Shown here: positions 1-64,000 of the stretch, piece after piece | How the letters are laid out: each line of letters opens with the position of its first letter | Position numbering within the stretch: position 1 is the first letter of the stretch | Virus record (IMG/VR): IMGVR_UViG_3300017527_000515 | Location: 32,001 to 96,000 of that record | Reading direction: 5' to 3' (one strand) | Length of the DNA: 64,000 nt | Source: a virus | Made by a program: the position numbers and the translations under genes | Notes under the pieces: generated by a model | Database searches by the model: none | Seen by the model: only the letters and a program-made list of their open reading frames with translations | Told to the model about the DNA's origin: nothing

Positions 1-349
1 AACATTTATTAATATAAAGAGACAGGTCATCATTAGAACTAGTTACATCCACTACTCTGGTCCATGAGCTATTAGGTTTAGTTATTTTAAATCCTTCTAT
101 ATAAATAGACTGTTCACTGACAGGTGCGTAAGTTATATACACTGAAGAAGACCCACCTGACGGACTACGTATCTCAACGGTACCTGTATAATTATCAGTA
201 CTCGCCCTAAGACTCACAGCCTTATCTATAGTTACACTTTCAACATATTGAGCAGGATCTACAATTATTAAATCACCATCTGAAGCTGCGTCAATAGCTA
301 ACTGTATACCTAAATAGTCTTTGCCTACACCTACATATATAAAAGCCAT
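1..349 (-). CDS. Parallel beta-helix (pectin-lyase-like) protein, probable tailspike/adhesin; 3' end outside the window
   Basis: Not in the ORF track. ATG at 349 with GGAG upstream, inside the end of the previous gene. It reads MAFIYVGVGKDYLGIQLAIDAASDGDLIIVDPAQYVESVTIDKAVSLRAS..., the typical IQxAIDxAxxGDxIxVxPxxYxExV beta-helix cap, and stays open to base 1. Confidence 0.75.
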   Translation of the reverse strand, partial: MAFIYVGVGKDYLGIQLAIDAASDGDLIIVDPAQYVESVTIDKAVSLRASTDNYTGTVEIRSPSGGSSSVYITYAPVSEQSIYIEGFKITKPNSSWTRVVDVTSSNDDLSLYINKC

Positions 350-352
350 AAT

Positions 353-3300
353 TTAAGCTCCTGTATAAATATAATCTGGTAAAGTAAAACTATCTGTTCT
401 TACATATACTCCATCGGGAGTAGCGCTGCCGAAGTATATCAATATAGTACCGTCATCATTTACTAAGACTGGTTTTGAATTTACATTAGCAGAATTAGCA
501 GATGATTGTCGGGCTACGTGGTGCCCACCATAGGTACTATCAGTACGATAATATAGATCTTGATTATCATTACTATTATTAATTAAAAAAGTAGCAGCAG
601 CTTGGCATTTCCACCCTGGAGGAACAACCAGTGTAGTAGAAGTCTCCGAATCAGATGGATTTTGCCAACCGTTAGGGTTGGCTGCTGATCTCCACACCAC
701 CTCTCCGGCAAAAAGGTCAAAGATAAGTACCTCTGAAGAGTCAGTACTGTAGATAACCCCTATACATCTATCGTCTCCATCATAGTACCCCATGTTTGGG
801 TAATCTATTGTAGGTATACCTGAAGATGCTGTGAAATTAGAACTATCTAATGTGGATGTAGAACCAGATACATTAGTGTATACATAGTACCATGTATCTG
901 TTGCTAGTCCAGAAACAGTGACTTCAGTTCTATCATTCAATTCGTACATACCATAGTAACTATCTTTCATGTGTATAGTTCCTGGGTTTATGTATATACC
1001 ACTTGTTGTTGCGTACTCTACCTGTAAGGATTGCTTTCCTTTATCAACTGGTATGTCTGTTATATCTCTCCAGCGATAAACTTTTATAGTACAAGATACG
1101 GCATTAGCTACTGCTATATCTATTGACGTTACGTTATCTTCAGTATTAGACCAATAACCAGCAAAGGTACTTGTTATTCTGTCTGTGTTAGCAGAATCAT
1201 ACACAGTATCTTGGCAATTAACAAATCTTGGGCCTCCTGATTTTAAATACACATCAGTGGTAGCAAATATCTGCCTTGTAGCTAGTGGAGTTCCTAAGCA
1301 GTATCTAAAATCACTGCCAGAAAGCACTGACCCTCCGTCAGCAGAAGAACCATGTTGTGTAATGAGTCCCACACTGTAATTAGAACCTGAATCATTATTT
1401 AATCTAAAAGTAGTGTCAGGGGCCACTGTAGTCATCTTTGTCCACGATGATTCTATCTTTGCTCGCGGCCAATTATCACCATCCCATGGAATAGACTCAC
1501 TGAATGTTTCGTTATCAGCTTCGATAGTTGCCACTAGTACCCAGTTTCCTTCCGCAGGCGGAGCCTCAGTATAACTACCACTTATTTTAGCGATAGCACC
1601 TGTGTTGCCGGAAAGATCTGTGGGGCCAGCAACACCAGTAACCGCCGAACCATCAGAAGCATACGCAAGGAATTCTACATAATCACCGGCATTTAAGTAT
1701 TCTGTGCAGGCATGTGCTCTGGCATCATTGGAACCTTGGCCAGAAATTCTATTAAAATCTAATATTTTAGTGCCATTTACCTGCCACTTAGTTCTTACAC
1801 TAGTGGGGGCAGAACTAGTATTAAATCCTGCGGTAAATACGTACCAACCATCAGACGGAGCAGTTAGTCTAGTTGGGTTACTTACATCCCAATAACCTTC
1901 ATCGTCTCGCAGTGTGGTATCCCAACTTAAAGGTGTGTAAACACCATCAGGTAACGACTGAGTAGTGCTTCTATAAACCCTAGCACCAGATGTACCCAGC
2001 CCTCCAGCGGCCGCGCTAACGAAATCTATACCAGAGCCAGTAGAAACCAACAGTTGCCCTGTTTCACCATAATCATCTGGGGTATCAGTTAAACCAGAGA
2101 ATGTTGTTGGAGATTCAGGTAATTCCTCCCACACAATTCCAGAGCCAGTAGATATTAAGTGTTGATTTTCTGTGCCAGAATACGTTACTGGGGTATCGTT
2201 CAGATCCAAAAAGCTCTCTACATAACTAGGAAATAGTTTGAACTCTAAGGCTGTAGCCGCATCATTTGCTCCTAAATAACCACTAAAGGGAACTTCTGTG
2301 ACTTCATATGTACATAAAGTATTTCTCAGAGAAAAATTAGTAGCTTTTATCCAAGCATCTGTTCTAGCTATCTTAGATATTCTAATGTTATCAACAACGC
2401 CATCAAAGCCATTGGCTGAGTTGCTGTATTCACCACCAATAACAATGGTGTGGGTGTTAACCTCAAAGTTCGTTTCTCCAGAAGCATTGGTTGTGTGACT
2501 GCCGTTGTGGAAACCTTTCATGGCGCCGCTATTCTGGGTCAGGGCTGAATAATAGTAAACATCTTCTGGAACATAAGCATTTGATATGTTTATGCTGTGT
2601 GATGTAGAAGATGGGTGGTAAGTACCACCTAATAAATTATCGGTAGATCCAGTAGCACCTGCACCTGTTTGGAAAAAATAATCAAAAGCTGGGTTAGCAC
2701 CACCGCGCACTACTATTTTTTGGTATCCATCTATAGAAAAATCATCTGGTTTATGTAGTGCTTCTAGAGTAAGTTGTGTGGTTAGATTTTGAGAACTTGT
2801 ATACGGAATATTAATCTCATCGTCGCCGCCATCAAAATCTATACCCTTACCAACCAAGCCATTTACTAAATCCCCGCCACCCATACCACCAGCCGGAGTA
2901 CCGTGGTTGTGATTAGAGGTACTATCTTTTATGCATAAAGAGCCGCCAGCAGGAGACTGTGCCATATTATATACAGCTATGAAATCACTATCCCAAACTG
3001 CTTCAGCCGGTGTGCTATTCACATCCCCAACGTAGGTGGTGTTGTCTGGCAAGTCTGCACTATAAACCAGCCTTAATACCGTATCTTCTACGGAAGATAT
3101 ACTAGGAACTTTAGTATGAAGAACAGCTTTATTACTTCCTTCTTCCCACAATTCTATTTCTGTATAACATTGCTGGCTAGCTTCTGTTAGTATCTGAAAC
3201 TTTTTAGAGTTAGCGCCGAGCTCCGTAAAAACTAAAGAACTATTTAGTACTACTGTTAAAGGAAAATTGGTCAGAGTAGAATCTATTTTAGTATGATCTA

Positions 3301-6300
3301 TGGTTATTACTACTTGCTTTACTACGTCTGGATAAACTGAAGGAGTATCAGTTAGTCCCAAAAATGTTGAACTTCCTGACGCCGTACTGACTGGCGCATC
3401 GTTGACTAGTAAATCATTACCATCAGCCGAAAGTTTTAAATCTCCTATGTACACTGTTCCGCTGGAAGTATAAATATCATTACAATGAATGTCTCCAGTA
3501 CCTGATATAGTACCCGTGCCGAAGTTCCATGGCACATAGTCACTAAGATCCCCGCCTCCTCCTCCTGTATTTTCAGCCATCTGAATAACTGACATTCTGG
3601 CTGGGTGTGTCGCAAATTGTGCTGTTTCTGTCGAACCTTTTTCCTGTCTAACATACGTATCTATATAATCACCAGCAACACAATCCACCAAAGTTGTTAT
3701 TTGTAGACTCTCTACTGATGTAGCAGCAGCTACTCTTTTACCGACCGTTTGGATGGGCACACCGTTTTTGCGGATTGCAATAGTAATAATATCCTGGTCG
3801 CCCATAAGAGTCAAACGTTCGGCAGTAGAGGTAACTAGATACTTACCGTCTTGTTTGGCAGTAACCCTGTTGTTAACTGTATCTGCTATATCACCCACAT
3901 TAAGGTCTACCCCGTTAAAAGGTACCTTATACCATACACCACTATCCATAGAAATACCAGAGTTGCAGGTCATCTTAGCCATGTGTAATGACGCACCCTG
4001 GTCTACACTGGCGTATTCGACCAGCTGTACAACGGAAATGGTTGGTGGTTCTGGCGTCACAACCTCTTGAGCAGAGCCTGTGTTTTGCCACATATGTAGT
4101 TCTAATTCGTCGCCCTCATTCAAATCTAACACGGTGTTTAATTCTACTGGAGCATATCCACCGCCGCCGGAAGCTTCCCATATGTCAAGAGCTACAGAAG
4201 TACCATTTACAAATAAATATAGCCAAGATTCCTTCTGGTCGGTAAATATAGCGCCATAACGATGTTTTAAATTTATATAGTATTTACCATCTCTTTGTAT
4301 GAAAACAGAACCGCTTGTAGTATTAGCCATACCACCGGCATCAAATTCTATAGTGTCTAAAGGTATCTTAGTGTCTGCTCCCCCAGTAGGTAAGCTGAAT
4401 GAAGCCTGTCGGCTCATCTTTGTCATATGCATTATAGTACCACTAGGTACTACGTCTACAAATTCTACACCCGATGCTGTAGTTTGAAGGTATTTACCTA
4501 CCTCACCGGCGTATGAAGTGGGAGTATCATCTAGATCTAAGAACGTTTGAACATCTGATGTACCACCTCCCCCACCTTCAGAGCTGGTAAATTCAGCCAG
4601 TCTCACCACTGACATTTTAGGTTCCCACGATCCAGTGTTTGTGTCACGATCACTACCGTGATTATGATAGATATAATATTCTAAATAATCATCTTTTTGT
4701 AAATCAAGAATATCAACTATCGTAGGGGTGTTATTATTAATATGAGCAGCGCCAGCGCCCGGACTACCATTGACATATATATAAGTTAGTAAATCTCCAG
4801 AAAGACCATCCAGATTACATTTACCAGTGACTAGGTATTTTCCCGCAGTCTTAATAACAAACTTACTGTTATTAATATCTCCTATGTCGCCCATATTATA
4901 TTCTAGAGTATCAAAATCTACTTTTTGTACGGCACCACTGGATATACTTTGCGCACCGGCTCTCGACATACTGGCCATGTCTGATGATATACCAGAAGCT
5001 ACTGGTAATTGTAGATTAACACGTTTATACAACCTAAATGTACCAGTTAGATCTGTGTTGTCTGTCCATAGTCTGAAAGATGTAATTTTATCTGATGTAT
5101 TATCCCAAAAAAAACCCTGATTTGATGACCACCATTTGTCAGTATCATCACTTCTTTGAGCTGATCTGTTATTAAGAATTACCCGCTTCTGGCCAGTATT
5201 TTTTAGATACCATGTAGTTTTTTCAGTTTCTACATAATCATAAGAGTTGGTCAAGTAGAAAAAGGTCGAGCCAGGAGATGTATTTGATACAGGGACGGCA
5301 CCATCCTGTGTAACATAACCAACATCATAATTAGCGCCACTATCGTTATTGAATCTTAATTTAACATTAGATCCACCTGGAATCTCGGCGTTTATAACTT
5401 CGAATATTACCACATCATCTACATCACCGTCCCATGTAAAGGTTTGGTCGATGCCGCCCGAAATTAAAGTCCACTCTTGTACCAGCTCATTAACATAAAT
5501 ATTAGTATCTATATAATCAGGTTCATATATAGGTAGAGATACATTTGTTCTTTTGTATATTTTAACATATCCTGTAATATCATCAGTAGTACTTAAAGTA
5601 AAAGATTCTACCTCATCTGCAGTATTATCCCATATACCAGTCAGTAATACATTATTATGATCAGCCTCATCAACCTCGTATCTCCATTGCTGTGATGCGG
5701 ATACTCTTTTTTTGCCGGACTTTAGAAATAAATTATTTACAGAAGCAACATAACCGTTAAGGACAGTATTTGCCACTGACATATATGTATACGGATCTTC
5801 CGCTCCACCTGACGCGCCATTAGATATTTGCCCTAACCAAGACATAGAATAATTTGTTGAAGTATCATTATTAAATCTTAAATAAGTAGCAGAACCTCCC
5901 GTACCAGTTGCCTGATACTGACACTCTATTACCCATCTATCATCGGTATTTCCTTGTATACCAGACAAAGTAACATTTAAAGTTTCATCATTAGCACTAT
6001 ACTCAGCCACCAGTTCCAGGGCCTCATAATCCGTACCTACAGAGTTTATATTATGTGCCGAAAAATCTATACCCGAACCAGTGGACACCAGTACCTTGCC
6101 TATAGTGTCAATATAGTCATTTGGGGTGTCGTTGTGGTCTGTAAATGCTTCAGCGCCAGGTGCCTCTCCGCCGGAAGCAGTAGTTGGCATATATAACAAG
6201 TCCCACTCTGCGCTGCTAAGCTCCATCATCTCTATTTCACTTAGATGAACCTCTGCTCCGCCAGAGTTGATGGCAGTAATGAATACTCTATAGTATAAGA

Positions 6301-7489
6301 AATCCTCATCATTGGTGAATTCATACTCTTTCCAAACGCTTTCTGGCCATTGGGGCTCACCAGTCACAGTAAAGAATGTAGTTTCTTCACCCGCGAAAGC
6401 GCCTGTGTTTGATCCTCTGAATGAAAAATCCCTTGGGCTTTTAATATCATTTGCTGGATGCATTCTAATCTTTTGTATCTGCTTCTGTGCTGCAAACTGA
6501 TACCCTATCCACACGGGATATGTGGGTGAATTTCCAGTAGACCAACGACTAGTATAAGAAGTATTGTTATCAAATGCTTTAGAAGGAGTATAACTAAGGG
6601 CATACTCACTGCCTTGCGGCGTGCCCCCAGTACATTCATCAGAACCATATGTAAGTATAGTTTTGGCAAATATACTACCTGATATAGTATCTAGATAATA
6701 ATTATTTGGATCGCCCAATGCTCCTGATGGAGTACCTTCACCATTAAGCCAGAGTGTTCCAGCAGGAACCTCCACCCATTTGGTACCGTTAGCTTTAGAA
6801 TATAGGAATTTACCCTCATCATAAGTAGGTGGTGTGTCTGTTAACTCTAACAGCGTAGTGGCTTTAGTGTCCACATAGGATACAGTGGCCATCTCAGTAC
6901 CAGCCACAAATAGATTACCATTAACAGCAGTGAGTTCTACTTCTCCTATATATACTGTACCACTGGCTGTGTATATATCATTACAGTAGATGTCTCCCGT
7001 GCCAGAGATCGTTCCACTCCCAAAATCCCACGGCACGAAGTTATCGTAAGCAGCATGTGTGTGGTCATCAGTACCAGATACGGGTACAAATGCAAACTCA
7101 ACGCCGGATGCTGTAGCGCTGACCATCACAAATTGACCCTCTGATCCTGAGTACGTGGTTGGAGTATCAGTTAAGTTTATAAACTCAGACACTCCGGCCG
7201 CTATTATAGTACCACCACTGCCCTCTGACCCGTCATGATCGTGATCTGGTAGACTGCCGGTGGGGCCTTGAGTTATAACACTATACCAGGCATCTGTTAA
7301 AGAAGCGGTCAGTCCTGACTCATCTATTATTACTGTTGTATAAGGTGAGGAATAAGTTGACGACACGATAGTGGCGTACTTTACCCCGTCCAAACCACAA
7401 TCCAGCTTAACTCGTCTAGTCACAATAAAGTTAGTTGTCTCATTGCCTATGACTTTGAAGCTGTTAGCACTTACATAAATAGCATCCAT
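353..7489 (-). CDS. Giant mosaic tail fibre/adhesin (2378 aa): 7 LxDTP linker repeats, F5/8C discoidin, about 4 C1q-like domains, DUF2341 + LamG, 3 related R(F/L)NND domains
   Basis: Discoidin motifs SKAFDN...WIGYQF...YYRVFI...EIEM. C1q-like motifs VxFD...xxxGKYLV...YxE. DUF2341 IDHTKID..LTNFPLTV..CYTEIELW..LHTKVP. LamG GKGIDFDG...FDGVVDNIRISKIAR. GGGAG RBS. Confidence 0.85.
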   Translation of the reverse strand: MDAIYVSANSFKVIGNETTNFIVTRRVKLDCGLDGVKYATIVSSTYSSPYTTVIIDESGLTASLTDAWYSVITQGPTGSLPDHDHDGSEGSGGTIIAAGVSEFINLTDTPTTYSGSEGQFVMVSATASGVEFAFVPVSGTDDHTHAAYDNFVPWDFGSGTISGTGDIYCNDIYTASGTVYIGEVELTAVNGNLFVAGTEMATVSYVDTKATTLLELTDTPPTYDEGKFLYSKANGTKWVEVPAGTLWLNGEGTPSGALGDPNNYYLDTISGSIFAKTILTYGSDECTGGTPQGSEYALSYTPSKAFDNNTSYTSRWSTGNSPTYPVWIGYQFAAQKQIQKIRMHPANDIKSPRDFSFRGSNTGAFAGEETTFFTVTGEPQWPESVWKEYEFTNDEDFLYYRVFITAINSGGAEVHLSEIEMMELSSAEWDLLYMPTTASGGEAPGAEAFTDHNDTPNDYIDTIGKVLVSTGSGIDFSAHNINSVGTDYEALELVAEYSANDETLNVTLSGIQGNTDDRWVIECQYQATGTGGSATYLRFNNDTSTNYSMSWLGQISNGASGGAEDPYTYMSVANTVLNGYVASVNNLFLKSGKKRVSASQQWRYEVDEADHNNVLLTGIWDNTADEVESFTLSTTDDITGYVKIYKRTNVSLPIYEPDYIDTNIYVNELVQEWTLISGGIDQTFTWDGDVDDVVIFEVINAEIPGGSNVKLRFNNDSGANYDVGYVTQDGAVPVSNTSPGSTFFYLTNSYDYVETEKTTWYLKNTGQKRVILNNRSAQRSDDTDKWWSSNQGFFWDNTSDKITSFRLWTDNTDLTGTFRLYKRVNLQLPVASGISSDMASMSRAGAQSISSGAVQKVDFDTLEYNMGDIGDINNSKFVIKTAGKYLVTGKCNLDGLSGDLLTYIYVNGSPGAGAAHINNNTPTIVDILDLQKDDYLEYYIYHNHGSDRDTNTGSWEPKMSVVRLAEFTSSEGGGGGTSDVQTFLDLDDTPTSYAGEVGKYLQTTASGVEFVDVVPSGTIMHMTKMSRQASFSLPTGGADTKIPLDTIEFDAGGMANTTSGSVFIQRDGKYYINLKHRYGAIFTDQKESWLYLFVNGTSVALDIWEASGGGGYAPVELNTVLDLNEGDELELHMWQNTGSAQEVVTPEPPTISVVQLVEYASVDQGASLHMAKMTCNSGISMDSGVWYKVPFNGVDLNVGDIADTVNNRVTAKQDGKYLVTSTAERLTLMGDQDIITIAIRKNGVPIQTVGKRVAAATSVESLQITTLVDCVAGDYIDTYVRQEKGSTETAQFATHPARMSVIQMAENTGGGGGDLSDYVPWNFGTGTISGTGDIHCNDIYTSSGTVYIGDLKLSADGNDLLVNDAPVSTASGSSTFLGLTDTPSVYPDVVKQVVITIDHTKIDSTLTNFPLTVVLNSSLVFTELGANSKKFQILTEASQQCYTEIELWEEGSNKAVLHTKVPSISSVEDTVLRLVYSADLPDNTTYVGDVNSTPAEAVWDSDFIAVYNMAQSPAGGSLCIKDSTSNHNHGTPAGGMGGGDLVNGLVGKGIDFDGGDDEINIPYTSSQNLTTQLTLEALHKPDDFSIDGYQKIVVRGGANPAFDYFFQTGAGATGSTDNLLGGTYHPSSTSHSINISNAYVPEDVYYYSALTQNSGAMKGFHNGSHTTNASGETNFEVNTHTIVIGGEYSNSANGFDGVVDNIRISKIARTDAWIKATNFSLRNTLCTYEVTEVPFSGYLGANDAATALEFKLFPSYVESFLDLNDTPVTYSGTENQHLISTGSGIVWEELPESPTTFSGLTDTPDDYGETGQLLVSTGSGIDFVSAAAGGLGTSGARVYRSTTQSLPDGVYTPLSWDTTLRDDEGYWDVSNPTRLTAPSDGWYVFTAGFNTSSAPTSVRTKWQVNGTKILDFNRISGQGSNDARAHACTEYLNAGDYVEFLAYASDGSAVTGVAGPTDLSGNTGAIAKISGSYTEAPPAEGNWVLVATIEADNETFSESIPWDGDNWPRAKIESSWTKMTTVAPDTTFRLNNDSGSNYSVGLITQHGSSADGGSVLSGSDFRYCLGTPLATRQIFATTDVYLKSGGPRFVNCQDTVYDSANTDRITSTFAGYWSNTEDNVTSIDIAVANAVSCTIKVYRWRDITDIPVDKGKQSLQVEYATTSGIYINPGTIHMKDSYYGMYELNDRTEVTVSGLATDTWYYVYTNVSGSTSTLDSSNFTASSGIPTIDYPNMGYYDGDDRCIGVIYSTDSSEVLIFDLFAGEVVWRSAANPNGWQNPSDSETSTTLVVPPGWKCQAAATFLINNSNDNQDLYYRTDSTYGGHHVARQSSANSANVNSKPVLVNDDGTILIYFGSATPDGVYVRTDSFTLPDYIYTGA

Positions 7490-7500
7490 ACTTAACTCCC

Positions 7501-10500
7501 TTATAATCTTATGTTAAAATCGTCTACTGCTCCTGACAGTGTGGCATAATGAATTAGCTTGTCGAATTCTACAGTACTAAATTTGTCATTAGTAAAATAT
7601 ACAGTGCCGCTGCTTAAAGTAGAAGTTGGGTCGGCCCATATATTATTTATGTAGTTAGTATCTCCATCTAACACTCTCACGTTATAAGCTTCTTCTGAGC
7701 GCTCCACCATCTCCCATTCTGACATCTTAATCTTATCGTCAGCAGCGCGCCAATTATCAACACAGGTTAATTTGTATTGATAATATGACTTAAAATTATC
7801 AAACGAATATCTGCTCCACCTACCATAAGCGTAGTCTGTAAATGGAGTTGGTGTATCAGTGCTAGGCAATAATAAGTCCCAAGTATAGCCGTTGTTACTA
7901 GCACTTAAGGACACCTGCTTCGGGTAATAATATTCATTATCTGTAAAAGTCACTGGACGTAATCTTAGTTGGGATATCACTCTCTTACCCATTATAGGAT
8001 CACGTTCGTATAACTCCCATTCTTGTATGGCTATGTTGCCGCCATGTGTATTCAGAACATCTAATATATAATATTTGTAGTATGTAAGACCTGTACTAAA
8101 ATAGAAAACCTGCTCCTGCTCATTAGGTAAAGCTTCGCCTTCATATAGTAAAACTTTCTCATCCCAACCACTAAATCTAGGATTGTACTGAGAACCATAG
8201 AATTTGAAATCCTTGGCCATTCTACTAGTCGAGCCGGGGACAGCACGTATGGCGAGACATGCTATATCCTTAGTGGTATCAAACTTTATAGCTGCCCAAC
8301 CAGATGTGGTAGTAGTCTGCCAATAGTCTCTGTCGTGCACATCAGCATCATGGTCCGATAATTTAGACGCATTATAGAAATATACACTATTGGAACTATT
8401 ATAGTGTCTGTGATCAACACTGTTTATTGAATTCTCAGTTCTGCCAAAATCTATAGTTATATTACCTGTAGTAACAGAATCATCACTTATAAATACTGTG
8501 GATGGACTGCCAGTAGCATTATCCGACATTCTATACGGGTCCCCGCCCATGTCTGATAGGTGATGGAAATCCACATTCGTAACATCCGGGCCATAACTAC
8601 GACCGTCTAGCGGTTGGTGCCCAATATACTCATGATCTATATATAAATTGCTGGTATTTACTAATAGTTCTTTAGAGGGATCAAAGTCCCTTACTATCAC
8701 CCAATCTATTGCAACACCATTAGCTGAGCTCTGGTCTTCTCCGTATATTCTGAAGTTACTTACCTCTGTATTTCTATGTACCTTACGTTCCCAGCTGTCA
8801 TCATAATCAAATTCGCTTGAGTAGTGAGTTATTTTATACATTTCTACTTCTGGTAAATATGGGCTGCCGCCACTGGGGTATACTATTCTCCAATATAGAT
8901 ATGGAACGGTGTTATCAAAATTTATAATCCACTCATCTACAGCCGATGCTCCACTGCCGGGTACTACAATTATAAGATCCCATACCTTATCATCCCAGCC
9001 CGCTGCTGGATCATTTGAAGCCTCTATTTGATGATCATATATAGGCTGATTGCTCATATAAATTGTGATTCTGGTTATAGGTTGTGCTTCATCGAAATAA
9101 TACCCCCACCACATAGGTGCCTCAGAGCCTCCTATCCACTGTGTAGCAGGATCGCCGTCCACAGCCCGATAGGGTTTCCAATACTCAGGATGCCCTGTGT
9201 TATAGGATAACGCTGTAGCATGGCTGCTCTCTGTAGCCAAATCATCACTATATTGAGGAGTTGCCTCGCCACCTCGGTTAGTCATTCCCTGATAACAACG
9301 GTCGGTGCCTTCGTAATAACCAAAATATGTTTGGTTGTAACTATTTTCAATCAGGCCTTTATTGGTGCCGGGATAAGTTATATACGAACCGGCGTTAACA
9401 AAATCATGATATCTGTCAGTAGCGCCCTCCCAATAATAGTTAATACCCATTACATTTTCGCCGCCATAGCATCTGTATCTATGTGCTGCCACTGATGTAG
9501 AGGTGGGAGATCCTATTCCCCTAATGCCGTCTTCTATTATAAAAGTTCCTGGTTCAGTTAATGTCAAAACATCATCTGCAAAAACTTTAATCTCAGACAC
9601 TCTAATATTACTGCTTGTAGGAGCAAAACCAAACTTACCATTAAATCTAAAATAACGAGCTGTTAGGCCGGGAGCATCTAACACTAAGTCGATGTACCAG
9701 ACATAATCTTGTGCTCTCTGTAAAGGCATCTCCTGGTAAGAAAAGGTATATATAGCTGTCCAAGTACTATTATCATTGGACCAATACGGAGTACACCATG
9801 AAGTGTCATTCCAATATAAGTCTTGCGTTATATGCTCGCTATAGTTCCACCAATATACTCTTAATCTTTTAATGTTGGCTACTTCAGAACCCATATCCAC
9901 ACCCAGGTCGCAGCCTGGAGAAGATATATAAGAGTACGATGTGGTGCCTGAAGTTACTACACCGTCGATTAAACCAAGCTCGTTACCTCCCCAGCCACTA
10001 AAGCCGAGGTAGCAATTACCAGTATGCTGGTGGCTGCCCCAAAACGCATCTATAGGTCTTAATTCATATTCAAAGTTCAGCCAGCTGGATGACTGACCGC
10101 CTAAAACATCTGGTGATCTTATCCAGGCATCAGTCCCTAGGTTTATTTCAGAACTACTTATACTCCAACTACCACCATTTGAGGGCCACTTATTTACATC
10201 TAACGAGCCGCCCAGGAAATCATCTCCGAACCTAAACACTGGAGTAGAAACACTCTCAGCTTCATTGACAGCCATTAACGCTATTTTTTCTACTCTCCAA
10301 TAGACCTGTCCTTTGTCATTTACTATACGATACTTGGAGTACGAATTATCATTACCAAAGTAATACTCCCTATCGTAATGATATATATTATCTGTAATAT
10401 CTACTATTAAAACATCTTCACTGACAAAGTTGTCGTTGGACGCTCTTAACTCAAACCCAGCACCGTAGTAGCCAGAACCATCTCCCCTAGCCACCAGCTT

Positions 10501-11031
10501 AGTTATTCTCTCTGGAGCACTAAGATTACATTGTACCCACCCATCTTTTATTATATCACAATATGCGTCGGTGCCATCGAAAGCATTATCTGGTGAGATA
10601 GTACCTGGTGAAGACCCAGAAGTACTAGCTCCCAACGCTAAATCATCAGTATAAATTATAGACCCTTCTGTTGATTCTCCTAGCAAATATCTTAAATCCG
10701 ACACGCCGGTATCATACTCAAATCCCCAGAAAGCATACAGTGTTCTAACCTCACCACCTAGTATTTCTGGCAACTTAAACCACAAAGTAGCTCTACGCTC
10801 GATGGCATTCCAATAGGCAATCCACATCTGTAAAACACCAGTTCCATTAGAGCTTTCGGCCAATCTAAAGTCTGTGCCGTCTGTCCTAGACAAATCAAAA
10901 TTGAAGTTAGTATCTGTCAAAATCAACTTCAACGGGATATACGTCTGCCTTTCGCCTGAGGGTTCAGTAACATAAATTGGCTGGCGATATTTATATAAAG
11001 AAGTATTCACATCTGAAGAATATTCAGCCAT
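7501..11031 (-). CDS. DUF2341 plus multiple discoidin (F5/8C-like) domain virion protein (1176 aa)
   Basis: N-terminal YRQPIYV..FNFDLSRTDGTDFRL..ATLWFKLP. Repeated AFDG/AVDG...YxYxRI...ExEM modules. Confidence 0.8.
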   Translation of the reverse strand: MAEYSSDVNTSLYKYRQPIYVTEPSGERQTYIPLKLILTDTNFNFDLSRTDGTDFRLAESSNGTGVLQMWIAYWNAIERRATLWFKLPEILGGEVRTLYAFWGFEYDTGVSDLRYLLGESTEGSIIYTDDLALGASTSGSSPGTISPDNAFDGTDAYCDIIKDGWVQCNLSAPERITKLVARGDGSGYYGAGFELRASNDNFVSEDVLIVDITDNIYHYDREYYFGNDNSYSKYRIVNDKGQVYWRVEKIALMAVNEAESVSTPVFRFGDDFLGGSLDVNKWPSNGGSWSISSSEINLGTDAWIRSPDVLGGQSSSWLNFEYELRPIDAFWGSHQHTGNCYLGFSGWGGNELGLIDGVVTSGTTSYSYISSPGCDLGVDMGSEVANIKRLRVYWWNYSEHITQDLYWNDTSWCTPYWSNDNSTWTAIYTFSYQEMPLQRAQDYVWYIDLVLDAPGLTARYFRFNGKFGFAPTSSNIRVSEIKVFADDVLTLTEPGTFIIEDGIRGIGSPTSTSVAAHRYRCYGGENVMGINYYWEGATDRYHDFVNAGSYITYPGTNKGLIENSYNQTYFGYYEGTDRCYQGMTNRGGEATPQYSDDLATESSHATALSYNTGHPEYWKPYRAVDGDPATQWIGGSEAPMWWGYYFDEAQPITRITIYMSNQPIYDHQIEASNDPAAGWDDKVWDLIIVVPGSGASAVDEWIINFDNTVPYLYWRIVYPSGGSPYLPEVEMYKITHYSSEFDYDDSWERKVHRNTEVSNFRIYGEDQSSANGVAIDWVIVRDFDPSKELLVNTSNLYIDHEYIGHQPLDGRSYGPDVTNVDFHHLSDMGGDPYRMSDNATGSPSTVFISDDSVTTGNITIDFGRTENSINSVDHRHYNSSNSVYFYNASKLSDHDADVHDRDYWQTTTTSGWAAIKFDTTKDIACLAIRAVPGSTSRMAKDFKFYGSQYNPRFSGWDEKVLLYEGEALPNEQEQVFYFSTGLTYYKYYILDVLNTHGGNIAIQEWELYERDPIMGKRVISQLRLRPVTFTDNEYYYPKQVSLSASNNGYTWDLLLPSTDTPTPFTDYAYGRWSRYSFDNFKSYYQYKLTCVDNWRAADDKIKMSEWEMVERSEEAYNVRVLDGDTNYINNIWADPTSTLSSGTVYFTNDKFSTVEFDKLIHYATLSGAVDDFNIRL

Positions 11032-11033
11032 TT

Positions 11034-13907
11034 TTACTCCGCATTCAGATACCAGTAAGCTCTAATTTTAGAGGTGTAATCACCAGTGTCCTGTGGATTC
11101 AAATACTGTACGTCTGACTTTAAATAATATCTACCATAATTCCCTGGATATATATTAGGTATTTCTATAGCACGTTGTGTGTAGATACCAGCTACTTCAG
11201 GAGAATTAGCAGAGTTGTCTGCACGTAAAGTTATTCTTACCTGGTGATACTGTTCATTAGAAAAATTATAATCTCGTAATGAGACTTTCTGCCACTCAGA
11301 ATGATTGGCCCACTGGCCATCTATTGATATAGGGAAATTAGAAGCGTGGTCATCAGTTAAATCATTATATACCTGTGATCTCACTCCGTACCTATTGTAA
11401 TCAAAAGTTCCCTTTGCGCCACCTTCTACCCTAGGGTAAGCCCAAGTTCTTAATATTCGCTTGTGCTCTTTACTAACATAACTAGCTTCTGGTGCTACAG
11501 ACGAACTGCCGCCAGATTGCTTAGTTATAACGCCGGAATCACACACTGTAAAATGAAACAGATCTGGAATCTCCACGCTGAAATACTCTGTACCGTCCGA
11601 CCTCAGATGTCTGATAACATACCCATCATGCAGCCAAAAACCATCTTCACCGTCACTATATACATAGGATGCAGTATCTGAAGGTATATCTATAGCTGTA
11701 ACAAACTCACCAGCATAGTTCAATCTTTGTAACACTGCGCCCTGTATGAACCAACAACCTCCGTCAGGCAGAGAAAATAACCCACGAACTTCATCTGTAG
11801 CTAAGTAAGAAGCTATTATACTGCCCGTTTTATCTATTTTAAATACGGTGGATAGATCCCTATCTGTATACCACAGTTCACCTGAGCTATCGTAAACAGA
11901 ATCCATGTCGTACAGAAATGTTCCTTGGGCGGCGGTGGCTGATCTCCTATATTGTCTGCTTAAAGAACTATTATAGTAGTCTAAGTAGTAGGAACCTCCC
12001 GATGCTCCATTTCTACTTAAATAAAAATATACCCAGAATCCACCGACATTATTAGGAGTCAGTTTATAAGTACTCCAATAACATGAATAATCGTAGTCAC
12101 CGTCTGATATTTTGAGACTAGTTAGGTTGCCACTTTTTCTTCTGATCCTAAACCATATCTCTGTATCACCGTAATATCCTGTGTAGTAAGGTTTGTCAAC
12201 TATATACTCATCTTCTCTTATGGAATCATACCAATATTCCCAATAGTTACTTGTTCGGCCCCATCTGCCCCAGTCTGAACTTGTTTCTGCTATGGACCCA
12301 TCAGCTGCCCATCTGTGTCTAGTAAATTTAGTTTCGGCAGTGTAATTTCCAGTCATTTCTATATACGACAATCTATCCATGGGCTTAGAATTAGAACTTC
12401 TAATCTCTATATTCTCTAAGGTGTCCTCATCATCAGTGGCTATTATAGACTTGGCTCCAGCAGTAGCGGTGTAATTCTTTATTACTTTCACATTATCTAG
12501 AGAAGTATTTCTAGTAACAGACATATTTTCTACATCCAGTACTATTTTACCGGTCAAATCTATGTCGGTATGTTGAGCTAATACATAAGTATACATCCAA
12601 TCTGGTTCGGGGTCCCCAGAAGGCCAGAATTTTAATCTAACATCATTAAATTCTCTCTGGAATTTAAAATCATACCAAGTATCTAGATTATATCTAGCCC
12701 AATCATTACCATAATAATCCCTCAGGTCCCAAATATGAGTTCCATTTATGTACCATTGAAAAATATCATACTCCGGGTTTCCGTTGTAATGGTTAGTGCC
12801 CGGACTAAATCTCAAGTATAATCCATCTGAAAAAGTCAGAGTACCACCATAATAGGTAGGCCCATAATATACATACGGCCATCTAAACTTAAAGGAGAGC
12901 ATAAAGTCCTGGCTGTAACTGACATCGTACTTCGTTTCTACAGTAGCAGAATCTGGATTAGTATGCTCATCGTATATATTTAAGTTGTTATTGAAAGTTA
13001 TGTTCACATTGTTATCACGAACTATAGTCCATTTTTCTCCGCCGAAGCTAAAATCATCAAAGAATGAGGTCTCCGGTAAGACAATGGGATACTCTCTAGG
13101 TATCATCACGTGACTAAGTCGTTGGTTTTCGTCTAAAAGAAGTACTCTGGTGGTATAAGTACCTTCGGTTTGCGCGGCAGAAAGTTTCAATAACCCAGCG
13201 TCTTCTTCTGTATTATCATACGTACCAGTATCCCATGAGGTACCGGCCGCTATCTCATCTTCATCCCTATACACCCCATACCATGGACCGGCGGATGAGT
13301 TAGATATAGATAGTATATCGTCAGCCACTGTGTCCTGGGGCTCTATTAAAACCTTAGCGTTGGCTCTTATAGGACCACTGTTGTATATAAACATGGTGTT
13401 TATTTCAGTGAGGTCATTCTCTAGAGATAGGTTAACATTATGATCTGTCTTATCTCCATCCTCACCAAAATCTACATAAGTGTCGTCGTTTAATACTTGA
13501 AAACCATTTACAGAGCCGCCTGCGCCGCTTATTACAGTATGCTCTACTCGGATATATCTAGGGGCATCGGTGCCGGACACTATCGTGTACCAGTAAGCAC
13601 CATTATAGTAAGTGTTTAGACTTATATACACATCAAAGCTTTCATTTTTACAGAAAAATTTCACGCCTGAAGTAACTGTGCTGATCGGCGCGACAGTATC
13701 AAAATGATAATTAATCTCATCCACATGCACTCTAGACCCAAGATCACAATCGAGTACTAGGGTGCCTGATACCGTGCCGGAAGCTGGGACTGTAACATTA
13801 GCTGAAGTAGTAGATATAAGCTGTATAACCTCATCAGTGGATAGTTCTATATTACCCTCTGTTGTGTTGGCTATAACCTGTGAATGTGTAGCTAAGTTAT
13901 ACTTCAT
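11034..13907 (-). CDS. Large virion structural protein (957 aa) with a lectin-like insert and a beta-propeller-like region
   Basis: FFDDFS..W lectin-like segment and repeated GGxW/GxxW(F/Y) blades (GELWYTD, GGCWFI, DGFWLH). Lies within the structural operon. Confidence 0.6.
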   Translation of the reverse strand: MKYNLATHSQVIANTTEGNIELSTDEVIQLISTTSANVTVPASGTVSGTLVLDCDLGSRVHVDEINYHFDTVAPISTVTSGVKFFCKNESFDVYISLNTYYNGAYWYTIVSGTDAPRYIRVEHTVISGAGGSVNGFQVLNDDTYVDFGEDGDKTDHNVNLSLENDLTEINTMFIYNSGPIRANAKVLIEPQDTVADDILSISNSSAGPWYGVYRDEDEIAAGTSWDTGTYDNTEEDAGLLKLSAAQTEGTYTTRVLLLDENQRLSHVMIPREYPIVLPETSFFDDFSFGGEKWTIVRDNNVNITFNNNLNIYDEHTNPDSATVETKYDVSYSQDFMLSFKFRWPYVYYGPTYYGGTLTFSDGLYLRFSPGTNHYNGNPEYDIFQWYINGTHIWDLRDYYGNDWARYNLDTWYDFKFQREFNDVRLKFWPSGDPEPDWMYTYVLAQHTDIDLTGKIVLDVENMSVTRNTSLDNVKVIKNYTATAGAKSIIATDDEDTLENIEIRSSNSKPMDRLSYIEMTGNYTAETKFTRHRWAADGSIAETSSDWGRWGRTSNYWEYWYDSIREDEYIVDKPYYTGYYGDTEIWFRIRRKSGNLTSLKISDGDYDYSCYWSTYKLTPNNVGGFWVYFYLSRNGASGGSYYLDYYNSSLSRQYRRSATAAQGTFLYDMDSVYDSSGELWYTDRDLSTVFKIDKTGSIIASYLATDEVRGLFSLPDGGCWFIQGAVLQRLNYAGEFVTAIDIPSDTASYVYSDGEDGFWLHDGYVIRHLRSDGTEYFSVEIPDLFHFTVCDSGVITKQSGGSSSVAPEASYVSKEHKRILRTWAYPRVEGGAKGTFDYNRYGVRSQVYNDLTDDHASNFPISIDGQWANHSEWQKVSLRDYNFSNEQYHQVRITLRADNSANSPEVAGIYTQRAIEIPNIYPGNYGRYYLKSDVQYLNPQDTGDYTSKIRAYWYLNAE

Positions 13908-13908
13908 A

Positions 13909-16900
13909 TTAAACTCCTATATCCCAACTTGTTATTATGCCAGCTGTTCTATCTTCCTTACCTGTCAGATCATTTGGAATGATAGATCTTACGTATATTT
14001 GTTCTGAATCACCGGCCGGAACTTTCTCAAAAAAGAACGGCAGCATTGCGTCTCCTACCTTATAATAGGTTACATTATCTTGTGATATTTCAATCATTTT
14101 GGCCGGAAGTAGTAGGTCACTACTGTTGGTTGTGAATGTATTATTCATAGAATCTGTGAAGTCTGATTTACAATAATTATATATCCTAAGATTAGACACA
14201 ACACTGTTAACAGATGTAGTTTTTAGAGAACTAGAATGCTCTACCATAGCCAGTGGAGCTTTACCACCTAGTGTAAATTTCCAAAGCTTTTCATCTGTAT
14301 AAGACCATGGGTCATAATTAGTGGCTACTAGTCCATTATTGAGATAAATTTTTAGTGAACTATTATCACCACCTAGATTTTGACCATTAGCAGAAAATGA
14401 CACTGCTATATGAAAGAGTGCATCAGAAGTACCAGCTATTAATCCTTTAACTGCCATAGCCCTTAGGTCTTCTGCCAGATTACCATAGTATACTATCAAT
14501 CCCTCGGTGTTTATCATACAACCAAACACATCGTTGGCTACGTTACCAAAGTGGAATAAAGATCTATTCCTAAATCTACCATACACATCCAGACCAGCAA
14601 AATCATAGTCTGTTCTGAGCCACATCTCTACAGTACCTGCTTTAAGATCCAACTCACTAATAGGAGTTTCAAAATAATCAGAGCCTGCTAGATAGAGGCC
14701 CGGACCAAACTTAGATTGATCAGCAAAATGGTTTCTACCTATAACACCGCCATCTATGCTCATACTGAAAGCCTCGCCCCTACCTTTAAATTTAATACCC
14801 CATGTCTTGAGAGTTGTATACTCAGGTATCTCGGGTAGTATTATAGAAAATGGGTCGGCATCTTCATTATATATGAACTCGTCGGCCTCTCTTAATCTAA
14901 AGAACGGGAAATTCCAACCAGTGTTTAGCACCTCAACTCCAGACAAAGTACTTAAATACCATCTATATTCTACGGGTTCTGGGGAATTTGTTCCGTCAAC
15001 CCCGCCAAAGAATACATACCCTTCACTTGTGTCCAGTTTGTCTATATCCTCTATATACCATCTAAATGTTAGACCGTCTCTCCACTCTATATCAGAGTCC
15101 ACACCCCAGTCAGACCCCTCTATGAATCTAACTGTGTCTAACGCTGAGGATGCCGGATAATCTATCTTTAACGCGCTGGTGCACATAGTTACTGGCATAC
15201 TGTAATCTCTAGATAACTCACTGATTGTAGATTCCCACCACCATGGATAATCTATGGGATTCTCTTTACTTTCAGATTTTATTATTAAGTGCTTTAAATA
15301 ATCCACACCATACGCTTGATCACTTGCTGGGGTAGTAGCATTAGGTGGCTCCATGTTATGATACGTAGCAGTATCTCTCTTAACTAGTACCCACTGTTCG
15401 TAATCAGGTGTTACACCCCAATCAGTAAACGCTATCTTTTTAGGATCTTGATGAATCTCACCGGACCAAGCATAATTGGAGGAAGAGTTATCCCAGTCCA
15501 TTACATCACTCTCGACATCAAACCCTACCATTTCGTGGCCTAGGATGTAAAACTGATCTCTAAGATTCACTGCTATTATAGGCCATTCCTCACTGCTTAT
15601 TAGAGAATATCCGTAGTCCTCAAATACCTGAATCTCCCTCATACAGGTACCAGACCATCTATAGAAGTTTATCCCATCCTCCTCTTTAATCATGAACTCA
15701 CTGTTGGCTTTATAGTCAGTAATATATAGTCTTATATATCTAGCAACAAATGACGATGCCTTGTCATGGGTTCTAGTAAAAGATGTGTTGCTTGTTATAT
15801 CCCATCTAGTGGTAAATGTCTGACCATCCAAAGAAGATTCTATTCTATAGTCAGTGGCCATGAAATCACTATCACTAGTGCTGTAGCCATGGTATAATTT
15901 AACGCGGTAGATGGTCTTCTCAGATCCTAAATCTACCAACAACCACTGCTCGGATGAATTATCTGACAACCACGCATGTGCCCTCTCGTTATCTATCACG
16001 CCGTCTGTAACATTGACAGGTAGATATGTACCTACTGAGCTAGAGCCAGTTACTGCGGCACCTAACGCTGCATTATTACCGGTGGAGTATCCAGTTACTG
16101 AAGGTCCTAGGTCTACCCACCCATTAGTATTATAACTATGATTATCTGGGGATCTCACTTCAGTCAAGTCTGGGTATAATCCCAGCTTCTTAATGTAGCG
16201 CGAAGTATTATCACCATTTAACATTTCTACCGCTATCCAACGTGCGTCATCATACCAACTACGTTTGACTACTCTATCAGCATAATTTATCTTGAAATCT
16301 CTCCAGTATATCTTGGTAGTTGGGTAAGCGTTATCGCACTTCAATCCTAATTGTAGTCTGAAAACATCTTTGCCTTCGGCATCATGTACTGGTCTATCAT
16401 ATAACTCGTGCCATGAACCATTCTGATAGTACATCACATAGAAATGAAAGCCCTCTCTTATAACTCTTAATCCGACATCACTACTACTTAGAGCAGTATG
16501 TGATGAGGAGGTTGAGCCGCCATCGTAAAACACAGCTTTAGCTCTATAATATGGATTAGCAGTATCAGATCTATATTCCATTCTGGCCGAAACACGGGTG
16601 GTGTCTGTGGTAGTATCCTGCCAGCTAGATAAAACTTCATCAGAAAACTGCACCATTAAGAAGGCCCACCATTGAAAGGTGCTAGGGGCATTTACCTTGC
16701 CGCATTTTATTTCTATATCGAAATCACCTCTGAAGCCAAAGTTGGAAGTGAACCTACCGTCGGTCATATCACTGTCTACTCGTTGCTCTAATCTACCATT
16801 GTGCATACTTAGATATTTAGTTTCTTGGCCTGTAACGCTGTTGCTAATATACCATCTATCTCTATCTATAGGTAGCCCGCCATACCCATAGAAATCATCA

Positions 16901-19900
16901 TCGGTATCGTACTCTGGCTCAGTCATGAAAGCTTCGTGGGGATCATCTGTATCTATATTGGAGTAAATTACATTAGCTGTCTTAGTTATTAGATGATCAT
17001 TAGTAGCACCGTATCTTCTGAGGAAATCTATGTTATATCTATGGCCCAGATCTATGGCAAAATATGTGTTATATTTAGCCGCAAAGCTATTGTCCGGGAA
17101 GTAATACAAGTAAGGTAAATATGTATTATTAGCCACAGGGAATTGAGAGTCTACGTTAGAATGATGACCAAAGAATTGATTGTCATCACTGACATAAAAT
17201 GAAAATGGGTACATTCTTTCATAGGGCTTAATTGGTGTTTGCCACATACTAGCATAGCCCAAAGTAGCACCTGCTCCTGAAGTACTTCCAGTAGCGTATC
17301 TATGCCCACCATGGTCTGTGCCACCATCATAGTTAGCTCTTGACGTTCTTGGCTCACATATCCAGCCATCTAAACCCTTGCCTATAAGTATATCAGAACC
17401 GCCAGGCATAAAATACATAATAGACGAATTGCCTGGGTAAGAACTATCAAATGTGGCTCTACCATCTATATCAAAAAAAGCTAATCTATAGAACCCACCA
17501 TAAGCATACTGTTTGCCAGATGAAAAGACCATAAAATACCACTTGTCTTTTACTATGTTGAAATGGTTTACATACCTACTGTATCCAGTTTGGCCATTAT
17601 ATTCTTGTAGAGACCAATTATAGCTATATGCAGAGCCTTTGTTAACCCACCACTCCCATCTATAATAGCTACCATCACTGGCACAATACAACGCCAACCT
17701 CCATCCTCTATACTGGCTTACAGGGGTAGCACTGTAATCGTACTGCTCCATTATAACCTGTCTTTCGCCGCGGGCAGGTAATGTTCTAAACTTTATCCAA
17801 AAATCATGAGTGTGGTATCTACTAGTTACATCCAGTTCTTTACTATTCGTTACCTGTAAATAGTTGTTGGTACCGGAAGGTATTCTCACGCTGCATTTTT
17901 CATAGTCTTCCAGCTCCTCGTCTCTGAACGGGTAATGTTTAACATCATGATCTACATGTAGTTTTAAATCATATACAGTACCTGTTACAGAACCACAGCT
18001 ATTTTCAGTACCTATTGCCGACGTTATGGGGTGTAAAGCACTGCCACCTACAGCTAACTCATTGGCTTCCCAATATATATTAGTAGTCCTTGTGAGATTT
18101 GCTATACGATTGGTTCCATCTATAGCATCAGTCCATACTTCGGCTCTGTATGTTATAGCGTCCGTATCTCTATGATCGTTATCCCCGCCATAACATGTTA
18201 ACTTACAATAGTATTTAGTATCCATATCTAAACCACTAACATAAGTATTCGAATAGCCATTGGGGCTAGTCACACTATAATATCCAATAGTAAAAGGAGC
18301 ATTCTGTCTTACAGCTAAACCAAACCTACCGGGCCATGTACCATTAGAACCTGACTTTGATGGCGGTCCGAACCACATCTGGACTCCAGCAAAGAAATTA
18401 CTACTTATCCTCCGTCTGGCGCTAATCACTCCTACACTCACTGCTGGTTGGTAATCTGTGTAGGTACCACCGTGTGGGTCGCGGCTTCCTGGAGTATAAT
18501 CATTAAGCTCTATCTCAAATGTCACTTCGAATGGCATCTGCTGAAATAGTTTGTATGCTTCGTAACCAGGGTCCTCTCTCATGTCATAATAATATCTATC
18601 ATTTCCTGTCCGGTAGCATCTTGCTACAAAGTCTACATATCCTGGGAACTCACAAATTCCGCTAGTAACTGTACCGCTAGCTGACACGCCAGTAAAACTA
18701 GTTGGTGGTGCCCCTGCGGCATTAGGATAACTAGAGTCGGTTTTCTTTGCCCATTCTGTTAGTGCTGTTGTGCAGCCCATATCTGCATCCAACGCCACAT
18801 TACTGTCAGCCTCTCCTAGATCTATATATGTAGATCCATGCATAGTTACATCGTGTTCATAGTAACTAACGTCTTGTATATATCTTTCGCCGGTGTTTCT
18901 ATCGAACCAAGAGCGCAGACACATCTTAGTATATTTATCTATACCAGAATAGGGGGTCGATGTTCTTTGGAAATTTATATAATCACTTCTACCATCATGC
19001 CATAATTCTATTCTGCCCAACGATATTTGCTCACCTAAATCCATTGTTATGTATTGATCGCCTGCCAGTGTGTAATAACTACCCACTATAGAAGTGTTCT
19101 CTAAATGAGGAGCACGTTCATTAACTGGAGCATCCTCCCAAGTCTTATTTAGATCATGATAAAACTCTGGGTCCAGTAGGTTACCATCACCATCGTAAGC
19201 CCTCATCTCTCTCACGTTCATTGTAGTTCTTGGGTCCATTAATCCGAACTTCCAATATCTATTACGTGAAAGCTGTGGCACGTAAACAGTAGTCTTAGAA
19301 GACGTAGGTAAATTATAGAAATTTATAGAATCACCATTGCTGAGTTCTCCATACTCAGTCCAGTCCAACATATCATTGTATGTATAATGGGCTGTGGCTC
19401 CCTCTATTAAATCCGCAAGGCCAAAAGTATGACAGTTTATAGCACAGTTATAATCTTGGTTCTTTAAAGCGTAGTTAGGTAATTTATAATAACCTGAATC
19501 TGGGCCAATTACTGGATTAGATATATTTGGTATGTTAGATAAGTCACTGTAATAGATCAGTCCCTCTTCTACTAATTTACCTGGGTCTATATCCACATAT
19601 AAATCATACGGTGCTCCGTAGTTATTCTTAATAGTAACCAGTTGGCCTTCATTTATCTGACCTACCTTAGAGTGCTCAGAGTAATATATATATTCACAGC
19701 CCTTCTCGCCAGCATGTAGGTCTTCAGTTTTAACGTATAAAACTACATCATCATACCTGGTTTCGGTTACTGGTATTATCTCCAGTGTGAAGTGTTGGGG
19801 GGAGTCCCCTACGTATATTTCCACTAAATTTTCAGTTTTCTGTACGGACTCTGTAGGCCACCACTCCTCACCGTAGTCAGAGAAAGTCATAACAATTCCG

Positions 19901-22644
19901 CCGGATAAATTAGAACCTATATCCTCAGCAACACCGTAAAGCTCCATCTCTGTAATCTTTGTAGATTTGTGGAAGTCTGTATAAATTCTCCAACCCTTAC
20001 AGATTATAGGCTCCCATTGGTGCTCTATTATTTGCCAATCTACCCTGCGGGCTGTTTGCCATTCTTCAGCATTTGACACATCGAACGTCTGATAAGTAAA
20101 ATAACCACTCTCCTGGCCGGAGTCTGCTCTGTGAGAATAATCCTGTATAACGTCAGAGTATACTGGGTCCCACTCATAAATCACACTACTGGTGGGAGTA
20201 GCTATCATCTCACCGGTGGTGGGGTTCTTAAATAGATATTCAGCTACCTGATTATAGGTTGGCGAGCCTTCGTAAAATTCCACATTGTCCAATATAATCT
20301 TAGTATATTCTGGTATAAGATCATAACGATAATCATCAGCATCGCCTAGAGTGTAATAGAAACCTCCATATGTAGAGGTAGCAAAGTTTCTAAAATTAAA
20401 TTTTTCTTTGAAATAAATTTTAGATTTATATATCTTCTTCTCTTTCTCGTGTGGGAAATGAATATATATAGCTATAGGATCTTCGTCGAAATCAAACACT
20501 GCCTGACTACCGTGTATGTACGTGGCGTGTAACCACACAGCTAACCACTCTTCATCACCATTGACCCAAAAATAATGAGGATTACTAGGAACAACTCCTG
20601 GTCCGGCGTCGTAATTCCAATGTGTGCTAGACAAATCTGTAGTGAGACTATAACTATCACAAGCCAAGCCATCAGGCACATTGTACACACCGTCACTGAG
20701 ATTATCTAAACCATAGTGCACATTAAATCTTTGATACCAAAACTCTCCTGGCATATCTATACGTTTGTGGAATGTCCAATGAAATTCACCGAAAAGGCTA
20801 ACCTCCCAGTTTATGTCCAAACACCTAGCTATATTATATTCTAAAATATTATTAAGGGCCTCGCCCTTCATCTCTACTTTTTCTATATTATACCTATGTC
20901 CTAGATCTATATCAAGGTATAATCTCTTTTGGGGATCATAACCGTGGGCGTATACCAATAGCCCGCCGCTACCTTCTCCGTATAGCCTAAGGGGATTAAA
21001 AATTTCGCCCTGCTCTGGCTTACCTTCTATCTGATGGTACTGAGCATCCACTTCATTACCGGTAACACTCTTACCCACATACATATTTATATTGTAAAAG
21101 GCAAGCATGTCGCCTTTATTTACAAAAACATCTATATCTATATCTATACCTTCTTGGGTTAATGAATACAAAGCATCGTTATAACCTCTATCGATATCTC
21201 TATCAACTAAGGACCATTCATATATAACCTGCATTGTACCGTCTCTTTTGGGACGTACCACCATAACCTTGGCGCCCGATAACTCATCTCCTTTACGTGT
21301 TCCTGTAGTATGGCCACTTGAGCCAGTTTCATGGGGCGTTTTTCTATAATTTGGAGAATCCAATGAGCACATAGCCCATATTTTTCTTATTCTACCGCTG
21401 GCATTAAATGGATGGTTGTAGTCTATTATAGTGCGATCATCGTTAGTTATCATGTAATATTTACGAATTACTTGACCACTAACATCACCATCATTATTTC
21501 CTATTGCAGAAGACATTACGCCGGTGCTTGAAGATAACCAATCCCTGCGGCCGCCCTCTATACTATATTGAAATGGATTAAATGTTAATGCAGTCCTTTC
21601 ATTGTTATCTAACAATCCAAATGCTTGATGAGTTTTTATTTTAAAACTAGACAGAGGAGAGTACCCATTAACTGGCGTAGTGCCATCCGTTTTAGTGGTT
21701 ACATCTTGCCCATATTTATTAGTAAAGTTTAAATACCTAGCCAGATCATTGTCCACAACCTCAACTGTGGAATCTACGTGAAGTGTACCACTGTGTATTT
21801 TAAAAGTATTATCGCTTGTGTACTCTACTTGTACCTCAGAGTACCCACCTATGTTCGTCCTAGATATACCCCTAGCTAGAGAGTTTGCTACCTCTCTGCC
21901 GCTGCCATTCAGTACTTCTCTAATCTTTACTATTTCTTCACCATAGCCATTTATATTTATTATAAATTCCGTAAGATCTTCTATATTGAATCTTTTATTT
22001 GGTTCATGTGATTGGGATTCACACGTAGCTCTTTCGCCTATCCACGGACATGGGTAGGAATATTCACTAAACTTTTCACAGGTAGTATTTCTACATTCAT
22101 GGGATTCAGTAGAAAATATCTCTATCCCTCTTATAAAAAACTCATCGCCATCTGCGCCGTCCGCAATAGCTGGCCAAAATCTTAAGTCATTGATGTCGCC
22201 CTGCCACCACTGTTGAACTCCCACATTAATAACATAGGTGTGCCACTGATTATCTGCCTCTATATCAAATAGTATTTCTTTATCTTCCCCCCAATTAGCT
22301 GACTGTAGAGTTCTCCATTCTAACTTAGCTTGGGTAGGTAGTGGGTGATTACCTCTCTCGTCTCTGGGCCAAGGGTTATACTTCATCACTATACGAACAA
22401 AGTAATGGGTGATAGCATTAACGGGACGGAATACACTAAACCTACCTATAGTTCCCCATTCTCCTAACAACGTACCGAACAGGAATCCTCCCCAACAACC
22501 ATAGGTATGTATATTTCTGAAATATTCCCAACCATCTACCTCACCATTTCTAGAAAAGTCTGCAGAGTATCCAGTAGTACTGTCGTGTAAGCACTTGAGA
22601 GATTGAGTTATGGTAGCATCCTGTGCTATATAATTAGAACCCAT
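13909..22644 (-). CDS. Giant virion adhesion/baseplate-associated protein (2911 aa) with discoidin and LamG-like domains
   Basis: NAALGAAVTGSS..VTDG..WLLVDLG..ARYIRLYI..MREIQVF (F5/8C) and GTVEMWLR..FHIAVSF..LKIYLNN..VSNLRIYN (LamG-like). Confidence 0.75.
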   Translation of the reverse strand: MGSNYIAQDATITQSLKCLHDSTTGYSADFSRNGEVDGWEYFRNIHTYGCWGGFLFGTLLGEWGTIGRFSVFRPVNAITHYFVRIVMKYNPWPRDERGNHPLPTQAKLEWRTLQSANWGEDKEILFDIEADNQWHTYVINVGVQQWWQGDINDLRFWPAIADGADGDEFFIRGIEIFSTESHECRNTTCEKFSEYSYPCPWIGERATCESQSHEPNKRFNIEDLTEFIININGYGEEIVKIREVLNGSGREVANSLARGISRTNIGGYSEVQVEYTSDNTFKIHSGTLHVDSTVEVVDNDLARYLNFTNKYGQDVTTKTDGTTPVNGYSPLSSFKIKTHQAFGLLDNNERTALTFNPFQYSIEGGRRDWLSSSTGVMSSAIGNNDGDVSGQVIRKYYMITNDDRTIIDYNHPFNASGRIRKIWAMCSLDSPNYRKTPHETGSSGHTTGTRKGDELSGAKVMVVRPKRDGTMQVIYEWSLVDRDIDRGYNDALYSLTQEGIDIDIDVFVNKGDMLAFYNINMYVGKSVTGNEVDAQYHQIEGKPEQGEIFNPLRLYGEGSGGLLVYAHGYDPQKRLYLDIDLGHRYNIEKVEMKGEALNNILEYNIARCLDINWEVSLFGEFHWTFHKRIDMPGEFWYQRFNVHYGLDNLSDGVYNVPDGLACDSYSLTTDLSSTHWNYDAGPGVVPSNPHYFWVNGDEEWLAVWLHATYIHGSQAVFDFDEDPIAIYIHFPHEKEKKIYKSKIYFKEKFNFRNFATSTYGGFYYTLGDADDYRYDLIPEYTKIILDNVEFYEGSPTYNQVAEYLFKNPTTGEMIATPTSSVIYEWDPVYSDVIQDYSHRADSGQESGYFTYQTFDVSNAEEWQTARRVDWQIIEHQWEPIICKGWRIYTDFHKSTKITEMELYGVAEDIGSNLSGGIVMTFSDYGEEWWPTESVQKTENLVEIYVGDSPQHFTLEIIPVTETRYDDVVLYVKTEDLHAGEKGCEYIYYSEHSKVGQINEGQLVTIKNNYGAPYDLYVDIDPGKLVEEGLIYYSDLSNIPNISNPVIGPDSGYYKLPNYALKNQDYNCAINCHTFGLADLIEGATAHYTYNDMLDWTEYGELSNGDSINFYNLPTSSKTTVYVPQLSRNRYWKFGLMDPRTTMNVREMRAYDGDGNLLDPEFYHDLNKTWEDAPVNERAPHLENTSIVGSYYTLAGDQYITMDLGEQISLGRIELWHDGRSDYINFQRTSTPYSGIDKYTKMCLRSWFDRNTGERYIQDVSYYEHDVTMHGSTYIDLGEADSNVALDADMGCTTALTEWAKKTDSSYPNAAGAPPTSFTGVSASGTVTSGICEFPGYVDFVARCYRTGNDRYYYDMREDPGYEAYKLFQQMPFEVTFEIELNDYTPGSRDPHGGTYTDYQPAVSVGVISARRRISSNFFAGVQMWFGPPSKSGSNGTWPGRFGLAVRQNAPFTIGYYSVTSPNGYSNTYVSGLDMDTKYYCKLTCYGGDNDHRDTDAITYRAEVWTDAIDGTNRIANLTRTTNIYWEANELAVGGSALHPITSAIGTENSCGSVTGTVYDLKLHVDHDVKHYPFRDEELEDYEKCSVRIPSGTNNYLQVTNSKELDVTSRYHTHDFWIKFRTLPARGERQVIMEQYDYSATPVSQYRGWRLALYCASDGSYYRWEWWVNKGSAYSYNWSLQEYNGQTGYSRYVNHFNIVKDKWYFMVFSSGKQYAYGGFYRLAFFDIDGRATFDSSYPGNSSIMYFMPGGSDILIGKGLDGWICEPRTSRANYDGGTDHGGHRYATGSTSGAGATLGYASMWQTPIKPYERMYPFSFYVSDDNQFFGHHSNVDSQFPVANNTYLPYLYYFPDNSFAAKYNTYFAIDLGHRYNIDFLRRYGATNDHLITKTANVIYSNIDTDDPHEAFMTEPEYDTDDDFYGYGGLPIDRDRWYISNSVTGQETKYLSMHNGRLEQRVDSDMTDGRFTSNFGFRGDFDIEIKCGKVNAPSTFQWWAFLMVQFSDEVLSSWQDTTTDTTRVSARMEYRSDTANPYYRAKAVFYDGGSTSSSHTALSSSDVGLRVIREGFHFYVMYYQNGSWHELYDRPVHDAEGKDVFRLQLGLKCDNAYPTTKIYWRDFKINYADRVVKRSWYDDARWIAVEMLNGDNTSRYIKKLGLYPDLTEVRSPDNHSYNTNGWVDLGPSVTGYSTGNNAALGAAVTGSSSVGTYLPVNVTDGVIDNERAHAWLSDNSSEQWLLVDLGSEKTIYRVKLYHGYSTSDSDFMATDYRIESSLDGQTFTTRWDITSNTSFTRTHDKASSFVARYIRLYITDYKANSEFMIKEEDGINFYRWSGTCMREIQVFEDYGYSLISSEEWPIIAVNLRDQFYILGHEMVGFDVESDVMDWDNSSSNYAWSGEIHQDPKKIAFTDWGVTPDYEQWVLVKRDTATYHNMEPPNATTPASDQAYGVDYLKHLIIKSESKENPIDYPWWWESTISELSRDYSMPVTMCTSALKIDYPASSALDTVRFIEGSDWGVDSDIEWRDGLTFRWYIEDIDKLDTSEGYVFFGGVDGTNSPEPVEYRWYLSTLSGVEVLNTGWNFPFFRLREADEFIYNEDADPFSIILPEIPEYTTLKTWGIKFKGRGEAFSMSIDGGVIGRNHFADQSKFGPGLYLAGSDYFETPISELDLKAGTVEMWLRTDYDFAGLDVYGRFRNRSLFHFGNVANDVFGCMINTEGLIVYYGNLAEDLRAMAVKGLIAGTSDALFHIAVSFSANGQNLGGDNSSLKIYLNNGLVATNYDPWSYTDEKLWKFTLGGKAPLAMVEHSSSLKTTSVNSVVSNLRIYNYCKSDFTDSMNNTFTTNSSDLLLPAKMIEISQDNVTYYKVGDAMLPFFFEKVPAGDSEQIYVRSIIPNDLTGKEDRTAGIITSWDIGV

Positions 22645-23047
22645 ACGGTAGCCTCTTTAATTCGCATTTATTATAAATATGTTGAGGACACGACCCCTTA
22701 CCGTCGTACCCGTTACATTTCCCACAATAATAGAATATTCTATTAGTCTTTCTAAGTCCGCCTGGGTCGGGCATTTGCCCCATAGCAATCCTAGTAAATA
22801 TTCTATCTGAAAGATGTTTTCTAAATACTTTTTCTATTTCCTTCATGGTGTATCTGACTTCTGCATCGCAATCATTACATGTCATTACCAATATATCACT
22901 TATGGTCCCATCTTTTAATTTATCTATATCATCCAGTTTGAATACTTCTGGGTGCTGCCACGCCTCCATAGTTAATCTCTGGTTGTACATAAGCCTTCCC
23001 TTGTCGCAAGAATCACACGGTAAATATCTTATCATATCACTAAACAT
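22634..23047 (-). CDS. Small Cys-rich zinc-finger-like protein (137 aa)
   Basis: Three CxxC pairs (CDSC, CNDC, CGKC) plus C-terminal Cys. GGAG RBS. Overlaps the next gene by 11 nt. Confidence 0.7.
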   Translation of the reverse strand: MFSDMIRYLPCDSCDKGRLMYNQRLTMEAWQHPEVFKLDDIDKLKDGTISDILVMTCNDCDAEVRYTMKEIEKVFRKHLSDRIFTRIAMGQMPDPGGLRKTNRIFYYCGKCNGYDGKGSCPQHIYNKCELKRLPYGF

Positions 23048-23057
23048 ATCCTACTCC

Positions 23058-26000
23058 TTATACAGCAGTACCAGCAAAAGTACCGCCTCCTAGTCCCCAT
23101 TTATCTGTATACTCAGGATCGCCGCCTGCTAATATCATAGCCCTATCATACTTGGCCTGTTGTGTGTAAAATCTCAAAGAATAATATGAGTTGCCTGGAT
23201 CTATAGGTTTACTAGCATCTCGTTCAAGGGGTGTGCCAATCCCAGCATGATCTACATGTATATACCTACCACTAAATACATTCTCTGGGCCGCCGAATAA
23301 CATACACTTTTCTCTCCTGAAGTTACTGGACCATGTGTAATAGTGACCGCCTGGCCTCCAGAAATCGTACTGCTTAAAGTCTTTGTATCTCCAATGCCTT
23401 TCGAATGGTAATTTTTCTGAATTTATCACCAGATTAGCTGAGGGAAATGACTCGCCTATTGTGTTTAAAAATGCTTCACATTTATAAGGGGCTACTGGAG
23501 CATAGTTTATAGTATCACTAGATGGATCTAAATTATATGCATACTCATACAGATCTCGTTGCTCTTTAGCCTCTGTTTCATGTAGATTATCATATGTAAC
23601 TCCTACTATGCGTTCGTCGTCGGGGTGTGATATTCCAGTAACAATTACTTTAGTTTTATCCATAGCCACAACTTCTTTATCAGCAAATCTAGGAGAGCGT
23701 AGGGAGAAATATTGTCCCATGTTCAGTAGATTATCCTCGTGTTTTAAATGATCTCCAGGACCATCTAAATTAATACCCTGGCCGCCTATATCTGATAATT
23801 GTGAAGCTATATATTTTCTTTCATATGTTTTAATATTTTCGTATTTTATATCCACATATCTAGCGAAATATAACTCTACGCTGTCCACAGATATAAAGCT
23901 GCCTGCATAATTATTTAAAGTTACCTGCACGCTATTTGCTATTTTATTTGCCATCTCATAAGGACCTACCAAGAAATCCATATATATAATATATTCTTCT
24001 TGGCCAGACGCTGGGTATTCTGGGGAACCAGCAGCTGAAGAAAGTCCTTTCGGTGAGCCGGTGCTTCCATCATTGAAATTACATGACACGCGTATACCAG
24101 GTCTAACCACTGTGTGTATGGTAGGCCTTGGTGGGTCCGAATCATTTAGCCCCTGAATATCTCCCCATATACCCCGTACCACAACTCTAGATAAAGGAGC
24201 TACAGACACTGGAGTGTAATCTATCACTACACTTCCAGAATCCCATACAAAAGAGCCGGGTATATTCATATCACCAGCTGTTTCTGAGGCTGTATTGCCC
24301 AGATCCATCTCCTCTATAGTCTCCTCTTTGGGTAGATAATACAGTCTATCTCGTGTCATCTCGGCTATCAATCCTCTGTTGTAATAACCATAAATATATC
24401 CTAGATTTATTCCGGTGTCTGGAGTTTTACCTATTATACCTTTACGTTCGGCAGCATCAGCATCTTCGATGGTAAATGATGCTGAACTATCAAACAGCAT
24501 GTTATCTTCATGTATCCAATCCGATCCGTAAGCCTTCTCATATATGTTGTCCTCGCCCTGGCCTGCATCCGTATCAGCGCCGCCACCTTCATCATTCCAA
24601 TCTACTGGTTGTGATGCCACATACTCATTCTCACCGTACAGTACTTCAAATGCTCTAGGATGTGCACCACCTATGGACAATGTTGGATATACGGACAGAA
24701 ATCCCTCTTCGAACTTCGGCGCTGTATATACTATTTTGTAATCACCTTCATCCAATATAGTTCTATGCTCGTTTTTATAATAATCCCATATGTATGGTGC
24801 CTTCTTTAAATCTACAAAATCTAAGAACCCCACGGCTGTTGTCGTATCAGTGTCGGCGTCCTCATCCTCTCCGGGCTCTGTTACTGGTAATTCATTAGAA
24901 GCATTTCTTTCTATTTCCAGCCAATCCTCCTGCCAGGCCCAAGCAGCCTTTTGTTTTTTTAAATAGTAAAACACAGCTTTAGTTGCTATAGTACCTATGG
25001 GGTATGTGGGAAGTGGATAACTACTATTACCTTCATGATGCACTTCAAACAACTCATCCCATCTGTATCTACCGCCCAAAGCTTCTGGATCATCCTCTAC
25101 TTCCTCTTCGGTAGGCTCGACGGGTTTTCGCTCTTCATTTACAGCTGCACAAGTAGCCATGGTCATTTGATGGAAATATCTAAAAGGTTCGAACCCTTGA
25201 TCTGGGGATATACCTACATACTTATCCTCATAAGCGTCGTCATAAGAGTTAAACCCTGAATAAAAACTGCTATGATCTAACATCAAAGGCATCCAATCAG
25301 CCTTTTGTAATATCCCATTCACTACAAACGGTATTATATGAGTAATATAATCCTCACTTAAATATTTCTCTACGTATTCTCTACCTTCATTGCCAAACGG
25401 AGGTGGATACCAACCATTCTCAGCGTACTCTCCTAAATCTACTGGGCCCCTCTTAAACACCCTACCGGCAAAGATTACTGAAGATGCCTCGGCATCACTA
25501 TACCAAAAATCACAACCGCAGTCACAAGAGGATGCCCAATTACCTCTAACATCACCAAAAGCATCGTATTTATAAGGACCACAGTATCTATAGTCCCATC
25601 TCTTCAGTACTGTTCCACCGCCTACAAATTCTTTTTCTCCAGTAAGTGGGTTAACATTACCGCCAGAATCGGGACCTACATAACCAGCTTGACAATTATT
25701 ACATACAGTAAATTCATCATACATATCATAGCCGCGGCACACATTATAAGGAAACCACATAGGCCCTTCCCATTTTTGCCATGAATGTAGATGATCTCCA
25801 CAGTTAGGTACTTCAACGTGTTTATATGGAGCTGATAGTGGTGCATCCTGCTTGATATCTATACAAAAACCTGATCTAGGCTGTAGTGCGTACTGTCTAC
25901 CTTCCGCGCTATATCTATAGAATATATCCACGCCACGGCAGCCTTCTTTAACAATTTGTGTTACCATTTTAGTTGCGAATGAGTTTATAGTTCTCCCATT

Positions 26001-28712
26001 GTCGTCCTTGAAATGAGCCATGAATTGTACAGAGCCTCTAGATATACCATTTACCTCTAATGACCCTCCGCCGCCGAATATATTATACGGAGTACCCACA
26101 AGAACATTAGTTTCATTTTTACCACCCCCGTATTTTATTACACCTTCGCCAGGATTATTGGTTAATTGTATGTAACCATAATCCAAGACTAGATCCCATT
26201 GGGAATTTCTAAACGTCATCTTGTGCTCTTCATCTACAGGTTGTAATACCGCCATAGCAGCGCCTATGTAATTATCGTCTTCTATAATAGATTCTAACTC
26301 TACCTCATCTGGTAAGCCGCCGGGTGGGTAATCCTCGCCGCCGATATAAACTAACTTGGCATTTATTATTTCCCAGTCATACACATAATTTATGTTTTTG
26401 TCTTCTAATTCTATAAGAATCTTATTTGATTGGCCTATCCCGCCCCAAAACTCACAGGATACATCTGTCTCTTCTACTTGCTCGTATGCGTAATCGAAAT
26501 ACCTTTCGCCAGTCCATAGGTTATCCAAGCTGAATGTTGATACTATTTCTGTGTCTTCGCCAAACCTAGCTCCGCCCATTGATACTATACTTGCAGTGGC
26601 TGTGGCGCCAGGCTCTATAGCTGTAGGAACTTTATTCTCCCAGCCAGTATCATTATCCTCATATAAATGTGTGTACTCTGTCTGTTTTACTACTCCGCCG
26701 TACCAAATACTATTCACTTCTCTCCATCTATATTCCCACGTACCATCTCCTAGATCTACACATACTAGTAATAGGTTAGGATTGCTAGAATAATCTAGTC
26801 TTACTTCTGATGTCATAAAAAATCCAAACTCATCATCAGACGCCGATCTCGCTATATACCCCGGCGCTTCAGCAAATCCTCTAGATACAGTCTCCCTTAA
26901 AAAATTATATACATCTTCTTTTATTATTTTTGCTGGCCGCCCGAATATGTTATCATCTTTAATAGCATATACTCCGGTGAAATAACCCAACATACTTGAT
27001 ATTGGAATTCTGTTAGTGTTTATAACATAAACTTGTTTATTGGTATACGTTTGCCCTATTGTTTTTATACGATCTCCTTTAATATTATTAGATCGTTTTG
27101 TGTATCCTGGGTCCCCAGCATCTCTACAAATCTCAGAATTAAAATAATTATTATCATATGGCGGATACACTACCGTAAGAGGAGCAAAATCAGGGAAAGT
27201 ATGTTCTCTCACTAGATTTGGATAGTGTCTTTGTCCCCCCTCTGTACTAGTTCCTATCTGTGCATGGTGGTACTCAACATCTTCTGCCTCAATATAGGCT
27301 TTGGTAAATTCCCTCATATGTAAAGGAGATGGCTGGCACAACCATAGTTTTTTACCTACCATCTTACTGTCAGTAACTCCACTTTCGCCGGTATCATCCT
27401 CTATCTTTTTCCAATTAGTAAATGTATATATAGCAGGTGTATGTGGGTCATCAAAGTTGGGTTTGATATTATAGAAAGTATCGTATTCATCTTGACTGTC
27501 CCATGTAGATGCCCAGAATCTAAGCTCCAACACCTGGTTAGCTGTAATAGGCATACCAGCTTGTGTTCTAGTAGACGTAACATATATCCATTCACCAGTA
27601 TAGCATGGGCATTCTGGTCGGGCGCCATTACATACTGGTCCGCCACCCTTAGCCCATACACCGTCTAATGCTAATTGTGCTCCTGTGTGGTCTTCCCACG
27701 CGCCGCCTTCTTGTGAAAGGTCCTCTAATACTCGAGTATTAAACGGTACAGCATCTGAGTGTGGGCACTTACAGAACTCTACTCTACCCCCATCATCAAA
27801 TATATCTGGATCGCCTTCCAAGTATATGGTAGCACCGTATTCGTCTATGTGATATTCCCGGCCGGTATCTTCATCCCACCATTGGCATTTTTGAAATCTT
27901 GCGCGGTCGTTGAATAACTTATAGTTTAGTGGTAATCTATATCTATCATCATAACCGTCGTCATTCTCCCATGCTTGGGCTCGTTCCCAACCTTGCTTAG
28001 TGATAGTGATGTTATCAGGTTCTACATCTCCTGGAGATTTGCCAGCGGGGGATATAATACCAAACCCCATCTGATATGGTCTGTATAAATTACATACTAC
28101 AGGAAGTTCCGATAGACGGTCCTCAGCATCCTCACTCTCCGATATTATACTACAACCCTGTTCTCCTCTACCCCAACCATGACAATCACATTTACCGACA
28201 CCGTCGCCCTCTGAATCATTATAGCCCCAAACATCATCGCGTTTTATGGATTTGAATATAGCATCTTTATCACCACCCAGAGATTTTTCTCCTAATCCAG
28301 TAACATATGGGTTAGGTGCGGTACAAATCCATTCCTCTGGATCATGTTCAGCGCCGGGCTCGTACGCACTACACCAACTACGTCTACCTAAGAAGTCACA
28401 TTGGCCAAAATTGAACCCAGATGGTATCTCTGGTTTAGGGTCGTTTGGATTATCTGATGTGTTGTCGGTCTCATAACTACAACTATAGCCTGCACCCTCG
28501 CCCTCGCCTTTCTTAAACCATGCGCACACTGGAGGCATGCCTTTTAGAAAGTACTGACAGGTTCTCCAAGCCCTTGCTCCTTCGCCCGTGGATGCTCTCA
28601 GACCAGTAGAAACATCTGTATAGTTCCAATCAGAGTAAGGAGTTACGTCATCCCAACAATATTCCCATTGGGTTCCGTCCTCAAATTTTACTGATATGCA
28701 ATCTCCTGCCAT
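23058..28712 (-). CDS. Giant Cys-rich acidic hypothetical virion protein (1884 aa)
   Basis: Long ORF coupled to the upstream gene through a TAATG overlap. Two Cys clusters; no recognised family. Confidence 0.75.
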   Translation of the reverse strand: MAGDCISVKFEDGTQWEYCWDDVTPYSDWNYTDVSTGLRASTGEGARAWRTCQYFLKGMPPVCAWFKKGEGEGAGYSCSYETDNTSDNPNDPKPEIPSGFNFGQCDFLGRRSWCSAYEPGAEHDPEEWICTAPNPYVTGLGEKSLGGDKDAIFKSIKRDDVWGYNDSEGDGVGKCDCHGWGRGEQGCSIISESEDAEDRLSELPVVCNLYRPYQMGFGIISPAGKSPGDVEPDNITITKQGWERAQAWENDDGYDDRYRLPLNYKLFNDRARFQKCQWWDEDTGREYHIDEYGATIYLEGDPDIFDDGGRVEFCKCPHSDAVPFNTRVLEDLSQEGGAWEDHTGAQLALDGVWAKGGGPVCNGARPECPCYTGEWIYVTSTRTQAGMPITANQVLELRFWASTWDSQDEYDTFYNIKPNFDDPHTPAIYTFTNWKKIEDDTGESGVTDSKMVGKKLWLCQPSPLHMREFTKAYIEAEDVEYHHAQIGTSTEGGQRHYPNLVREHTFPDFAPLTVVYPPYDNNYFNSEICRDAGDPGYTKRSNNIKGDRIKTIGQTYTNKQVYVINTNRIPISSMLGYFTGVYAIKDDNIFGRPAKIIKEDVYNFLRETVSRGFAEAPGYIARSASDDEFGFFMTSEVRLDYSSNPNLLLVCVDLGDGTWEYRWREVNSIWYGGVVKQTEYTHLYEDNDTGWENKVPTAIEPGATATASIVSMGGARFGEDTEIVSTFSLDNLWTGERYFDYAYEQVEETDVSCEFWGGIGQSNKILIELEDKNINYVYDWEIINAKLVYIGGEDYPPGGLPDEVELESIIEDDNYIGAAMAVLQPVDEEHKMTFRNSQWDLVLDYGYIQLTNNPGEGVIKYGGGKNETNVLVGTPYNIFGGGGSLEVNGISRGSVQFMAHFKDDNGRTINSFATKMVTQIVKEGCRGVDIFYRYSAEGRQYALQPRSGFCIDIKQDAPLSAPYKHVEVPNCGDHLHSWQKWEGPMWFPYNVCRGYDMYDEFTVCNNCQAGYVGPDSGGNVNPLTGEKEFVGGGTVLKRWDYRYCGPYKYDAFGDVRGNWASSCDCGCDFWYSDAEASSVIFAGRVFKRGPVDLGEYAENGWYPPPFGNEGREYVEKYLSEDYITHIIPFVVNGILQKADWMPLMLDHSSFYSGFNSYDDAYEDKYVGISPDQGFEPFRYFHQMTMATCAAVNEERKPVEPTEEEVEDDPEALGGRYRWDELFEVHHEGNSSYPLPTYPIGTIATKAVFYYLKKQKAAWAWQEDWLEIERNASNELPVTEPGEDEDADTDTTTAVGFLDFVDLKKAPYIWDYYKNEHRTILDEGDYKIVYTAPKFEEGFLSVYPTLSIGGAHPRAFEVLYGENEYVASQPVDWNDEGGGADTDAGQGEDNIYEKAYGSDWIHEDNMLFDSSASFTIEDADAAERKGIIGKTPDTGINLGYIYGYYNRGLIAEMTRDRLYYLPKEETIEEMDLGNTASETAGDMNIPGSFVWDSGSVVIDYTPVSVAPLSRVVVRGIWGDIQGLNDSDPPRPTIHTVVRPGIRVSCNFNDGSTGSPKGLSSAAGSPEYPASGQEEYIIYMDFLVGPYEMANKIANSVQVTLNNYAGSFISVDSVELYFARYVDIKYENIKTYERKYIASQLSDIGGQGINLDGPGDHLKHEDNLLNMGQYFSLRSPRFADKEVVAMDKTKVIVTGISHPDDERIVGVTYDNLHETEAKEQRDLYEYAYNLDPSSDTINYAPVAPYKCEAFLNTIGESFPSANLVINSEKLPFERHWRYKDFKQYDFWRPGGHYYTWSSNFRREKCMLFGGPENVFSGRYIHVDHAGIGTPLERDASKPIDPGNSYYSLRFYTQQAKYDRAMILAGGDPEYTDKWGLGGGTFAGTAV

Positions 28713-29026
28713 TAGAGTTTTTTAACCTCCATAGTCATTTTACCTGTGAATTCATTAACTGTGTACCAAATCTTCACTGGCTTATCATCAACGGTATCGT
28801 AATAACCTATAGACCTTGATTCTATACGAAAACTTTCCGGTACTCCAGGTACAGCAGAACCACGTTTTTTCTGATCGTAGGCCATTTTATTATCTAACGT
28901 CCACTGTCTCCCTTCGAAGTGAAGAGTCACTCTGACTATATTTATCTTTGGTATCTTCTTCCAGCCCATTTGGGTTTCTCTGATTATGGTGCCGTCAGAG
29001 TATTCTACTTCCCAACCTCGTCTCAT
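28712..29026 (-). CDS. Small hypothetical protein (about 104 aa), related to 33092..33550
   Basis: Start moved to the ATG at 29026, which has AGGAGG upstream. Shares the YxDGxII...GWxxIP motif with the 33092 gene. Confidence 0.7.
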   Translation of the reverse strand: MRRGWEVEYSDGTIIRETQMGWKKIPKINIVRVTLHFEGRQWTLDNKMAYDQKKRGSAVPGVPESFRIESRSIGYYDTVDDKPVKIWYTVNEFTGKMTMEVKKL

Positions 29027-29037
29027 ATTGCCTCCTA

Positions 29038-29085
29038 TAAACAAAAATAGGGAACAGATATAGCACTACGCCATCTCTGTTCCCT
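29038..29085 (-). terminator. Rho-independent terminator-like hairpin
   Basis: Perfect 10-bp inverted repeat AGGGAACAGA/TCTGTTCCCT (29049-29058 and 29076-29085) plus an inner stem, followed on the minus strand by ATTTTTGTTT. Confidence 0.75.
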
Positions 29086-29119
29086 TCCTTAACTTTAGAA
29101 TAGAATTATACAGCGGCAT
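29066..29119 (-). CDS. Putative 17-aa leader peptide MPLYNSILKLRKGTEMA
   Basis: GGGAGG lies 7 nt before the ATG. The TAG stop falls in the loop of the terminator hairpin. Confidence 0.35.
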   Translation of the reverse strand: MPLYNSILKLRKGTEMA

Positions 29120-29162
29120 GTAAATGCCTCCCTTTTCCTAAAAAATTCTTAACCTGTCCTAA

Positions 29163-30728
29163 TTACGCGTAGTCGAAATAGATACGGTAATTAATAGTGC
29201 TATTCGCGCCTACTTCTGATGCTCCAAGTTTTATATTGAGCCATACAGGATCAGCTACCATACCTCCTGCGGTGCTAGTTCCTAAGGCTTCACTAGAGTC
29301 TGCGTCTGCTACAACAGCGAGACCTTCTTTGGTTGCATATAAATAGCTAGGTGGTACATCACTGCTTATATCAGCAGCGGTTACATTGGTTCTCCATTCA
29401 TACCCGTCCATGGGGGCAGTGCCAGCATTATTACCTGGACCTACGGTACCAAATCTAAAATAAGTATCATTGTTACCTTCTCCGTGGTGTTCGAAGTTTC
29501 CATGGTTTTGAAGACCAAATTTAACTGTGTCAATCTCCACAGCGCCTGCCATGATTTCAAACAAGACACTCCTAACCGGAGATTCTGTGGATACTGTAAC
29601 ATTACCATAGTTTAAGTTGGTTATATCATATGCTGATGGTTGCGGAGGAGTACAGATTAACATGAATTCATCACCGGCCGTTAAATCGGCACTCAAAGGT
29701 GCTGTAAATTTAACATACAAACCCCTACTACCTAGACGTGTCCAGCCAGTAGATGTAGTGTATGCAGTATCTGCGTCATCCCCCCTACTACTTCCCCATA
29801 TAAATTGAGCTGTTCCTATTGGCGCCGAAGTGTTCGAACCTTCTGCGAATTGAACTTGCTGGCAGGTAATATCCCAAGCAGGGTCACAGGTATTAAAGAT
29901 AGCATCGGTAAACTTAACCATCAGCCCCTTAGTCCCTACCTTGTACCAATAATTTGCATATAACAGTTCTATACCAGTAAGGTTGTCATCCACATTTCCA
30001 GTAGATTCCCAGGTAAGAACAGGTACATTACCAGTACCAGCACCCATAGTAGTACCGTTAGTAGTACTAATTGCTAAGGTGTATTGGATAGTAGTATTCC
30101 AGTTGTAATAACCTCCAGTTGTGATCGTTCCAGTGTAACTATTAGTTCCACCCTTAGAAGGTGTCCCTATACTTACCTCTTTATTAACAACTATGGTGTA
30201 TGTCTCATCAAAAAATCCATTGTATGTACCAGAAACGGAAACATAGTTATTCGTTTCTGCATTGGGTGAGCCAGTTGAGTTATTAACCGAACCACCTACT
30301 TCGGTTTTAGTTCCCCAACCTAACTCTAGATGTGCTGTATTAGTACCACTCCATACAGTCATACTAGCTGAGCTGCCGAGAGTTCCAGAATATAATTTAA
30401 ACTGGTTATCGTCCCAAACACACTGAGCTTGATCCCAGGCTGTAGTGGCCTGGCCTGCATTATGCATGGCTTCTGTAATATCTTTTGCAACAAATCTGGG
30501 GTCAAGGTCTACGCCGCTTGCCAGCGTAATACCAAGAGGGCTTGCCGGGCTTCCATCTATCTTAAGATAGAGTCTATTGTTTGTGGTACCTATATTAAAT
30601 GTGTCATCTACAGGAGCTGTAGCCAACGAATAGCCTCGGGTACCTCTTCCCCAATTGGTTCCTCCACCAGTGCCACCTACACCGGCCTCAGAAATGTCGT
30701 ATTGTACCCATCGAGTTACTGCACTCAT
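29163..30728 (-). CDS. Virion structural protein (521 aa), Thr/Gly-rich beta-sandwich type
   Basis: AAGGAGG RBS, followed by a terminator. Shares a FK(L/I)xSG(T/S) domain with the 40337 and 13909 genes. Confidence 0.65.
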   Translation of the reverse strand: MSAVTRWVQYDISEAGVGGTGGGTNWGRGTRGYSLATAPVDDTFNIGTTNNRLYLKIDGSPASPLGITLASGVDLDPRFVAKDITEAMHNAGQATTAWDQAQCVWDDNQFKLYSGTLGSSASMTVWSGTNTAHLELGWGTKTEVGGSVNNSTGSPNAETNNYVSVSGTYNGFFDETYTIVVNKEVSIGTPSKGGTNSYTGTITTGGYYNWNTTIQYTLAISTTNGTTMGAGTGNVPVLTWESTGNVDDNLTGIELLYANYWYKVGTKGLMVKFTDAIFNTCDPAWDITCQQVQFAEGSNTSAPIGTAQFIWGSSRGDDADTAYTTSTGWTRLGSRGLYVKFTAPLSADLTAGDEFMLICTPPQPSAYDITNLNYGNVTVSTESPVRSVLFEIMAGAVEIDTVKFGLQNHGNFEHHGEGNNDTYFRFGTVGPGNNAGTAPMDGYEWRTNVTAADISSDVPPSYLYATKEGLAVVADADSSEALGTSTAGGMVADPVWLNIKLGASEVGANSTINYRIYFDYA

Positions 30729-30748
30729 AAAACTGTCCTCCTTAATTG

Positions 30749-32362
30749 TTATTCGGGCTCGTCTTCTATTCTAAATTCAAACGTGAATGGTTCCATCACG
30801 TTGCCTGCGAAATCTTTTGCCCTTACTTCTACTCTAAATACCTTGCCATAAAAATAAATGGTGTCCGTAGTAGGAGTGATAGATGCGCCTAAATTTTTCT
30901 CGCTCCAAGGCATGCCGACTATACTAGCGCCTAGACTTATGGACTCTTTAGGCGTCGATCTGAAAAAATAAGCGTCGGTGCCGGTATTAGGACAGCTAGC
31001 TAAATTTTCTGCGGTGCCCCTCACAACTACCTGACTTCCAAAGCCATAATCCTGTGTACGATTATCATACTCTACTATGTAACCAGAGGTTAAATAAAAA
31101 TCTCTCTCCAGGGCATCACCATTATCATTCTCTGTATGTACCGTAACTGTAGTAGCTCCGGTCAGGTCAGCGAAATCATTTGGAGAGTCAAAACACATTG
31201 TATACCCATCTGTTATCGGGGTATAGGTGTTGCCCGAAGTCACAGTCTCACCTATTATAAAATATGATCCTGAGGTTACTACATTATGGACATCATCAGT
31301 TAAATCTACACATATTGTTCCTGATGCGGAAGCATATTCTTCTATATCCAAAGAGAAATTAGAAATCTTTAGAGATAACAAATCTACATCGAAAGTCCAG
31401 CCATTAGTTCCAGACACTCCACTGATAGCTTCGTAATAATAATACCCTATTGTGCCTGATACAACCTCACCCTCAAAGGAGTAAGACACCAAGTCAACTG
31501 GGAAATCTATCCCTGAGAACGATGTGTGGCCACATACACCATCAAAATAATAAAACCCAGACGTTGTAGCGGTAGATTCTATATCTAAAGGTATATCTAT
31601 TACCGATCCTGATATTACTGTAGCTTCCCACTCCGCGGCCTGCCTATCCTTCTCTAATCCATTTAACATGTGAAATCTGTAAGTATATTTATCTGGATGA
31701 AACTCTACAGGATATCCAGCTAAAAATAATTCACAATCTTGTGATTGGGTACCTTCGTAATCCAATGCACCCATCGTAAAATAATGTGTGAAATTTTCTA
31801 TCCCAGAGTTTATAACTTGATCCTCTGGCGGGCCAGGAATTAACGGATCGTAATGCCCACCTGCTGTATAATGAGCTTCATAATCATCGTCTATCTCCTC
31901 ATCACCGAAGATCCAATAAGTTCCTAATATATTATCTGATGATGGATATAATTGGCCACCTGTGTATTTTATTCTGGCATCTAAGGCGCCAGATATCTTA
32001 GTCAGGCCAGTGAAATATTGTAGGTCTACATCATCCGTTCTTGTTAATCCACTATTAGTGGTTGGTATAGAATAGTCTACCAATGCTACAGCCATTCCAC
32101 TCTCAGTAGGATGAGTTTCATATTTATGTGCTGTACTTGTAAAACCATCATGCTGCACAGCGCCACTCCAAGTAGCAAAATACTCATGGTATGTGGTGAT
32201 AGTGCCGCTTATTTCTGGAAGTACTACGTAGTCCGCACCTATATCGCGCTGGCCTATATTCTCCAACTGACCAGCTATAAAAGAAGAATATATGTCTCCG
32301 ATTCCTGAAGCAACTGAGAAAAAAGATGATTCAATATATATGTCAATGGTACCATCTGGCAT
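30749..32362 (-). CDS. Acidic SG-motif-rich structural protein with a C-terminal Ig-like strand (537 aa)
   Basis: C-terminus YGKVFRVEVRAKDFAGNVMEPFTFEF is Ig/Big-like. 17 SG dipeptides by hand count. Confidence 0.7.
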   Translation of the reverse strand: MPDGTIDIYIESSFFSVASGIGDIYSSFIAGQLENIGQRDIGADYVVLPEISGTITTYHEYFATWSGAVQHDGFTSTAHKYETHPTESGMAVALVDYSIPTTNSGLTRTDDVDLQYFTGLTKISGALDARIKYTGGQLYPSSDNILGTYWIFGDEEIDDDYEAHYTAGGHYDPLIPGPPEDQVINSGIENFTHYFTMGALDYEGTQSQDCELFLAGYPVEFHPDKYTYRFHMLNGLEKDRQAAEWEATVISGSVIDIPLDIESTATTSGFYYFDGVCGHTSFSGIDFPVDLVSYSFEGEVVSGTIGYYYYEAISGVSGTNGWTFDVDLLSLKISNFSLDIEEYASASGTICVDLTDDVHNVVTSGSYFIIGETVTSGNTYTPITDGYTMCFDSPNDFADLTGATTVTVHTENDNGDALERDFYLTSGYIVEYDNRTQDYGFGSQVVVRGTAENLASCPNTGTDAYFFRSTPKESISLGASIVGMPWSEKNLGASITPTTDTIYFYGKVFRVEVRAKDFAGNVMEPFTFEFRIEDEPE

Positions 32363-32375
32363 CTAAATCCCCTCA

Positions 32376-33080
32376 TTAGGTATATGAATAATGTAATGTT
32401 ATTACAAAGTCATGAACCCCGTAAGGAACAGACCCGTTTATATTGTCTAACCATGGCCTGACAATTAGGTAATCACCCTGTCTACCTGAAGTGGGGAATG
32501 AATAAATCATATCAAAATCACCGTAGTAATAGTCCACACCACTAACTGTGGTATTACCCTTAAGAGTTATGTTGTATTCTGGTGCAAATGGGTCTTCTGG
32601 TTCTAATGTACCAGGGTCAACCGGGCCGCCATACTTAACAACAGAAGGGGCTTGTTCTGTGCCGCCTGACCAACTATAGTTGGCACAGGATGCTTTTACC
32701 CTATCGGAATCTATCAGAAAATTATTTATGGAACTGTGAGTAACACTGTCCCATGCAGTTAAACGGTTATTGTAATTTTCACCCGATGTCACCTCAAATA
32801 CTATGGAGTTTCTAAGGTCAAACCCACTAACCGTAGTCGACGGGTCCTGAGCAGGATAGAAAGATTCTATACTAGGGACCTGTCTGTTAAATATCCTCCA
32901 CATAGTATCACCTGTAACTTCATACCAAGTAGCCAGAGGCAGTTCGCCTGGTAAGATGTGAGATCTAGTACCAGCTGTATTAGGGCTCACTAAGTTGGGG
33001 CTGGTGAAGACTACTGTTGATAGGTCATGCCAGCTCGGTGTATCATATTCATAAAAACTTGTAGTTATAGTAACAGCCAT
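32376..33080 (-). CDS. Hypothetical structural protein (234 aa), paralogue of 33561..34265
   Basis: LxAWD motif and aromatic C-terminal strand (ITLHYSYT). GGAGG RBS. Confidence 0.7.
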   Translation of the reverse strand: MAVTITTSFYEYDTPSWHDLSTVVFTSPNLVSPNTAGTRSHILPGELPLATWYEVTGDTMWRIFNRQVPSIESFYPAQDPSTTVSGFDLRNSIVFEVTSGENYNNRLTAWDSVTHSSINNFLIDSDRVKASCANYSWSGGTEQAPSVVKYGGPVDPGTLEPEDPFAPEYNITLKGNTTVSGVDYYYGDFDMIYSFPTSGRQGDYLIVRPWLDNINGSVPYGVHDFVITLHYSYT

Positions 33081-33091
33081 CTTTTTTCCTC

Positions 33092-33550
33092 CTAACTAGT
33101 ATACTTCCATGCTTTGCTCATGTGTTTAGGCAGGGGCTCGCGGCCTACGAACACATCGCCTATTTTGAATTTGGTATCTATTGAATCTTGCTTCAGCATT
33201 ATTTTCCATGTCTGAACACAATGTGGTTCCAAACATTTTACTTGTATTGAATGAAACACCCTACTACCATCTACACCTAAACTACATTCTATCAAAGGCA
33301 TATATGCTTTAAACTTAGGTATAAGTATTACCTTGCCTGTACTTAAAACATACGATAACTCCATAAAACCATCGGGTATATCATCCCAGCCTGTCTCAAA
33401 TAAATTATTACCCTTTATTATCTTTCCATCTGGATATCTAACCATAAAATAACAATTGTATGGGTTAACACTAACCACCGTGTTAGATGCCCCGTAAACC
33501 TTCGCGTCCTGTTCTGTCATGTGGCTAAAATTTGGTAATTGGTTGTCCAT
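33092..33550 (-). CDS. Small hypothetical protein, related to 28712..29026
   Basis: Start moved to the ATG at 33550 (GGAGAGG RBS). YPDGKII...GWDDIP motif. Confidence 0.7.
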   Translation of the reverse strand: MDNQLPNFSHMTEQDAKVYGASNTVVSVNPYNCYFMVRYPDGKIIKGNNLFETGWDDIPDGFMELSYVLSTGKVILIPKFKAYMPLIECSLGVDGSRVFHSIQVKCLEPHCVQTWKIMLKQDSIDTKFKIGDVFVGREPLPKHMSKAWKYTS

Positions 33551-33560
33551 AATCCTCTCC

Positions 33561-34265
33561 TTAAGTATATAAATATCTAAATCCAAACACCGGTGTGTTA
33601 TGGAATGTTACAGAGTCTGTTTCAAGCCTGATATAAACGTTGAAGAACACTACCTCGTCTGTTATATGTGTCAGACCAACCCCCTGGAAAGCTACCCTAT
33701 CACTGCTGCCTCTTAAGAACGCCCCGCCGTTGGTGCTCCCGTCCCATGGATATGGCATTACCCCGCCATTACCAGCCTTAGCGGCATCGGTATTTATGGC
33801 GTTGACATGACTTTCATTACCGCTGTTGGCGCTACCTGTTAGTACCTCTGAAGTATATGTGCTAAAAGAGAAATCATCCCAAGCTTCTAGATACAACTGC
33901 CCCTCTATGGTACCACTGGTAGATACTCCAAATGCGTAGGATTTAGTATTAGGTGAATCCAATCTACTAGCGGAAGGCACTCTATACATTGTTGCGCCGG
34001 ACTCCATAAACACATACGGAATAACATAACTGGTCACTGCTGGTCTAATCGTAGGAGATCTACTTCCAGAAGCTAATGTCATTTGTGTTTCATCAGCTAT
34101 TAGATGTGGATTCCAATCGTCTATGCCTCCACCTGTGAAAATAACAGTATCCACCCCAGGAGTGATCTCTCTCCACACCGAGCCGCCTGTGCCGCCCGTA
34201 TGAAAATCGTATCTCTCATCTACGTCAGAGTGGTTATAAAGAAATTTTAAATAAGGCTCTGCCAT
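33561..34265 (-). CDS. Hypothetical structural protein (234 aa)
   Basis: LEAWD motif, C-terminus FGFRYLYT, GGAGG RBS. Confidence 0.7.
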   Translation of the reverse strand: MAEPYLKFLYNHSDVDERYDFHTGGTGGSVWREITPGVDTVIFTGGGIDDWNPHLIADETQMTLASGSRSPTIRPAVTSYVIPYVFMESGATMYRVPSASRLDSPNTKSYAFGVSTSGTIEGQLYLEAWDDFSFSTYTSEVLTGSANSGNESHVNAINTDAAKAGNGGVMPYPWDGSTNGGAFLRGSSDRVAFQGVGLTHITDEVVFFNVYIRLETDSVTFHNTPVFGFRYLYT

Positions 34266-34273
34266 GATTCCTC

Positions 34274-37200
34274 CTATGAAACTCTATAAATAACCGGTGT
34301 TATCTTACTTTTATCTGTAACATCTTTGTCATGTACCTGGATTCTAATGGTCTGCTCGTCTACTCCATCTCCGGCCCCAAGTACTATAAAAGATACATCT
34401 CTGAATCTAGGCATTCCACGCAAGCATTTTTTAGGATCAAAGCCGGTAAACCATGGCACCTCACTATGTCTTGTATAGAACCTATAACTATCTCTAAGTT
34501 GATTCTTATTTTCCGATATATCTTTTACTCTCACCCCTACAGAATATTCCTTTCCGTACTGTAGATCATAAGGTAAATCTATTGATACTTTGTAGTGATT
34601 TATACTCACTTGTTCTATAGTTGTGTCTGGATTATGCTCTAATCCAGCGTGGTATACTATCCTGGAATTAAGAAAAACTTCTAACGTATCTATATCTACA
34701 CCCTCACCGGCATCTTTAATCTCAAAATATAACTTTGTGTCCAATGGCACTTGGTCCTCTTCTCTGGCAGGATCTTCGGCCTCTAAGTAAGGAGAATTAT
34801 AGTCTGGTATAATTCTAAACCAGTAGTCTGTATAAATAAAATTAGGTTCAGCTGCCGTGTCGAACACCTCTATATGTACATAAATTAAAGCATTGTGGTG
34901 GTATATATCTGGGTTATCATATCTAAACTCTATACCCAGAACGCCGCCTCCTGCATCGAAATATTCCAAAGTTACCCTATCGTTGTTAGGGGGCCAGCCA
35001 TATTTCTCTATTACATCATAGTAGCCTGTATCATAGTGAACATCATCTACTGTCCATACCTCTCTAACATAGAACTTAAGAGAGTCTCCGTTAAGACTGA
35101 AAGCAAATGGCCTCATTCTAATCCATATATCAGTCTCTCTAGGATTTTTCTCGCTCCAGAATGCGGGGACTGCGTCCTCTACGAATATAAACTGATCTAG
35201 TCTGACATTAGTTTTTAAGGTAGAACTGTATTGCCCGTCTACCCAATGGCTGTGTTTACTCATATTTAACTGACTAAACATCAAATCATAAATTGAATCC
35301 AGCTGGAACAGTCTATGTGGTATAGGCTGGCCATCTTCTAATTTACACTTTGGTGAACACCCGGCGACGTCCATATCTTTATAGTATTGCCAATACCAAA
35401 GTGGTTGTGGTAATATTAAAGGTCTAGCTTGCTCCTCTAGTTCGTTATCAGGATCGGAAGTGTCGGTTAAGTAATATCCTGGAGGAATTCCCCATTGACT
35501 TACTTCCAATACTTGTCTTATATAATTATTCCTTGGTTGTCTATTTGAAGTAGTAGCACACTTAGAAGATAAAGGGTCTGAAGTATCACCTGGAGTTTTA
35601 TCCCATGTAATACAATCCCAAATACAACTCATGTTGTAGAACTCAGACGGCGGGCCATCTTCTCTTTCGGGCGTTCTTTGAAACCATGGCCAGCACGAAC
35701 TCACATCTGCTGAATTGAAGGACGGGTCTACCCAATTAGCGCCGGGCTGACCAAAAAAAGAATAATTTAAAGTATAGACCCTAGGCTCTGTGACTATTTT
35801 TTCGCTGCCGCCTGTTTCATGTGGATAGGCTAATATTTTGAATGGATCGAATAATTGCCTCATACCATACAAACGACCAAACTCCCATGATTTTTGAAAC
35901 ATCGATGCGTCGCCGAACCCACCATTATACTCTACTTTCCCGTCTACCAATATACTATTCCAGCAATACTCACTCCCTGTAAACGCCGAACTTTTATCTG
36001 CCCTGACGCTGACAATAGTTGGACCTGTGTATAGTCCGCCGGGAGTATAACCTACAAATGCTCTTCCATCTTTATCAGTTAATGTCTTGCCGTCTACGGG
36101 AGTAAACTGCGCTCCCAGATCGCTGCTATCGTCTGAGAATTCTATATTAACATCTCTTAGTCCTACACCAAATTGATCTCTAGTCTGAACATATATAGCA
36201 GTAGAGTCTGGTCCTATTGTGTATTGCTGTAACATATATATGGAAACATTGTGCGTGTAAGGTAAAAGAGTGTCCTGTTGATAGTTATAAGTAGCCCACG
36301 ACTCAGTAATTTTGTGGCCACTATCATTCTTTGTGGTAGCCTTCCTCATTAACTTATATATATTAAACTGATCAAAGACTATGTCATATACCTCAAAATG
36401 ATCTTTATTATTTTGATCTACGTTAGTAAGAAACATAGACTTCCATTTTAAGTATGAATCATAAGGACGTATAAATAGTAGCTGACTACCGTTAATTCCT
36501 GCTACTGCTGCTACTTCTGTACTCCATCTAGCACCAGTAATTCTAGCATACTCTCCACTTGTGGCGTATTCTAATCTTGTACCTGAATAAATATCATGCT
36601 TATACATAGTTCCATATCTACTATCTCCAGCATATCCTATGGAACTTACTAAATATACATTATTAAAAAATGTTATCTGATCTCCGAACGCATATTGATA
36701 GAATAATGGACTGTTTAGAAAAACTCTGTCTCCATTTATAAAACTGACCGTGACCTTTTCTGTAGCGCCTACATTATCTGTATCTGAGCTAGGTCCTAGA
36801 AACAGAGTGTCGCCGGGCTCTAATCTATTAGCACTGCTTATATCTAAATAGTTCTGGCCAGAGGGTGCTGCAAAACCAAAAGATCTATGATAATGTTCAG
36901 CGGCCATTGCTTCTATATCATAATGGAAATTGCCAGTGGTGTATTTAACATGTTGTTGCTTTAGATCTAAAGTTAAAAATCCAGTATTGGTTTCCCATCT
37001 TTTAATTATACACTGCTCACTACTACTAAGTGGATTTCCGTACCCATCATAATCTGGCACTCTCTCTACAGTAATAAAAGTTACGCCATCTATCATTTCT
37101 GTAAGATTCAGCGGACCGCAATATTCTATACCTACCAAGGTGTTATCTGGATGTATGTTGGAAGATAAAGTATAGTCCGCTATTAATCCTCCGGCGGTGT

Positions 37201-37309
37201 TCTTTATCCTCATCCTAGTATCAGCTTCCGAGGTATTAATAGAACCAAAAGTACCTGCCTGTGCAGTCAGGGTAAAATTGGAATATTGCAAGTTAACATT
37301 AGTCGCCAT
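34274..37309 (-). CDS. Ig-like (Big-1 and SbsA-type) domain virion protein (1011 aa)
   Basis: Big-1 motif RDQFGVGL..TDKDGRA. C-terminal PYL..P..VPLDT..FEIKDAGEGVD repeats. N-terminal half is paralogous to the 37321 gene. Confidence 0.75.
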   Translation of the reverse strand: MATNVNLQYSNFTLTAQAGTFGSINTSEADTRMRIKNTAGGLIADYTLSSNIHPDNTLVGIEYCGPLNLTEMIDGVTFITVERVPDYDGYGNPLSSSEQCIIKRWETNTGFLTLDLKQQHVKYTTGNFHYDIEAMAAEHYHRSFGFAAPSGQNYLDISSANRLEPGDTLFLGPSSDTDNVGATEKVTVSFINGDRVFLNSPLFYQYAFGDQITFFNNVYLVSSIGYAGDSRYGTMYKHDIYSGTRLEYATSGEYARITGARWSTEVAAVAGINGSQLLFIRPYDSYLKWKSMFLTNVDQNNKDHFEVYDIVFDQFNIYKLMRKATTKNDSGHKITESWATYNYQQDTLLPYTHNVSIYMLQQYTIGPDSTAIYVQTRDQFGVGLRDVNIEFSDDSSDLGAQFTPVDGKTLTDKDGRAFVGYTPGGLYTGPTIVSVRADKSSAFTGSEYCWNSILVDGKVEYNGGFGDASMFQKSWEFGRLYGMRQLFDPFKILAYPHETGGSEKIVTEPRVYTLNYSFFGQPGANWVDPSFNSADVSSCWPWFQRTPEREDGPPSEFYNMSCIWDCITWDKTPGDTSDPLSSKCATTSNRQPRNNYIRQVLEVSQWGIPPGYYLTDTSDPDNELEEQARPLILPQPLWYWQYYKDMDVAGCSPKCKLEDGQPIPHRLFQLDSIYDLMFSQLNMSKHSHWVDGQYSSTLKTNVRLDQFIFVEDAVPAFWSEKNPRETDIWIRMRPFAFSLNGDSLKFYVREVWTVDDVHYDTGYYDVIEKYGWPPNNDRVTLEYFDAGGGVLGIEFRYDNPDIYHHNALIYVHIEVFDTAAEPNFIYTDYWFRIIPDYNSPYLEAEDPAREEDQVPLDTKLYFEIKDAGEGVDIDTLEVFLNSRIVYHAGLEHNPDTTIEQVSINHYKVSIDLPYDLQYGKEYSVGVRVKDISENKNQLRDSYRFYTRHSEVPWFTGFDPKKCLRGMPRFRDVSFIVLGAGDGVDEQTIRIQVHDKDVTDKSKITPVIYRVS

Positions 37310-37320
37310 AAATTATCCTA

Positions 37321-38712
37321 TTAATCCGAAGGAGATTCAACTCCTCCCTGCTGTGCAGTAGCTGTTATCTTAACTTCTCTAGCAGCCGTACCTGCTGTAT
37401 ATGTAGTTTCAGCTACACCGTCTGAATCAGTATTAGCTGGGTTAGGCCCAGTAATAGCACCATTAGCATCGTCATCTGTAAAATATACTAATTTACCGCC
37501 AATCGGTAAATTGTGTTGATCTTTAACAATGGCTGTAATCTGCGAAGTGTTAACTCCATTGGCCGGTAAAATAGCTGGGTTAGCCCTGAGACTTATACTT
37601 GTAATAAACGGCTCTAAGGTTGATAGCTGATAGCTGTATGTGCCATCAGAAAATGTATAAGTAGCCCCATAGTAAGTGGCTTTCCTCTGCAGCCTATACA
37701 CATTAACACCTTCCATTGTTAAATCATAAATAGGTATAACCGTAGCTTGATCATCTTCCACATTGTCCATAGTCATAGAACCAAAGCTATCGTTGAAATT
37801 GTCTGGATTCAAAAATATAATATTGGTAGTTCGAACATAACATATAGAATTAAACTTAGGCCAGTTGAACGCGTCATTAGCTGGGGTATCTTGCCAATCC
37901 CTATCAAATATATAATTAGGCACATCGAAGAAAGTACAAGCATCTACATTTTTATACTCACCGCCAGCAAATCTAGTCTGGTAAGATCCTGTGTAAGCAT
38001 TAAATTGATATAAAGCACCGTCAGCGCTGGACACGCCGTCCCAGTTGTTGAAAACCCAAATGTTATTGTAGAAGGATGCTGGGTCTCCGTACCTATCTTG
38101 GTAATCATTACCGACACCAGAGGCGGTTGGGCCCTCATAAGCATAAGTAGTTGAACCATTTAGGTTAACATTATAAATAGTCTCCTGACCAGTAGCCTGT
38201 ACTGTAACAGAGTTCACAGATATGTCTTCTCTTTGGCCATTAGCATTAGGGCCAAGTGATATAGTCATACCACTTTGCAGTTTGGCTATTAGATCAAAGT
38301 CAGCCTGTTTAGTTTTGGGCTGATACATACTCAACACTGAGGAACTTGTCGAGGCGTTGCTTTTGAATCTTAGATGGTAGTGTTCTATGGCCATAGCTTC
38401 GGACTGATATTTATGAGAAGCATCTGGTACCATAGTGAAATTATCTCGTTGTTTTAGAACATAATTCTCTAGATTCCAGCGCTTTATACGTATAGTATCG
38501 CTGCCTGGGTTTTCCAATGTCCAGAAATTTCTGCCATCATACTCCATACTGACTATTTGAGTAGATATAGTAGTGTCTAGTGGGTATGAATAGGCCTGGG
38601 TACCATCATCAGTCTTTACAATCATGGCGTCTTGGGACTGGTCCATCATATAAAAGTAACCATCTATCATGGTTACATTTTGCCTAAGTAATGTTATATT
38701 TTCATAAGCCAT
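37321..38712 (-). CDS. Virion protein with a C-terminal Big-1 (invasin/intimin-type Ig) domain (463 aa)
   Basis: ANPAILPANG..SQITAIVKDQHNLP..VYFT..TDSDGVAETTYTAG..ITAT. Confidence 0.8.
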   Translation of the reverse strand: MAYENITLLRQNVTMIDGYFYMMDQSQDAMIVKTDDGTQAYSYPLDTTISTQIVSMEYDGRNFWTLENPGSDTIRIKRWNLENYVLKQRDNFTMVPDASHKYQSEAMAIEHYHLRFKSNASTSSSVLSMYQPKTKQADFDLIAKLQSGMTISLGPNANGQREDISVNSVTVQATGQETIYNVNLNGSTTYAYEGPTASGVGNDYQDRYGDPASFYNNIWVFNNWDGVSSADGALYQFNAYTGSYQTRFAGGEYKNVDACTFFDVPNYIFDRDWQDTPANDAFNWPKFNSICYVRTTNIIFLNPDNFNDSFGSMTMDNVEDDQATVIPIYDLTMEGVNVYRLQRKATYYGATYTFSDGTYSYQLSTLEPFITSISLRANPAILPANGVNTSQITAIVKDQHNLPIGGKLVYFTDDDANGAITGPNPANTDSDGVAETTYTAGTAAREVKITATAQQGGVESPSD

Positions 38713-39380
38713 TATTTAATACCTCCGGTTATTTCACCTATATTCACGCTCTTTATTTCTTCTTCTGGTATAGCTATCCAAGTTGGTGGTACGTAAAGAG
38801 CTGTCTTCAGTTCAGGATCTCTGACAAATGCCTTTAGTTCTTTTATTCTATCTATAGGTTTGGTTTTAATAGGCTCAAGCTTTCTATTAATACCTCTATC
38901 GACCGTTGTCAGAATTACCATAGGTCCGCGTATTCTCTCTATAGCTGCACGTATCTCAACTAAGTATCTGTTCTTCAGATTAGCTGTAAAATCATGCACG
39001 CGGCACCCTAGATTAAAAAAGACGCCTTTTCTGGATAAAATACTACCGAACAAATTAGGAAGATTTCCTACTTCCTGGTAGCAACCATTGTCCAGTACCA
39101 TAACAAACATGTTCTTGCAGCCACTAACTGCCACCTGACCTAGGGCAGCCAGCTCTCTGATAAGGTCGCCCTCACCTACAAAAAGAAACACACGCTTGTC
39201 AGTACTCAATGCTATACCTAGAGCAAACGAAACTGATATACCAAAATAATCTTCCATGTAAAAAGATCCCGGCCTATCATACTTATAAGCTTCCTTACAC
39301 AACTCCTTGCCGGAAAATATTGCTATGTCAGAATCAGAAAATAACTTTACTAACTCCTTTATTACTGTATACCTCTTCAT
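38712..39380 (-). CDS. Divergent ThDP-enzyme C-terminal (PP) subunit, sulfopyruvate decarboxylase beta (ComE)/phosphonopyruvate decarboxylase-like
   Basis: MKRY..I...DRPGSFYM...FALGIALSTDKRV...GEGD...VLDNGCY..GN.P follows the ComE layout, but GDG is replaced by GEG and GSMG by DYFG. Confidence 0.8.
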   Translation of the reverse strand: MKRYTVIKELVKLFSDSDIAIFSGKELCKEAYKYDRPGSFYMEDYFGISVSFALGIALSTDKRVFLFVGEGDLIRELAALGQVAVSGCKNMFVMVLDNGCYQEVGNLPNLFGSILSRKGVFFNLGCRVHDFTANLKNRYLVEIRAAIERIRGPMVILTTVDRGINRKLEPIKTKPIDRIKELKAFVRDPELKTALYVPPTWIAIPEEEIKSVNIGEITGGIK

Positions 39381-39814
39381 CCTAACACCCCCTCTCCTAT
39401 AACCACTAGTCCTGGTACGGATTTAGATTCAGATGCTATGGCTGCCTTAGCCAGAGGTTCTTTGTAATTATCATCCATTATGTATGCCTCTGGGAAATCA
39501 TAAGCCAACTTCGAATCTTCATCCCCGTACCCTATTACTAGAAAGGGTATACGATGATCTATATTAAAATTAAATAGACTAGTGAGATCATATGCAAATC
39601 TCATGTCCATCAGCACACCACCTTTAACCCCGCCAACATAGGCGCCAGACACCAAGCCTAATGCTAAACGCTCGTTGGCTGTAGGTATGTAGTGCATGAA
39701 ATCAGGTTTCATAGTCTTGTATAAGGGAGCCAAACCCTTACAAGCCACACCTGCAAAAAATCTATAATTTAACTCCTTACATAAAAACTTCCAGAAATCC
39801 TTAGCCTTTACCAT
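39377..39814 (-). CDS. Divergent ThDP-enzyme N-terminal (PYR) subunit, sulfopyruvate decarboxylase alpha (ComD)/phosphonopyruvate decarboxylase-like
   Basis: FFAGVAC...ANE..ALGLVSGAYVGG..GVLM...RIPFLVI. The QNSGLGN and DEPQH-type motifs are absent. ATGA overlap with the beta-like gene. Confidence 0.8.
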   Translation of the reverse strand: MVKAKDFWKFLCKELNYRFFAGVACKGLAPLYKTMKPDFMHYIPTANERLALGLVSGAYVGGVKGGVLMDMRFAYDLTSLFNFNIDHRIPFLVIGYGDEDSKLAYDFPEAYIMDDNYKEPLAKAAIASESKSVPGLVVIGEGVLG

Positions 39815-39822
39815 AAATCCTC

Positions 39823-40326
39823 CTATTCTTCTAACTGTGTATAGACTCTAGATGGTGGCCTCCACTCCACTACGTATTCAAATTCATCACCTGATATACG
39901 GAGGTCATCTGTAACCTCTATACCATTCACAGTCATCTCTATACTATTTATATCTATACCATACGACGGGTGAAGATCGGTTATAGTAACCTGTACATTC
40001 TCCTGAATACCATGTGTGTAATCAGATGGGTACACCGCGGTAACAAATGGCGGACGTGAGTCTGCCGCGAGCGGCTCCCAATTCACCTGTTTAGATATAT
40101 GAGCAACAGCCTTCTCTACTTCCAGGTCCAGATCCAACTCGTCAGTAACGTTTATATAATAAGGTGGTATTGTACCACTGGTTGTTATGTGCGGCTCATC
40201 AGTAGCCACTTCTATAACCCAGATAGCTTCGCCTTCAGCTCCCTTAGGAACTACCTGTCTATATGTAATACCACATACTATAACCTTACTTGGATTTAAT
40301 GAATTACGTACCTGAAAATAGGCCAT
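39823..40326 (-). CDS. Small protein with a C-terminal Ig-like domain (167 aa)
   Basis: PPFVTAVYP...ITD..PSYGIDINSIEMTVNG resembles the C-terminal repeats of the 34274 gene. Confidence 0.65.
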   Translation of the reverse strand: MAYFQVRNSLNPSKVIVCGITYRQVVPKGAEGEAIWVIEVATDEPHITTSGTIPPYYINVTDELDLDLEVEKAVAHISKQVNWEPLAADSRPPFVTAVYPSDYTHGIQENVQVTITDLHPSYGIDINSIEMTVNGIEVTDDLRISGDEFEYVVEWRPPSRVYTQLEE

Positions 40327-40336
40327 TTAATACTCC

Positions 40337-41302
40337 TTACGAACTATAATCAATCTGGTTGACCATATTCTTAATACCATATCTACCTATAGCGTCTACT
40401 GTACCATAGGCTGATGTGGGTTCAAATTCAGGGTCATTCATTCTCATCAGTTGCACCTTAGAAGCTAATCCTATGTATGTGCTAGAAGGTTCTGTACCAG
40501 CTACCACAGTTATATCGCTTCCTGCCGGATTTAAACTATCGATGATAAAATACTCAGGTACACCGTCGCTGCCTACAATAGCCATAGCATCGCCAGCTAC
40601 TGCGCCAGTTCCACCACTCGTATATATAACAGAACCACCTGAGTAGGTAGTTAATACCGCAGCTTCTTTGATCTGTACTCCTGCTAGATCCTCAGTGCTG
40701 ATAGTCAAATCCAACCCCAACATATCCAAACAATCATTGGATGTTCCAGAAGAAACCGCTACCGCAGATTTATCCAGACCAGTATAAGCATCGCCAATTG
40801 AGCCTGAGATAATCTTAAACTTACCATTTTCAAATTCCACAGAACAATTTTTATAGGCCATGATAAACCCATTATCGCCAGCGCTCCACTGCATACCCTC
40901 AGGTAATGCACGAATCTTATCTTCCATATCTGCAGCTACCTGATCTCCAGGAAGATTAGAGCCGGATGCGTGGTCTAGTTCTATGTTATACCAACCAGTT
41001 TGATTGTAACCACTGACAGTGGTGTCTAAAGAAATCCTAAAGGTATTCTGTCCAGTATCCAACTGAAACACATTACCCTTGAATCCAGAACTCTTTAACC
41101 ACCCAGATTTGGCTTCTGTAATATACAGATCTGGGATGGCAGTTCTGTTTGTGTTGTCGCTGTAAGCAGTAGTCGACACCACCATGACTATCTGCTCGTC
41201 GCCCTCGTACCCTGTCGGAACTAAGCTGTTAACATCAACAGTAACTCTCTTATTCGTTCCAGGATAATTCACAAGATCTTGAGTGTCTACACTTAGAGCC
41301 AT
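40337..41302 (-). CDS. Virion structural protein (321 aa)
   Basis: Shares the VAxD(M/I)...FK(I/L)xSG(S/T)(I/L)G...LG domain with the 29163 gene. GGAGG RBS. Confidence 0.65.
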   Translation of the reverse strand: MALSVDTQDLVNYPGTNKRVTVDVNSLVPTGYEGDEQIVMVVSTTAYSDNTNRTAIPDLYITEAKSGWLKSSGFKGNVFQLDTGQNTFRISLDTTVSGYNQTGWYNIELDHASGSNLPGDQVAADMEDKIRALPEGMQWSAGDNGFIMAYKNCSVEFENGKFKIISGSIGDAYTGLDKSAVAVSSGTSNDCLDMLGLDLTISTEDLAGVQIKEAAVLTTYSGGSVIYTSGGTGAVAGDAMAIVGSDGVPEYFIIDSLNPAGSDITVVAGTEPSSTYIGLASKVQLMRMNDPEFEPTSAYGTVDAIGRYGIKNMVNQIDYSS

Positions 41303-41317
41303 TATTTATTCCTCCTA

Positions 41318-41890
41318 TTATGAATAAAAATATCTTACTCCATAAGTAACATAATATGGGCAGTTGTCTGATGTACATTCCCAGCCCCATACATGTCCCT
41401 TAGCATGAAGTTTCATATAATAATCTCCGTGATCGGAGAATCCCTCTAGAGGGTCTTGCCATTCTTCCAACCCCAACATAGTTCTTGTTCTAGACCGCAT
41501 ACTGGCTATCTGTTCTTCTGTCCAGTCGTCATCTTCATGATAAGCACACGGCATCCAACAATAACCCACGTGATCGTGCTTGTTATATTGGGGTAAATTA
41601 CCATACATTGTAGTACCAATTTCAAATTGCCACTGTAAAAACTTTTCAAATGGTTCGTCATGGCCGCCTGCCACCCTGGCTTGCCATGCTGCCCAATCTC
41701 CATTATACATGCTGGTGTATTTGGCTTCGTCATTAACTCTGGCCTGGTCCTCCGCCTCTCTGACGTCCACATAATCACCATCGTCATTTATATTGTAGTT
41801 TGGCTGATATATGTTTCTGACATAGTTCCACTTCTGTCTATCAGTCCAACCGTATTTTATTTCAACACACCCTGGGCTACAGCCTGGCAT
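41318..41890 (-). CDS. Hypothetical protein with Cys/His motifs (190 aa)
   Basis: CSPGC, HVGYCWMPC, HVWGWECTSDNCPY. GGAG RBS. Confidence 0.7.
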   Translation of the reverse strand: MPGCSPGCVEIKYGWTDRQKWNYVRNIYQPNYNINDDGDYVDVREAEDQARVNDEAKYTSMYNGDWAAWQARVAGGHDEPFEKFLQWQFEIGTTMYGNLPQYNKHDHVGYCWMPCAYHEDDDWTEEQIASMRSRTRTMLGLEEWQDPLEGFSDHGDYYMKLHAKGHVWGWECTSDNCPYYVTYGVRYFYS

Positions 41891-41892
41891 AT

Positions 41893-42321
41893 TTATCTCC
41901 TGTAGTTGTAAAGTTCGTTATCTCTATCTACCACATAGGTAGGATAGAGTAGATTGTATGCGTGTTTTTCGTTCTCATGTCCAGAAGTATCTATTACTAA
42001 ATAATCTTTGTTTTCTAAATTGGGTATTCCTTTGAGTGTTGGGTCATACTCTATACGAGCGTCTTTAAGATCCGCTATCTCAGCTTCGTTGTATGAAACT
42101 TCTCCCCATTTTAGGTCTCCCACATAGACATTTGTCACTAAGACTATCAGCTGTGAACAAAAATCTAAACGTATAGTGTCATTATCATTAATCTTATCCG
42201 CTTGTTTCATGGCTGGGCCAGAGAAATATGCCCCTGTTAAATTAATGATGCCTGCTTCAGGTCTTAGGGCTGTGTCCCAGTGTAATTCTAACCTGAACCT
42301 TTCCGATAATAAAAACTTCAT
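41893..42321 (-). CDS. Hypothetical protein (142 aa)
   Basis: ORF with GGAGG RBS in the operon. Confidence 0.7.
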   Translation of the reverse strand: MKFLLSERFRLELHWDTALRPEAGIINLTGAYFSGPAMKQADKINDNDTIRLDFCSQLIVLVTNVYVGDLKWGEVSYNEAEIADLKDARIEYDPTLKGIPNLENKDYLVIDTSGHENEKHAYNLLYPTYVVDRDNELYNYRR

Positions 42322-42330
42322 AATTCCTCC

Positions 42331-42981
42331 TTATATCCAAAGCGGTGTATATGGTATAGATACACTGCCCTGGCCTGTCTTACCAGATGCTGGGCTTTCA
42401 CTTCCTCCCACTTGAATTGCTACACCTATTTCTAAAGTATCATTACGGCCAATACCACCCGCTGACACATTACCAGCTTCACTGAATGTAGTAACACCGG
42501 AAAACAAAATACCCGGATTAGCATCCGCCGAATCAGATGTGGTACCTTGGCCTTCTGATATATTCCTAATAACATATGTAGGAACTGGTGTATTACCATA
42601 CTGGCCTGTCACCCATTGCTGCATTCCCCAAGTCTCCTGACCTGGTAGCAGAGGATCATCTTTACTAAAACCGTAACTGGTAACAAACCAGTCTCCAGTA
42701 ATAGAAGCTACAGCTTCCCCACAAGCGGCGGGGTTGACAGTTGCTGCCTCAGTGTTGGCATTTGTACATTCCTCAGTAGGAGAAGTATCGTAGATAGGGC
42801 CTCCCGTACCACTATATATAGCTATACTTAGTGTCTGTGTAGGCCTATCATAGGTGTATTGGGGACTCCAATTCCCCACACAGTACAATCTCTGTGTGTT
42901 GGGATTATAGCCCCAGTTTGCAGATACAACACACGCTCCACCGAAAGAAACCGTTGTGCCTGCTCCAATAATAATTGCCAT
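42331..42981 (-). CDS. Tail-tube-fold-like structural protein (216 aa), tentative
   Basis: Beta-rich; ACVVSANW...WFVTSYGFSKD pattern resembles the 43802 gene. GGAGG RBS. Confidence 0.45.
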   Translation of the reverse strand: MAIIIGAGTTVSFGGACVVSANWGYNPNTQRLYCVGNWSPQYTYDRPTQTLSIAIYSGTGGPIYDTSPTEECTNANTEAATVNPAACGEAVASITGDWFVTSYGFSKDDPLLPGQETWGMQQWVTGQYGNTPVPTYVIRNISEGQGTTSDSADANPGILFSGVTTFSEAGNVSAGGIGRNDTLEIGVAIQVGGSESPASGKTGQGSVSIPYTPLWI

Positions 42982-43026
42982 TTTGTATCCCTCCTGGACG
43001 TTCTATTAAACTACAGGTTACTTAAT

Positions 43027-43233
43027 TTACTTAACATTCTTACATTGAACGAACATTCCGTAGTCACATTGATATCGTCTATCACAGCTTTTACAGTTGT
43101 TCTTTTTATATACTTCAAGCCTGGCTCTTAGCTGCCTGGCCGTTAGGTATTTATATCCGCCCATTAGTGATTCTGGGCTACCTGGTTTTGCCCGGTTAAC
43201 TGCTCTTCTTTTTGCACATCCTCCACATGCCAT
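43027..43233 (-). CDS. Small basic Cys-rich protein (68 aa)
   Basis: MACGGC...CKSC....C......C. GGAGG RBS. Confidence 0.7.
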   Translation of the reverse strand: MACGGCAKRRAVNRAKPGSPESLMGGYKYLTARQLRARLEVYKKNNCKSCDRRYQCDYGMFVQCKNVK

Positions 43234-43244
43234 TATTTCCCCTC

Positions 43245-43475
43245 CTAATTAGTAGTAGCAACTAAAGTAACATGAGACTCCCACCAATCAGTATTCTGTA
43301 TCTGATTGAGTGCGGCGTTAGTTACATATCCTCTAAAAGTCTGACCGCCTACATCCTGGAGTTCATTATAAGCCTTGAGCCCAGGTGTATCACTTACAAT
43401 AGTATAGGTAATAGTAGCTATACCTATTATATCGTAACTTACATTAAGTGATGTACATTCTATAAACTCAGCCAT
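43245..43475 (-). CDS. Small hypothetical structural protein (76 aa)
   Basis: GGAG RBS, beta-rich. Confidence 0.65.
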   Translation of the reverse strand: MAEFIECTSLNVSYDIIGIATITYTIVSDTPGLKAYNELQDVGGQTFRGYVTNAALNQIQNTDWWESHVTLVATTN

Positions 43476-43486
43476 ACTTGATCTCC

Positions 43487-43789
43487 TTAATAATTAAAGT
43501 TCAACCCATCCTCATCTATATATCGAGGTGGGCCAACTTCTCTGCCTTGGTAATAATTACCTGACCTATCTCCTATCCTGGAGAATTGAGCTGACACCAG
43601 ACCACCCTCCACGCCCTGCCCTCTAAATTCTGAACTAGCTGGAAGAGATGTGGTACATTCATATATGGTTATGTCATTAATTTCTGCGCCGAAAGTATGC
43701 AACATTAAGCGACCATCGGCCACCGGCATTGGTGCCGAAGCTCGTAGTCTATATTGTAATCCTTGGTATGAATCACCTGTATGTGCCAT
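43487..43789 (-). CDS. Small hypothetical protein (100 aa)
   Basis: GGAGAAGG RBS, tight operon spacing. Confidence 0.65.
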   Translation of the reverse strand: MAHTGDSYQGLQYRLRASAPMPVADGRLMLHTFGAEINDITIYECTTSLPASSEFRGQGVEGGLVSAQFSRIGDRSGNYYQGREVGPPRYIDEDGLNFNY

Positions 43790-43801
43790 TTATCCTTCTC
43801 C

Positions 43802-44410
43802 TTAATCAGTTATGCTAAATGCAAAAGAGTATGAAGCTATTGGTATCTCTCCTGGATTCATATCCAAAGAGAAACTCTGTAAGTACAAAATAGGACCATT
43901 ATCTATCACGAAATTATCATACTCCAATGTGCTAGATGTATCAAAGGGTATTGGTCCGCCAGTATAAATGAGACCGTACCCATCTTCTTGTTCGGTTTCC
44001 ATATAAACCGTGGCAGGGCCTGATCCAGCGTTAGCATTTATCGTGCTGTATTTCCTGCCAGTAGATTGGCCGCCAGGTATACTAGCTAATGTTTCTACAG
44101 GGCCAGCCACATAAGATGCGCCCTCTCCGGCTGGGATAAAATAAACTACATTAAGATCGCAGTCATAGCGCCTCACCCAAGGTATGGAAACACCAGCTTT
44201 ACCTATACAACCTGTATGTATTCCACTGTCTTGTTGAGTGGATGTAACGGCATATCCAGTAATGGATACTGTGCCCATAGTAGGCCCCACCAATATCTCA
44301 CCGCCACATTTCTTAATTATCTCTGGACGAGTGCTGCTATTCACGGAAATGATGCACCCTTCCAAATCAAGTTCTAAATTTCCTACTAGCCTACAACAAT
44401 CATCAGCCAT
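43802..44410 (-). CDS. Tail-tube-fold-like structural protein (202 aa), tentative
   Basis: GCIISVN...LYLQSFSLDMNPGEIPIASYSF. Position downstream of the TMP and hub-like genes. Confidence 0.45.
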   Translation of the reverse strand: MADDCCRLVGNLELDLEGCIISVNSSTRPEIIKKCGGEILVGPTMGTVSITGYAVTSTQQDSGIHTGCIGKAGVSIPWVRRYDCDLNVVYFIPAGEGASYVAGPVETLASIPGGQSTGRKYSTINANAGSGPATVYMETEQEDGYGLIYTGGPIPFDTSSTLEYDNFVIDNGPILYLQSFSLDMNPGEIPIASYSFAFSITD

Positions 44411-44420
44411 GATTAGCTCC

Positions 44421-44822
44421 TTATCTTGTTATATCATCATCAAAATAAGTACCGTAAGCAGGACCACCGTGAACAATAGTACTATGGTCGTGTATGGGTA
44501 CTGCTATGATGTTAAGCAATCCTATTTCCCCTGTCTGTGCGAAAAACCAAATTGCATTTTTATAAGGCTGTTTATGTGTATAAACAACTGAGGCCTCATC
44601 TCTATCAGTCGGGGATATGCCGCCCACCAATTCATCTTCCACTACGAAACCTCTTATAAGATCACTAGCATTTGGTCTATCATCAAAATAGCCAGGAGGC
44701 GGGTCGTCGCCCAACCTTACAAAATAACCACTAGTCTCTCTCTTAGAGAGAGGTATCTTAATTTGTATCTGCTGGCCAGGTATTAGATATACAGAACTAG
44801 ATGATATTTCTTCTTGTGCCAT
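44421..44822 (-). CDS. Putative spike-tip-like protein with an HxH motif (133 aa)
   Basis: C-terminal PIHDHSTIVHGGP. Follows the hub-like genes. Confidence 0.4.
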   Translation of the reverse strand: MAQEEISSSSVYLIPGQQIQIKIPLSKRETSGYFVRLGDDPPPGYFDDRPNASDLIRGFVVEDELVGGISPTDRDEASVVYTHKQPYKNAIWFFAQTGEIGLLNIIAVPIHDHSTIVHGGPAYGTYFDDDITR

Positions 44823-45430
44823 TATGCATCTCCTTGCTGCTCAACAAAATTTACCTGCATGATAACACCAGGTTTCTTGCCTTGGTCTTTTATTCTATCT
44901 ACATTAGGCTGGTTCTGTGCTCGAGTACTAGTTACCTCTCCTTTCTTTAACACATCACCACCGCCCGTCTCAATGGTGGGATCTTCCGGCGTATACGCCA
45001 ACTTACCGGTTCTGAGGCCAGGCCTAGTGACACTGTTTATTGCCACCCAAGTACCTCTAGTTGATCTACATCGTCTAGTATATTTCTTACCATCCAATCT
45101 AGATAAAATATCATTTCCACTTATGCTCAATATAACAAAGATTGGGTCATCTCTACAAGGAGTTATATTAGCGGTCCTACATATACCAGTAAATATTAAA
45201 TTAGCTGGGGAGTCTTGGCCTGCCCTTATAACAACCTGCTTTCCAAAGATATTACCCACAGTTCCAGCCCTGACTTTCATAGAAGCTGAGAAGGTAGATA
45301 TCTGCCCTCTGGATCTATCCACATTAAATGACATTATTATATTATCAGAAGCCATAGCAGCAGACGGAGTAACAGCTATTAAATTTCCCAGTGTTATAGA
45401 AGCCCTGATCTTTACCATTTGTATTGCCAT
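44822..45430 (-). CDS. Baseplate hub (gp27/late control D)-like N-terminal domain protein (202 aa), tentative
   Basis: MSFNVDRSRGQISTFSASMKV...GKQVVIRAG...LIFTGI...SISGND resembles hub barrel domains. Confidence 0.5.
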   Translation of the reverse strand: MAIQMVKIRASITLGNLIAVTPSAAMASDNIIMSFNVDRSRGQISTFSASMKVRAGTVGNIFGKQVVIRAGQDSPANLIFTGICRTANITPCRDDPIFVILSISGNDILSRLDGKKYTRRCRSTRGTWVAINSVTRPGLRTGKLAYTPEDPTIETGGGDVLKKGEVTSTRAQNQPNVDRIKDQGKKPGVIMQVNFVEQQGDA

Positions 45431-45439
45431 AATTTCCTC

Positions 45440-47524
45440 CTATTGCTCGATTGGACAGTTATGTATTGTAACCTGTACTTTGTCGCCTGCTCTAATAACA
45501 TCGTGCGTCATACTTATTGCCCATCGATCTCCGAATCCATCTATTCTTACCTTAAAGGTCATATTATCACCAACACTATCTATGATTGTGCCTGTAGCTC
45601 CTACATCCTCATTCATCTTTGCAGTAGGGCCGCCATCCACAGGAGTTAGACCACCTACCATATACGGACCTTCTGTTACTGATACTGTGTACGCACCTTG
45701 ATCAGAGTATGCATATCTTATGGAGTTTACTATACCTCCGCTATTACCAGTGCCGCCTAGTTGAGGATTACAACTTGGACCACAAGTATATACAGTCTCA
45801 GTCACTGAACTATTCATGTAGTCATAAAGAGTTTCTGCCATTTGCTGAGCTTTGAATTGTGCGTTATCATAATCCTCATCTTTAATGAATGAGTATGTTA
45901 GCGCCATACCACCGCCCTGCATATTATCCATAGCCTGTTCTAATTTCGTGTCTTCAAAATCCTCAACAGTTGTAGGATCATTATCGTGAAGTGGTAATTG
46001 ATCTATAGGGCCAGTAACGCCGGGTCCTCTATATCCTATTGGCGCCGGTATTTCCTCTACAACTATAGGCGCCACATAATATTTTAAATCTTCTGCTATT
46101 TCGAGACAGCGGGGAGTGCCCCCAGCTGTGATACCGTTTGGGTCTTGCACTACAATACACGGGGTTGTAACATCTGCATACACCCATATCTCTGTAACCA
46201 AAATACCCTTCGTCTTTGAGTGGGGAAACACAGTGCCAGTATATTCAGTATCTAAATCCTCGCCCAATATTTCAGCGTATTTACATGTGGGATTTATAAA
46301 ATATGCAGTCTCATGCCCATAAGAATAGGCGTCATTAGGTCTGGTATCTTTACCAAATACTATGTAAGGTACCTTTTGATCGTTCTCATCTTTATAAGCA
46401 ACAGCATAATCCCTACCTTCTGTTAACTTTCTGGATGTTTTTCTCTGAGTTTCTATAGTTAACATTAGAGTAGAGTTATCTTCTGTCATAGCCTCTAAAG
46501 TATTTTGATCATTTTTAGGTCTAGCAAAACATTCCTCTATGTCTAACCCTACTAAAAATACTGCTGATATGCCTGTAAGAAGATCAGTTGTGACACCCCT
46601 TATGGTTTCGAATCTAAACTCTGGCGGGACCGGAACTATTACACCATCGTCGGGGTTTACTTCCTCGCCCTGACCAGTCCAGCACTCAGCGCCATATATA
46701 TCTGGATTATATGTATTGAGATCTTGTATTTCTCCCATAAACGGACCATTCTCTGAGCCCTCAGTATCTCCTATTATTAAAGGTATAGATGTTTGATTAG
46801 CATATTGAATAGTAGTGTCTTTAGTTACAAACTCTCTTGGCGGTTCTTTATATATAGCATATCCCAATACTGCATCCCAAGGATTGTTGTCATCTATTTC
46901 ATATAAATTATCTATACCATCGTTATACGCTGTGTCTAACTGGGGGTCTTTAAATACTATAGTAGCGTATCTACTGAAAGATTCCCTATGACAATTATCT
47001 AGCATATCCTTCATACTATATATGGTTGTGGCATTGGTTCCCCATATAGGCTGCCATACCATTTCTTTTCTTGTTACTAATGGTTGGCCGCCTGTCACCA
47101 TCACAGCAGTAATATCATCTTTATATTGTCCTAATTGGGTCTCATAATATATATCAGTTATGCTGCCTGATCTACCACCAATAGGTACAAACTCCACTTG
47201 CCCATCTGCAGTTACCATGGCTTCATAGAAATACCCTCCGCCATCTTCTGCTGAATGATGTATCAACGACATATTAATTACTGTCCTAGCATCCATTCGT
47301 TTTATATCAAGGTCAATTAGATTACCTCCTATTGATGGGGTAGCGCAATCTATTTCATTAACTCTTAAAACATCATATGCTAGATTTTCTGGGCCTTCGC
47401 ATTCCACATAGTCAGACTCTCTTACCAAATCAACATCATTGAAATGCTCCCACGTATCTTGGTCTATTATACGAGACCCGGTTTCCTCAGCATTGTTATT
47501 TGTTTGATATAACTCTTGAGGCAT
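45440..47524 (-). CDS. Baseplate hub/distal tail-like protein (694 aa), tentative
   Basis: Immediately downstream of the TMP. C-terminal GIVNSIRYAYSDQGAYTVSV plus an OB-like tail (FKVRIDG...RAGDKVQV). Confidence 0.5.
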   Translation of the reverse strand: MPQELYQTNNNAEETGSRIIDQDTWEHFNDVDLVRESDYVECEGPENLAYDVLRVNEIDCATPSIGGNLIDLDIKRMDARTVINMSLIHHSAEDGGGYFYEAMVTADGQVEFVPIGGRSGSITDIYYETQLGQYKDDITAVMVTGGQPLVTRKEMVWQPIWGTNATTIYSMKDMLDNCHRESFSRYATIVFKDPQLDTAYNDGIDNLYEIDDNNPWDAVLGYAIYKEPPREFVTKDTTIQYANQTSIPLIIGDTEGSENGPFMGEIQDLNTYNPDIYGAECWTGQGEEVNPDDGVIVPVPPEFRFETIRGVTTDLLTGISAVFLVGLDIEECFARPKNDQNTLEAMTEDNSTLMLTIETQRKTSRKLTEGRDYAVAYKDENDQKVPYIVFGKDTRPNDAYSYGHETAYFINPTCKYAEILGEDLDTEYTGTVFPHSKTKGILVTEIWVYADVTTPCIVVQDPNGITAGGTPRCLEIAEDLKYYVAPIVVEEIPAPIGYRGPGVTGPIDQLPLHDNDPTTVEDFEDTKLEQAMDNMQGGGMALTYSFIKDEDYDNAQFKAQQMAETLYDYMNSSVTETVYTCGPSCNPQLGGTGNSGGIVNSIRYAYSDQGAYTVSVTEGPYMVGGLTPVDGGPTAKMNEDVGATGTIIDSVGDNMTFKVRIDGFGDRWAISMTHDVIRAGDKVQVTIHNCPIEQ

Positions 47525-47534
47525 ATCCTTCTCC

Positions 47535-50500
47535 TTAACCTACACCAGGTCTTGTAGCGAAGTTCTGTGCATCTTGTGCGTATCGTCTGGCTTCACCGAC
47601 TTCATACTGCATACGCCCCTCGAACCTAGTTACTCTGCTGGTTATTTCACTTATGTTATTTCTATTAGTATTAATATCATGTGTGACCTGATTCATAGCT
47701 TCTGACACTGCGCTTTGTATTTCAGGCTTCACATTATTAGCTGTCAAGGCTTTGGATTCTAGGTTAACCATTCTTTCCTCTAATTCTCCCTTGACTGTTA
47801 TTAGTTTGTCCTGTACATCAACTACTGCGTTAGATATTGAATCTAGGCTGTCTGCTCCTACAGATCCATTAGCTGATGGATTAACATCTACAGTGGCATT
47901 AGCCAGCGCCTGGCTTATAGCATTGGATATTTCCGAAGCTACTCCAGCAGCATCTACAGGTACGGTAACGTCGGCAGTATCAACCCTGACCACAGCGCTG
48001 TCGGTGTCTACCTTAACTACCGCGCCCTCCAAGTCTACTGGTACCTTAGCATCAGTTGTATCTACCCTAACTTTAGCGTCAGCTTCTACTTTAACTTCTG
48101 ATGATTCTATAGCACTCTTAACCTGATCTGCTATCTGACTAGCTACTTCACTACCATCTATTTTAACAGTGGTTGAGGTTAAGGATGCTCTAGTCAAATT
48201 ATCATCTACCATACCGCCCGCCTGGAATCCCTTAGGTAGTATGGTTTCTCCCTTCTGAGCAAACACCGTACCAGTTTGGGCAACAACTCCACCATTATGC
48301 ATCACTGGTCTAGATTTATTACTACTAAACGTGTCTTTATAAAACTGTTTAGGTACTTCGTAGAAACCCTGTTTCATTGCTTCGAACATTCTTCCCAGCT
48401 TCTCTCTTGCTGAGAAACCTCGGGTTTCTTTCTCGAAATCTTGTTTACGACCCTGGCCAGCTATTTTTATCTGGTCTCTTACTGCTCTTAGCTCAGCAGG
48501 TTCCAGTTTACCCTTACCGAATCTACCATATAACATAGCCAATGAGTCTACAGTTGCTGCGTCTTTGGCCATACCGAATTGGTTAGCTATATCCTCAGCA
48601 TTAATGGCTGCTTTTTCCAACATGGCCTTAGCAGCAGCAGCGCCTACCTCATCCCCTGCTTCTTTAAGTCTGACATACTCTTTAAATAGATGAGGACTGG
48701 CAAGAAATGCCAATCTAGGATCTTTTATTCCATATTTATTCTCATCAACCTTTTTACGAACGTCATGGAAATTTTTAGTAAGTTTTATATCCTTCATCAG
48801 AGGCTTGATCTTGTTCATGTCTACATTGCCGGACATAACCATAGCTTCTAGACTTTTTAACTCATCTTGTCTATTAAAGTTTGGATCATTCTCTGATAAA
48901 TATCTTAACTTATTGTAATATTCATAGGCCAGCTGGGTATCTCTACCTATACCTGCCGTACCGTATAGATTTTCTAAAACATTACGATCCGGTGCTTGAG
49001 GATCTACCTCGCCCTGCATAGCCTTTCTGCTTATACCAGCCACTAGTTGAGCTCTGGCTACCTTAGCACGTGTATCCTGTAGTTTCTTACCTGGGTTCGC
49101 ACCTGGGGTGGCCTCGTATCCAGGACCCACCGTTGGAAGCGGTAGTTGCCCTCTGGCCATAGCTTCTTTTCTTTCTTTATATGCTAATTCATTAAGGTCA
49201 TATTTAGATTGAACACCGTGGGATAGACCTTCCGCACTAACTATACCGGTTTTAGAATCGAACGTATAGTTGAATAGCCCTTTACCCTTAGGTGCTGGTA
49301 ATATACCAGGCTCTCTCAGTGCGTCATAAACTTCTTTATCCCTCTTAAGAGCTTGTCTATTCTCGCGTTGTATTGTTTTAGCATGCTCTGCTTGAATCTG
49401 GTTATAAACATCCACATTACCAGAAGCCTTTGCCGCAGCAAGTTGTTCTTCGTAGGTATGCTTACCTACTAATGCTTTCTCAGCGAACGCCTGCTCATTC
49501 AAAGCTGCCAATCTCTTACTTTCTTCCTGAACAGTTAACTCAGCAAATCTAGCAGTAGGTTGTCCAGCACCAAATGATGGATCTGGGTCTACTATACCTG
49601 TATTAACTCTATATGCTTTATTGTTTGCAAAAGTACCTTGATCTCGGCGTGCTGTAGTCATAGCGTCATCTGGCAAACCACCTACTATGTTACCGTTCTC
49701 ATCCAGCTCAACTATCTCTCCATTTATCTCGGTGAATCTTCTAGCCAGACCGCCCTCTGCATACTTCTTACGCTTCATCCTACCGCCCATGCCTTTTTTA
49801 TCTATAGCATCAAGTATATTAGTCTTGGTGTCTTTACTGGTAAGATAACTAAATGTACGGGCATCACTTCCCATTTCAGCAAGTTCTTCTTCTGTAGCTT
49901 CTACCTCACGGCCGAAGTAAAATTCTTTAGCAGTCTTAAGCCATTCGCCTATCTGGCCTATAATACCGCCTTCGGCGTAATGCTTACGCTTCATCCTACC
50001 GCCCATGCCTCTAAACTCTGCTGGTTCGGATAAGGCTATACCATACTTATGGTATATGTCATTTTTCATATCATCACTGAGTAATTTTCCCGCGCCTATA
50101 TTACGGAGAAACTCCCCAATTTTTCTTTTTTTCTCATGGCGTTGCTTAAGAGCGTCTAGTTGTTGTTTTAGTTTTTCCTTTTCTTCTTTAGATCGTACCG
50201 GCTCAGTTTTAGGTACGAAAGGTTTTATCTTACCACCATCACCATACTTCTTAATCATGCCGCCCATACCCTTACTATCTATGTCACCTGCGGCATCAAG
50301 TATATTTTTCTTGGTTTCTTTGCTGGTTAGATAGCTAGTGGCTCGACCGCTTTCGGCGCCTCTGGCTAAATCTTCCTCACTTACTTCTACATCCCTACCA
50401 AAAAAGAAATCCTTTGTTGTCTTTAGCCAATCTTTGATGCGGCCCGCCATTCCGCCTTCGGCGAAATGCTTACGCTTCATCATGCCGCCGCCGCCTTTAT

Positions 50501-53500
50501 TGTTGTGCGGGTCTACTGCATCAAGTATGTTCTTTTTAGTATCCTTACTTGTTAAGTAACTAAATGACCTGGCGTCTTCTGCCATTTCAGCTAGCTCTTC
50601 TTCTGTAGCTTCAACTTCGCGGCCAAAATAAAACTCTTTGGCGGTCTTTAGCCAATCACCAATCTGGCCCATAATACCGCCCTCAGCAAAACCAGTGAAC
50701 AATTTAGTATATTCCTCTACTAACGGGCTCTTAATTTCTCCAGCTTTGACTAATTTCACAAACTCTGCAAAGTTTTCTCGGCCAAATTTAGAAGCATCTC
50801 CTGTGAATCTCTCAGCATATTTAGACACTGGAGGTTGGGCTATAAAACTATCCATGAAATCCTTCATCTTCTGAAGTCTTTCTTTAGTTAGGGTCTTAGC
50901 TATCTCTGGATCATCTATATGTTTACCTATTAATGATGGATCTTTTAAGAATTTCTTTACAGCTGATTCTGTTACATGGCCTCCTATCTCATGCTCAAAT
51001 CCGCCCGCTACTACTTTTCTTCTTGATGCTAAATCAGAAGCTTTAGCCAAGCCTCTAGAAGATGAAACTATATCTTGTCCCTCTTTAAAAGTAGTAGTTA
51101 GCTTTTGTCCTTCCTTAGCCTTAGTACTTACCTTTAGATTAGGATTAGTCATAAGACCGGCTACAGGATGATTAGATCTAGCTAGTTTAAATTCCTCGTT
51201 AAGTATGTCTATATTTTTAGCTAAATCGGCCTTATTGGTTGCTTTACCTACAGACCCTGATAAATCCACTGCTGTATCTAGAGATTTAAGAGCCTTTCCT
51301 GATTTACCTAGATGCTTTATAGACCCAGGTACAAATGGCAGCACTGCTAGACCGGCCAATCCTCTACTCAAGGGACCCAGTTTCTCATCAGTGATAACAT
51401 CTATACCAGTTATAGCTTCTTGAGCGCTTTTAACATCACCCACTATAGGGGAAGCGTCTAATACAGTAGAAGTAGCAAGCTTACCAAAAGACTTTAATTC
51501 GTCTTTAGTAGGAGGTCTGTAAATCTCATCATATTCTGCCTTGGTCATAAATGGTTTTCCTGTAATGGTGCTAACAGGAGCTCCATACGCAGATCTCATT
51601 TTGCGGCCTGAAGGACCTACATATAAAGGATTAGTTTCATCATACTCCCTAGAAGAAACCAACTTGTCAGGAAATCCTCCGTTAGCCATCCCCGGAGGTA
51701 ATTGACCTTCCTTATTCATATATTCAAGAGCAGACATTCCTAACTTAGAAGCAGATGCTGCTTTGATTACATATTCACCTGGGCTTAACATGGCAGGGAC
51801 CTTGTCTTCTTTAGGACCACCTTCACCGAACACTTTACCGCCCTGAGCTCTGCCCGTTCTTTTCTCATGCTCAGTTCTTGAGTCTATAGATTTCACATTG
51901 AATTTGGGGTCTGTGTACGGGACTTTTTGTATTCTACGAAGTCTTTCCGCCTCGTGTTGATCATAACCCTTATCCACAAACGCCTGTCTATTAATATCTG
52001 GAGCTTTAGATTTAATAACATCCAGCAATGCTTTGATGCCACCATCAATATTATTTAGAACTGATGTTTGATCAGTCAATACCCCAGTTTGTGCATCAAT
52101 ACTCTGTTTTATTTCCCCCTGACCAGCAGCAGTTTTTTCAGTCTGTACGTTTATAGACTGATCCACCTTGTTAAATCCAGTCTTGTTTTCCTCTATTAGT
52201 CTTAACCTGGTTTCCTCATGTGCATTAGCTCTTTCTGCCGCGGCCTCTTCTAATTGATTTTTATATTCCTGTAGCTGTAATAATTTCTTATTCAGCTCTA
52301 TTAGCTCAGTTACTCCTTGAGGTGTTCTCCCCTCTTCTATATCTTTTTTATTTAGACCTATTATATTCTCTCTTGCTGTCTGTACTGCCTTAATCTTGCT
52401 GTCTATAAGAGAAATAATCTTTTGGGTTTCCGCCTGTCTCTGTCTGGCCGCAGCAATATGATCTGGCATCTGTGGACCAACAAAAGATTGCTCGGCTGGT
52501 GTATAACTTCTTAAATATTTTAAGGCCTCTGACTCGTAAGCAAAACCACCGCCTTGTAGCCCTGGTAGTTTACCATACTTATTTATGTATTCTAAATTCT
52601 TACGACCTAATTTAGCTGCAGATGCTTGGTTTATTACGAATTCTCCAGAGCTAAGCATGGCCATTATGTTATCATCTTTTGGTCCACCTGGTCCGAATAT
52701 AGCTCCGCCAGCGGCCTTTTTAATAGCCGAATCAACCACCTTCACTTCTAAAGGATCTCCTAACTTGCTTATCATCTGTTCCATATAACCGGCTACAGAT
52801 GTAAGACCTTCTTTTGATCCTCTGGTACTTTCTGCTATACTAGATAGATGGTCTATCATTAGCTCTTGATTAGATGCTAGACCCATCTTCTGGAATTCTT
52901 TTCCGTACTGTTCTTTTAAGGAATTCTTTAAGCCTTCGAATTTACTGGTTAACTCATCAATTTGCTCTACAGTTATACCCCTACGTTCTTTCTTACCCTC
53001 AGCATTTATTATCTCATCGGGGGCCGCCTTTAGAAACGCACCGGCCTGTTCTTGTATAGCTTTAGCAGTTGCTTTGAGTTCTGGAGACACATTATTGTTT
53101 CTAGTTATACGTTCTAGATCAGTCATAAGTGTTAGGACTGGATCAGTTTGTCTCTTAAATCTCTCATCCTGTTTTTGCTGCTCTTTAGCGCGAGCTTCGC
53201 CTTCGTATTTAGAATCTAGAGACAGATAACGCTGCAGCAACTCAGACGTTTGGCCTTGCTGCTGCATGGCTCGGAGGATCTCTGCTTCCTCAACGTTTCT
53301 TCTGGTGTCAAATTCCTTTAGGTTAATTCCACCTCTGGCTGCCTCTAATCTAGTGGCTGGGTCTACAAGCTGTAATGCGTCTGCTCCACTTCCGCCAAGA
53401 AATTTATCTGTTTTAGCTCTGAACTCTTTAATACTAGCTAATTCATCTATAGCGTCCTGTACTGATACTTCGGTAAGTGCGTCATTAAGTTTGAACATAG

Positions 53501-56500
53501 CCTCACCTAATAACACTGTTCCGTTATAGGCTGCGACCACAGCGGGGTTCATAGCATTAGCTAGACTATCAGCATATTTTTTAGTAGACTCTATAGTCTT
53601 ATCTAATTCTTTCGCAGCATTGGCATTCTCACCAGCTGCTGATTTGGCGTATTCAGCTCTTCTCTTCTCTGCTTCGGCTAACTTTTTCTCAGCCTCCATC
53701 AACTGTTGATGAATTCTCATCTTACCTTCATCTACAGATCTTTGTTGTTTAGATATTAGCTCGTCTCTTTCAGATTTTATACCAGCAATTTCCGAGTCCA
53801 TACCCTCTAAGGCAGACAGTTGGTTATAAACACCATCTTCCTGGTATTTTTGTCTTAGCTGCTCTAGTCTAACTATTTCCTGTTCGGTCCTTGTTATGAT
53901 GTCCTGAGTGCTCTTAAAAGCAGTCATAAAACCTCTAAGGTCTTCATCAGCAGAGGCGAAAATTCTCTGCTGTGTGGACATCCCACTTCGTTCTAGAGGT
54001 AGTTGTGCGTCTCCTGCGAAACCACGAGTGTCTCTATTTAGAAAGGCACCTAAGCTATACTTTCTGGCTACCTCTAATTGAACAGCCTGATTGGCCAAGT
54101 CTCTAACAAAATCTTGTACCTGTTTGCGTATACCCTCAAACAGTTCCAATCTATGCATAGTATCTGCATTGCCCTCCATTTCTCTAGTGAGCGCAGCTAT
54201 TTCACTGTTCACGCCGCCAGTAGTCTGGGCCAATGCATCTAGAGCTTGCTGGGCATTATAAAACACATCCAATGCTTGTTTCTGTGCTTCAGAGTCCAAA
54301 GGCTTTTTAAGGTCTTCTTGGGCTCTTTTAGATTGATCAAGTAATTCCGTTATTATCAATTCAGCTACTTGTGGCCATTCACTGGCTATCTTATCCAGTA
54401 GTTCTCCTCTCTGCTCAGATAGTCTTTCTATGTCTGCTTTTCTAACTCCAGGACCAGTTAGTTCAGCGAAAGTCCCGGCCAATGTAGAAGCTAGGGCAGC
54501 CGCTAAAATTTTCTTTAGGCCGCCAGCACCGCCTTTAGAAGCCTCGTCTCTAAGAACCGCAGCCCTTTTCTCTATCTCAGCCTCCGGTAAGTCCTGTAAA
54601 CCGGTTAGTCTGGCCTTAAATGCTTCTCTTATGCCTTCTCTGGTAGTACCAGTTATCTCTTTTACTCGGTTCTCAAAATCACCCTTGAACTCCTTACCTG
54701 CTGAGCCTAAATCTTTTAAGGTACCGATAGATACATCACCAGATTCTCCCACTTCTTTGAGTGTTTTACCTAGCTCTTTACCGAATTCCTTAGCTGATTC
54801 TGGTAGCTCTTCTCCTGTTATCTTAGATGCTGCCTGCATAGCGGCGTATAGAACTAGAGAAGCTCCACCTATACGTTTAACGTTGGTTTCACTTATACCA
54901 AATGCTCTAGCTAGTGCTATTGTTCCAGTCTCAAGATTGGCTAGGCTAGCTACTATAGTATTGAAATCCAAAGATTTTTGTTCGGCAGCTATTGCTTTTT
55001 CTAAAGCTGCTACCTCAGACTGTCCAGTGGCTATTCTACCCTCGTCTCCTGCCTTTTTGGCTTCCAATAAAGCAGCTTTTTGGCCAACTAATTGCTCGTT
55101 CATCACGGCCAACGCTGCTGATGAATTACTCTTACTGAATGATTGGAATGCAGCAACGGCTGCTGAGACCTTCAATAAATTCTTAGAGTTAAAGAAAGTT
55201 TTTTCAGATAATTTCTTCTCTGCTTCTTGTATAGCAACCAGCTGTTTGAGCTCATCACTCTCAGCAAAGCCAGGGATTGATTTTAGTTTGGGTATTGGAA
55301 TTGGCCCGCCTACTCCGGGTAAAGCAGTAAACCCCCTCAATCCTAACTTTGTTCTAGGACCAGCGTCAGTTTTAAATCTCTCGGTAAGTTCGTTAGACTG
55401 TAATCCTCTGAAAGATCTTTGTAGATATTCCTCTCTGCTCAAACCTGCTCCAGGTAATAACCTAGAAGGACTTAGACCTACAGCAGCCTGTCCTCTACCA
55501 AAGGTGGTGAATTTGTTCATGGTGTCTACTAAAACATTTATCCTTTCTTCCAGAACTGCACGTTCTCTAGGACTGGCACCTTCTCTAGCGCCTGCTGCTT
55601 TATGTATTTCATGGGCTATCAACAGAGATATACGTCTTGCTTCTGCTCCACCCTGCTCATCTTCTGGTCTACTATCAAATTCTGCCACTCTTTCCTGTAG
55701 ACCTATTATTTTATCAGTAAGTACCTGATTGGTCTGACCCAATGAAACTAACTCTTCCAGGCTGGTAGCTATAGGATCTAAGGCAGTAACATTACTCTTA
55801 GTTAAGTTGTTTATATCTTTAGATAATGTAGCCCCTACCACATCACCAAGTACAGTACTTTTTTCTATAAATCCTTTTATTTCCTCTGGGGTAGCATCAG
55901 GGCCTATAACAGTCCCTATACCTTGTTGTGTAGCTGTAATAGTTTCTATTGCCACCTTAGCTCTAGCTAATTCTTCTCTACGTTGTATAAGAGCTTGTCG
56001 TCTTACATCAGCAGACCTGAAGTTTTGAGCAGCTCCCTGGTATTGAGGTTGATTTAATAGAGCTAGTTGTTTTACAGTAAGATCCTGTACACTACGAACA
56101 CCAGTATCTATATTATCCAAACCCTCAGGTAATCCAGCCAACAAACCAGAGGTGACTTTCACAGATTCCTGACGAGCCTCTTCTATAGCTATATTTTCAG
56201 CAAGAACTCTAGTACCTTGCTCTATAGTCTTAGACAGATCAGCAAACACAGCTGCGTATTGTACAACCACTTGGTTATTCTTAAGTACAGCTTGTTGTGC
56301 TAATAGCTCCTGATATACCTCCTCAGAAGCATCGGAAGTTTTTTCTAATGATCCTGCTTTATCAAATCTTCGTACAGATTTATTATATTTTTCCATGGGC
56401 TCTAAGAAATATTTTCTAGTATCTGATGCCCATTGCTTCTGTAAATTAGTAACTTCGCCAAACTCTCCGGTTTGAAAATTAAACCCTCTCTGACCTTGTA

Positions 56501-59500
56501 GTGCTGTGGTTGTGGATATATCACTATAGAATCTAGCACCTAGATCAAAATCTTTCTTGAATGCTTTCTCGTCTAAACCTACTATACCGGCAGCGGCTCC
56601 TGTTACAAAGGTACTTAAGTTCTCTAATCTGTTTTCTAATTCTGACTGTACTCTACCAGCAGGGAATATGGCTTCTACCATATCTGCTACTTCGTCAATA
56701 GATTTGGTTTCTAACTCGCCGACACCTTCTTTGGCTTTATAATTATAATAGGTAACAAAAGCTTCTAGAACCCCGTCTACATTCTTCTTTACCTCTACTA
56801 CACCCTGCTGACCAGCTATACCTGCTCTGGCTGCGGGCTGAGTTAAGAATGTTACTATGTCGCCGGTAACTAATTTAGTTCCTTTCTTGGCCTCTTTTTG
56901 TATTATACCAGATCCTTCCAATAGCGCCTTAGTAATATCCTTAGCGGCGCCTATAACAGCTCTTCTTGTAGGAAATACCTGTTGTAATATAGTAGCCCCT
57001 TGCAAGTCTCTACCTTGTATCTCTGGAAGATTTAGAAACTCAGGGAAGTTTATAGTTGATCTACCACCTGCTGCAGTAGGATCAAACAGTGTAGATGTGC
57101 CCTTGGGAGCATTTGGAAATTTAAGTGCTCTCTCTAACTCTCTTTGGGCATTTGCCGCATTTATAACTGGATCTACTTCCACAGCAAACTGGAAGCCCCT
57201 AAGTAGTTCCGGGTCTCCTAGTAATCTAGCTATAGTATCTCTATCTACAGCTGAAGCTCCTGGAAATTTGAATATACCAGCTAGAGTTTTATTAAAATCC
57301 TTAGCTGTACCATCATATATTTTTTTAAGTTTTCCTAAAGCATCTTGTAGAGTAGATATATCTTCATCAAACGCTGTAGACAGTGGATTCTGTGATCTGG
57401 CCAACAGAAGATCATTTAACCTGCCGGTTAGCATCTCCATTTGTTTAGCTGGAGAAACCTTAACTATATCTTTTAATAAAGGACCGAATCCTGGTACTTC
57501 CCCTAAAGCAGTGCCTAATATATTCTTTATCGATTCCCCAAAATCTACCTTAGTTAGATCCTGAGTGAATCTCTTCAATACATCTATATCAGTCTTGGCC
57601 AGTTCCAAAGCGCTGGCTCTTTGTAGGTTAGCTATATATTCTTTATAGTCGCCAGATAGTTTAAGTATAGCGTTACCTTGTTTATCATAACTCAACACTA
57701 GCTCATTATTTACCATGGCTAGTTCGTTAGCCCACTTGGTAGCATCTTTTTGTATATCACCTAATGCTATTAGAGGATGAGTGTAATTATCTGATGCTTT
57801 TCTAACCTCTTTTAACTTAGGATCTGCCTCTACCGCGTTAACTTCTTTTACTTTCTTTTGTAATCTATCATATTGTCTAGATAGGGTAGTTAAATTCTTA
57901 ATTTGATCTTCTTGTACTCTTCTGGAATTATATACAGACTGTGCATAATCCTGAGCAGTCATTCCTGTTTCTTGTATTCTACTTGCGAGTTCCTTGAAAG
58001 CCGGAATTAATGCTCCTACTGTTATAGCCATAGGAGTTATAGCCTTAAGCAATCCTGGATCAGTATCACCTATAAATTTAGCAAACTGAGCACCAGCTTC
58101 TCCGAAGTACTTACCGAATAATTCAAATGCTCTGCCTGAATTTTTAGCTACCTCCTCCATCACATTTATTACAGCTATAGTAAGATCGTCTTTCCATCCA
58201 GGTATCTTAGTAGCAAGTAGTTGTCCTACATCAGTGAATAAATCAGTGCGCTCGGCCCATTTCTTAACTTCGTCACCTAGCCCTTCTATTGTTTTACCCA
58301 TCTCCTCGGCAGAAGTTCCTCCGGCAGCTGCCCATGTGTTAAACGCCATACCAGCTTCTTTGATTACGTATGTTAATTTTCCAAAACCAGAATGTAGATC
58401 ATCTAAACCAGCAGCCTTTAGAGCATCCGGGACGCCTTTAGCAAAAGACTTTATACCTTCTAACTGAGGTCCTCCTTTGCCTCCGAAAATCTCAAAGGCA
58501 GATATGTCGAACTCTTTAGATACAGATCTAACAAAAGCGTCTATTACTCCTTTACCCTTACCAAATACTTCCACTAACTTATCAAATATATCCACTCCCT
58601 TAGCAGCATAACCAAAGAATAATGTAAGCGCTGCACCGGCAGCTTTAACCGGGGTAGGTATAGCGGACATGAATTCGAATACGGTCTTAAGAGCTTTAAG
58701 TCCACCCTTGAACACTGGGAATATAAACTTACCAAGCTCCATCTTCAGCTCAGTAGCAGCTGCTCTGGTTTGCTCTAACTGTTTAGCGTACGTTTTCATA
58801 ATCTCAACGTTACGTCTTTCAGCCGAGCCCTTAGAGTTAGTACTGTCCTCTATGGCGTCCAGTACCTCATCCCAATTATCCATAGCAACCAACAGTGCGT
58901 TATACTGTCGGGTGCCACCTAGAGATTGTGCTACATTAAGTTTTTGGGCATTAGTAAGCATAGCCCACTGTTTGGACAGATCAGATAAAATATCAAAACC
59001 ACGTCTATTCTCGCCGGTTGCTGTTATAGTAGGAATACCTATTTCTCCAAGAGCCTTAGGACCCTTTTCCGAGAATAAACGACGGGCAATGAATCTCATC
59101 GCCGTACCGACTTCCTTACCAGACTGTCTGGTTACAGAACCGATACCAGCCACAATACCATTTAACTCATTGAATGTGAAACCAGCATTCTTGGCTGCTG
59201 CAGCAGACTTCTTGATAGCGTTGGCCATATCAGCAGCGGTAATAGCGTGTCTGGCCTCAGTTTCACTCCAAGCGTCTAGTGCCATATCCGCTGATCCCAT
59301 CTCAGTTCCGAATGATTTCATGGCAGCAGTTAGTGCCTCTGTAGCTTCTGAGGCTGACAGTGTAGAAACGTTAGCTGCTAGAGTAGAAACTCTTGTTCTT
59401 TCTATAACTTCTGATTGTTTTAAACCTTGTTGTGCAAAGATCTTCATACCACGAAGAACTTCATTTATACTAACTCCGTATTCTTTTGCGAACATTACAG

Positions 59501-62500
59501 CAGACTGAGTTAGAGCATCAAAGTCAGCTTCTAGTGGGTTCATAACCATACGAAGCTGTGCTATACTAACTTCTATGTCAGCCAATTCACCTACTGAATC
59601 CTTAAGTTGTTGTACCCCACCATATACTAAGGTAGCTGCAGCTCCCCACATAATAACACGTCTGGCAGCAGATCTAAATGTTCCGCCTGCCATGTGCATC
59701 TTATCTATAAGGTCTGTAGTTCTATGGGTGTAATTCTCAACTTTACCAGCTGTATCATCAGTGGTCTCGCCGAACTTTTTAAAGTCGTGTCTGAAATTTC
59801 TTAGAACATTGCCAGCAGAGTCTGTCACCTTCTCAAAATAACTAAAGGATTCTCCCACTCTGGGACCAGTTCCTGGTGTGTCTGACTCAGGACCAGGCCT
59901 TTCGGCAAATTGTTTAAATTTCTCTATATTTCTTCTATGTAATGCTTGCTGTTGGTTAGGAGGTAAGAAAGTAGGAACCTTAACAGCGCCAGTCTCATAC
60001 TCTCCGAAGGCTCCGCGCTGTAACCTACCTAGGTCTATCTTTCCGTATACCTGCTCTATTTGTTTTAGATATTGTAGTAGAGATCTAACCTGAAATTTCT
60101 TCTCTACGTCTGTCTGGAATTCGTCTGATAAATTAAACCTAGAATACTGAGATAATGCTTCTCTTAGTACCCTAGCCCTCTTAGCTACCTTTTCAAAATC
60201 CCATGCCTCTGTAGCATCTCTCCCCTTTCTCTCGAAAAGATCTACATCCATCAGCACTCTCTTGGCAGCTTCATCCACGTCAGCTAGTTCATCTACTAGC
60301 TTTCTAATCTCTTCGGCCGGGGCCCCTAAGCCTCCAGCTTCAAGTTTATCTATTAAGTTTTTATATATACCCCTGGTGCGCTCGTCGCCCTCACCAAAAG
60401 GTTGTTTGGTTTTTTTATACAGATCTTCCGGTGTCTGGAATACCCCAGCCTGTTTAGCTAGATCTGGTAGTAAGAATCTTCTGTCTTTGGTATATATGTC
60501 TGTAGTTTTACCTAGACTCTTAACTATAAACTCACGTGATTTCTCCACTCTCTTTCTGAAGTCAGAAAACTCTCTTGTAGCAGGGCCCTGAGCGTTTGCT
60601 ACATCGAATACCTCTTCTGCCTGTTTGGCCTGGAAAATAAGAAAATCACCCATAGATATACGCCAAAGCTGCCACGCCTTCATAGATTCTTGGAAGGTTA
60701 TGTAGTCTCCTTCTACTAACTCAGTCAGTAATTTAGAGAACTGTGGGCCTGTGGGTGGAGCTTCCCCTGCTCCGCCAGAGAGAGCAGATTTAATATCAGT
60801 GTGCATCTTCTCTATGTTTTCATTAAAATTTAGATCACTTAAACCAGACTGTATGGCTATAGACCCCTGATGTAGCTCTGAGATAGCAGCTAGCTGATCT
60901 TTAAGAGGATCAGGAAATTTCTTTACCTTATCTTTACCTAAAGTTCTTTCTTCTGGAGTACCGCCAGTAATCTTTTCTCCGAACGTAGCTCTACCGTATT
61001 CAGGATCTTCCTTCATAGCCTGGCCAATATCTTTAGCTCTATTCTCGGCCGCTTTAAAGTTAGCTCTGGTTTCTTTGTACACCCCTTCTTTGCCTTCCAT
61101 GAACTCAAAGGCTTTCCTAGAAAGTTGTACGTACTCCTCTATGAATTCATCTGATTGCTCAGTAACTCCATAGATCTTATCTAACTCTTGTTCTAATAGG
61201 TAAGATTTTAGATTTCTAGCTTTGGAGAATGCCGGAGATTTACCACTAACTCTCTTACGTAGTTTACTAACGAGGTCTTGGTGTTCCTCTGGTACATCTT
61301 CTATACTGGTAGATAAATCTAGTACATAGTTATTTACTAGTTCTCTAGCTGTCTTCAGTGTCTCTAGATCTGACTTCAGTCTTTCTGGGTCGAAGCCGAA
61401 TGTTACTGATTTAGCGGGTGTGGTTAGACCAGCATCTTCAGAAGGTATAAAGTCTATAGATGCTTGGACTCCTGGAGCAGCCTGTCCTGACTGCACAAGA
61501 GCGCCTAGATATACATTAAGCTGAGATCTATAGTCCTCTAGCTTCTGTCTAATATGTTCTGGTATTTCTTTATCTAATATATCTGCTAGGGCTATGGTAC
61601 CTTCTGGTCCTATGGCTCTAGATATACTTTCAAATTTAGCGAAGGTCTCACCGGTAGTTTTAATATCAGATATTTTTTCTACCTGACCTTGTGCGTTTTT
61701 ATAGGCTACATCAATGAAGCCAGTGATGGGACCTCTGACTCCCTCAACAAACTCTTTAGGCTTCAGGTATACAAATTTTTCTATCTCTACCTCTCCACCT
61801 CTACCAGCAGCCTCAGCCTCATCCTTAATTTTCTTCTGCATTTTTGCATGGAGAGCTGTACCAATATCGAATGCTGATTGTACATAATCACTCTTTAGCT
61901 CTTCTGCATCAAGTCCTAACAACTGTCCTGTGATGGCTTCTAGTTGAGACCCCTGACGGTTGCCCTTTATCAGTTCTCCTAAGTCTGCGCCGCCACCTTT
62001 AAACTTACTAGCAGTAAATACATTATTCAGATTTGTAAAAAATTGTTTTTTAAGTTGATTATATTCTTGTTCTAAATTAACATCAGCTCCCCTAGGACCT
62101 ACTTCTACTCCTGGGAAGTATTTCTTCTGTAATTTATCGAACTCAGGTTTACCTATGTTCTCAGAGTGTCTATCAAAATCACTTGATATTTTTTTATAAT
62201 CTTTTAGCTGTGATTGTAGGCTTCTTATCGAAGCTTCGCCATGCTGATCGTGTTGATCTCTAATCTCCGACAGTGCTGATTTTGTTTGTTGCTGTGGGGC
62301 AAAGTCAGGATTAAGCTGGTCGGTATAATCTCTTCTGGCGCCAGTACCACCGCCGCCGCCAAAGAACACTCCCACACCTTGGGCTACACTGTGTATATGT
62401 ACTGGAACTACTCCTCCAGTCATAGGGAATTGTCCGCCGACACCGCCTCCACCAAATATAGTACCAGAACCTCCCGGACCGTGTATGCCCTTAGCTTCTT

Positions 62501-64000
62501 CTCTCATAGCCTGGCCCTGGATAGCAGCGGCCTGCATGTCCTGGGAGAATTTATAGCTTCTAGCACTTTGTCCAGTGGCCTTAGGTCTGGAAAGATCACT
62601 GGCTTCTGGAAATAACGATAGAGTTGTTATACCTTCCTTGGCTCTAGTAGATAAGACATCTAATATCCTATCCATTTCGTAAACTATTTCAGCTTTGGCT
62701 GCCAGCTCCTGGGCATAACTCTCAGCTGCTACTTCTACTTCTTCTTTATTAAAATCTGGATCTTTAGAAAGTAGCTTTTCTCCATGCTTTCTAAAATCCT
62801 TCAATAGCTTCTCAGAAACATCTATCTTCTCTTCCCTAGTCAACGTGGGAACTCCCACAAGATCAGCCAGTTTTTCTATCTCTTTAATCTGATCTTCTGG
62901 AGCCTTTTTTAATATATCTCTAGTAAGACTAGGTAATTCTTCCTCTAGTAGAACTCTGCTTTTTAGAGCATCTAGACTTCTGTCGACTTTGGTTATATCA
63001 AATCCTTCAGCTTGAAGCTTCTTAAACTCATCGTCTATTAGTAATTGGTCTCTATGGATATTATCCAGAGTACTCTTGACTAATTGAGAATAAGCTCCAG
63101 CATCTAAACCTTCAGCAGCTTCAGCTATAGCGTCTTGTATGTTTCTAGCAGTAGCCTTGGCTTGTTTATATTTCTTTAATAATTCCTCTTGCTCTTTAGG
63201 TTTCTTTCTTAAGAATTGTACACCTTGAGGCACAGTAGGTTCCCCATACCTCTCCGTGAATCTCTTTTCTTGTCCCTTAAGATTAGATTCCTGACGTGTT
63301 ATATATAATGGTAGATTAGGAACTGTGATATGTTCACGTACATTGATACCACCTGCTGCTATTTCTTCTTGTATAAGATTTTTAGCATAAGATTTAGGAT
63401 CTCCTATCTGCGCACGCTTATCTGGGGATAGCTTTTCTATATTCCTTAGAATACCTTCCATGGCGCCTTCTCTTACCTGGTCTGCCATTTCGCGGAAGAA
63501 TGATTCTAAACCAGTAGCCTTGACTGCCATGTCAATCAGCTCGTCTCTATCAGCTCTGCTCAAATCGAAGGAGCTATACTCAGTACCTCTAGCTTCATAA
63601 AGTTGCTCTAGTTCTTTTCGTATAGTAGAGGTATCCATCTTACCAAGTCTTAGCTTGGTAGACTTATTAACTGCCGCTTCAAAGTCTGCTATCTCACCCT
63701 CTGGGAGTAAGGAAGCCCATAGTTCAGTTACCCCATCATACCCTTGTGCTATACGGCTTTGTATTTCACCGGCTATGGTAGACCCACCAGCATGCTTAAC
63801 ATCCATACCCTTCTGGATGGCAAACCTAAATACCTCATTAAATTTGGTATAAAAGTCTCTGGCTATCTCATCCTGGCTGCCGCCTAATATTCCTAGATTA
63901 GGATTACGGCCAGAGAAGCCCTCACTGGGTTTAAATTCAGCCCCTCCAGTACCTAACAGACCAGAACCGAATCCAACACTAGATTCTGCTAATCTATTAA
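47535..64000 (-). CDS. Giant multidomain tail tape measure protein (TP901-type core) with PD-(D/E)xK nuclease, pre-toxin TG and zincin-like domains; 5' end outside the window
   Basis: TP901/PhageMin_Tail-like core at about 58600-59700 (AKEYGVSINEV..FAQQG...ATEALTAAM...DLANA-like DMANAIKKS...TRQSGKEVGTAMRFI...LGGTRQYN). The frame has no stop from 63807 to 64000, so the track's ATG at 63806 is probably internal. Confidence 0.9.
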   Translation of the reverse strand, partial: NRLAESSVGFGSGLLGTGGAEFKPSEGFSGRNPNLGILGGSQDEIARDFYTKFNEVFRFAIQKGMDVKHAGGSTIAGEIQSRIAQGYDGVTELWASLLPEGEIADFEAAVNKSTKLRLGKMDTSTIRKELEQLYEARGTEYSSFDLSRADRDELIDMAVKATGLESFFREMADQVREGAMEGILRNIEKLSPDKRAQIGDPKSYAKNLIQEEIAAGGINVREHITVPNLPLYITRQESNLKGQEKRFTERYGEPTVPQGVQFLRKKPKEQEELLKKYKQAKATARNIQDAIAEAAEGLDAGAYSQLVKSTLDNIHRDQLLIDDEFKKLQAEGFDITKVDRSLDALKSRVLLEEELPSLTRDILKKAPEDQIKEIEKLADLVGVPTLTREEKIDVSEKLLKDFRKHGEKLLSKDPDFNKEEVEVAAESYAQELAAKAEIVYEMDRILDVLSTRAKEGITTLSLFPEASDLSRPKATGQSARSYKFSQDMQAAAIQGQAMREEAKGIHGPGGSGTIFGGGGVGGQFPMTGGVVPVHIHSVAQGVGVFFGGGGGTGARRDYTDQLNPDFAPQQQTKSALSEIRDQHDQHGEASIRSLQSQLKDYKKISSDFDRHSENIGKPEFDKLQKKYFPGVEVGPRGADVNLEQEYNQLKKQFFTNLNNVFTASKFKGGGADLGELIKGNRQGSQLEAITGQLLGLDAEELKSDYVQSAFDIGTALHAKMQKKIKDEAEAAGRGGEVEIEKFVYLKPKEFVEGVRGPITGFIDVAYKNAQGQVEKISDIKTTGETFAKFESISRAIGPEGTIALADILDKEIPEHIRQKLEDYRSQLNVYLGALVQSGQAAPGVQASIDFIPSEDAGLTTPAKSVTFGFDPERLKSDLETLKTARELVNNYVLDLSTSIEDVPEEHQDLVSKLRKRVSGKSPAFSKARNLKSYLLEQELDKIYGVTEQSDEFIEEYVQLSRKAFEFMEGKEGVYKETRANFKAAENRAKDIGQAMKEDPEYGRATFGEKITGGTPEERTLGKDKVKKFPDPLKDQLAAISELHQGSIAIQSGLSDLNFNENIEKMHTDIKSALSGGAGEAPPTGPQFSKLLTELVEGDYITFQESMKAWQLWRISMGDFLIFQAKQAEEVFDVANAQGPATREFSDFRKRVEKSREFIVKSLGKTTDIYTKDRRFLLPDLAKQAGVFQTPEDLYKKTKQPFGEGDERTRGIYKNLIDKLEAGGLGAPAEEIRKLVDELADVDEAAKRVLMDVDLFERKGRDATEAWDFEKVAKRARVLREALSQYSRFNLSDEFQTDVEKKFQVRSLLQYLKQIEQVYGKIDLGRLQRGAFGEYETGAVKVPTFLPPNQQQALHRRNIEKFKQFAERPGPESDTPGTGPRVGESFSYFEKVTDSAGNVLRNFRHDFKKFGETTDDTAGKVENYTHRTTDLIDKMHMAGGTFRSAARRVIMWGAAATLVYGGVQQLKDSVGELADIEVSIAQLRMVMNPLEADFDALTQSAVMFAKEYGVSINEVLRGMKIFAQQGLKQSEVIERTRVSTLAANVSTLSASEATEALTAAMKSFGTEMGSADMALDAWSETEARHAITAADMANAIKKSAAAAKNAGFTFNELNGIVAGIGSVTRQSGKEVGTAMRFIARRLFSEKGPKALGEIGIPTITATGENRRGFDILSDLSKQWAMLTNAQKLNVAQSLGGTRQYNALLVAMDNWDEVLDAIEDSTNSKGSAERRNVEIMKTYAKQLEQTRAAATELKMELGKFIFPVFKGGLKALKTVFEFMSAIPTPVKAAGAALTLFFGYAAKGVDIFDKLVEVFGKGKGVIDAFVRSVSKEFDISAFEIFGGKGGPQLEGIKSFAKGVPDALKAAGLDDLHSGFGKLTYVIKEAGMAFNTWAAAGGTSAEEMGKTIEGLGDEVKKWAERTDLFTDVGQLLATKIPGWKDDLTIAVINVMEEVAKNSGRAFELFGKYFGEAGAQFAKFIGDTDPGLLKAITPMAITVGALIPAFKELASRIQETGMTAQDYAQSVYNSRRVQEDQIKNLTTLSRQYDRLQKKVKEVNAVEADPKLKEVRKASDNYTHPLIALGDIQKDATKWANELAMVNNELVLSYDKQGNAILKLSGDYKEYIANLQRASALELAKTDIDVLKRFTQDLTKVDFGESIKNILGTALGEVPGFGPLLKDIVKVSPAKQMEMLTGRLNDLLLARSQNPLSTAFDEDISTLQDALGKLKKIYDGTAKDFNKTLAGIFKFPGASAVDRDTIARLLGDPELLRGFQFAVEVDPVINAANAQRELERALKFPNAPKGTSTLFDPTAAGGRSTINFPEFLNLPEIQGRDLQGATILQQVFPTRRAVIGAAKDITKALLEGSGIIQKEAKKGTKLVTGDIVTFLTQPAARAGIAGQQGVVEVKKNVDGVLEAFVTYYNYKAKEGVGELETKSIDEVADMVEAIFPAGRVQSELENRLENLSTFVTGAAAGIVGLDEKAFKKDFDLGARFYSDISTTTALQGQRGFNFQTGEFGEVTNLQKQWASDTRKYFLEPMEKYNKSVRRFDKAGSLEKTSDASEEVYQELLAQQAVLKNNQVVVQYAAVFADLSKTIEQGTRVLAENIAIEEARQESVKVTSGLLAGLPEGLDNIDTGVRSVQDLTVKQLALLNQPQYQGAAQNFRSADVRRQALIQRREELARAKVAIETITATQQGIGTVIGPDATPEEIKGFIEKSTVLGDVVGATLSKDINNLTKSNVTALDPIATSLEELVSLGQTNQVLTDKIIGLQERVAEFDSRPEDEQGGAEARRISLLIAHEIHKAAGAREGASPRERAVLEERINVLVDTMNKFTTFGRGQAAVGLSPSRLLPGAGLSREEYLQRSFRGLQSNELTERFKTDAGPRTKLGLRGFTALPGVGGPIPIPKLKSIPGFAESDELKQLVAIQEAEKKLSEKTFFNSKNLLKVSAAVAAFQSFSKSNSSAALAVMNEQLVGQKAALLEAKKAGDEGRIATGQSEVAALEKAIAAEQKSLDFNTIVASLANLETGTIALARAFGISETNVKRIGGASLVLYAAMQAASKITGEELPESAKEFGKELGKTLKEVGESGDVSIGTLKDLGSAGKEFKGDFENRVKEITGTTREGIREAFKARLTGLQDLPEAEIEKRAAVLRDEASKGGAGGLKKILAAALASTLAGTFAELTGPGVRKADIERLSEQRGELLDKIASEWPQVAELIITELLDQSKRAQEDLKKPLDSEAQKQALDVFYNAQQALDALAQTTGGVNSEIAALTREMEGNADTMHRLELFEGIRKQVQDFVRDLANQAVQLEVARKYSLGAFLNRDTRGFAGDAQLPLERSGMSTQQRIFASADEDLRGFMTAFKSTQDIITRTEQEIVRLEQLRQKYQEDGVYNQLSALEGMDSEIAGIKSERDELISKQQRSVDEGKMRIHQQLMEAEKKLAEAEKRRAEYAKSAAGENANAAKELDKTIESTKKYADSLANAMNPAVVAAYNGTVLLGEAMFKLNDALTEVSVQDAIDELASIKEFRAKTDKFLGGSGADALQLVDPATRLEAARGGINLKEFDTRRNVEEAEILRAMQQQGQTSELLQRYLSLDSKYEGEARAKEQQKQDERFKRQTDPVLTLMTDLERITRNNNVSPELKATAKAIQEQAGAFLKAAPDEIINAEGKKERRGITVEQIDELTSKFEGLKNSLKEQYGKEFQKMGLASNQELMIDHLSSIAESTRGSKEGLTSVAGYMEQMISKLGDPLEVKVVDSAIKKAAGGAIFGPGGPKDDNIMAMLSSGEFVINQASAAKLGRKNLEYINKYGKLPGLQGGGFAYESEALKYLRSYTPAEQSFVGPQMPDHIAAARQRQAETQKIISLIDSKIKAVQTARENIIGLNKKDIEEGRTPQGVTELIELNKKLLQLQEYKNQLEEAAAERANAHEETRLRLIEENKTGFNKVDQSINVQTEKTAAGQGEIKQSIDAQTGVLTDQTSVLNNIDGGIKALLDVIKSKAPDINRQAFVDKGYDQHEAERLRRIQKVPYTDPKFNVKSIDSRTEHEKRTGRAQGGKVFGEGGPKEDKVPAMLSPGEYVIKAASASKLGMSALEYMNKEGQLPPGMANGGFPDKLVSSREYDETNPLYVGPSGRKMRSAYGAPVSTITGKPFMTKAEYDEIYRPPTKDELKSFGKLATSTVLDASPIVGDVKSAQEAITGIDVITDEKLGPLSRGLAGLAVLPFVPGSIKHLGKSGKALKSLDTAVDLSGSVGKATNKADLAKNIDILNEEFKLARSNHPVAGLMTNPNLKVSTKAKEGQKLTTTFKEGQDIVSSSRGLAKASDLASRRKVVAGGFEHEIGGHVTESAVKKFLKDPSLIGKHIDDPEIAKTLTKERLQKMKDFMDSFIAQPPVSKYAERFTGDASKFGRENFAEFVKLVKAGEIKSPLVEEYTKLFTGFAEGGIMGQIGDWLKTAKEFYFGREVEATEEELAEMAEDARSFSYLTSKDTKKNILDAVDPHNNKGGGGMMKRKHFAEGGMAGRIKDWLKTTKDFFFGRDVEVSEEDLARGAESGRATSYLTSKETKKNILDAAGDIDSKGMGGMIKKYGDGGKIKPFVPKTEPVRSKEEKEKLKQQLDALKQRHEKKRKIGEFLRNIGAGKLLSDDMKNDIYHKYGIALSEPAEFRGMGGRMKRKHYAEGGIIGQIGEWLKTAKEFYFGREVEATEEELAEMGSDARTFSYLTSKDTKTNILDAIDKKGMGGRMKRKKYAEGGLARRFTEINGEIVELDENGNIVGGLPDDAMTTARRDQGTFANNKAYRVNTGIVDPDPSFGAGQPTARFAELTVQEESKRLAALNEQAFAEKALVGKHTYEEQLAAAKASGNVDVYNQIQAEHAKTIQRENRQALKRDKEVYDALREPGILPAPKGKGLFNYTFDSKTGIVSAEGLSHGVQSKYDLNELAYKERKEAMARGQLPLPTVGPGYEATPGANPGKKLQDTRAKVARAQLVAGISRKAMQGEVDPQAPDRNVLENLYGTAGIGRDTQLAYEYYNKLRYLSENDPNFNRQDELKSLEAMVMSGNVDMNKIKPLMKDIKLTKNFHDVRKKVDENKYGIKDPRLAFLASPHLFKEYVRLKEAGDEVGAAAAKAMLEKAAINAEDIANQFGMAKDAATVDSLAMLYGRFGKGKLEPAELRAVRDQIKIAGQGRKQDFEKETRGFSAREKLGRMFEAMKQGFYEVPKQFYKDTFSSNKSRPVMHNGGVVAQTGTVFAQKGETILPKGFQAGGMVDDNLTRASLTSTTVKIDGSEVASQIADQVKSAIESSEVKVEADAKVRVDTTDAKVPVDLEGAVVKVDTDSAVVRVDTADVTVPVDAAGVASEISNAISQALANATVDVNPSANGSVGADSLDSISNAVVDVQDKLITVKGELEERMVNLESKALTANNVKPEIQSAVSEAMNQVTHDINTNRNNISEITSRVTRFEGRMQYEVGEARRYAQDAQNFATRPGVG
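47940..48095 (-). repeat. About 8-aa VxVD repeats near the TMP C-terminus
   Basis: VKVEADAKVRVDTTDAKVPVDLEGAVVKVDTDSAVVRVDTADVTVPVDAAG. Confidence 0.85.
49750..50690 (-). repeat. Three about 72-aa in-frame repeats within the TMP, with an identical 28-nt segment
   Basis: AEGGxxGxIxxWLKTxKxFxFGRxVExxEExLA...SYLTSKxTKxNILDA occurs three times. cttacgcttcatcctaccgcccatgcct is present at 49767-49794 and 49983-50010. Confidence 0.95.

Follow-up and report, generated by a model that had tools for sequence, protein, structure and literature searches.

The 64,000-nucleotide stretch of phage DNA analyzed here (the window) carries on its minus strand the greater part of one gene whose product, a predicted virion protein of 8,081 residues, is probably at once the tail tape measure and an enzyme carrier. 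A tape measure fused to a virion RNA polymerase was described in 2024 for gp96 of the Thermus phage P23-45, and is found also in P74-26, G20c and TSP4 (PMC10770324). The protein described here follows the same plan, with an N-terminal polymerase module, a putative nuclease, a conserved tape-measure block and a C-terminal zone of variable cassettes (Table 1).

The original prediction, made from the window sequence, of a single ORF longer than 16.4 kb is correct, but the window holds only the last two thirds of the protein, residues 2595-8081 and the stop codon. In the ORF listing the frame occupies 47535..63998 (stop at 47535; 5,487 aa) and is open at the window end, with no stop codon over the 16.4 kb of window. 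On the 115,457-bp phage contig it remains open as far as window-equivalent 71795, and its best start is a TTG at window-equivalent 71780 with an SD, AGGGAGGTG, 6 nt upstream; the gene then has 8,081 codons and spans 24.2 kb, with residues 1-2594 encoded beyond the window end. A check for internal starts showed that none of the in-frame ATG codons of the ORF is preceded by an SD, and the neighboring genes have strong SDs. Because an SD precedes its start and no internal ATG bears one, the frame is regarded as one single ORF. An artefact or the fusion of separate genes is ruled out by the colinear giants found in 49 clusters and by their uniform lack of cysteine. The gene belongs to a block of large genes, all on one strand and structural in appearance. 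No flanking ORF has a tail-family match, almost no matches having been obtained when 20 neighboring ORFs were compared with PHROGs and Pfam, and the next gene, a 694-aa ORF, has no family match at threshold. The phage has a mesophile-like GC content of 41%, and a scan of GTDB genomes matched only two MAG contigs, one assigned to the Gammaproteobacteria and the other, probably mis-binned, to the Woesearchaeota.

Table 1. Features of the giant gene in window coordinates; positions above 64,000 are window equivalents on the longer contig.
Feature	Residues (aa)	Position	Strand	Remarks
Window part of giant ORF	2595-8081 + stop	47535..64000	-	
N-terminal variable region	~600 aa	beyond window	-	before RNA polymerase module
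Beta-type motifs	1196-1203; 1305-1317	~67821-68270	-	MEDQILVS; GRKFTSRYGSKGV
Beta'-type barrel		64572-65510	-	DFDGD (aa 2356-2360) at 64701-64715
RNA polymerase module, C-terminal end	2595-3050	62631..63998	-	conserved RFxIQKGMDVKHAG motif
Glycine-rich linker	~3105-3160	62301..62468	-	within poorly conserved stretch 3100-3300
PD-(D/E)XK (RecB-like) nuclease domain	~3300-3430	61491..61883	-	
Tape-measure block	3700-5300	55881..60683	-	conserved in all giant relatives
TP901-type core	4053-4374	58659-59624	-	TIGR01760/PF10145
Moderately hydrophobic segments		58584-58673; 57984-58061	-	near tape core
Semi-conserved body	5300-6350	52731..55880	-	present in 19-39/49 relatives
First GGPKxD..MLSxGEFV motif	~6357-6410	52551..52712	-	
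Second GGPKxD..MLSxGEYV motif	~6645-6703	51672..51848	-	
PT-TG (pre-toxin TG) domain	6770-6832	51285..51473	-	PF14449
Zincin-like (MPTase-like) module	~6840-7030	50691..51263	-	HEIGGH ... PVSKYAE ... ENFAEF
Three 70-aa repeats + spacer	7029-7100; 7104-7175; 7266-7335	49776..50696	-	each begins [FY]AEGG
Lineage-specific region	7336-7800	48381..49775	-	
Conserved C-terminal end	7823-8081	47538..48314	-	

The identity of the ruler is given by the internal TP901-type core, which lies where it had been placed from the sequence: TIGR01760 (tape_meas_TP901) matches with an E value of 1.8e-43 and 148.9 bits (cut-off 28.8), PF10145 with 1.9e-24 and 87.1 bits (cut-off 33.2), and tape-measure PHROGs match down to E 1.4e-74. 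Against GenBank phages the middle part of the protein finds only distant tape-measure cores, at 22-29% identity. The region from about residue 4400 to 6350 is a conserved or semi-conserved body of helix-favoring composition (AEKLQRM 0.54), which, as composition only, fits a long helical region. Matches to 104 family representatives were obtained, 49 of them metagenomic clusters of 5,013-7,998 aa, most above 6,400; no homolog was found among proteins of 4,539-5,000 aa. The layout is colinear in all 49 giants, each of which covers the RNA polymerase and the tape-measure core with the polymerase N-terminal, and in the representatives P0004 and P0006 PF10145 lies downstream of DFDGD. The C-terminal end of about 260 aa, which about 17-25 of the 49 relatives share and which shows 46% identity in the closest relative, is presumed to be the end that anchors the tape measure in the tail tip.

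The polymerase module, of about 2,400 aa, lies N-terminal to the tape core and follows some 600 variable residues. Judged by its motifs, it is a single-chain, cellular-type two-barrel enzyme, beta followed by beta', with intact catalytic motifs. The beta'-type barrel shows RYPFTG ... KLDFDGD, that is, an R-x-P motif and the DxDGD metal-binding loop, in which D2358 is invariant among relatives and K2354, L2355, D2356, G2359 and D2360 are each at least 90% conserved; the Pfam model RNA_pol_Rpb1_2 gives a weak match exactly on DFDGD. The beta-type barrel is assigned from motifs only, in a part with pLDDT 32-67 in a 1,200-residue model: the two motifs listed in Table 1 are conserved in relatives and align to RpoB 810-824 and 1063-1077, and the beta-type GxKxxxRxGxKG and FEDxI motifs are retained. 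Family HMMs align these two E. coli RpoB segments and RpoC 459-478 in the correct order, the matches to RpoB and RpoC, by HMM as by hhalign, being short and only marginally significant, and structural fold matches are led by cellular RNA polymerases. Residues 1-2593 had no match among GenBank phages by tblastn or in the PDB by sequence.

Instead of transcribing early genes, this part of the protein could conceivably be a relic or serve as a DNA-binding plug, a primase-like enzyme or an RNA-templated polymerase, and RNA-dependent polymerases do exist among two-barrel enzymes. We consider such a role very improbable: relatives at 26-73% identity retain the Asp triad of catalysis, the two beta-type lysines and the R-x-P motif, which argues for an active polymerase. 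A motif scan of the genome revealed no further DxDGD protein, although a divergent or T7-like enzyme could have escaped such a scan. The two-barrel polymerase is the dominant cargo of the protein; most of it is encoded beyond the window end, and it had been missed in the original prediction.

The nuclease predicted upstream of the tape core was recovered as a PD-(D/E)XK domain. Across 34 family sequences its motif residues H3311, E3334, D3357, D3372-x-K3374 and Q3420..Y3424 show 97-100% conservation, their order (I-III, then Q-x-x-x-Y) is that of the phage's own PF12705 protein, and the nearest ESM Atlas clusters of the region are PD-(D/E)XK (scores 0.94-0.95). The domain had no Pfam match at E 0.1 or better and no PDB match by sequence; the only family match was to PHROG 1706 (E 0.0019). 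It is optional, being present in about 34 of the 49 giant relatives. With no cysteine in the giant protein, the nuclease lacks a Cas4-type Fe-S cluster, and Cas4 proper, which requires four Fe-S cysteines, is ruled out.

The glycine-rich linker marks the boundary between the polymerase and nuclease modules. This poorly conserved linker, the presence of a peptidase-like module on the same chain and the difficulty of picturing a folded polymerase inside the tail tube would suit a polyprotein that is cut before or during assembly, such that the polymerase-nuclease part becomes a head or neck ejection protein and only the central part acts as the ruler. We regard that scenario as distinctly improbable, since most relatives do not have the peptidase-like module, and in P23-45 an antibody to the polymerase part detects the protein in virions, the authors treating it as fused (PMC10770324).

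Cysteine is absent from all 8,081 residues of the giant protein, although about 97 would be expected from the 1.20% cysteine of the phage's other ORFs. The same holds for 38 of the 49 giant relatives, the maximum being 4, and the 5,002 aa of P23-45 gp96 are likewise free of cysteine. This absence would fit a chain that travels in extended form through the tail tube and the oxidizing periplasm, and the complete avoidance of cysteine over 5,000-8,000 residues may serve as a simple sequence marker of proteins that are threaded through tails.

Residues 6350-7800 form a lineage-specific zone unshared with the giant relatives, and between 6400 and 7800 the zone differs even from a 55%-identical relative. 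The motif-delimited cassettes predicted in the C-terminal ~1,700 aa are indeed present. PT-TG matches PF14449 with E 2.1e-12 and 47.2 bits (cut-off 23.5) and, among the collected sequences, occurs only in this protein and the fragment P0110. The [FY]A[ED]GG motif has four copies in the final 1,731 aa, where shuffling predicts 0.017, and none in the rest of the protein, its copies being non-independent because three of the four sit in the duplicated 70-aa repeats. The GGP..LSxGEFV-type motifs give short matches only to tape measures (tape-measure PHROGs and the tape measure of Gordonia phage Lilbeanie), the closest relative has one copy of the GGPKxD..MLSxGEFV/GEYV motif versus two here, and among GenBank phages the sole match of the C-terminal 2,488 aa is a motif of 56 residues in a tape measure from Gordonia phage. 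Residues 7336-7800 have no match in the 49 giant relatives and are 28% identical, over part of their length, to the closest relative. The zincin-like module is of the HEXXXH form, in place of which two homologs have HEKYH and HEFAH; H, E, H and ENFAEF are invariant in its profile, an assignment based on motifs in three sequences. It has no Pfam match, its profile matched no PDB sequence, ESM Atlas gives leads only ("Peptidase" 0.87, LPD23 0.80, M48 0.75), and the zincin-type motif pair is found in only 6 of 51 giants.

The original prediction explained these cassettes by a tape measure that is mainly a chassis for several cytoplasmic effectors (the nuclease, PT-TG and other cassettes), each released in the cell for host takeover or anti-defense. 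The optional nuclease with its intact catalytic residues, the unshared zone that changes between close relatives, the membership of PT-TG among the pre-toxin domains of polymorphic toxins and the existence of injected polyvalent proteins with MPTase hubs (PMC5512222) are all in its favor. The idea of a delivery chassis is supported in part, given the conserved core, the globular modules, the variable cassettes and the precedent of gp96 (PMC10770324); comparison with related tape measures found just such a conserved core with variable cassettes, and with its non-ruler globular modules and variable zone the protein is not a plain tape that is invariant among relatives. The plural cytoplasmic effectors are unsupported, and we consider the effector reading as a whole unlikely. 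PT-TG is internal and is followed by the MPTase-like zincin, the repeats and more than 1,000 further residues, with no toxin tip recognizable directly after it at the protein end, and it is the polymerase that exceeds the other cargo in size and conservation. In tape measures the C-terminal part lies at the tail-tip end and leaves first, so that tip-proximal cassettes would meet the envelope rather than the cytoplasm.

A cytoplasmic role for the C-terminal cassettes is no more likely than one at the envelope or in processing. They could be envelope tools or processing devices, the zincin cutting the giant protein or cell-wall peptides and the GGP..LSxGEFV motifs, AEGG repeats and C-terminal end acting in tail-tip docking and membrane insertion. 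We hold this to be a credible reading, though short of a probable one. The restriction of the GGP..LSxGEFV-type matches to tape measures, the conservation of the C-terminal 260 aa in about half of the relatives and the moderately hydrophobic segments near the core are consistent with it. For the polyvalent proteins that phages and conjugative elements encode, protein processing is the main function proposed for such zincins, with MPTases put forward as hubs of autoprocessing, and a variant with HEXXXH is on record (PMC5512222); P23-45 gp96 also carries a metallopeptidase domain (PMC10770324). Against this reading, the zincin call depends on motifs and three sequences with no Pfam or PDB sequence match, and the scarcity of the motif pair among the giants indicates that it is not a core function.

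Drawing on the gp96 analogy and on established features of tape measures, we favor a tape measure and enzyme carrier whose C-terminal end would be anchored in the tail tip and whose central part would set tail length. At infection the tip end would be expelled first and help to form a channel across the envelope. The N-terminal polymerase, adjoining the DNA end, would enter last, refold and transcribe the first phage genes without the host enzyme, possibly also helping to pull the DNA in, and the nuclease would travel along with it and act on intracellular DNA. Close to the distal end, the zincin-like module of the HEXXXH form would most likely process the giant protein or act at the envelope. 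A difficulty for this picture is how at least three folded polymerase modules, each about 2,500 residues long, would be housed in or above the tail tube.

We suggest, as a proposal with not quite an even chance of being correct, that these proteins mark an undescribed, widespread lineage of large phages in which a tape measure of the TP901 type gained a cellular-type single-chain beta-beta' polymerase, not of the gp96 type, in a fusion separate from that of the Thermus phages. Attack on the envelope, formation of the channel, nuclease action and the first transcription would all fall to one chain of 6,400-8,100 residues devoid of cysteine, with a tip-proximal zone that swaps PT-TG, zincin and repeat cassettes among close relatives. 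If so, tail-fused virion RNA polymerases are a common strategy of uncultured large phages, as the approximately 50 divergent clusters of giants would indicate, and not the curiosity of one thermophilic genus, and more than 3,000 residues of enzyme can be delivered through the tail lumen before the DNA. For mechanistic studies, the polymerase provides a relative of cellular RNA polymerase in compact, single-chain form, and the variable distal cassettes are a natural set of modules for probing how tape measures act at the envelope.

T5 pb2 and the mycobacteriophage tape measures with cell-wall hydrolase motifs combine a ruler with catalytic or fusogenic penetration modules, and their C-terminal part exits first. 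The additions in those proteins are small and envelope-acting, whereas here, with a polymerase and a nuclease among them, they exceed the ruler itself in size. The polyvalent proteins are likewise giant injected chains of variable domain content that combine nucleic acid enzymes with zincin-like MPTase hubs. In contrast to them, the scaffold here is a tail ruler, and the Pfam MPTase and LPD models find no match; tape measures and PT-TG are absent from the polyvalent-protein paper (PMC5512222). In crAss-like phages (phi14:2 gp66) and N4-like phages a polymerase is also packaged and injected within a very large multidomain protein, and N4-type virion polymerases are always fused to MPTase domains (PMC5512222). 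These phages are podoviruses, however, whose proteins are not tape measures and are thought to be held in the head or associated with the tail. The N4 polymerase has a T7-like single-subunit fold, unlike the two-barrel enzyme here, and phi14:2 gp66 is only a weak structural match (BFVD rank 49, E 0.18).

The closest counterpart is P23-45 gp96. No similarity to its polymerase or tape part was detected by sequence or family HMMs, hhalign aligning only a 10-residue DFDGD stretch (E 0.017), and the analogy is architectural because sequence similarity is undetectable. Both proteins have a two-barrel RNA polymerase with DFDGD N-terminal to a tape measure in one giant chain and a metallopeptidase-type module further along it, and injection followed by first transcription is the presumed role here by analogy. 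The gp96 polymerase comprises residues 1-1200 of a 5,002-aa protein, with DFDGD at 779, whereas in the 8,081-aa protein the module spans about 2,400 aa and begins after the variable N-terminal residues; the PD-(D/E)XK nuclease and the PT-TG cassette are extra. Relative to the tail-delivered polymerase of P23-45, the giant protein represents a large variant that has not been described before.

The long stop-free frame of the original prediction holds: on the minus strand it runs from 47535 to the right end of the window (5,487 codons) and, in the single 115,457-bp virus contig of which the window is bases 32001-96000, it stays open over 8,085 codons. The start furthest upstream, a TTG, lies at window-equivalent position 71780 with AGGGAGGTG 6 nt before it and gives a protein of 8,081 residues encoded by 24.2 kb, or 21% of the contig. 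No in-frame ATG with an AGGAG/GGAGG site was found within the giant frame. The ORFs of note are all on one strand, and the neighbouring genes have clear AGGAG/GGAGG start sites. Such a strong ribosome-binding site is found at nearly every gene start in window 353-47524, which argues against a Bacteroidota host and contrasts with the label "Bacteroidetes bacterium" MAG carried by a partial relative, P0005.

A stretch of 2,594 residues outside the window bears both signature sets of the two-barrel RNA polymerases. For RpoB YNFEDSILVS and GDKMAGRHGNKGV the similar motifs are MEDQILVS (aa 1196-1203) and GRKFTSRYGSKGV (aa 1305-1317); for the RpoC R-x-P and NADFDGDQMAVH elements they are IRYPFTG and KLDFDGDEIAVH (aa 2356-2360). 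Family-derived HMMs pick exactly RpoB 810-824 and 1063-1077 and RpoC 459-478, with scores that are only marginal. Structure prediction points to firmer fold support for the second barrel than for the first (beta-type) barrel, which has motif support only and was poorly predicted in a 1,200-residue model. The AF2 model of aa 2060-2480, from a 29-sequence alignment, has a pLDDT of 80.3 (mostly above 90 over residues 40-330) and a pTM of 0.71, and its best 50 Foldseek matches in the PDB are all RNA polymerase largest subunits from bacteria, archaea or eukaryotes (E 1e-3 to 6e-3, probability 0.99-1.00, 221-292 alignment columns). Its matches among viral models are mostly RNA polymerase subunits of giant viruses and poxviruses, with crAss phi14:2 gp66 appearing weakly. 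A helical hairpin immediately ahead of DFDGD occupies the same position as inserts in cellular beta' barrels. A motif scan saw no second DxDGD protein in this genome.

With aa 1180-2379 as query, exhaustive HMMER searching identified 104 cluster representatives, 49 of them giants of 5,013-7,998 aa, most exceeding 6,400 aa. Because both the polymerase module and the tape-measure block are covered across these 49 giants in BLAST comparisons with the 8,081-aa protein, the polymerase-tape measure fusion is fixed throughout a large lineage. PF10145 lies C-terminal to DFDGD in the relatives P0004 and P0006. The polymerase module also has relatives on two contigs, one placed in a Gammaproteobacteria MAG (L012) and one in a Woesearchaeota MAG (L013); both are probably mis-binned phage contigs.

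Modules of the giant protein and their BLAST coverage by the 49 giant representatives
Module	Residues (aa)	Representatives covering
Variable N-terminus	1-500	11-16/49
Polymerase module	600-3050	mostly 41-49/49; 35-41 over 1800-2100 and 2900-3000
Linker zone	3100-3300	9-13/49
Nuclease	3300-3500	about 34/49
Tape-measure block	3700-5300	45-49/49
Semi-conserved body	5300-6400	19-39/49
Cassette zone	6800-7800	0/49
C-terminal end	7800-8081	17-25/49

The original prediction described an injected effector polyprotein with an internal tape core, and family models and motif conservation bear out its positions for that core, the upstream nuclease and the pre-toxin TG (PT-TG) module. The comparison that it proposed, for a conserved core with variable cassettes among relatives, was positive, since beyond the coverage by the 49 giants the closest relative, a 6,726-aa frame that runs off the end of an IMG/VR contig, is colinear over aa 768-6406 (54.6% identity) and then differs in its cassettes. 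Past aa 6406 it has a single GGP..LSxGEFV motif versus two here, lacks PT-TG, has a canonical HEFAH...ENFAEF module and carries the AEGG repeats in a different arrangement.

The PT-TG model match is significant in the giant protein, and among the sequences collected PT-TG occurs elsewhere only in P0110, a 474-aa fragment that is 35% identical over PT-TG and the module following it. That module reads HEIGGH here, HEKYH in P0110 and HEFAH in the closest relative, with PVSxYA and ENFAEF downstream in all three. An unusual HEXXXH spacing is found in two family members (HEIGGH here, window 50976-50999; HEVIGH in P0012, aa ~6596), and four further members have HEXXH instead. The zincin-like peptidases (MPTases) of polyvalent proteins include HEXXXH variants and are viewed mainly as self-processing hubs (Iyer et al., PMC5512222). 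The putative MPTase/zincin-like assignment stands at motif level, because no curated family model or solved structure matches the module by sequence. Three 70-aa repeats follow, each starting with [FY]AEGG; the strict motif count is far above chance, mostly owing to the 70-aa duplication. The final 260 residues are conserved and, from what is generally known of tape measures, should be the tip-anchored end.

In the embedded nuclease G3307, H3311, E3334, G3354, D3357, D3372-I-K3374 and Q3420...Y3424 are 97-100% conserved among 34 sequences, and its ESM Atlas neighbours are PD-(D/E)XK clusters. It contains zero cysteines, which excludes a Cas4 of the Fe-S cluster type. The phage encodes a separate 389-aa PD-(D/E)XK nuclease (PF12705, E 1.5e-27; genome 12493-13662, in the left arm, L002) with the same motif order, so the embedded domain is, on sequence, a second, very divergent copy of this fold in the genome. 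Also in the left arm are genes for DnaB, a DnaG-type primase and a sliding clamp, adjoined by several GT4-type glycosyltransferases (weak "GT4-conflict" matches; L002 9429-12493 and neighbours). Downstream of the tape measure, very large genes that look structural follow one another in window 353-28712 (1,884, 2,911, 957, 1,176 and 2,378 aa), with almost no PHROG family matches; an F5/8 type C (discoidin) domain spans aa 2198-2319 of the 2,911-aa protein. A decoration or adhesin role is probable for a 463-aa protein (window 37321-38712) with a C-terminal bacterial Ig-like Big_1/invasin D3 domain (E 1.3e-13).

The giant protein contains no cysteine, against about 97 expected from the other 72 ORFs (mean 1.20%; P about 6e-43). 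The same holds for 38 of the 49 giant relatives, with a maximum of 4, and for gp96, the tape-measure-fused virion RNA polymerase of Thermus phage P23-45 (0 in 5,002 residues, compared with 0.19% in 13 other P23-45 structural proteins). We infer selection on a chain kept extended while crossing an oxidising compartment, and the absence of cysteine may be a sequence signature of tail-threaded proteins.

Domain order, intact catalytic motifs, family-wide fusion and a variable distal zone are observed; the steps of a mechanism can be proposed from work on gp96 (PMC10770324) and from the biology of tape measures in general. The C-terminus, anchored at the tip, would exit first, the central part would line the tube and afterwards the channel, and the N-terminal polymerase and nuclease, adjoining the DNA, would be last to enter, with the polymerase making the first transcripts. 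A tail length of about 400 nm would follow from 1.5 A per residue if only aa 3700-6350 act as ruler, and one of about 1.2 um if the whole chain does.

The fusion of a virion RNA polymerase to a tape measure is known from a 2024 paper on Oshimavirus (PMC10770324), and a full-text literature search found no other description of one. That paper and its supplements do not mention Bacteroidetes, Flavobacterium or Cellulophaga, and use "tape" nowhere but in the title line. We class the present protein as a variant of this published kind of fusion, because the kind is known, yet sequence, length and modules differ; the two fusions may have independent origins. Relative to gp96, with which it shares no detectable sequence, it is 60% longer, retains the cellular beta and beta' motifs and carries in addition the nuclease and the PT-TG/zincin-like cassettes.

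Follow-up and report, generated by a model that had tools for sequence, protein, structure and literature searches.

The window, a stretch of 64,000 nucleotides from a 115-kb viral contig (IMG/VR record IMGVR_UViG_3300017527_000515), carries on its minus strand the C-terminal 5,487 codons (47535..64000) of a tape measure ORF which runs past the window edge. The complete ORF encodes 8,081 aa and is located at positions 79535-103780 of the genome, on the minus strand. Its tape measure protein (TMP) core was identified as TP901-type by PF10145 (86.6 bits, cut-off 33.2) and TIGR01760 (148.5 bits, cut-off 28.8). No match of the 8,081-aa protein to the lambda tape measure C-terminal family PF09718 / TIGR01541 was found (Pfam E<=0.1; NCBIfam E<=1). 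In its N-terminal 2,593 aa, Pfam returned a single weak RNA-polymerase match and PHROGs returned none; the RNA-polymerase-like region was without a match when the PDB was searched by sequence. A protein atlas gave weak leads only. For 19 of the 20 proteins neighbouring the tape measure, PHROGs did not give any match. The tape measure region was not matched by megablast in 50,697 phage records, and the sole tblastn match in the same records was a 56-aa unit in Gordonia phage Lilbeanie. A single-protein scan of viral contigs found none, a search for longer homologues with the C-terminal 742 aa was crowded out and gave none, and global alignments of the whole giant proteins came out scrambled and were discarded.

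Translation and a listing of every GG placed the eleven glycine motifs of the original prediction within a few bases of where it had put them, all on the minus strand and in one ORF. The motifs are not eleven independent events, since self-comparison resolved them into three repeat classes. Four of them, KKAAGG (52709), GLQGG (52553), RAQGG (51842) and MANGG (51680), flank two full units of the lambda gpH type; five, FAEGG (50681), HFAEGG (50456), YGDGG (50237), HYAEGG (49970) and KYAEGG (49754), stand at the start of members or remnants of a 75-aa repeat family; and two, MHNGG (48293) and FQAGG (48218), flank a short terminal unit. The description "AxGG-type" is literally correct for seven of the eleven but does not apply to LQGG, GDGG, HNGG and QAGG. 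The four basic linkers containing Met that had been described were also found (NKGGGGMMKRKH, SKGMGGMIKK, RGMGGRMKRKH and KKGMGGRMKRKK). The form [FY][AG][ED]GG occurs six times, all within 760 aa of the tape measure, against 0.48 occurrences expected in the 38,434-aa proteome. It had been suggested that the motif may be a sorting signal. The proteome scan gave this no support, [FY][AG][ED]GG being absent from the other 78 ORFs, and when all six frames of the genome were translated, neither the full-unit profile nor that of the 75-aa repeat detected anything outside the tape measure. C39 peptidases cut double-glycine leaders, which are N-terminal, 15-30 aa long and end in GG; a leader of this type was ruled out, all the motifs being internal to the 8,081-aa chain.

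The features described below all lie on the minus strand. The two full units claimed at the outset were both recovered by a profile built without them, for which 15 other giant TMPs supplied 45 units and which is not a curated family. Unit A1 (52542..52757, w3748-3819), with the bookends KK/AAGG and GLQGG, scored 65.1 bits and unit A2 (51675..51878, w4041-4108), with GR/AQGG and MANGG, 71.4 bits. Segment L1 (51879..52541, w3820-4040), which lies between them, is absent from the single-unit relative P0003. The layout of the full unit is a bookend, G-x-G..D, PAML-x-x-GE[FY]V, one helix and a second bookend. In the full-unit alignment (A5), G24, G29, G31, D36 and A54 are invariant and G25, G45, E46, G58, N66, G78 and G79 nearly so; both GG pairs are (nearly) invariant and conservation ends just outside them. 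The logo of 52 N-terminal and 43 C-terminal bookends gave the consensus [K/R/F/Y]-A-x-G-G-x-[I/V]. The dN/dS between A1 and A2 is 0.23, and A2 shares 88% aa identity with the L002 unit (pS 0.81, pN 0.09). The short terminal unit C (48213..48302, w5233-5262; MHNGG..KGETILPKGFQAGG) reached 61.7 bits with a profile built on the 14 C units of relatives and is kept in 11 viral contigs. It is followed by the C-terminal end E (47538..48212, w5263-5487), conserved family-wide.

The 75-aa family comprises B1 (50466..50690, w4437-4511), which has FAEGG at its start and GGGGMMKRKH at its end, B2 (50247..50465, w4512-4584), which also starts with FAEGG, and B4 (49764..49979, w4674-4745), which starts with YAEGG. 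Segment X (49980..50246, w4585-4673) begins with YGDGG and ends with GMGGRMKRKH around an unrelated 80-aa filling. Region R (48303..49763, w4746-5232) starts with YAEGG and is kept in P0003, P0004, P0021 and P0039 but absent from P0020. B1 and B4 share 88% aa identity, their synonymous sites being saturated (pS 0.77, pN 0.08). Since the copies have conserved residues despite saturation at synonymous sites, the motif-bearing modules are maintained by purifying selection at the protein level.

The idea that the MKRKHYAEGG stretches were once the starts of small cargo genes which became joined in frame was largely refuted for these B repeats. This phage uses strong Shine-Dalgarno sites, yet no in-frame ATG codon at the linkers is preceded by one, because the Gly codons there are GGC/GGT. 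Furthermore, the homology between B repeats starts at [FY]AEGG and not at the Met, P0003 lacks the linker with Met, and no free-standing homologue of the repeat was found among 1.84 billion representatives. What speaks for gene relics comes from cassette T (50691..51674, w4109-4436), whose N-terminal part through the PT-TG domain is related to free-standing proteins of 200-500 aa starting near the first residues of the cassette, one of them from a viral metagenome. On balance, both gene relics and a sorting signal shared with other virion proteins are very improbable explanations of the motifs.

Cassette T bears out the claim that the motifs bracket distinct units, for which this toxin-like block between MANGG and FAEGG had been the example. 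It consists of a PT-TG pre-toxin domain (PF14449; 51285-51473, w4176-4238; 46.7 bits against a Pfam gathering score of 23.5, E 3e-12), of which many small relatives exist, and then of a zincin-like part with HEIGGH at 50976-50993 (HExxxH here, HExxH in relatives) and an ENFAEF helix. The zincin-like part was modelled with confidence (pLDDT about 88), its N-terminal sheet excepted. The best relevant fold match of the model was a weak one to 2l0r, the catalytic centre of anthrax lethal factor (Z 4.3 over 88 aligned residues, rmsd 4.2, 22% identity), under the level separating helical bundles; a wide fold search with the cassette gave nothing above Z 5.1. The cassette-T profile did not match PDB sequences, nor did the cassette-T alignment match viral contigs, and the zincin-like part is without a Pfam match. 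This domain could itself be the enzyme which cuts the polyprotein at the bookends, as proposed for the metallopeptidases of polyvalent proteins by Iyer et al. 2017 (PMC5512222), and the HExxH or HExxxH helix is found with the downstream ENFAEF-type helix in 6/6 close relatives. However, eleven distant relatives have the joints but mostly lack HExxH, the tape measures of T5 and lambda are cleaved although no such domain is present, and the position behind the PT-TG module points to an effector role. A processing function of the zincin-like domain is unlikely.

Comparison with relatives supported the prediction that cassette gain and loss map to the motifs. Of 49 ends of homology blocks (HSPs), 27 lie no more than 6 aa from a motif, where 4.7 would be expected. 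The items of this count are not independent, since the relatives are akin and the units are repeated; alignments also tend to break off at a conserved motif. In P0003, P0004, P0018, P0020, P0021 and P0039, blocks A, B, T and R come in different orders, with xxGG at the joins; eleven distant relatives from viral contigs have only A, C and E in common. Where the cassette content of related giant tape measures differs, the modules form the borders. As regards the proposed recombination joint, the coincidence of cassette borders with motifs stands, but recent recombination at the DNA level found no support, the synonymous sites being saturated. Pfam searches of 10 inter-unit regions of relatives gave nothing credible. 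A further candidate relative, P0019, with 16 matched stretches, was judged unrelated: it is repetitive and Cys-rich, with LLQYAAEGG in each repeat of ~96 aa.

The best explanation is that all eleven motifs serve as glycine bookends of one conserved junction module and that the tape measure would be cut at them; we estimate the probability of this reading as a whole at roughly one in two. The module is present in three nested forms: full (two copies), short (one copy, near the C-terminus) and mini, reduced to the bookend only. The mini form stands at the start of each of the three B repeats of 75 aa, of a degenerate segment and of the conserved C-terminal region. In such a polyprotein, the bookends may be cut during tail maturation or ejection, and cutting would free cassettes, for example the PT-TG/zincin block, as separate polypeptides that precede the DNA on its way through the tail. 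The cutting might be done by the embedded zincin or, as has been reported for T5, by an enzyme of the host. That the T5 tape measure is cut at a motif of this type makes cutting at the bookends plausible in this phage.

Tape measures are usually seen as rulers, sometimes with one wall-degrading domain. Here and in the uncultured relatives, the tail end of the ruler is made of swappable blocks parted by a strongly conserved joint. If this joint is a processing site, it would provide a simple rule for loading cargo and releasing it through the tail, and it would predict the location of the lambda gpH cut (PMC12617516). It would also predict exact peptide ends for mass spectrometry of virions, with the N-termini AAGGAIFGPGGPK, AQGGK, ANGGFPDK, AEGGIMGQIGDWLK, AEGGMAGR, AEGGIIGQIGEWLK and AEGGLAR and with fragments of about 5, 27, 6, 36, 8, 8, 10, 8, 54 and 24 kDa.

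It is possible, though we hold this more tentatively, that bookends and units alike have a purely structural role as joints and that no cleavage occurs at them in this phage. The bookends would be flexible glycine hinges and the units a short docking or trimerising element, holding the chains in register within the tail tube or anchoring them at the tip, and cassettes could be added while the ruler stays undisturbed. In a monomer model, the full unit was poorly ordered (pLDDT 62, one helix) and too poor for a fold search; such a unit without a compact fold suits docking or oligomerisation as well as a cleavage site. Its strong protein-level conservation suits a binding element, the C-terminal ends of tape measures are docked as hub trimers in Douge, lambda and T5, and the tape measures known to be cut are limited to T5 and lambda (PMC12617516). 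On the other hand, a hinge alone leaves unexplained the aromatic or basic residue and the Ala before GG as well as the I or V after it.

Cutting at the bookends has also a wider form, which we regard as doubtful. The 8,081-aa polyprotein would be a delivery device, and the bookends a dedicated processing code, cut between positions -3 and -2 as in T5 and common to hundreds of giant tape measures as well as to lambda and T5. Cleavage by a host enzyme or by the embedded zincin would yield the ruler, an RNA-polymerase-like part, a nuclease and toxin-like cassettes, which would enter the host via the tail.

A close point of comparison is T5 pb2, the only tape measure whose cut has been mapped to the residue. 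Mass spectrometry placed this cut after R1127 (PMC10038345), and the released pb2C has 92 residues, that is 1219 minus 1127 (PMC12617516). The sequence at the cut is SFVPR(1127)/AEGGMMYPG. The bookend pattern [KRFY]-A-x-G-G-x-[IVM] occurs once in pb2, at 1127-1133, where it spans the mapped cut, and 7/11 motifs of the present tape measure (AAGG, ANGG, four AEGG and QAGG) fit this 7-residue pattern exactly, the agreement being one of pattern fit only. The cut R/AEGGMM lies between bookend positions -3 and -2, exactly inside the bookend pattern, which argues against joints that are purely structural; the sequence after it, ..MGEHGTEVVTP, is similar to the short unit. T5 pb2 was not detected by the full-unit profile or by the short-unit profile; therefore, the link with T5 is a short-pattern match found after the fact and not shown homology. 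T5 also differs in that the residue before the cut is Arg, whereas here a basic residue is present only in A1 (K) and A2 (R), the B-type bookends having F/Y. Moreover, pb2 has a single site, and its released piece is a 92-aa C-terminus credited with muralytic activity.

In lambda gpH, residues 728-789 were matched by the full-unit profile (21.7 bits, E 7e-6); the match of the short-unit profile to gpH was not significant. The cleavage of gpH into gpH* and gpHC has been placed in a Gly-rich region just upstream of its single unit (PMC12617516). This region holds three more AxGG motifs, and cuts there would give fragments of 14-15 kDa, close to the reported value of about 14 kDa; if the bookends are processing sites, the predicted gpH cut is at the bond directly preceding one of the AxGG motifs at residues 707-737. 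A cut in an AxGG-rich stretch adjoining the unit also weighs against purely structural joints. Like the units described here, that of gpH is a full one (FHFATGG .. HRGEFV .. helix .. GYATGG), but it is a single unit without cargo cassettes, whereas the present tape measure has two full, one short and five mini copies. The SPP1 genome paper does not mention tape measure cleavage. Mycobacteriophage Douge gp16 (PDB 8ZDO) has two full units, at 964-1010 and 1413-1515; of its 1,699 aa, the structure resolves only 1658-1699 and is hence silent on the unit.

As for the cargo, PT-TG (PF14449) precedes a variable C-terminal domain in polymorphic toxins, as it precedes the zincin-like part here, but in this phage it is found in the middle of a structural protein and not behind an LXG, WXG, T6SS or CDI trafficking domain. 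The polyvalent proteins of phages and conjugative elements resemble the present protein in being very large multi-domain proteins; they are injected and unite RNA polymerase, nucleases, toxin-like domains and zincins. In those of phages, zincin peptidases, including HEXXXH forms, are reported to be the commonest domain, and self-processing has been proposed (PMC5512222). The word "tape" has 0 occurrences in that paper, whereas here the carrier is the ruler of the tail and the borders between its parts are marked by a specific conserved joint.

The window spans bases 32001-96000 of a single contig of 115,457 bp in which nearly all genes lie on the minus strand, and the glycine motifs fall within the final 1,500 codons of an ORF extending beyond the window. 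In the contig this ORF (genome 79535-103780), preceded by a good Shine-Dalgarno site, codes for a tape measure protein (TMP) of 8,081 aa in which no cysteine was found. Residues designated w are numbered in the translation of window 47535-63998 (-), and the TP901-type TMP core (Pfam PF10145, NCBIfam TIGR01760) appears ~1,460 residues into this part of the ORF. At E 0.001, no PHROG family was detected for 19 of the 20 proteins flanking the TMP (window 30749-47524 and 7831-19403 of L016, the stretch beyond the window's right end), the remaining one having weak matches to three. Nothing described is close to this phage.

Translation and a listing of GG pairs placed all eleven motifs, between ∼48220 and ∼52710, and the four Met-containing basic linkers where the original prediction had put them; its label of AxGG type fits seven of the eleven literally and not the other four. 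The pattern [FY][AG][ED]GG occurs six times (0.48 expected in the 38,434-aa proteome), always within the same 760 aa of the TMP and in no other protein of that proteome. Self-comparison and alignment revealed that the motifs are not independent and belong to three classes. Class A consists of two ~70-aa units (w3748-3819 and w4041-4108; 57-60% identical) starting with [KR]-A-x-GG and ending with x-x-x-GG. Class B is a 75-aa repeat opening with [FY]AEGG, with three good copies (w4437, w4512 and w4674), a degenerate segment at w4585 (YGDGG) and the same heading at the start of the conserved C-terminal region (w4746). Class C is a 30-aa terminal unit (w5233-5262) carrying MHNGG and FQAGG at its ends. 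A second glycine-rich element (GPGGSGTIFGGGGVGGQFPMTGGVVPVHIH .. VFFGGGGGTG; window 62343-62474, -), far upstream of the TMP core, may be another joint.

A full-unit profile was built from 45 units of 15 other giant TMPs, the TMP under study being excluded. It gave 65 and 71 bits on the two A units and also recognized residues 728-789 of gpH, the lambda TMP (21.7 bits, E 7e-6), where direct reading shows FHFATGG .. HRGEFV .. helix .. GYATGG. The C unit scored 61.7 bits against a short-unit profile made from 14 short units of relatives. Fifteen units, taken from the studied phage and nine viral contigs, were aligned; full or near-full invariance is seen for both GG pairs, a G-x-G, the Gly-Glu of GE[FY]V and single Asp and Asn residues, and conservation ends immediately outside both GG pairs. 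The logo of the motif-bearing end-pieces, or bookends (52 N-terminal and 43 C-terminal), reads [K/R/F/Y]-A-x-G-G-x-[I/V] at either end. Accordingly, all eleven motifs represent end-pieces of a single conserved junction module, which is present in full, short and mini form.

The original prediction that the motifs delimit cassettes was supported by the related giant TMPs. The closest, P0003/L002 (6,555 aa) and P0004, are collinear with the studied TMP through the ruler at ~50% identity and differ downstream, and the fragments P0018, P0020 and P0021/P0039 supply further arrangements. With T for the PT-TG/zincin-like cassette, L1 and X for segments between units, R for the conserved region and E for the C-terminal end, the block order is A-L1-A-T-B-B-X-B-R-C-E in the studied phage, A-B-B-T'-B-R-C-E in P0003, A-T''-linker-R-C-E in P0004, A-B°-T-..-B°-C-E in P0020 and B-T-B in P0018. 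An xxGG motif stands at every block join of these TMPs, and cassette T is entered after MANGG|FP in the studied phage versus FAEGG|FP in P0018. A motif GG lies within 6 aa of 27 of the 49 homology-block ends, where 4.7 were expected and 10,000 random draws never reached as many; this figure exaggerates the effect, because block ends lack independence and alignments tend to stop at a conserved motif. Eleven more distant giant TMPs (viral contigs of 37-234 kb) have only A, C and E in common with the studied TMP; for the 400-1,400 residues that separate their A from their C, no similarity was detectable and no Pfam family was found.

The copies are old and kept by protein-level selection. The B1 and B4 repeats are 88% identical in protein with saturated synonymous sites (pS 0.77, pN 0.08), the same holds for A2 and the unit of L002 (88%, pS 0.81, pN 0.09), and A1 and A2 give a dN/dS of 0.23. 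Synonymous-site comparisons gave no sign of recent DNA exchange between copies, which share at most ~11 bases at the motif itself. The B repeat (window 49764-50690, -) is under strong purifying selection.

In cassette T, PF14449 identifies a PT-TG pre-toxin domain (E 3e-12, exceeding Pfam's cut-off), after which comes a helical part, modelled at pLDDT ~88, that contains HEIGGH and an ENFAEF helix. The zincin-like motif (window 50976-50993, -) is HEIGGH (HExxxH) here versus HExxH at the same place in all six close relatives, which reflects either a variant that is tolerated, of the kind reported for certain polyvalent-protein peptidases (PMC5512222), or inactivation of this copy. The best relevant match in a fold search was the catalytic centre of anthrax lethal factor, a weak one (Z 4.3, 22% identity). 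According to Iyer et al. 2017 (PMC5512222), no domain is commoner in the injected polyvalent proteins of phages than zincin peptidases, HEXXXH forms included, for which these authors proposed a role in processing their own carriers. The B repeat is restricted to the studied TMP lineage, and in relatives it always adjoins the zincin-like cassette.

The motifs had also been proposed as a sorting signal and the MKRKHYAEGG starts as former small genes. A proteome-wide sorting signal is not supported, since neither the motif nor the units occur in any other ORF or frame of the genome. Former genes are not supported either: GGC/GGT encode the Gly residues ahead of the Met and thus form no ribosome-binding site, though the phage uses strong ones; the Met-containing linker is missing in P0003; B-repeat homology starts at the motif and not at the Met; and no free-standing B homologue was found among 1.84 billion representatives. 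The idea draws partial support from the N-terminal part of cassette T, for which free-standing relatives of 200-500 aa are numerous, one of them originating from a viral metagenome.

Two other elements were observed in the same ORF. ~700 bases past the window's right end (L016:686-724, -; genome ~96,686-96,724), it encodes AKLDFDGDEIAVH, which nearly matches the catalytic NADFDGDQMAVH loop of the multisubunit RNA polymerase beta' and which recurs letter for letter in P0003, within a 64.5%-identical block. Pfam RNA_pol_Rpb1_2 matches this region weakly (E 0.0095), and PDB, PHROGs and homologue names added no support. In the N-terminal extension, window 61635-61886 (-) has a weak match to phrog_1706 (CRISPR/Cas-associated; E 0.0024) and, by eye, a D..E.K nuclease-like pattern.

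By analogy, cleavage at the bookends is plausible in the studied phage, with a concrete precedent and predictions. A serious rival is that the units would be structural joints only; in favor of this, the monomer model of the full unit shows little order (pLDDT 62, one helix). The modelled unit does not resemble an enzyme complete in itself. Cleavage at the bookends can be compared with the only TMPs demonstrated to be cut, those of T5 and lambda (PMC12617516). In lambda gpH (gene H, L001:143-2704), the Gly-rich cut region directly precedes the single unit and carries three extra AxGG motifs (AIGG 707, AVGG 711 and ASGG 718); cuts there would yield computed C-terminal fragments of 14-15 kDa, the published value being ~14 kDa. 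T5 pb2 is cut after R1127, as mapped by mass spectrometry (PMC10038345), no other TMP cut being known at residue level. In the 1,219 aa of pb2 the pattern [KRFY]A.GG.[IVM] is present a single time, precisely at this cut. This likeness is a match to the pattern, recognized post hoc, and does not establish homology, since both the full-unit and short-unit profiles miss pb2. The sequence around the T5 cut reads SFVPR|AEGGMMYPGVSYQMGEHGTEVVTP, so that in the bookend pattern the cut separates positions -3 and -2, and the corresponding reading in the A units of the studied TMP is IKK|AAGG and TGR|AQGG.
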